Positions 1 to 18,334 of a stretch of 18,334 bases of DNA are shown here, in pieces. This DNA is from Candidatus Heimdallarchaeota archaeon. GTDB taxonomy: Archaea > Asgardarchaeota > Heimdallarchaeia > JABLTI01. The translations under genes were made by a program, and so were the position numbers. The stretch is taken from assembly GCA_030614005.1 (NCBI GenBank), contig JAUWKS010000063.1, forward strand, positions 1 through 18,334, in the 5' to 3' direction. Each line of letters begins with the position of its first letter. Positions within the stretch are counted from its first letter, which is position 1. The notes beneath the pieces were generated by a model. The model worked only from the letters and a program-made list of their open reading frames with translations, was not told where the DNA came from and did no database searches.

Positions 1-51
1 CTTTTTCGGTTTTTTTATTGGAGGAGTTTCAGCTAAATTAGTGGTTGACAT
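1..51 (-). CDS. Possible 5' end of a gene running off the left edge (MSTTNLAETPPIKKPKK...)
   Basis: ATG at 51-49 on the minus strand, open to position 1; in-frame TAA just upstream (58-60); divergent from the 303 ORF. Only 17 codons are visible. Confidence 0.3.
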   Translation of the reverse strand, partial: MSTTNLAETPPIKKPKK

Positions 52-230
52 TTGATTTTACCTTGTGAAATTGCTTCTAGATGATACTAAAGTGAAATTA
101 TTTCTTTGTTGAGTTGCTAAATTAATAACGAGCTTCTAAATAAAAAAGTATTTCATTATATTATTACTACTTTTCATTGTTTTTTAATGGTTAAAACGAT
201 ATTTTGTTGTTATTTTGACAGTCACCATTC

Positions 231-305
231 AAAAAATATATATCTGTTGAAAACGACATCACTACTATCAAAGATTAATCTTTCAAAACAATTGGTAAAC
301 AATTG
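231..305 (+). promoter_or_regulatory. Putative TATA box (AAAAAATATATAT, 231-243) with downstream 14-bp palindrome AAAGATTAATCTTT (270-283) and AACAATTG direct repeat (288-295, 298-305)
   Basis: Motifs read directly from the sequence; the palindrome lies about 25-30 nt after the TATA-like box, where an archaeal TSS is expected. Confidence 0.4.
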
Positions 306-1658
306 AGATTAAGATGCGAGAAATTACCTAGTGAAAAGACAAACTCTAATTTGGAGGAGAAAAAAGTGACGCCGAATGATGAGAATGAATTTAAAAAGTT
401 ACTAATTATTGGATCTTTAATTGGATTATTAGGCGCAATCGCGCTAATATTAGGAATGATTTTACAGTTTAATGTTTTCGTTTCAGGAGAAATCAATGTT
501 TTTGGTTTTGTCGTTATTGCATTTGCATTCGGCATCTTTATTATCTGTCTATTAACGCTTCTTGGAACATTTTCTGTAGGATTTAGTGTAAATGATGAAC
601 GACCAGGTTTGTTAGCATTAGTATTGTTCATATTTGCCCCAACAATTGTTTTAACAGAATTTAGTACTCCATTGTATTATTTACTAGAATTGGGAAATAA
701 AGAACTAGATCTTGGGGGCATAGGATTTGGTTTTTATTTGGTTTATATTGGTGCAGGACTATTCCTCCTTTCATTTATATTCCATGTTTGGACTTTCCTC
801 TGGAAAAATAGACTCAGCAATACTGGTTTAAATCTCGGTGGTAGCTCTGAAAACGAAGAAATTGGATTCGTTAAAATATTAAGAATTACTAACAGTATCT
901 TGATTATTGCCGCTAGCGCAGGGATAATATTGGGAATGATACTTCCAGCCTATGCTTCAGCAACAAATCCCGATATTGCAGGATTGTTAATGTACGAAGA
1001 TGGTTCACATTTGGATCTAGAAGCATTGTTCTTCATGGCTATTCTCTTTAGTATTGTAGTTACTGCAATTATTGTTATGCTTAGCAATTTTGGTGTGGTA
1101 AAATCTACGAGAAGCGAAATACCTTTGTTAATATTACTTGGAGTCACTTTTTTAGTTCCGGGTTATATTCCAAAAGCAAACCCTCTCGGTGTTTGGAGTT
1201 CACCTTTCTTTGAAGTATTAGTATTTATGCGTGAACTTACATATAATTCAGACTTTAGCTTTACTTTTGGAGGATGGATCCTAATAATAGGAGTAATTGG
1301 TTTGCTCATATCAGTTTTCATAGCAATTATTTCATTCTTCTTTAGCATGTCAGCAACAGCAGCTCCTAAAGGAGATAGACCAGCTAAGGTAAAGAAAAGA
1401 GGCAAAATGCCAACAGGTCCACCATCCGCCGATGTTGGAGGATTGGCTTCTCAATTAGCTAGTTCAGATCCACCTTCAGCAGCAGGTCCACCATCCGCAT
1501 TAGGTCAACCACCATCACCACCAAGCTTTTTAGCTTCTTCAAGTGCTGCACCAGGTGCAGAACCAGACAAACCAACATGTCCATTCTGTGGAAAATCGCT
1601 AAGATTTATTGATGAATACCAGAGATGGTATTGTGATTCATGTTCTCAATATGTATAA
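303..1658 (+). CDS. Multi-pass membrane protein (about 8 TM, 2 x 4-TM repeat) with Pro/Ser/Ala-rich linker and C-terminal CxxC...CxxC zinc ribbon
   Basis: 451-aa ORF with hydrophobic helices; ILGMIL occurs twice; PPS-rich segment; ends CPFCGKSLRFIDEYQRWYCDSCSQYV. True start may be TTG at 351. Confidence 0.85.
   Translation: MRLRCEKLPSEKTNSNLEEKKVTPNDENEFKKLLIIGSLIGLLGAIALILGMILQFNVFVSGEINVFGFVVIAFAFGIFIICLLTLLGTFSVGFSVNDERPGLLALVLFIFAPTIVLTEFSTPLYYLLELGNKELDLGGIGFGFYLVYIGAGLFLLSFIFHVWTFLWKNRLSNTGLNLGGSSENEEIGFVKILRITNSILIIAASAGIILGMILPAYASATNPDIAGLLMYEDGSHLDLEALFFMAILFSIVVTAIIVMLSNFGVVKSTRSEIPLLILLGVTFLVPGYIPKANPLGVWSSPFFEVLVFMRELTYNSDFSFTFGGWILIIGVIGLLISVFIAIISFFFSMSATAAPKGDRPAKVKKRGKMPTGPPSADVGGLASQLASSDPPSAAGPPSALGQPPSPPSFLASSSAAPGAEPDKPTCPFCGKSLRFIDEYQRWYCDSCSQYV
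1414..1498 (+). repeat. 16-bp direct repeat CAGGTCCACCATCCGC (1414-1429, 1483-1498) encoding GPPSA
   Basis: Two exact copies within the Pro-rich coding region. Confidence 0.8.
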
Positions 1659-1662
1659 CAAA

Positions 1663-1707
1663 ATGGAAGGATTTTCCTTTCATCCTCTTTTTCTTTTATT
1701 TTTATTT
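1663..1707 (+). terminator. Hairpin plus T-tract terminator candidate
   Basis: ATGGAAGG-ATTTT-CCTTTCAT (8 bp, one G-U pair) immediately after the 1658 stop, followed by a long T-rich run. Confidence 0.55.
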
Positions 1708-1796
1708 ACTCTGTATAGTGGTACTAGGTTTAAGCTTCTAAAAGAAAAGCATATTGCATTCCCCCACATTTATTAGAGAATGCTAATATTAATCAC

Positions 1797-2531
1797 TTAT
1801 TTTTTACTTTCTGTTTCTTCTTCCTCTACTAAAATAACTCCACCAGTTTTTCCTATACGGTATTCTTTTCCTCTAAACATATCTATGAATGGACCAATGT
1901 ATTTTGGAAAGATTGCTATAGAAATTCCAATGGTAAATAATCCAAGTAAAAAGCCTCCGCTCAAACCAGCTAGATGTATCCAAGGTGGATAGATTGGAAG
2001 AAAGAAAGCAACGGGGATGCCAACGAACAGTGCCATAAATTGTGCTGGTCTAACTGTTCGCGTTATTAATCCGAAAATCATCATACTGACAATAAACACT
2101 AATAATAATATTGGATTTGTTATAACCAAAAAACTGACAATGACAGCTATACCACGACCTCCTTTAAATCCAAGCCATGGACAATAATTGTGCCCTAAGA
2201 TTACAGCTATAGCAACTGAAATATAAATAATCTTATGCCAAGAAAATTCATAATATTCACCTGCACCAACAAGTGGATCATTATTAAAGGGAATAATCAT
2301 TGCTGCTAAGATACAAACCAATCCCTTTGAATAGTCTAGAAAACCTGCAAGTAATCCCCATCCAAAGCCAACCTGCATCATGGCATTTAGTCCGCCAACG
2401 TTTTTCATTCCACTTTCCCGTAAATCTATACCACTTCTCCATTTAGTAATCAGATAAGAGAATGGAATTGAACCAATCAAATATGCTATTATTGGACAAA
2501 TAATTACCCATATCCAATCAATAAAAGTCAT
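1797..2531 (-). CDS. plsY: PlsY-family (glycerol-3-phosphate acyltransferase-like) membrane protein with non-canonical active-site residues
   Basis: YLIGSIPF, G-x-x-N-x-G-x-x-N, DYSKG, GHNYCPWLGFKGGRGIA and the C-terminal GKE match the PlsY pattern; motif 1 Ser/Arg and motif 3 His/Asn appear substituted. Confidence 0.85.
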   Translation of the reverse strand: MTFIDWIWVIICPIIAYLIGSIPFSYLITKWRSGIDLRESGMKNVGGLNAMMQVGFGWGLLAGFLDYSKGLVCILAAMIIPFNNDPLVGAGEYYEFSWHKIIYISVAIAVILGHNYCPWLGFKGGRGIAVIVSFLVITNPILLLVFIVSMMIFGLITRTVRPAQFMALFVGIPVAFFLPIYPPWIHLAGLSGGFLLGLFTIGISIAIFPKYIGPFIDMFRGKEYRIGKTGGVILVEEEETESKK

Positions 2532-2707
2532 TATTTTTCAAAACCTGTTTCTACTATTGAATGCTATTTATTTTAACTTCTAAATTTTTAAGTTTTTCTA
2601 ATTTCTTCGAAGATGAGTAACAAACAAAATTAAAATTGATTACTTTGAAAGCTAACTAATTTATTACATTAAATTTTATTTTAGGAAGCAAACTCTTTTC
2701 ATTGAAT

Positions 2708-2720
2708 AAAAAAAAAGAAA
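2708..2720 (-). terminator. T-tract terminator candidate after the ABC permease gene
   Basis: A9 run (T9 on the minus strand) about 35 nt past the stop at 2750. Confidence 0.35.
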
Positions 2721-2749
2721 GGATTATTTCTTATGATATAATACTTGTC

Positions 2750-5560
2750 TTAAATTTGTTTTATTGCTTTTATAGTATCTTTTCTGAATACAATCCATGA
2801 TGTTAAAGCAGCAGATGCAATAGCTGTAACAAACAAGATGCTTGTTGCAAGCAAAAGTTGGAGTGGTTTGAAAACCAATTCATTTGGCGGTATGGTTGTT
2901 GCATATGTCAATATTTCAGTAAACATGTATGCTGCAAAAGTACCCAATGCTGCACCAGTTATTGCTCCAAAAACAACTAACGTCATTGATTCGGTTAGGA
3001 ACATACCAAAAAGCTGTTTCGGCGACATTCCTAGAACTTTCAAAGTAACAACTTCTCTTTCCTTTTCAATGGCTTGTATTAGAATCATCAAAGTAATAGC
3101 TGAAATGGTTATTACCAGAGAAGATATGAATGATGAATTAAGTGACCCATATAGCATTGTATTTCTTAAACTACCTTCAAAAGTACTTTCAAGATCCACA
3201 ACATTCTTGACTGAACGACCAAGTTCTTCTTCAATAGAAATTGCAACTTCTTTGATTTCATAATTTGGATCTACTTTCACTAGCAAATCACCTACAGAGC
3301 TAAATTCACTCTCAGTGAATATTGCAACATTCTCATACGTACCAATTATAACAAATCGATAAACAGTCTGATCGTCTCTAGGTTCACTAGTGTAGAATCT
3401 TGGCAAAAAGTCAAAAATACCCTTAATATTTAGGGTCCTGTTAAGTATTCCTACAGGATATTTCTCATAGACAATGTTAAATGTGTCTTCTCCATAAATA
3501 CCAATCTTCTGTAATTGTTTCTTTTGCATGACAACATCATCGTCATCAACTATTTTACTGAAGAATTTTTCTGGATTATTTCCTTGGATATATCCCATGT
3601 CAAAATAAGCTGTTTTAGCAAATCCCTCTGGATCTATACCAATAACTTGGTAAGAAAAGACCACGCCACCATAACTGAGTACCTGTGTGGTAATTCGAAG
3701 ATAGGTAGCTGATTGCACTCCTTCTATAGCAGAGATTTGCTCTTTGGTAATATTATTTCCAACATTTACTTTGTGAATTAAAATATCAGAACCAAGTGAA
3801 TAATAAGCATTTTCTCGATCATAGTCTTGATAGGATTCAATAGTCACTATCGATGAAAAGATGAGGGTGAATGTCAGTGTTATTAGTACGAGTGATCTTG
3901 CAGTATCTGCTTTTCTTCTTGAACTTCGTTTAAAGGCGAGACCTACTATTTCTAAATTCTTCGTCTTCCACGAGAGATGTGAAAGAAAATCGATAATATA
4001 TGGATAAATCCTTGATACTAATAGGACTCCTCCTAAAATCAGACAGACAATAGCTGATGTTCCTATTCCATAAGCAAAGGAGTAAGCAGAAGGTCCATCT
4101 AAATTTAAGACAACAACTATCCAGAGAGCAGTGCCAACGAATATTAAGAAGAGATCCAGAAATGCCTTCTGCCAAAATGGTTTCTTTTCTTGATGCTCCG
4201 AGTATGCTTCTTGTGTAGATATTGTGCTCATTTCCCAGATATTTAATACATTGATAATTAATGCTAGAACAAAGCCTACAGTTATCACTACAAAGAAAAT
4301 AATCAGATTTAGTGCTGGATTAATTGCCAACCCTGAAAAGGCTAAGAAACCGGTGCTTTTTGTAAGTAGCCAAGAAAAGAGATAACCCAAAACAAATGCA
4401 ATTAGGATTGCTGAAATAGTCATCTCTATTACTTGAAGGATTAAATTCGCCATTACTTCTTTCCTTGAACTGCCTCTTTGAAGCATAGTAGAAACATGAC
4501 GCTTCTGTCGTCGTTTCATTAAATTAGCTGAATAATTAGTGAGTGATAATGCCATTCCGATTATCGGTGTGAGGAATAAAATACCAAATAACTGGAAGAC
4601 TAGAAACTCTTTTCTAAAATCCTCAAGCATTATTGAAAGATCGTTGTAGACGTGTAAAGTGTATCCTTCAGTTTCAAATTCTCTTGTTATTTCTTGCGCC
4701 AACTGAGTTACTAGAGCAATTTCATTTTGCAAATCAAAGGAATCTATTTTCTCAAGATCAAAAGTAATCCTTCCTGTTGGTAAGGACATACCAGATAAAT
4801 ACCCAAGATTTGTAACAAAATTCGCAAAGTTAGTATAACTTGTTATCATAAATTGTTCGCTGAAATATTCACTCATGGCATCGAAATCAACAGCCGTTGC
4901 TCCTCGAACATTATTAAAAGATTCAGTTGTGATGAGTCCTGAAACATTGAGATAAGCTCCTCCATATGGCATACCCGTAGCAATTACTTGCTCAGATGAC
5001 ATCATAAACATTGGAGTGTAGCAAGGGATTGTATTCATTAATGAGATATTTGTAGTTTCAATTGTTCCACTATCTACAACTGCAATAACATCATCGATTT
5101 GTTGTGGAATGGTTCCATTGTAAAGAATTGCTTCTAGTGCACTAAAGTAGTCAGGTGGTACAGCATAAAGATTAAAATCATTGATATACGTTGAATCATT
5201 CTTATCTGTAAAATCAACAACTGCAAACAATCCTCTTGAAAGAAACCAGTCAACTCGATCAATTCGATCTTCTATTTCAACAGTTTTGATAGCTGCTTCT
5301 GATATTTCAATAAGCTTTGGTATCCCTGCACCAATTTCACTTGTAATATCATATGATGATACTGCTATTGTAAACTGTTTTGGAGGTATTTCTTGATAAA
5401 AACCGGTAAAACCTCCATATTGATAACTGTACATAAACATCAAGCTTGATGCTATTAAAGCAAGACTAATTCCCAATCCCAGAAACATCACAAGAGTGTT
5501 CCTTCTATTGAGGAATATCATGTTGTAATGAAATTTTATTTTTTCAATAATTTTTACCAT
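2750..5560 (-). CDS. FtsX/MacB-like ABC transporter permease with two permease modules
   Basis: 936 aa; two repeats of TM, large extracytoplasmic domain, 3 TM; motifs RRQKRHVSTMLQRGSSRKEV and EREVVTLKVLGMSPKQLFGMFLTES are typical FtsX-domain signatures. Confidence 0.9.
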   Translation of the reverse strand: MVKIIEKIKFHYNMIFLNRRNTLVMFLGLGISLALIASSLMFMYSYQYGGFTGFYQEIPPKQFTIAVSSYDITSEIGAGIPKLIEISEAAIKTVEIEDRIDRVDWFLSRGLFAVVDFTDKNDSTYINDFNLYAVPPDYFSALEAILYNGTIPQQIDDVIAVVDSGTIETTNISLMNTIPCYTPMFMMSSEQVIATGMPYGGAYLNVSGLITTESFNNVRGATAVDFDAMSEYFSEQFMITSYTNFANFVTNLGYLSGMSLPTGRITFDLEKIDSFDLQNEIALVTQLAQEITREFETEGYTLHVYNDLSIMLEDFRKEFLVFQLFGILFLTPIIGMALSLTNYSANLMKRRQKRHVSTMLQRGSSRKEVMANLILQVIEMTISAILIAFVLGYLFSWLLTKSTGFLAFSGLAINPALNLIIFFVVITVGFVLALIINVLNIWEMSTISTQEAYSEHQEKKPFWQKAFLDLFLIFVGTALWIVVVLNLDGPSAYSFAYGIGTSAIVCLILGGVLLVSRIYPYIIDFLSHLSWKTKNLEIVGLAFKRSSRRKADTARSLVLITLTFTLIFSSIVTIESYQDYDRENAYYSLGSDILIHKVNVGNNITKEQISAIEGVQSATYLRITTQVLSYGGVVFSYQVIGIDPEGFAKTAYFDMGYIQGNNPEKFFSKIVDDDDVVMQKKQLQKIGIYGEDTFNIVYEKYPVGILNRTLNIKGIFDFLPRFYTSEPRDDQTVYRFVIIGTYENVAIFTESEFSSVGDLLVKVDPNYEIKEVAISIEEELGRSVKNVVDLESTFEGSLRNTMLYGSLNSSFISSLVITISAITLMILIQAIEKEREVVTLKVLGMSPKQLFGMFLTESMTLVVFGAITGAALGTFAAYMFTEILTYATTIPPNELVFKPLQLLLATSILFVTAIASAALTSWIVFRKDTIKAIKQI

Positions 5561-5692
5561 GCTTGATCCTTCTGCAAATTCGACAAAGACTCACAAATCA
5601 AAATTAATAATGAAACGTAATAAATAAGGATTTGTAAGTCATTGATAAAAAAAAGTATGGTCAGTTTTCTCAATTAGATTATTTAATAGTGA

Positions 5693-6355
5693 CCAGATGC
5701 AATGTTCAATCCAGTATTAACGGCAATGGCATTTACAGTTTCCGCTGATTGGCGACAAAGAGGAACTTCTTTTTGGAAAGATAGCCTAGGAGATAGTGTA
5801 GCTATTGAATCGCTCAATATTGTAGATAAACCACATGATCTTTCAGCTGGATCAGGTATTCGTTCTTTTGACTCTGAAGGAAATCCGACAAAAGATATTG
5901 AAATAATTAAAGATGGTGTGCTACAAACTTTTCTACATAATCAACGCACGGCTAATAAAGAAAAGCTTGAACCAACTGGAAATACTTTTAGATCAATGGG
6001 CGGGCAACCAAGCTTTACTCAACCACCAGCAAATATTTTCCCAAATTCTCTTTGGGTGTTACCTGGTGAAATTCCTGAGGATGAATTGATAAAAGATACA
6101 AAGCAAGGAATAATTATACATAATTTTCAAGGAACAGTTCGTAACCAAAATGGTATTTTCTCTGGAATTGCAAAAGGAGCCTATCTAATAGAAAATGGGG
6201 AAATAACTAAACCGGTAACAGGTATTTCAATTTCAGGAAATGTCTTTGAACTACTAAAAAATATTCAAGGAATTGGCAAAGAACTACATTTAACAAACGC
6301 CTATGCGTTAACACCTATGATGAAATTTACCGGTATAAAAGTCTCTACTAAATAA
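5693..6355 (+). pseudogene. PmbA/TldE-like protein, C-terminal domain only (5'-truncated or stand-alone)
   Basis: SFDSEG, IIKDGVLQTFLH, TGN, GDFS-like GIFSG and ISISGNVFELLKNI match the PmbA/TldD C-domain; no HExxGH; only 217 aa against about 440; in-frame TAA TAG TGA at 5684-5692 precedes PDAM. Confidence 0.75.
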
Positions 6356-6413
6356 AAGTAGAGATTTTTTCGTTCTTTTTATAAAGTTATTGAATTTTTT
6401 TTGGTGCTAATGT

Positions 6414-6818
6414 TTGAGAAAAGTATTTACACTGAAACAAACATTGGTTCTACTCCAAGAGGTTGGAGAATTGGTCAAAAAATACAAACAAGCTGCTCCT
6501 TGCGGATTGATTTGTGATGAATGCACTTGGTTTCAAGGTAAAATGGAAACGAGTTGTCCAGGTTGCTTAGAGAAAAAAGGCAAACCATTTTGGGGTGAGT
6601 GTGAAGTTTTTCTTTGCGCCAAAATGAAGCATCACGAACATTGTGGAGCGTGTAATGATTTTCCCTGTGAGACTATTATCAATCAATTTGATCCAAATAA
6701 TCCCAAGGGTAAACAAGAAGCCATTTTCCGTGTGGGTCAACTTACCATTAGGAATAAAATTGGTACAAAAGAATGGTTAGTAAAAAGAGCTGGTAGTTTT
6801 CTACCGAAATTTGAATAA
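6414..6818 (+). CDS. DUF3795-like cysteine-rich (Zn/Fe-S binding) small protein
   Basis: 10 Cys in the pattern CGLICDEC...CPGC...C-x4-C...HCGAC-x2-FPC. Likely start is TTG at 6471 after a GGAG-containing SD. Confidence 0.75.
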   Translation: MRKVFTLKQTLVLLQEVGELVKKYKQAAPCGLICDECTWFQGKMETSCPGCLEKKGKPFWGECEVFLCAKMKHHEHCGACNDFPCETIINQFDPNNPKGKQEAIFRVGQLTIRNKIGTKEWLVKRAGSFLPKFE

Positions 6819-6838
6819 AATTTCTTAGGGATTTTTTA

Positions 6839-6892
6839 TTCAATTCATAGAAACTCTATAATTGAAATTTACTCTATTCAGCTTGACAAGCT
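6839..6892. promoter_or_regulatory. Two inverted repeats: bulged hairpin (6839-6866) and AGCTTG-A-CAAGCT (6880-6892)
   Basis: TTCAATT(C)ATAG-AAACT-CTATAATTGAA and a perfect 6-1-6 palindrome in the 146-nt gap between the DUF3795-like and LigB-like genes. Confidence 0.4.
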
Positions 6893-6964
6893 AAAGCAAA
6901 AGACTAAAAACAGAATGACTTGAATCTATATTAGAGCTAAAATATTTATCTGAAGGGTATAAAA

Positions 6965-7804
6965 TTGGTCGTAGTTGGTGCTTACATTCTCCCTCATGGT
7001 GCTATGGTTTTGGATCCTGAGAAGGATAACATACCAGAAGAAGCAATTAAATTGCATCATGCAATGATCAAAATGGCTAAAACCATCGACGAGCTAAAAC
7101 CTGATTTAATATTTTTAACAACGCCTCATAGCATTGCACTATCAAACGATTTTGGGATTTATATGAATAAAGGCGGTAATGGCAGTGCAGAATGGAATAA
7201 TGAATACAAAAAATTTAAGGTGCAAGTGGAATTCGATCAAGAGATAACTATTGAATTGTTAGAATATCTTCTTGATAAAGAAACGGCTGTTCATGGTATT
7301 GCTACTTTTACTCTTGGAGTAAATGCTCCATTCAGATGGGGCGAAGTTGTTCCATTGTGGTTTTTAAGAAAATTATCAACAAAACCAAAATACATTCTAA
7401 TGTCTCAACCATTACGGCGTCTTGAAGAAACTAAAGAACTTATTCCTGAAACACTCACTCTAGGGAATGATTTAAGGTTATTTTTTGAATCTTTAGAAAA
7501 ACGAATTGTAGTAATCATTAGTGCAGATTTGGGACACACCCATCAAGCAAATGGACCATATGGATTTTCTGAAGAGGCAGAACCTTTTGATAAATTAATG
7601 GAAAAATGGGCTGGAACGCTAGATGAAAAATTACTAATTAAAAAGGCTGTTCCGAAATTAGAAAAAGCTCTTTGTTGCGGATATATTGGTTTTATAATGC
7701 TACAAGGAATGTTAACTGGGAAAGGTTTCACACCAGAAGTTGTTACAAGAGCTACTCCATCTTATTATGGAATGATGATAGCTAAATATACGAAAAATGA
7801 ATGA
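6965..7804 (+). CDS. Class III extradiol dioxygenase-like (LigB/MEMO superfamily) protein
   Basis: PHG, PDLIFLTTPH, ISADLGH, GPYGF, CCG and SYYGM motifs; 279 aa, full length. Confidence 0.8.
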   Translation: MVVVGAYILPHGAMVLDPEKDNIPEEAIKLHHAMIKMAKTIDELKPDLIFLTTPHSIALSNDFGIYMNKGGNGSAEWNNEYKKFKVQVEFDQEITIELLEYLLDKETAVHGIATFTLGVNAPFRWGEVVPLWFLRKLSTKPKYILMSQPLRRLEETKELIPETLTLGNDLRLFFESLEKRIVVIISADLGHTHQANGPYGFSEEAEPFDKLMEKWAGTLDEKLLIKKAVPKLEKALCCGYIGFIMLQGMLTGKGFTPEVVTRATPSYYGMMIAKYTKNE

Positions 7805-7824
7805 GTAGAACACTAATATGTGTT

Positions 7825-8103
7825 CTAATATCTCAACAAATACTTGTTCTTCTCCCAACTCGTAACTTGTAATCGATATTCATCCCATTCCCTTGATTTT
7901 GCAAGAATATAGGATTCGTTGTGAGGATTCTCAAAAGTATTTTTGATCAAATTTGAGGAGCGAATATTATTTGTTGCCTCCCACAAACTTGATGGCAGAT
8001 GTTCTACATGTAAATCATTTAGTTTTTGTTCATCCATTCTGTAAAGATTTTCTTGTCTAGGTGGCGGGATAGTTAGATTTTGTTTGATGCCTTCATAGAA
8101 CAA
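7825..8103 (-). pseudogene. glnA: Glutamine synthetase type I C-terminal remnant
   Basis: EGIK..PPP..ENLY.M...LPSSL.EA...AKSREWDEYRLQVTSWEKNKY matches the GS-I C-terminus; only about 90 aa; the upstream frame is unrelated and closes with TAA at 8146-8148; catalytic core absent. Confidence 0.8.
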
Positions 8104-8321
8104 ACTCCGATAATCTTTGACTTTAAAAGGTAAACTTAAACTTTCTTATTAAATTGAGAATTGATTCTAATTTTTTTGAGCGACAGAAAAAGCACTCTTC
8201 CTAAGAGACACTAAAATCCTTAACTATATAAAATAGAATTGACCCAATTTTTCAGTTCAAATAATCTTTTTTCCAATATTGCTATATTCTCCATAACGGA
8301 AAGATTTTAACTAAAGAAGCT

Positions 8322-8368
8322 AAAAATATATGATAGGATGATTCAACAATCAATTGTTGATGGGTGAT
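8322..8368 (+). promoter_or_regulatory. TATA-like box (8322-8331), perfect inverted repeat TCAACAAT-CA-ATTGTTGA (8343-8360) and GGTGAT SD (8363-8368)
   Basis: Read directly; the SD lies 3 nt before ATG 8372 (short spacing). Confidence 0.5.
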
Positions 8369-8371
8369 TTA

Positions 8372-9217
8372 ATGATCTTAAAGAAACTTCGAAAAAGCAA
8401 GTCAGCTGTTTCTAATATATTATCTACAATATTGATTGTTGCATTGATGGTTACATCTACTGCATTAACCTACAGCGTCCTCATTCCGACAATTGATCGC
8501 GGAAGATTAGATGCCACTCTTTCAACTTCAGCGCTCTTTCTAACTAAATTTGATGGGGCCTTACAAACACTAATGTACGATGGAGTTGGAGCTACTAGAG
8601 ATTTGGATGTAGATGCTTTTTCTGGTAGTTTGGAATTTCGCACTCAAGGATTAAATGTTCGCTTTTTTATTGATAGTGCACTCTTTTTCCCGATTCCAGG
8701 TTTGGCGTTTGGTGTAGCTAGATTTACTATTCCAAGTGATATTGCAATAATGGATCGCTCAGCTGTTGATTACATCAAAGGTAGCGCTTATTACCCTCTT
8801 GCAATTTCTGATGAAGGATCCTCTGATCCAGCAATGATTGTAATGACCAGGCCTTCTAATGATGAATATAGAATGGAATTATGGTATCGTCTTTTCCTTC
8901 ATATTCGAGATACTGGTGTAGGAGGAGATATTGACCTTTCGATTGTCGTTGTTGAATTTAGTGCAAGTGAATCTGTTCGCTCTTTAAATGATGGAACATA
9001 TAGTTTAGTGCTTAACAAAACAAGTTTAGAAGTAAACCCAACTAGATATGGGTTCGTAGGTGGTAATCCAATAACTACTTCTGGTGATGATTTCTACTTG
9101 ACCATCAATAAGATTACTGGACCAGAAATAGCCTATTCATCTATAGGTGCACGAGCGAGTGTTACAATTAATCTTATAGTGATTTCTTTAGGTATTGGAG
9201 TTATCTCTCTCTTCTAA
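8372..9217 (+). CDS. Archaeal type IV pilin/archaellin-like protein with class III signal peptide
   Basis: MILKKLRKSKSA|VSNILSTILIVALMV: a basic leader, Ala at -1 and a hydrophobic helix, resembling the archaeal KKAVSP.I..ILL consensus; beta-rich remainder. The ORF track starts at TTG 8354. Confidence 0.7.
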   Translation: MILKKLRKSKSAVSNILSTILIVALMVTSTALTYSVLIPTIDRGRLDATLSTSALFLTKFDGALQTLMYDGVGATRDLDVDAFSGSLEFRTQGLNVRFFIDSALFFPIPGLAFGVARFTIPSDIAIMDRSAVDYIKGSAYYPLAISDEGSSDPAMIVMTRPSNDEYRMELWYRLFLHIRDTGVGGDIDLSIVVVEFSASESVRSLNDGTYSLVLNKTSLEVNPTRYGFVGGNPITTSGDDFYLTINKITGPEIAYSSIGARASVTINLIVISLGIGVISLF

Positions 9218-9250
9218 GGAAAACTATTACTTAATCATTCATTCATTTAT

Positions 9251-9886
9251 TTAATACTTGAAATATTCCTTCAACTCGAGCAATTTTCGAGAGTCAACCA
9301 TTTCTTCACGAGGATTTGCCTCAACTATTTTCATTAGATTTTTGAAGTGTTTTAACGCTGCAATATGATCATTTTTTTGTAGAAAATAGAGAACGGTATT
9401 CATCATTCCCCTTGCCCCGGCAATCTGAATTTTGTTATTTTTAGGATAGATTCTCGAAAGGTCGCTTAACTCGAGTGAAAATTCACTAATAGATGGAGTT
9501 TGAGAACTTAAAGAGAAATCATAAATTGCATTTACTAGAATCATCGATAGAATCTCCCTTAGAGGTTCATTTTGTGTTTTAATAGCCAATTCACGTAAAT
9601 GATTTATTTTTCCCTTCAGATCTGTCTGGGAACTTCTACCGAAATAGATGGGCATAGCATTCAAAATTGTTTTACCATAATATAACAAAACGTCTGGATT
9701 CTCGTAATTTTCATCTGCAAATTCAATTAATTCATCAATTAATTTATCAGCTTCTTCATATTTTGCTTCCTCTGACAAATCCATTGCACCATTAAATAAG
9801 GCATTTGCAAATTCAGTTTGAGCTTCTTTATCATCGGGATTTTCATTCACTTTTTCTCTTAAAAGAGCAATTTTATTAGTCATCAA
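9251..9886 (-). CDS. Alpha-helical repeat (TPR/ARM-like) protein, about 43-aa period
   Basis: Repeated L..L....P.N.....A..L.N pattern, four or more copies; GAGAGTGA SD before TTG ATG. Confidence 0.7.
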   Translation of the reverse strand: MMTNKIALLREKVNENPDDKEAQTEFANALFNGAMDLSEEAKYEEADKLIDELIEFADENYENPDVLLYYGKTILNAMPIYFGRSSQTDLKGKINHLRELAIKTQNEPLREILSMILVNAIYDFSLSSQTPSISEFSLELSDLSRIYPKNNKIQIAGARGMMNTVLYFLQKNDHIAALKHFKNLMKIVEANPREEMVDSRKLLELKEYFKY

Positions 9887-9997
9887 GTCACTCTCGAATT
9901 TTAAAAGATTGATTAATTCAAATCATTATCTAGTACTAAGTTTGAATTGCGGTACTAAATAAGAAATGTGGTTATTTTGGGTTAGAGTACGAATAAC

Positions 9998-10006
9998 AAA
10001 AAAAAA
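9998..10006 (-). terminator. T9 tract terminator candidate for the frameshifted gene ending at 10018
   Basis: A9 run on the plus strand, 12 nt beyond the TGA at 10018-10020. Confidence 0.45.
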
Positions 10007-10017
10007 GAATGAAAGAT

Positions 10018-10567
10018 TCACGTTTTCTTTAATCTTACATCGGATATCATAGCCATTATCATTGCAGTCATCATTCCAAGTATTGGGAAAAGAATGGTGC
10101 CTAAATAAAGAACTAATTTTAAGGCACTCCTATTGCCATATATAAAACATAAGAAATCTTGCCATAGGCCATATCATATGGATCATAATTTTTAACCCAG
10201 ATTACATAAGAACCCGTTGCTAGAACTACGTATGTGTATTCATTTCCATCGTAACTATTAAGTTCATGCAAAATGTAAAACCCACCACCATTTGCATAAT
10301 CTTCATAATCCAATAAAATTACATCAGCATCATCATCAGTCTCAACAGCAAAACAAATTAACTGATCTTCTTCGGCTGCTATTATGATAGCTTCTTTTTC
10401 ACCATAATCCAAGTAATATGTTACGGTAGCAGGTGCAGGCTTCGTAGTTGAAGCAATAATTCCACCTACCAAAGATCCAAGCCCTAATACAATAGAAATA
10501 ATTAGAATGACTCCAAACGCTTTTTTTACACCAGGAGTAACATTGAATTTGACTATCTTTTCATCAT
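10018..10567 (-). pseudogene. Membrane-anchored beta-sandwich protein (TM - beta domain - TM) broken by two -1 frameshifts
   Basis: ATG ATG AAA AGA TAG (from 10567) is out of frame with the ORF that holds an N-terminal TM (KKAFGVILIISIVLGLGSLVGGIIAS) and the 117-aa ORF. A further frame gives YGNRSALKLVLYLGTILFPILGMMTAMIMAMISDVRLKKT*. One added base in an A4 run and one in a T4 run joins all three. Confidence 0.75.
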
Positions 10568-10666
10568 TTTAAACACAACATATTATGTAGAATAAATTAC
10601 TATTTAAAATTAAAGTAAAAATACCTATATTAAAACAAAAAATGGATTCTTGAATGAATTACTCAT

Positions 10667-11704
10667 TCAAATAATTATAACTATAATTATTCCACCAATA
10701 GTTAGCAAAGTGCCTATAATTATTTTCCAGTCAACTCTTTCTTTCAAAAAGAGAATTGAAAGAGGAGTAGCTATCAAAGGTCCGGAAGCAGCGATTGCTG
10801 CAGTAGTGGATGCCTCTATATTTTTAATTGCTAATAGATAAATGATATTTGCCACGACTAAACCTAGAAGAGCAGAGATTGCTACAAAAGAGATATTTTT
10901 CCAAGTAAATTTGCTTTTATTCTTTCCTCTATTAGTGCTTAAGAAAATTACTAATGAGATAGGCACTAAGAAAGCCATTCGTGCACCATTCAATGTTACA
11001 ATGTTGACATCAGTTTGTTGTAATCCATATTTTATCAAAGCTGTTCCAGTAGCCCAAGTTACAGATGAAATAATTGACAGAACAATGCCCAAAACTAATT
11101 TGCTCTTAAATAGAGGGGGGTTTTGGTTTCTAGTATCAATTTCTGGGTTACTAATTTTAGTTTCTATTTCAACAATTTTAGTGTCTATTGTGCCTTCGCT
11201 TATAGCGTTCTCATTTTTGGAAGCATCCAATATTGGTTCTTTGCTTTTTGAATTATCACCATTAACTTTAGAGAGAGAGATAAAAACTATTCCAATAATT
11301 ACTACTGCTATTCCCAGTAATTTTAGCCACTCAAAACTTACTTCGGGAAAAAAGATTACTTCAAAGATATATGTTAACAAAGGATAAGTCATAGCTATCG
11401 GGTAAGCTTTTGAAACACCTATTAATTGGAGACTTGCGAAATAAAGGAGATTGCCAATGATAATTCCCATTATTGCTGCAGAAATAAGAGGCAATAATGC
11501 TTTCCAACCAATTGTGAACATCAACATGAAATCACCTATTGCAGATACAATAATTAAAAAGGATATACTTGAAACGATTGTTTGAATAAGTAACAAACCA
11601 GAAGGTTTCAAATCCTTGCCTTGTGCTTTAATTATTACAGTAACAATGCCTGAAAGAAGCATATTTCCTATTGCTGCAATAACACCTATGGTTTGGGGAT
11701 CCAA
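10667..11704 (-). CDS. EamA/DMT family transporter (two 5-TM EamA domains)
   Basis: 10 TM helices; LIGVSKAYPIAMTYPLLT and IEASTTAAIAASGPLIATPLSILFLKERV are EamA signatures; about 55-aa polar linker. Confidence 0.9.
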   Translation of the reverse strand: MDPQTIGVIAAIGNMLLSGIVTVIIKAQGKDLKPSGLLLIQTIVSSISFLIIVSAIGDFMLMFTIGWKALLPLISAAIMGIIIGNLLYFASLQLIGVSKAYPIAMTYPLLTYIFEVIFFPEVSFEWLKLLGIAVVIIGIVFISLSKVNGDNSKSKEPILDASKNENAISEGTIDTKIVEIETKISNPEIDTRNQNPPLFKSKLVLGIVLSIISSVTWATGTALIKYGLQQTDVNIVTLNGARMAFLVPISLVIFLSTNRGKNKSKFTWKNISFVAISALLGLVVANIIYLLAIKNIEASTTAAIAASGPLIATPLSILFLKERVDWKIIIGTLLTIGGIIIVIII

Positions 11705-11847
11705 ATTCTATTCACGTAATCTTCAAATTAAAAATCATTTATGAACTCTTGTGTGTGTATACTAATGAGCGATTTTCCTTCTTTTACTGTACTTTATCAG
11801 AGGATTTTTATTTGATGGTAGAAACTTTCATTTGTCTAAAAAAATAA

Positions 11848-12099
11848 GTGATGAAGATTATGAGCGACAAATTTGAATTCGATGAAGATACAAAGTGCAT
11901 TTATGAGATTCTCAAAAAAGAAAATGATATTACGTCTCGCAGAGTTTTGGAGCTCGCTTCCTCCGAGGAATATATTGAAATTTGTTCTGGTTGTGCATCA
12001 GGTGATACCTTCCTCCGAGCAATTAAGAAAATGGAAAAAGCCGGTTTAGTTAAGTCATCTTTGGGGAAAGGTGGTTATAGATGGCATTTAAATGAATAA
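11848..12099 (+). CDS. Small winged-helix protein with C-x28-CxxC motif (paralogue 1)
   Basis: IYEILK...RRVLELA...RAIKKMEKAGLV...GYRW has a wHTH pattern; gapless alignment to the next ORF. Start may be ATG 11851 or 11860. Confidence 0.75.
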   Translation: MMKIMSDKFEFDEDTKCIYEILKKENDITSRRVLELASSEEYIEICSGCASGDTFLRAIKKMEKAGLVKSSLGKGGYRWHLNE

Positions 12100-12130
12100 T
12101 TTGTAGCGCAATGTACTAGAGCTGTATCTA

Positions 12131-12427
12131 ATGACAGACGTTGATAAAACAAATAATCAATACAATAATATAGATCCAGAACTCAAAGAATTATTTAATT
12201 CACAATCTAAAAAAGAGATTTTATGTGTTTATTCTATTTTGAAAAAGGAAAAAACACTTTCAACAAAAAAACTAGTAGAAATCGCTCTTTCTCAAGAATT
12301 TAATCATTATTGTAAAGGCTGTGCTGCAGCAGACAATGTATACAGAGCGGTCAAAAAACTTCAAGAAAAGGGTTTTGTTTTATGTCATATGAGTAAGGAA
12401 GGGTATATTTGGAAATTCATAAAATAA
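12131..12427 (+). CDS. Small winged-helix protein with C-x28-CxxC motif (paralogue 2)
   Basis: VYSILK...KKLVEIA...RAVKKLQEKGFV...GYIW; 26/63 identities to paralogue 1 by hand alignment. Confidence 0.75.
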   Translation: MTDVDKTNNQYNNIDPELKELFNSQSKKEILCVYSILKKEKTLSTKKLVEIALSQEFNHYCKGCAAADNVYRAVKKLQEKGFVLCHMSKEGYIWKFIK

Positions 12428-12504
12428 AATAGTAAACGCATATATTTTCTATTTACTTTACTGAAAAGTATTTTTGTTATACATAGCAAATGCTGTTTAG
12501 GGTT

Positions 12505-12542
12505 AAAAAAAAAATAGAGTATTAGGGATTAGAAGTCCCTAA
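12505..12542 (-). terminator. Hairpin plus T10 terminator candidate after the acyl-CoA ligase gene
   Basis: TTAGGGA-N7-TCCCTAA (12522-12542) then an A10 run at 12505-12514 (T10 on the minus strand). Confidence 0.65.
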
Positions 12543-12550
12543 GGGGTGTT

Positions 12551-14251
12551 TTATTTTACTACTGCTTCTACGTGAGTTTCTTCTCGTAGTGGTCTACGCA
12601 ATACTTTTCCAACAGGGGAAAGTGGTAGTTCTTCTCGGTATTCAAAATATTTAGGAACTTTGTAAGGAGCGAGGTTTTTCTTGCAATAAGCTCTTAGTTC
12701 TTCTACAGTGTATTTTGGTGCACCTTCGCGTGGAACGATAACTGCCTTAATTACCTCATTGACATATTCATCTTTTATTGGTATTACTGCAGCCATAGAG
12801 ATATCTGGGTGATTACAGAGGCAAGTTTCTACTTCTAAAGGCCAGACTTGGAATCCAGAAGTAAAGATACAATCTTTCAGTCTATCAACAATCTTAAAGA
12901 AACCATCTGGTGACATTTTTACCACATCACCTGTTTTCAACCAACCATCTTTGGTTATTACTTTATCAGTTTCATCTTGTCGATTCCAATATCCTTTCAT
13001 CACTTGAGGGCCTTTAACTAGCAGTTCTCCTTCATTTGTGAGATTATCTTCGTTGTATGAGTCTAATGGAATATCTTTACCGGTATTTATGTCAATAATT
13101 TTTACTTCAACACTTGGAACAGGTATTCCGATACCTTCTTGTCTGAGATTAATATCTGCAGGATTTACGTGAGTTACAGGAGAAGCCTCAGAAAGACCAT
13201 ACCCTTCAATTAGTACTGCACCTGTTTTTTCTTCAAATTTTCTGGTGACTTCAGGGTGTAGTGCACTTCCACCGGAAATACTCATTCTCAAAGATGAATA
13301 ATCATATTCACCACTTTTTGGATGTTCAGCCATTTTTTGGAACAATGTTGGAACACCAGTAAAGAATTGTATTTTGTATTTCTGGATAACTTGCATAATT
13401 TCTTCCAGTTTTCTTGGGTCCGGAATAAGGACAATCATTCCTGCAGATGCCATAGGCCAGAGGAATGAAGTTGTTAAACCAAAAATGTGAGATAATGGCA
13501 AAGCACCAATATTTGTAGATTGAACACCTGGATAATGTCCACCAATCCATTCAACCCAATAATCAATAACAAATGCTTGGGATACTAAATTTCTCTGGGT
13601 GAGCATTGCTCCTTTTGGTATACCAGTTGTTCCACCGGTGTATTGTAGGCAAGCTAAATCCTTTGCAGGGTCTAATTTTGGACGAATATCCTTATTCTCA
13701 CCGCTTTTCATCACTTGAGTATATTTTAACTCAGACTTTGAAATTTTAGTATTCTTTCGAGCAATGACATTCTTGTAGAGGAACCCTTTAACAGCGCTAA
13801 GTTCATCTCCAATAGATGAAATAATAACATGTTCAAGAGCAGTATCCGAGCGTACATCTCGAATTTTGTCTAAGAATAAGTCCAATGAAACAATTACTTT
13901 TGAGCCACTATCTTGTAATTGAAACGTTAGTTCTTTTTTAGTATAGAGAGGACTAATTGCTGTTACAATTCCACCCAAGTAAACAATACTTAGATAGCTA
14001 ATAACAAACTGAGGGCAGTTTGGCATTAAAAGAGCAACTCTGTCGCCTTTTTTAACACCTAATTTTGCAAGTCCATTAGCAAATTTTTGAACTTCAACTC
14101 CAGCTTCAGCGTAGGTTTTTTTGTTACCTAAGAAGTAGAGAAAAGGATTATTGTCTGCTTTTTCAACCGATTCATAAAAAAGCTCAATTAAGCTTAAATT
14201 TGGAACATCAAATTCAGCGGGTATTTTTGAGTGATATTTCCAATACGCCAT
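12551..14251 (-). CDS. fadD: Long-chain-fatty-acid--CoA ligase-like (ANL adenylate-forming enzyme)
   Basis: YTGGTTGIPKG, GYGLSEASP, GELLVKGPQVMKGYW, WLKTGD, DRLKD and PLSPVGKVLR core motifs; GGAG SD upstream. Chain-length specificity cannot be read from sequence. Confidence 0.88.
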   Translation of the reverse strand: MAYWKYHSKIPAEFDVPNLSLIELFYESVEKADNNPFLYFLGNKKTYAEAGVEVQKFANGLAKLGVKKGDRVALLMPNCPQFVISYLSIVYLGGIVTAISPLYTKKELTFQLQDSGSKVIVSLDLFLDKIRDVRSDTALEHVIISSIGDELSAVKGFLYKNVIARKNTKISKSELKYTQVMKSGENKDIRPKLDPAKDLACLQYTGGTTGIPKGAMLTQRNLVSQAFVIDYWVEWIGGHYPGVQSTNIGALPLSHIFGLTTSFLWPMASAGMIVLIPDPRKLEEIMQVIQKYKIQFFTGVPTLFQKMAEHPKSGEYDYSSLRMSISGGSALHPEVTRKFEEKTGAVLIEGYGLSEASPVTHVNPADINLRQEGIGIPVPSVEVKIIDINTGKDIPLDSYNEDNLTNEGELLVKGPQVMKGYWNRQDETDKVITKDGWLKTGDVVKMSPDGFFKIVDRLKDCIFTSGFQVWPLEVETCLCNHPDISMAAVIPIKDEYVNEVIKAVIVPREGAPKYTVEELRAYCKKNLAPYKVPKYFEYREELPLSPVGKVLRRPLREETHVEAVVK

Positions 14252-14299
14252 TTATATTTACTCCTGATTCAATTTTTAAACTAATTTAAATAACGAATG

Positions 14300-14311
14300 T
14301 ACTTATAAGTA
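14300..14311 (-). promoter_or_regulatory. Palindromic TATA-like element TACTTATAAGTA upstream of fadD
   Basis: Perfect 12-bp palindrome about 50 nt upstream of ATG 14251. Confidence 0.35.
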
Positions 14312-14385
14312 ATATATTCTTTACTTACTAAAAATTCTTTTTAAAGATTATTGTTAAATAATGACAAAAATTATGTAAAAAATGA

Positions 14386-15462
14386 TTATTTTTCTAAAGT
14401 CTCTAGAATTTTTAATATTCTTGAGCTAGTGTCTTTATAACCATACAAGTCTTCATTGAACGATATTTCTTTTGATAACATAATCGCCAATTTTTCTTTA
14501 ATTTCACCAGGATTTGCTAAAATATTTCCACCAGCTTCGATTGTTTCCAACCATTCAGTTTGTTCTCTAACAGTTACACATGGTTTCTTATGCCAATATG
14601 CTTCCTTTTGAACACCACCTGAATCAGTTATGATCGCTTGAGATTCTTTCAATAATTTACTGAACTCAAAGAAACCAACTGGTTCAATAATAATTACTTT
14701 TTCTTCTGCTTTTTCAAGAATGTTCAATGCTTTCAGCATATTCTTTGTTCTTGGATGTAGAGGTAAAACCACTGGTAAATGTAATTGTCCTAATTCATCC
14801 ATTATTTTAGGTAATTTTTCATCAATAGTATTTTCTGCGCGGTGTATTGTAGACAAAATATATTCATCTGGAATATCTTCGCGACGAGGCAATGCATTTA
14901 CTTTGTCCTCAATCATAAATGCAATTTCATACATTGTATCACCAGTTTTATGCACATTATTTGTAATACCTTCATTTTTTAAGTTCCTTACAGCAACTTG
15001 TGTTGGACAAAAAAGTAAATCAGAACAATGATCAGTAAGAATACGATTTATTTCCTCTGGCATCATTTTATTGAAACTTCTAAGACCTGCTTCAAGATGA
15101 GCAACCTTCACATGTAACTTAGATGCTGCGAGAGCACCACTTATCGTTGAATTTGTATCTCCAGGTACTATTACAACATCTGGTTCATTTTCAATTATTA
15201 CTTGCTCAATTTCTTTTAACATCTCACCTGTTTGATACCCATGTAATCCCGAACCTACACCTAAATTATAATCAGCAGGTTCTACACCCATTTCTTTGAA
15301 GAATACATCAGACATATTGATATCATAATGTTGCCCTGTGTGTACTAAAATGTGGTCATGTTTTGTTTTTCTGATTGTTTCAGTAAGAGGAAACATTTTA
15401 ACGAAATTGGGTCGAGCTCCTACAACAGACAAAATTTTCAGATAAATTACTCTCCATTTCAA
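14386..15462 (-). CDS. wecB: UDP-N-acetylglucosamine 2-epimerase (non-hydrolysing)
   Basis: GARPNF, HTGQHYD, GDTNST, HLEAGLRSF, PEEINR, TIHRAEN, HPRT and TDSGGVQKEA all present. Start is TTG 15462 or CTG 15441. Confidence 0.93.
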   Translation of the reverse strand: MKWRVIYLKILSVVGARPNFVKMFPLTETIRKTKHDHILVHTGQHYDINMSDVFFKEMGVEPADYNLGVGSGLHGYQTGEMLKEIEQVIIENEPDVVIVPGDTNSTISGALAASKLHVKVAHLEAGLRSFNKMMPEEINRILTDHCSDLLFCPTQVAVRNLKNEGITNNVHKTGDTMYEIAFMIEDKVNALPRREDIPDEYILSTIHRAENTIDEKLPKIMDELGQLHLPVVLPLHPRTKNMLKALNILEKAEEKVIIIEPVGFFEFSKLLKESQAIITDSGGVQKEAYWHKKPCVTVREQTEWLETIEAGGNILANPGEIKEKLAIMLSKEISFNEDLYGYKDTSSRILKILETLEK

Positions 15463-15647
15463 TAATTAACAAAGTTCTTTGGAATTGTAAATAGTTAAAT
15501 ATACTTCATTTAATAAATTTACTTAAATATAAACTAGGTTCCGAGAGAAAATTCAAAAAATTTTCACTTTTTTCCAAGAAAATAGAATAATGATTTTAAA
15601 CAAGAGAATAGTAACTTTTATTTTAGTTAATCATAAATAAAACCAAT

Positions 15648-16514
15648 GTGTCCATAATGGCTAATCAGAAAAAAATACTTGTAGTGATACCTGCTCGAAA
15701 TGAAGAGAAATTTATAGGAAAAACAATCAAAGCACTTGGTAATCAAAATCCACTACCAACAAAAGTAGTTATTATAAATGATGGATCAACAGATAAAACT
15801 GAGGACATCGCAAGAGAAACTTCTAAGATAGCAAAGTTAAACCACAAAATAATAAATAGAAAAGATAGAGGGTTCGCTGCTTTAGGTCAAGCAACGCTTG
15901 CAAGAATATACAATGAATCATTCAGTTCTGTTGACTTGTCAAAATATGATTTCTTGGTTATTAATGGTGCTGATGCATTATTAGCAAATGATTATTTTGA
16001 GAAATTATTAACAAAATTTAATGAAAATCCGGATCTAGTTATTGCTAGTGGTTATTGTCCTGGAGAAAAGATTAACAAAGGACATGCTCATGGCATTGGA
16101 AGATTCTATCGGATGGATTTTTTTATAAAAACTTGCAAAGGTAGATTTGAAATCAGCAATGCATGGGAATCTATTCCTATATTTTTAGCAAATGTTAATG
16201 GTAAAAATGTTAAAAGTTTCCAAGAACCAATATTATATCACTTACGACCAAGATTTACCAGAGCAGTAGATCGAATATATATTTTACGTGGAGCAGCAAT
16301 GAAAGAAGTAGGTTATTGGACACCATATGCTATTGGTCGATGCATACGCGTGAGCCTCAGACACAAAAGAATTAAAGTTGGAATATTGATGCTTGTTGGT
16401 TTTTACAGAGCAAGAACAAATAAGCGTTTAGAGAAATTTGCAGAGGAATATCGAAAGTTTCAAATAAATTTTGTAACAAAAACCTTATTGATAAAATTAA
16501 GAATACTAAAATGA
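15648..16514 (+). CDS. Glycosyltransferase family 2 (GT-A)
   Basis: VVIPARNEE and INDGSTDKT; the DxD position reads GAD; basic C-terminal helices. Confidence 0.85.
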   Translation: MSIMANQKKILVVIPARNEEKFIGKTIKALGNQNPLPTKVVIINDGSTDKTEDIARETSKIAKLNHKIINRKDRGFAALGQATLARIYNESFSSVDLSKYDFLVINGADALLANDYFEKLLTKFNENPDLVIASGYCPGEKINKGHAHGIGRFYRMDFFIKTCKGRFEISNAWESIPIFLANVNGKNVKSFQEPILYHLRPRFTRAVDRIYILRGAAMKEVGYWTPYAIGRCIRVSLRHKRIKVGILMLVGFYRARTNKRLEKFAEEYRKFQINFVTKTLLIKLRILK

Positions 16515-16598
16515 AAAAGAGAAAGCTCTATTAAATTTTTTTTATTTCTCGAACAGAAGAATTTTAAATCCACTCAAACTCAGTATGTATATTATCAA

Positions 16599-17948
16599 AT
16601 GGTGCGAGATAACTTGACTAGTATTGATCTTCAATCTCTAATAAGTATTTTACATTTTGGTGGAGCTTTAATTGGCCAACCAACTGTAATTCCTGCAGAA
16701 GTACCTAAAACAGAACCAATATTTACTTTTCCTTTTAGTGATGAGAAAATTGATTTCCACCCAGAAAAGTCATATAAAACTCTCTATGATGTAACTAAGA
16801 ATTTACTTCTTAAGTATAAAGACAAGAAAATTGGTTTACCTTTAAGTGGAGGAATAGATTCAACGACTATTCTGTATTTGGTTCAAGATATAAACAAAAA
16901 GGAAAATCTAAACATTACTGTTAAAGCATATAACCAAGTATTTGACTTTAGAGATGAGTCAAGATTTGCTCAACAAATCGCAGATCAAACAGAAACCGAA
17001 TTAGAAATCATTCATCAAACAGCCAGTCAAAATTTAAAGGAATTTAATGAAATATTGAAAGTTTTTCCAGAACCCATTATGGGAAATGCACATATGAATA
17101 CTATTTACAAGAAAATGAAAAAGGATGGAAATATTTCTGCAATAAGTGCATTGGGTGGGGATGAATGTTGGGGAGGATATCCTAGTCATAGAATTTTTCA
17201 TGACAACCTCTTTTCAAAATACATCTATCAAGCTCAAGGAATTAGAACAAAATTACTTAGGATATTGTTTACACCAATAAGTAAACAACAATTGTGGATA
17301 AGGTATAACTTAAGATTTAATCCTAAAAAACAATTTTTAAATCCAAGAAAATATCGGAAAGCAACGAAAAAGATAGGCAATAATTTGATTAGCAATATTA
17401 AGAATTCACAGTTTGTTTGGTTTTATTACAATTATCTTGATGTTAATTCAAAATTACCTAATAATGGTAGATTTAACTTATGGGATGCAAATGAGCATTT
17501 TACATTTACAAAATGTGAAAAACTATACAAACATCAGATAAATGGTGTAGGAGTTCTTAATGGTCTAGAAATATTATTCCCATTTTTAGAACCTGGATAC
17601 GTTAAATATTCACTTGCGATAGATAAGTCAAACAAAATCAAAGATGGTATTTCGAAATGGGGCATGAGACAAATGATGAAAAATAAGCTTCCTAAAGAAA
17701 ATCTGATGAGGGGAGCATATGGCGATAAATTCGGTTGGGGTGAAACGTATCTAACACTTTGGGAGAAAGGATACAAGGATTTTGTAGAAGAAAAACTAAC
17801 TAAACAAAATGTAACCGATTTCGGAGTGCTTAATTGGAATTGGATATCGAAAACTCTTGGAAAACTCACAAAACGACACCGAGGAGCTGAAGCAAGAGTG
17901 CTAATATCTATGGCTTTCTTCCAACGAATTTTAGAATTACACAAATAA
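16599..17948 (+). CDS. Asparagine-synthetase-like ATP-dependent amide ligase lacking the glutamine amidotransferase domain
   Basis: PP-loop LSGGIDS, GGDECWGGY, FPFLE and K..MR..M...LP......K.G; only about 55 aa precede the synthetase domain and there is no N-terminal Cys. Confidence 0.82.
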   Translation: MVRDNLTSIDLQSLISILHFGGALIGQPTVIPAEVPKTEPIFTFPFSDEKIDFHPEKSYKTLYDVTKNLLLKYKDKKIGLPLSGGIDSTTILYLVQDINKKENLNITVKAYNQVFDFRDESRFAQQIADQTETELEIIHQTASQNLKEFNEILKVFPEPIMGNAHMNTIYKKMKKDGNISAISALGGDECWGGYPSHRIFHDNLFSKYIYQAQGIRTKLLRILFTPISKQQLWIRYNLRFNPKKQFLNPRKYRKATKKIGNNLISNIKNSQFVWFYYNYLDVNSKLPNNGRFNLWDANEHFTFTKCEKLYKHQINGVGVLNGLEILFPFLEPGYVKYSLAIDKSNKIKDGISKWGMRQMMKNKLPKENLMRGAYGDKFGWGETYLTLWEKGYKDFVEEKLTKQNVTDFGVLNWNWISKTLGKLTKRHRGAEARVLISMAFFQRILELHK

Positions 17949-17960
17949 CAAGAGTGAATG

Positions 17961-18334
17961 CTAATGCATAATCCTATCATATGCATCTAGCATCTTCTTT
18001 GCTTCTGTTTGCCAACTGAATTTCTTACAATATTCTCTAAATTCAGCGCCAGTTGGATAATCATCAATATTTCGCAAGATTTCTAGTAATTTTTCATAGG
18101 ATTCATCAGGATTGTACCAAATAACTTTATCACCAAAATGCTCAACAATAAGGGGTGTTCGGGTAGATATCGTTCGAAGACCAATTAATCCATAAAACAT
18201 GATGTACTTCAAAATTGGAAATGCTCAAGGTCATGGTGTTGTTCGTATATCCAATGGATATTACATTATTACTTCTGTGACATTTAAGGCGTTCTCTACC
18301 TTTCTTCCAAATACCTATTCTGCAAGGATAAAAC
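17961..18334 (-). pseudogene. Glycosyltransferase family 4 C-terminal region, degenerate or truncated at the window edge
   Basis: AFPILKYIMFYG..LRTIST and FSWQTEAKKMLDAY resemble a GT4 C-terminus; the same frame has four stops upstream (18225-27, 18231-33, 18261-63, 18315-17). Confidence 0.55.

Follow-up and report, generated by a model that had tools for sequence, protein, structure and literature searches.

A putative lineage-restricted variant of the PlsY fold with replaced glycerol-3-phosphate-binding residues in a Candidatus Heimdallarchaeota genome

The sole solved relative of the protein described here is the acyltransferase PlsY of Aquifex aeolicus (PDB 5xj5, E 1.3e-12 with phmmer). 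In this enzyme the head group of the acyl-phosphate is bound in a 'phosphate hole' consisting of the backbone amides of residues 104–107 together with His92, the acyl carbonyl is bound by the hydroxyl of Thr41 and the backbone amides at positions 40 and 41, and Asn37, which contacts neither substrate, is assigned to oxyanion stabilisation (PMC5700162). The acceptor, glycerol-3-phosphate (G3P), has its phosphate held by a clamp of Ser35, Arg45, Lys104 and Asn180 and its 2-OH by Ser142 and His177 (PMC5700162). Mutants of the Aquifex enzyme keep residual activities of 1.1% (R45A), 4.8% (S35A), 4.8% (T41A), 4.6% (N180A) and 25% (K104R), the lowest figure listed being 0.03% for H177Y (PMC5700162).

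Hits to PlsY in Asgard genomes have been cited as a hint that relatives of the eukaryotic host might produce bacterial-type ester lipids (PMC6431249, PMC6737245, PMC13400652), and where plsY is counted for arguments on the lipid divide in the papers retrieved it is done at the level of presence or absence (PMC6431249, PMC6737245, PMC13400652, PMC8813620). A literature search of partial coverage retrieved nothing published about the pocket residues of PlsY homologues from archaea, nor about FakA in Asgard archaea.

The DNA analysed here, referred to as the window, is the whole stretch of 18,334 nucleotides at positions 1 to 18,334 of contig JAUWKS010000063.1 from a Candidatus Heimdallarchaeota archaeon. 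The source genome (GCA_030614005.1) comprises 3.6 Mb in 126 contigs and is 90.4% complete. Among the public runs listed as containing the stretch all are DNA, from cold-seep and marine-sediment metagenomes, and none is RNA.

Pocket residues of the window protein

The PlsY-like gene and the regions of its product discussed below are located as follows (residue numbers of Aquifex PlsY in brackets).

1797..2531, minus strand: PlsY-like gene, encoding a full-length PlsY-fold membrane protein of 244 aa; clade A (see below), Asn-type subgroup
2376..2411, minus strand: motif 1, residues 41–52, GMKNVGGLNAMM; placed by the alignments, roles from PMC5700162
2190..2192, minus strand: His114 (His92, whose side chain is part of the 'phosphate hole' for the acyl-phosphate), the same residue throughout clade A and canonical PlsY
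2151..2168, minus strand: motif 2, residues 122–127, FKGGRG; phosphate-hole glycine loop retained, Lys104 replaced by Arg126
2037..2051, minus strand: TM5 segment RPAQF, residues 161–165; Ser139 replaced by Arg161 and Ser142 by Gln165
1863..1904, minus strand: motif 3, residues 210–223, KYIGPFIDMFRGKE; placed by the canonical-only HMM and the alignments

Translation of the minus strand gave an uninterrupted ORF of 244 codons with an ATG start and zero internal stops, in line with an earlier note on this DNA which had described the ORF as full length. The product matches PF02660 (G3P_acyltransf) in Pfam with E 9.4e-32 and a score of 110.8 bits, the cut-off being 24.1. An AlphaFold2 model based on an alignment of 146 homologues reached a pLDDT of 94.5 and a pTM of 0.90, and when it was compared with the PDB using Foldseek the matches with E < 0.001 were five PlsY chains only, with TM-scores by target of 0.79–0.81 (~0.80 for 5xj5-5xj8), the ranks after the PlsY chains being noise. 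Since the Pfam match, the match to 5xj5, the confident model and the exclusively PlsY structural matches all agree, the membership of the window protein in the PlsY family and fold is not in doubt. With the models defined for the enzyme itself the similarity is weak only; the protein scores 86.4 bits with the PlsY equivalog TIGR00023, under the cut-off of 137.2, and it stays below every curated cut-off among the PlsY-like models of NCBIfam, for instance the 'membrane protein' model PRK14417 (76 vs 249 bits). No curated family covering clade A was found among the NCBIfam models.

The pocket residues were mapped by comparing three alignments, a phmmer alignment to 5xj5, a MAFFT alignment with bacterial PlsYs and an alignment to an HMM for which 147 canonical PlsYs alone were used. 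All three returned an identical mapping, which is also that of the hand alignment behind the earlier note. In motif 1 (GMKNVGGLNAMM) Ser35 is replaced by Met42, Gly36 by Lys43, Thr41 by Leu48 and Arg45 by Met52, and the residues corresponding to Asn37 (Asn44, oxyanion) and Asn42 (Asn49) are retained. In motif 3 (KYIGPFIDMFRGKE) His177 is replaced by Tyr211, Asn180 by Pro214 and Arg183 by Asp217, and Gly221 and Glu223 (Glu189) are retained. The substitutions previously proposed by hand for motif 1 (S to M, R to M), motif 2 (FKGGR, K to R) and motif 3 (H to Y, N to P, R to D), as well as the intact structural Glu, were thus all recovered, and the changes at Ser139 and Ser142 in TM5 come in addition to them. 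Equivalents of the missing Ser, Arg, His and Asn are not placed elsewhere in the protein by the canonical-only HMM, which covers the window protein from end to end (153.7 bits) with the same mapping and places its kHrsNikrLlagtE on KYIGPFIDMFRGKE with a posterior of ~9 across motif 3.

Compared with Aquifex PlsY, the window protein belongs to the same Pfam family and has the same multi-helix membrane fold (~27–29% identity, TM-score by target 0.80), and both have in common the His92 position, the GGxG phosphate hole, Asn37, Asn42 and the C-terminal Gly/Glu. The differences are concentrated in the acceptor site. The whole clamp for the phosphate of G3P is absent, with Met42, Met52, Arg126 and Pro214 at the positions of Ser35, Arg45, Lys104 and Asn180, and so are both binders of the 2-OH, with Gln165 for Ser142 and Tyr211 for His177; to these are added the Leu at Thr41 and the Asp at Arg183. 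The window protein has also gained the conserved Lys43 and Arg161, which judging from helix periodicity would face the pocket, and two loop insertions at ~80–97 and ~182–191. On the donor and oxyanion side His114, the loop G124-G125-R126-G127 and Asn44 are retained, each of them in 100% of clade A.

The window protein falls short of the PlsY enzyme in its defining features, with an equivalog score below the cut-off and neither the phosphate clamp nor the 2-OH binders, and judged from its sequence it is best described as a new, lineage-restricted form within the PlsY fold family. When the published mutants are set beside the simultaneous replacements, canonical G3P acylation appears very unlikely; chemistry at the phosphate hole is plausible from the residues present there. 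The earlier note had suggested a repurposed PlsY-fold enzyme or lipid-binding protein with a different acceptor or donor. What stands firmly of this is the rebuilt G3P pocket and, as described below, its conservation in a clade, and because the mutagenesis marks the pocket residues as incompatible with a canonical G3P site, a changed acceptor or role can reasonably be inferred.

Conservation of the replacements and other PlsY genes of the lineage

A homologue search among 5.8 billion proteins revealed 39 clusters with 49–99% identity to the window protein and E 1e-65 or lower. All the named ones are Heimdallarchaeota or Asgard MAGs, and they are followed by a gap to E 1e-24; when 1.84 billion representatives were scanned exhaustively with HMMER, just two had E < 1e-30. 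In two trees these sequences form a monophyletic group of 40 rows (SH-aLRT 98 and 99), here called clade A, which consists of two subgroups, the Asn-type, containing the window gene, and the Thr-type. Among 200 sampled genomes of the phylum, clade A orthologues (E < 1e-60) were confined to the genus of the window, and within its order, represented by 12 genomes of one family, the clade is found in 10/12, often as a tandem pair.

When a signature of 11 pocket positions was read across 253 homologues, 147 showed the canonical S[GKRH]NTNRHKSHN, mostly in the form SGNTNRHKSHN, and the signature of clade A was [NTM]KNLN[IMLV]HR[QT]Y[SP]. Asn44, Asn49, His114, Gly124, Gly125 and Asp66 are common to 100% of both clade A and the canonical sequences. 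According to column statistics the switches of clade A are Lys43 (88%), Leu48 at the Thr41 position (98%), Arg126 at the Lys104 position (100%), Arg161 at the Ser139 position (98%) and Tyr211 (90%), and the clade has a tail of its own, PKYxxxFIDMFxGKEY. These replacements are identical across members sharing 49–75% identity. Met42 is private to the species; at this position, Ser35 in Aquifex, the rest of clade A has Asn or Thr and the closest relatives have Asn.

The reading frame is intact in the window gene and in every orthologue seen, and near-identical copies of the window gene recur in assemblies from several studies. Pairwise Nei-Gojobori estimates of dN/dS among clade A orthologues are ~0.06–0.2, rough values since the synonymous sites are saturated (pS ~0.7). 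A gene 99% identical to the window gene differs from it at six sites, 4 non-synonymous and 2 synonymous, which is too few for a ratio. The earlier note had left it to an alignment, a tree and dN/dS to decide between a conserved clade and decay. At the sequence level the data support the former, in that the replacements define a conserved lineage-specific clade under purifying selection, and private decay is not indicated.

The window gene is one of six PF02660 genes in the source genome, 0/6 of which are canonical. Three of the paralogs (contigs C123, C8 and C103) read SGSRNRHK.. and carry Asp or Glu at the Asn180 position. In the two others (C71 and C75), which together with sequences of relatives (P0041, P0042, P0123) make up group B, the canonical residues are partly stripped; when set against the five paralogs, it is in the window gene that the clamp is fully stripped. 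Group B is sister to clade A (SH-aLRT 92–93) and shows 30–38% identity to the window protein. Its two copies in this genome have Arg at Ser139, either Arg or Gln at Lys104 and a hydrophobic side chain in place of Thr41, but group B keeps some of the canonical residues, Arg45 in C71 and His177 in C75, of which clade A has none, and it lacks the clade A tail.

A scan of the 200 Asgard genomes with PF02660 showed that the best 30 matches (146–182 bits, compared with 111 for the window gene) come from five families of Heimdallarchaeia and include two genomes of the window's genus. All 30 keep S35, N37, N42, R45, H92, K104, H177 and N180. A canonical PlsY is present in 8/11 other genomes of the order, and none was found in the source assembly at its completeness of 90.4%. 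In two relatives from the same genus, G195 and G205, the canonical gene is the last in a same-strand fakA-degV-plsY cluster encoding a FakA-like kinase (Dak2 and FakA middle domain, 313 aa), a DegV/FakB protein (282 aa) and PlsY (242 aa); G205 is the nearest relative, with a clade A orthologue 94% identical to that of the window. In five further genomes with both genes, one contig carries the Dak2 match and the canonical PlsY at a distance of ~1.3–1.4 kb. The corresponding region and its flanks are missing from the source assembly (90.4% complete), through either a gap in assembly or a true loss. The canonical PlsY of Heimdallarchaeia, e.g. L066:4189-4917 in the fakA-degV-plsY cluster of a genome from the window's genus, is thus of the same family and lineage and of similar length as the window protein, but it keeps GSGNxGxSNxxR, FKGGKG and RHxxNIxRL, with the signature S G N A/S/T N R H K. 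H N. Among the genomes sampled the canonical form occurs in Heimdallarchaeia families only, and in the other Asgard classes every PlsY-like gene that was sampled, tandem forms of ~400 aa among them, departs from the canonical clamp.

As relatives in the same genus and order carry a canonical PlsY, the window gene is an extra paralog and not the only PlsY of its lineage. Genomes of the order contain 6–11 PlsY paralogs each. In the tree, which has weak backbone support and a root that is not fixed, the canonical Heimdallarchaeial PlsYs group with canonical bacterial ones and apart from clade A and group B. Clade A itself falls with group B and further non-canonical sequences, and a recent duplication of the lineage's canonical PlsY was accordingly discarded as its origin.

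'PlsY' in these genomes is therefore a mix of one canonical enzyme and several conserved groups with the pocket partly or wholly rebuilt, and sorting the hits by pocket signature alters which lineages get credit for the committed step. The earlier note had raised the lipid divide, and this point survives in part. With its G3P pocket rebuilt the window gene is no evidence for bacterial-type lipid synthesis, and neither it nor the five paralogs should be read as G3P acyltransferases, but the relatives, in the same genus and in 8/11 of the order, do carry the canonical enzyme.

Gene neighbourhood and possible functions

The neighbours of the PlsY-like gene in the window are listed here.

303..1658, plus strand: 451-aa protein, conserved as a neighbour of clade A genes, downstream and convergent
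2532..2749, minus strand: AT-rich spacer of 218 bp between the FtsX-like gene and the start of the PlsY-like gene; in relatives a nitroreductase gene is located here
2750..5560, minus strand: duplicated FtsX-like permease of 936 aa (Pfam FtsX), conserved same-strand upstream neighbour of clade A
5702-6355: TldD remnant, the C-terminal 217 aa, the only part surviving at this locus

In the relatives DUF3795, TldD and PmbA are situated on one strand, divergent from a block that starts with an FtsX-like permease (~942 aa) and a nitroreductase (185 aa) and continues with two clade A copies, first the Asn-type and then the Thr-type, whose signature was confirmed; at the end of the block a convergent gene of ~440 aa outside known families is found. 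The FtsX-like protein of the window also shows weak matches to ADOP and LolCE; the gene lies upstream at four of the relatives' loci (L015, L019, L020, L021) and the protein is 57% identical to the L019 copy. Searches with the 451-aa protein gave zero family matches in Pfam and NCBIfam and, in the ESM Atlas, weak leads with nothing usable; its orthologues of 431–463 aa occur at L015, L019, L021 and L022 (63% identity to the L019 copy). The window locus keeps the order of the relatives but is without the nitroreductase, the Thr-type copy and PmbA. Nitroreductase and Thr-type copy are also missing where a 99%-identical strain was assembled independently, so their loss is not an assembly artefact, and with these two genes gone and TldD reduced to a remnant the locus is eroding around the gene. 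As all the syntenic genomes come from one family, the FtsX/nitroreductase/TldD neighbourhood was not used for assigning a function.

The best explanation of the sequence data would be a protein that is functional and selectively maintained but no longer a G3P acyltransferase of the canonical kind. On balance it is probably a neofunctionalised acyl-phosphate-dependent transferase of the PlsY fold, whose acceptor would be something else than G3P bound in the canonical pose. The half-site for the acyl-phosphate head group and the tetrahedral intermediate, formed by the GGxG loop and the residues corresponding to His92 and Asn37, has been kept, and every side chain positioning G3P, in the clamp as well as at the 2-OH, has been swapped for residues that are themselves conserved in clade A. 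Positive charge has been relocated to Lys43, Arg126 and Arg161, with the old sites of Arg45 and Thr41 becoming hydrophobic and the His and Asn of motif 3 turning into Tyr and Pro or Ser. Acyl-phosphate, in this lineage presumably made by the FakA-like kinase acting on fatty acids bound to DegV/FakB, could then serve for acyl transfer to an acceptor other than free G3P in that pose, a more hydrophobic and possibly lipid-linked alcohol being a reasonable candidate. Catalysis, the acyl-phosphate donor and the kind of acceptor are what we infer for the window protein, and since T41A loses 95% of the activity in Aquifex PlsY and the residue is Leu here, the donor could differ too. The rewired clade A would in this respect be a natural experiment on acceptor change in the PlsY fold.

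The Thr41 position is also the main argument for a loss of acyl transfer altogether, which would leave a membrane protein that binds lipid or phosphate, one that hydrolyses acyl-phosphate, or a transferase with a non-acyl lipid phosphate as its donor, since the change to Leu removes the only side chain recognising the acyl carbonyl. Thr41 seems dispensable, however, as many Heimdallarchaeial PlsYs with an otherwise canonical signature have Ala there. An acceptor pocket that is unrecognisable, and the fact that the gene in relatives adjoins the duplicated FtsX-like permease and not lipid-synthesis genes, would agree with such a loss, but the 100% conservation of His92, the glycine loop and Asn37, a residue without substrate contact, is hard to explain without chemistry, and this alternative is considered possible but rather unlikely. 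The same intact donor side would suit an enzyme that still acylates a glycerol phosphate, G3P or the archaeal G1P, and holds its phosphate by Lys43, Arg126 and Arg161. The pocket charge is approximately preserved, with Arg45 and Arg183 lost and Lys43 and Arg161 gained, bacterial PlsY is reported to accept both G3P and G1P (PMC13400652), and members of the window's protein cluster are named glycerol-3-phosphate acyltransferase by NCBI. This is nevertheless quite improbable when all six G3P-contacting side chains are replaced together, of which H177Y alone leaves 0.03%, and the score is far under the PlsY equivalog cut-off; moreover, GpsA was not found in the genome, and with a separate canonical PlsY kept in the sister genomes the paralog is not needed for the job.

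A decaying copy on its way to a pseudogene, with the replacements reflecting relaxed constraint, might be suspected from the locus, where half of TldD is missing along with PmbA, the nitroreductase and the second tandem copy, and from the species-private Met42 and the 4 non-synonymous to 2 synonymous differences against the 99%-identical gene. These six differences are too few for a ratio, though, and with the frame intact in all orthologues seen, the same replacements at 49–75% identity, a dN/dS of 0.06–0.2 and near-identical copies in several studies, decay is largely refuted and must be regarded as very improbable.

Acyl-phosphate supply and lipid-pathway genes

The proposed acyl-phosphate-dependent transferase would require a supply of its donor. 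PlsX, stated to be lacking in the window by the earlier note, is indeed absent there, in the whole assembly and in all genomes of the order (0/12), and PlsC was likewise not detected in the 12 genomes of the order (0/12). The genome search for plsX, gpsA and plsC proposed by the earlier note thus found none of them in the source genome at 90.4% completeness. A single weak match to NAD_Gly3P_dh_N, tried as a candidate GpsA, proved to be an ApbA/PanE reductase and was rejected. The source genome contains 19 DegV/FakB genes, and FakA was not found in its assembly (90.4% complete); FakA-like (Dak2) genes are present in 9/12 genomes of the order, i.e. in 9 of the 11 besides the source genome. As the source assembly is without FakA, PlsX and a canonical PlsY, its acyl-phosphate source is deduced from the relatives and from the completeness of 90.4%.

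Archaeal ether lipids are started by GGGP synthase. With PF01884 this enzyme was found in 0/12 genomes of the order, a count in which divergent forms could be missed, and two Asgard GGGPS queries gave zero matches in the source genome. The order may run a fatty-acid based lipid pathway in which rewired PlsY paralogs supply the missing acylation steps, an unlikely reading of the present gene content. If true, the paralogs might acylate lysophosphatidic acid or other lipid alcohols from acyl-phosphate, and the window gene would represent a novel type of acyltransferase in an ester-lipid pathway of Asgard archaea.

When 80 genomes of the class were surveyed for GGGP synthase, it was found in 19/22 genomes of one family. 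In the phylum sample this family has weak PF02660 matches only, and the three copies that were read are all non-canonical; in the families carrying the canonical PlsY, GGGP synthase is rare or marginal. The distribution of GGGP synthase versus canonical PlsY is a lead, not a result. A CDP-archaeol synthase is present.

Fatty-acid kinase and PlsY genes in the order

When analysing relatives belonging to the same genus as the window, a cluster encoding a FakA-like kinase, a DegV/FakB protein and a canonical PlsY, all on the same strand, was identified at two loci:

L066:2216-4917 (genome G195), FakA-like kinase, DegV/FakB and canonical PlsY
L067:3024-5748 (genome G205), FakA-like kinase, DegV/FakB and canonical PlsY

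The kinase (313 aa) consists of a Dak2 and a FakA middle domain, the DegV/FakB protein is 282 aa long and the PlsY contains the canonical motifs GSGNTGFSNAYR, FKGGKG and RHRENIKRL. The cluster thereby forms a full module, running from fatty-acid kinase to PlsY, in an archaeon of the Heimdall group. Among the 12 genomes of the order, Dak2 was found in nine and canonical PlsY in eight.

The whole fakA-degV-plsY region is absent from the window's own assembly (G000), and a search of this assembly for PlsX, PlsC and Dak2 revealed none of them. This archaeal genome of 3.6 Mb harbours 19 full-length DegV/FakB paralogs together with six PlsY-family paralogs, and the PlsY paralog on contig C103 is directly adjoined by one DegV. 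Of the 19 places concerned, examples are:

C125:1850-2680
C32:2728-4523
C50:8107-10933
C103:20025-20873

GGGP synthase and ether-lipid genes

GGGP synthase (PF01884) was detected in none of the 12 genomes of the order, a search in which divergent forms could be missed. It is frequent (19 of 22 genomes) in one family of the same class, where matches to PF02660 in the phylum sample are weak only and the three copies read are all non-canonical. In the families with canonical PlsY it is rare or marginal according to the class-wide search, divergent forms again possibly being missed. A CDP-archaeol synthase gene is present in G000 (C72:4183-4731). About 3 kb upstream of it lies an IS605 OrfB/TnpB-like gene with a Cas12f-like TNB domain (L070:152-1363, on the same contig).

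Non-canonical PlsY forms in other Asgard genomes

In another Asgard family (f13) the PlsY-like domain forms the N-terminal half of proteins of ~400 aa (loci L054 at G173:C6:59900-62900, L055, L056, L063 and L064). Their genes are often arranged in tandem, with as many as four in a row, and they show a non-canonical signature (T K N S/A/T/L N H/R H K/Q ...). In genomes G026 and G130 of another Heimdall family (L071-L074), canonical PlsY is accompanied by two paralogs that read S[KG]NRNRH[RK][AS]YQN at the signature positions; these paralogs retain Ser35, Arg45 and Asn180 while Thr41 is replaced by Arg and His177 by Gln, a rewiring different in kind from that of clade A, to which the window gene belongs.

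Gene remnants and other genes of the window

The window locus lacks three genes seen in relatives, an adjacent PmbA, a nitroreductase and a second tandem PlsY-like copy, the latter two of which are likewise missing from L022, an independent assembly. The remaining features are:

303-1658 (+), 451-aa protein, assigned to neither a Pfam nor an NCBIfam family
5702-6355 (+), TldD-type peptidase, C-terminal 217 aa only, matching residues 236-453 of a 453-aa orthologue
7825-8103 (-), 92-aa ORF, matching the catalytic domain of glutamine synthetase over its final 83 positions only
10667-11704 (-), EamA transporter
12551-14251 (-), AMP-binding acyl-CoA-synthetase-like enzyme
14386-17948, glycan block of UDP-GlcNAc 2-epimerase, GT2 glycosyltransferase and asparagine-synthase-like protein

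The 92-aa ORF looks like a gene remnant. The 451-aa protein is kept convergently beside clade A genes on four related contigs, and its language-model neighbours are, with weak scores, zinc-ribbon membrane proteins.

Follow-up and report, generated by a model that had tools for sequence, protein, structure and literature searches.

In the winged-helix regulators IscR, NsrR, and CymR (members of the Rrf2 family), as well as in SufR, three Cys and one His, Asp, or Glu ligate an Fe-S cluster through which Fe-S status is sensed, and the genes for these regulators either precede cysteine-desulfurase or Fe-S assembly genes as the first gene or are divergent from them. In Rrf2-type regulators, which are ~140 to 220 aa long, the Cys ligands follow the winged helix-turn-helix (wHTH) and are next to a long dimerisation helix. 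SufS and other type II desulfurases require a dedicated acceptor. In Bacillus, SufU is a zinc-dependent acceptor of sulfur from SufS, with a zinc site made of three Cys and Asp. Genes encoding acceptors (sufE, sufU, csdE, and iscU) usually follow the desulfurase gene, whereas the regulatory genes iscR, cymR, and sufR precede it. IscX (YfhJ) is a small, often acidic, winged-helix-like protein that is encoded with a cysteine desulfurase and binds the enzyme rather than DNA; it has no conserved Cys, and its partner is the type I enzyme IscS.

The locus considered here is located on an 18,334-nt stretch of DNA of a Candidatus Heimdallarchaeota archaeon (contig JAUWKS010000063.1, positions 1 to 18,334), the whole of which is referred to below as the window. 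Judging by the names given to near-identical proteins, the window comes from a Thorarchaeota (Asgard) MAG. It is AT-rich (31 to 37% GC) and contains two short co-oriented ORFs, A and B, next to a divergent transporter gene. The features are as follows:

10667 to 11704, minus strand: EamA/DMT-family transporter gene, divergent neighbor of ORF A (Pfam EamA, E = 8.5e-36)
11705 to 11847, intergenic: divergent EamA-A region of 143 nt with two genus-conserved blocks
11848 to 12099, plus strand: ORF A, a Cys3 winged-helix protein, 83 aa counted from GTG 11848
11896 to 11994, plus strand: Cys3 motif of A (C17, 11896-11898; C46, 11983-11985; C49, 11992-11994)
12100 to 12130, plus strand: A-B spacer, 31 nt
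12131 to 12427, plus strand: ORF B, a paralogous Cys3 winged-helix protein, 98 aa
12224 to 12322, plus strand: Cys3 motif of B (C32, 12224-12226; C61, 12311-12313; C64, 12320-12322)

ATG 11860 appears to be the likelier start of ORF A (79 aa), because orthologues, which open with MSDKF, MSSHF, or MTENF, begin at the position of MSDKF. The original prediction, made from the letters of the window, described A and B as tandem paralogues, and the alignment bears this out: 26 of 63 residues are identical with no gaps (BLASTP, E = 5e-21, far beyond chance), and the ORFs are separated by 31 nt. The motif residues are C17, C46-S-G-C49, D53, and wing G76-Y-R-W79 in A and C32, C61-K-G-C64, D68, and wing G91-Y-I-W94 in B. 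B is distinguished by a ~25-aa N-terminal extension, one additional Cys (C84), and a net charge of +8 in the aligned region. The A-then-B order is preserved in all nine genomes of the genus that carry the genes, and the two ORFs are probably co-transcribed.

By profile comparison, A and B belong to an archaeal family that has had no description so far and that we name wH3C. The family is defined as a ~75-aa winged helix with a Cys in helix 1, a CxxC located 25 to 30 residues further on before helix 3, and a G-[YF]-x-W wing. Every one of these features is present in both A and B, and the family profile matches them at E = 1e-28 to 1e-29. None of the Pfam and NCBIfam models scored above its cut-off for A, B, or other members of the family. 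The top sub-threshold Pfam scores belonged to HTH_24 (15.4 bits) and Rrf2 (15.7 bits versus a cut-off of 30), and the weak sub-threshold matches of wH3C were to Rrf2, HTH_24, TrmB, and PadR. Full-text searches of the literature found no description of wH3C. The claim that the pair represents an uncharacterized family is therefore upheld.

Word-seeded searches returned only close orthologues of A and B. With a threshold of E = 1e-3, a HMMER search of 1.84 billion cluster representatives revealed 60 wH3C clusters (50% identity). Nearly all of 76 aligned sequences, down to ~25% identity, retain the three Cys as well as the Trp of the wing. Conservation of the three Cys, which had been taken as a sign of function across the 59% divergence of A from B, thus extends further than was claimed. 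The C-x28-CxxC-x3-D motif proposed for the pair holds in part. Its Cys trio is general, and the x28 spacing is found in 38 sequences of the Asgard set, with x25 to x30 in the remainder; the Asp does not survive, being invariant at Cys+4 only in the Thorarchaeota A and B orthologues. Across wH3C this position is occupied by D, S, N, T, I, V, or G, a variability that rules out Asp as a family-wide fourth ligand. D, E, or H is present at +4 or +5 after CxxC in 55 of 73 wH3C sequences; a fourth ligand has no constant position. At Cys+4, the residues D, S, T, and N are also typical of helix N-caps.

Matches to the wH3C profile were found in 145 of 399 Asgard genomes. The gene is near-universal, and almost always single-copy, in the Asgard families f1 to f5 and f30. 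When three families including f31 were pooled, it was present in 85 of 89 genomes, f31 supplying almost all of the matches listed. It is missing from other families, for example, from f20 (0 of 135 genomes). No viral relatives were found with the sequence patterns searched, although one viral cluster is listed by features in the Atlas.

The tandem pair, in contrast to the family, was seen only in this Thorarchaeota genus, members being almost always single-copy elsewhere. Within the genus, 9 of 10 genomes carry A and B; the tenth genome is only 69% complete. In a maximum-likelihood tree, the A and B sequences of the genus form one clade (support 100/99) apart from all other families, and the length of the B branch is 1.94 substitutions per site. 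The single clade and the long B branch show the pair to be a tandem duplication at the level of the genus, with B as the derived, fast-evolving copy and A as the slowly evolving copy nearest to the single-copy orthologues.

To model the fold of A, AlphaFold2 was run with a 16-sequence alignment, which yielded a mean pLDDT of 85. The elements of the model are, in order, a helix (residues 13 to 25), a short strand, a second helix (30 to 37), a 14-residue loop, a third helix (52 to 64), and two wing strands (68 to 73 and 76 to 81). The model of B has the identical fold (pLDDT of 78) and a low-confidence N-terminal extension. According to these models, A and B are canonical winged helices, as the original prediction had it. 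The models also bear out the predicted location of the Cys residues in helix 1 and, as CxGC, just before helix 3: in A, C17 is part of helix 1, while C46 and C49 are in an enlarged helix 2-helix 3 loop, i.e., in the “turn” of the HTH. D53, after the CxxC, is located at the start of helix 3. A single three-thiolate site formed by the helix-1 Cys and CxxC is plausible in the modeled fold, since in the canonical topology helix 1 would have its N-terminal half close to where helix 3 begins.

Structure searches with the A model (Foldseek and a comparison against all representatives) recovered generic winged helices with Z scores of up to 10.7. Zur, MecI, MarR, Fur, ArsR, TFE, Cdc6, and histone H1 were among the matches, and no subfamily stood out; the best matches, with Z scores of 9 to 10.7, were the DNA-binding domains of Zur, MecI, MarR, Fur, and ArsR. 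These searches returned no analogue of the metal site among solved structures. The protein ends at the wing, and neither the AlphaFold2 model nor the family alignment contains an extra dimerisation element within the wH3C domain.

The genomic neighborhoods of wH3C genes in other Asgard families differ from that in the window. In every locus examined in f31 (more than 25 loci), f30, and f3, wH3C is located directly upstream of a 410- to 425-aa Aminotran_5 (class-V aminotransferase; E = 1e-103 to 1e-119) gene on the same strand, with the two genes overlapping or separated by no more than ~25 nt; match coordinates from the genome-wide profile searches are in line with this arrangement. The product of the downstream gene scores 427 to 440 bits with the SufS family model TIGR01979, slightly below its cut-off of 475, and is classed as a SufS-type (type II) cysteine desulfurase. 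An in-frame TAG in several wH3C matches turned out to be the stop codon of wH3C, in frame with sufS. An f5 genome has wH3C and a SufS-like gene in divergent orientation, with 90 nt between them. Adjacency of wH3C and sufS was not seen in f1, f2, f4, or another f5 genome. Close SufS orthologues (E below 1e-130) are present in the wH3C-bearing families f1, f2, f3, f30, and f31; this co-occurrence is counted as about five observations, since related genomes are not independent.

The host genome encodes a SufS orthologue that is 54% identical to the f3 enzyme (contig C5, positions 22835 to 24070). No wH3C gene is located upstream of it, and the gene pair has therefore been separated in this genus, which has moved wH3C away from sufS to a place beside the EamA gene and has duplicated it. 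Searches of the host genome, which is 90% complete, found no match to SufE or SUFBD, and its sole NifU_N gene lies ~0.6 kb from an IscS-like match on contig C81. It follows that the host lacks a known acceptor for its type II SufS. More generally, no gene for a known acceptor was found alongside the Asgard and DPANN SufS genes examined.

The link to SufS recurs outside Asgard archaea in a different architecture. Twenty-odd of the 60 cluster representatives are longer proteins with wH3C at the C terminus. The radical-SAM core is intact in four of the scanned fusions (Pfam Radical_SAM, E = 1e-16 to 1e-24); fusions of this type keep the CX3CX2C motif and are apparently active radical-SAM enzymes, for which the closest NCBIfam model is HxsC, below its cut-off. 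The other, pseudo-radical-SAM fusions are reduced to the C-terminal half, in which a four-Cys C...CX2CX5C motif is present. In an Iainarchaeum metagenome-assembled genome (MAG), another archaeal (DPANN) MAG, and a Methanosarcinales MAG, the stop of the fusion gene overlaps the start of a 409- to 416-aa SufS-family gene. These pairs are embedded in clusters of several HxsC-like radical-SAM genes, and the cluster that was fully scanned (L067) also contains an HxsD-like gene. The overlaps show that the wH3C-SufS association is repeated in very distant archaea. By gene context, a SufS-type desulfurase is the dominant and deepest partner of wH3C. The original prediction missed this partnership because it lies outside the window.

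Overall, these results suggest that A and B probably belong to sulfur or iron-sulfur handling and are probably not dedicated regulators of EamA. The reading that we tentatively prefer, with a likelihood that we place a little short of even, is that wH3C is a Cys3 metal- or persulfide-binding partner of SufS. The three thiolates, often together with a nearby Asp, Glu, or His, would form one site, which would hold a metal or Fe-S centre or take up persulfide from SufS. The protein would act by binding to SufS, whether to accept sulfur, to carry it, or to modulate the enzyme, and would be akin in function to SufU, SufE, or IscX on a different fold. In the DPANN fusions, the wH3C domain may tether this function to radical-SAM enzymes. 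In the host, A and B could still serve the SufS encoded on contig C5, possibly as an acidic-basic heteromer.

Several observations favor the SufS-partner reading. wH3C and sufS are coupled start to stop, the domain is fused to enzymes that need Fe-S clusters or sulfur, and the type II SufS has no known acceptor. The lack of a dimerisation module points the same way, as does the surface of the protein: in SufS-coupled lineages, helix 3 is neutral or acidic in most members (e.g., DTFVVAANQLVEQG), and the proteins are net negative. The combination of three invariant Cys with no fixed fourth ligand was also counted in its favor. Other observations count against it. The winged helix is of the canonical DNA-binding kind; wH3C precedes sufS, as genes of regulators do; a simple persulfide acceptor would not require as many as three invariant Cys; f4 and f5 retain wH3C with no adjoining sufS; and the basic residues of the genus proteins, the strongly basic B, and the divergent transporter gene are typical of a regulator.

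A more specific version is possible, though we would hold it with less confidence than the general one. wH3C may represent a new class of partner for type II desulfurases that takes the place of SufE and SufU in archaea, with Cys3 either receiving persulfide sulfur or serving as the scaffold for a cluster. It would also act as a docking and delivery domain on DPANN radical-SAM enzymes and would have become an acidic-basic pair in this genus, the family perhaps being the closest prokaryotic relative of eS10.

The strongest alternative, possible but in our estimate less than likely, is that wH3C is a transcription factor that senses Fe-S clusters, persulfide, or metal, with loading or oxidation of Cys3 switching DNA binding. 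As part of this alternative, the ancestral protein would autoregulate the wH3C-sufS operon by the logic of IscR-iscS, CymR-yrvO, and SufR-suf, and the A and B proteins of this genus, possibly joined in a heterodimer, would control their own genes and the divergent EamA gene. The heterodimer put forward in the original prediction would be compatible with the retention of A together with B in all nine genomes of the genus that have the gene. The canonical wHTH with DNA-binding domains as its top structural matches is consistent with this idea, as are the sub-threshold Rrf2, HTH_24, TrmB, and PadR matches. So is gene order, since wH3C leads the pair that it forms with sufS in three Asgard families and is divergent from the SufS-like gene in f5. 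The regulator would also account for the basic residues R57, K60, and K61 of helix 3 and K74, which are conserved in both paralogues of the host genus, for the charge of B (+8), and for a wing that is basic family-wide (mean charge of +2; three columns frequently contain K or R). The pseudo-radical-SAM fusions, which keep a four-Cys cluster motif, could be one-component sensors. On the other hand, helix 3 is not basic in most SufS-coupled members, a dimerisation module is lacking, a transcription-factor domain would be unusual as a fusion partner of apparently active radical-SAM enzymes, and the start-stop overlap with sufS persists in very distant archaea.

The divergent EamA gene was the basis on which control of this transporter had been proposed. 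The divergent orientation noted in the original prediction is correct. As judged by tblastn on related loci, it holds across the genus (EamA proteins are 48 to 87% identical), a synteny that speaks for a regulator. Beyond the genus the link dissolves: EamA was not found beside wH3C in the loci examined in other Asgard families, whose neighbors differ. The link is synteny among close relatives and not independent evidence of regulation; the association that is deep and repeated is that with the SufS-type desulfurase. The original prediction, although right on the motif and on its novelty, made too much of the EamA link and of the Asp. An alignment of 11 loci revealed two genus-conserved blocks in the intergenic region:

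11740 to 11750: TATGAACTCTT, block ~35 nt from the EamA start
11802 to 11816: GGATTTTTATTTGAT, TATA-like block upstream of A

Both are read best as predicted BRE/TATA promoter elements. The search for an operator took in the EamA-A spacer of the 11 loci, the region upstream of wH3C-sufS in ~30 loci, and, from 10 genomes of the genus, the sufS upstream region. The conserved upstream blocks were TnTGAAyTCTT, GGATTT(T/A)(T/A)ATTT, CGAAGnyTTCwTATT, and ATAGAAAGCTTTTTCA, all of which can be read as a purine-rich BRE plus TATA. No palindromic operator was found in these three sets of alignments, and no palindrome was common to the EamA-A spacer and the sufS upstream regions. A 9-mer scan of the genome gave 131 and 126 matches on the two strands, the motif being too short to inform. 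A 14-nt block upstream of wH3C-sufS was followed in five f31 genomes: in three, it occurs at its own operon site alone, the fourth adds one intragenic site, and the fifth has none. The lack of a palindrome, the resemblance of the conserved blocks to BRE/TATA, and the near confinement of the 14-nt block to its own operon all count against a regulator. Together with the neutral or acidic helix 3 of SufS-coupled lineages and the radical-SAM fusions, they weaken the case for the proposed DNA binding. The SufS-partner and regulator readings are not mutually exclusive: once separated from sufS, the pair of this genus could have taken on a DNA-binding role.

A third explanation, which we consider unlikely, is that wH3C is a structural-zinc winged helix that binds RNA, the ribosome, or another macromolecule, with Cys3 stapling the helix 2-helix 3 loop, and that it is a remote relative of eS10/plectin. 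eS10 is a eukaryotic ribosomal protein. When the wH3C profile was compared with all PDB sequences, the 17 best matches were eS10 (top E = 0.0012). The alignment runs end to end, with the long helix 2-helix 3 connector, the helix 3 pattern, and the wing Trp in common. Comparison of wH3C with an eS10 alignment by hhalign gave a probability of 87% over 73 columns, against 0.1 to 54% for 18 control TrmB or MarR winged helices of the host genome and 0.4% for an ArsR-type protein; eS10 was also found at Foldseek rank 16. The 87% probability is not decisive, however, and the reverse search was negative: PF03501 matched no wH3C gene at E = 0.01 or better in 399 Asgard genomes. Among 28 wH3C members, one matched PF03501 at E = 0.047, and the Pfam cut-off was not reached. 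Moreover, eS10 lacks all three Cys of wH3C, and this explanation leaves both sufS coupling and radical-SAM fusions unaccounted for. Membership in the eS10/S10_plectin family (PF03501) was not accepted because of the negative reverse search. eS10 thus emerges, weakly, as what may be the closest solved sequence relative of wH3C; any kinship would be remote, and we treat it as a lead.

The idea that A and B are spurious or decaying ORFs with no function, which could be entertained because both are short and AT-rich and B evolves fast, is so improbable as to be effectively refuted by conservation, given intact orthologues of both in 9 of 10 genomes of the genus, a family present in 145 of 399 Asgard genomes and 60 clusters, invariant Cys and Trp, and confident fold predictions.

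A family model for wH3C, for which neither Pfam nor NCBIfam has one, could be defined now. A Cys3 winged helix linked to SufS is an obvious candidate for the missing component of the SufS system. If wH3C is instead a regulator, it would represent a new way to build an Fe-S or thiol sensor directly into a helix-turn-helix. Either answer bears on Fe-S and sulfur trafficking in two groups, the archaea to which eukaryotes are most closely related and the genome-reduced DPANN archaea. If the similarity to eS10 were confirmed, a ribosomal protein regarded as specific to eukaryotes would have its root in prokaryotes.

Compared to known regulators, wH3C resembles IscR, CymR, and SufR in that a winged-helix protein is encoded ahead of, or divergent from, a desulfurase gene. 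At 75 to 100 aa, it is shorter than Rrf2-type regulators, and its Cys are located in helix 1 and in the HTH turn rather than as a trio after the wHTH beside a dimerisation helix. The Rrf2 model (PF02082) matches only residues 56 to 78 of A (helix 3 and the wing), with the sub-threshold score given above, and weak Rrf2 matches were obtained for 2 of 28 wH3C members. The Cys-rich wing loop of FeoC is not a feature of the pair, the wing of A having no Cys and that of B one nonconserved Cys (C84); a Pfam search of A gave no match to FeoC at E of up to 10. The α3 CXC of ArsR/SmtB and the CxxC of Thermococcales SurR, a two-domain protein of ~230 aa, are similar to wH3C in placing thiolates within or beside the HTH, where ligand or redox state can influence the recognition helix. 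In ArsR/SmtB, however, CXC is part of a helix, whereas wH3C has CxxC in a loop plus the helix-1 Cys; the HTH_5 and HTH_20 profiles do not assign wH3C to ArsR/SmtB, and no HTH_5 match to wH3C was found.

Among proteins that act on desulfurases, SufU and SufE differ from wH3C in that the wH3C gene precedes sufS, the fourth ligand is not fixed, and the predicted fold is a winged helix rather than the NifU_N or SufE fold; the NifU_N and SufE Pfam models did not match wH3C. No sequence similarity to IscX was detected, and yet IscX resembles wH3C as a small winged-helix-type protein encoded alongside a cysteine desulfurase. Like SufU, wH3C has three conserved Cys and, in many members, a nearby Asp. 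As with SufU, SufE, and CsdE, a small protein is genetically coupled to a type II SufS that has no other linked acceptor.

Further genes of the window, outside the wH3C (three-cysteine winged-helix) pair:

1797-2531, minus strand, PlsY-type glycerol-3-phosphate acyltransferase (PF02660, E 9e-32)
5702-6355, plus strand, 217-aa ORF with the PmbA/TldD C-terminal domain (E 1e-58)
7825-8103, minus strand, 92-aa ORF matching Gln-synt_C (positions 262-344 of 344, E 6.5e-15)

Within the catalytic domain of glutamine synthetase, the 92-aa ORF matches the final 83 positions only, and it appears to be what is left of a gene. The 217-aa ORF encodes only the C-terminal domain of the metallopeptidase; the N-terminal domains are absent, and the space upstream is occupied by an opposite-strand gene for a 936-aa FtsX-like permease. 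The acyltransferase is a lipid enzyme of bacterial type in an Asgard genome.

Since SUFBD_core, SufE, and Rrf2 gave no match in the whole 90%-complete genome that carries the window, and since its sole NifU_N gene (contig C81) lies ~0.6 kb from an IscS-like match on the same contig, its Fe-S assembly set looks minimal.

In one genome of the Thorarchaeota genus that has the A-B pair (G003), a second A-type copy is located at a contig end (C2:22824-23063), adjoining another EamA transporter gene. Either the assembly broke off a second pair here, or the copy reflects heterogeneity among strains (contamination, 5%).

Directly after the wH3C gene, and overlapping it, the Asgard family f5 carries another ORF:

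L051:5631-6029, minus strand, and L071:3568-3963, plus strand, ORF of 131-132 aa

The L051 ORF, the one of the two that was scanned, had only a faint match to the proteasome assembly chaperone PAC4 (E 0.005). In this lineage, wH3C thus seems to have acquired another gene partner of its own.

The Asgard family f31 encodes ORFs of 187-195 aa, distinct from wH3C, that slightly miss the cut-off (26.9 bits) of the eukaryotic S10_plectin (eS10) model, with the match covering helix 3 and the wing portion of the model:

G376:C69:76232-76363, G374:C33:4922-5053, and similar ORFs, sub-threshold S10_plectin matches (25-26 bits)

In MAGs of DPANN and Methanosarcinales, HxsC-like radical-SAM genes are clustered, three to four per cluster (L067:4120-10404; L066, L068, and L069). 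The clusters also contain an HxsD-like gene (44.7 bits versus a cut-off of 50) and encode the pseudo–radical-SAM–wH3C fusion (L066 to L069). A SufS-family desulfurase gene is present in L066, L067, and L069; none was found within the stretch of L068 that was read. The HxsC-like clusters with this fusion constitute a His-Xaa-Ser system variant that is so far undescribed.
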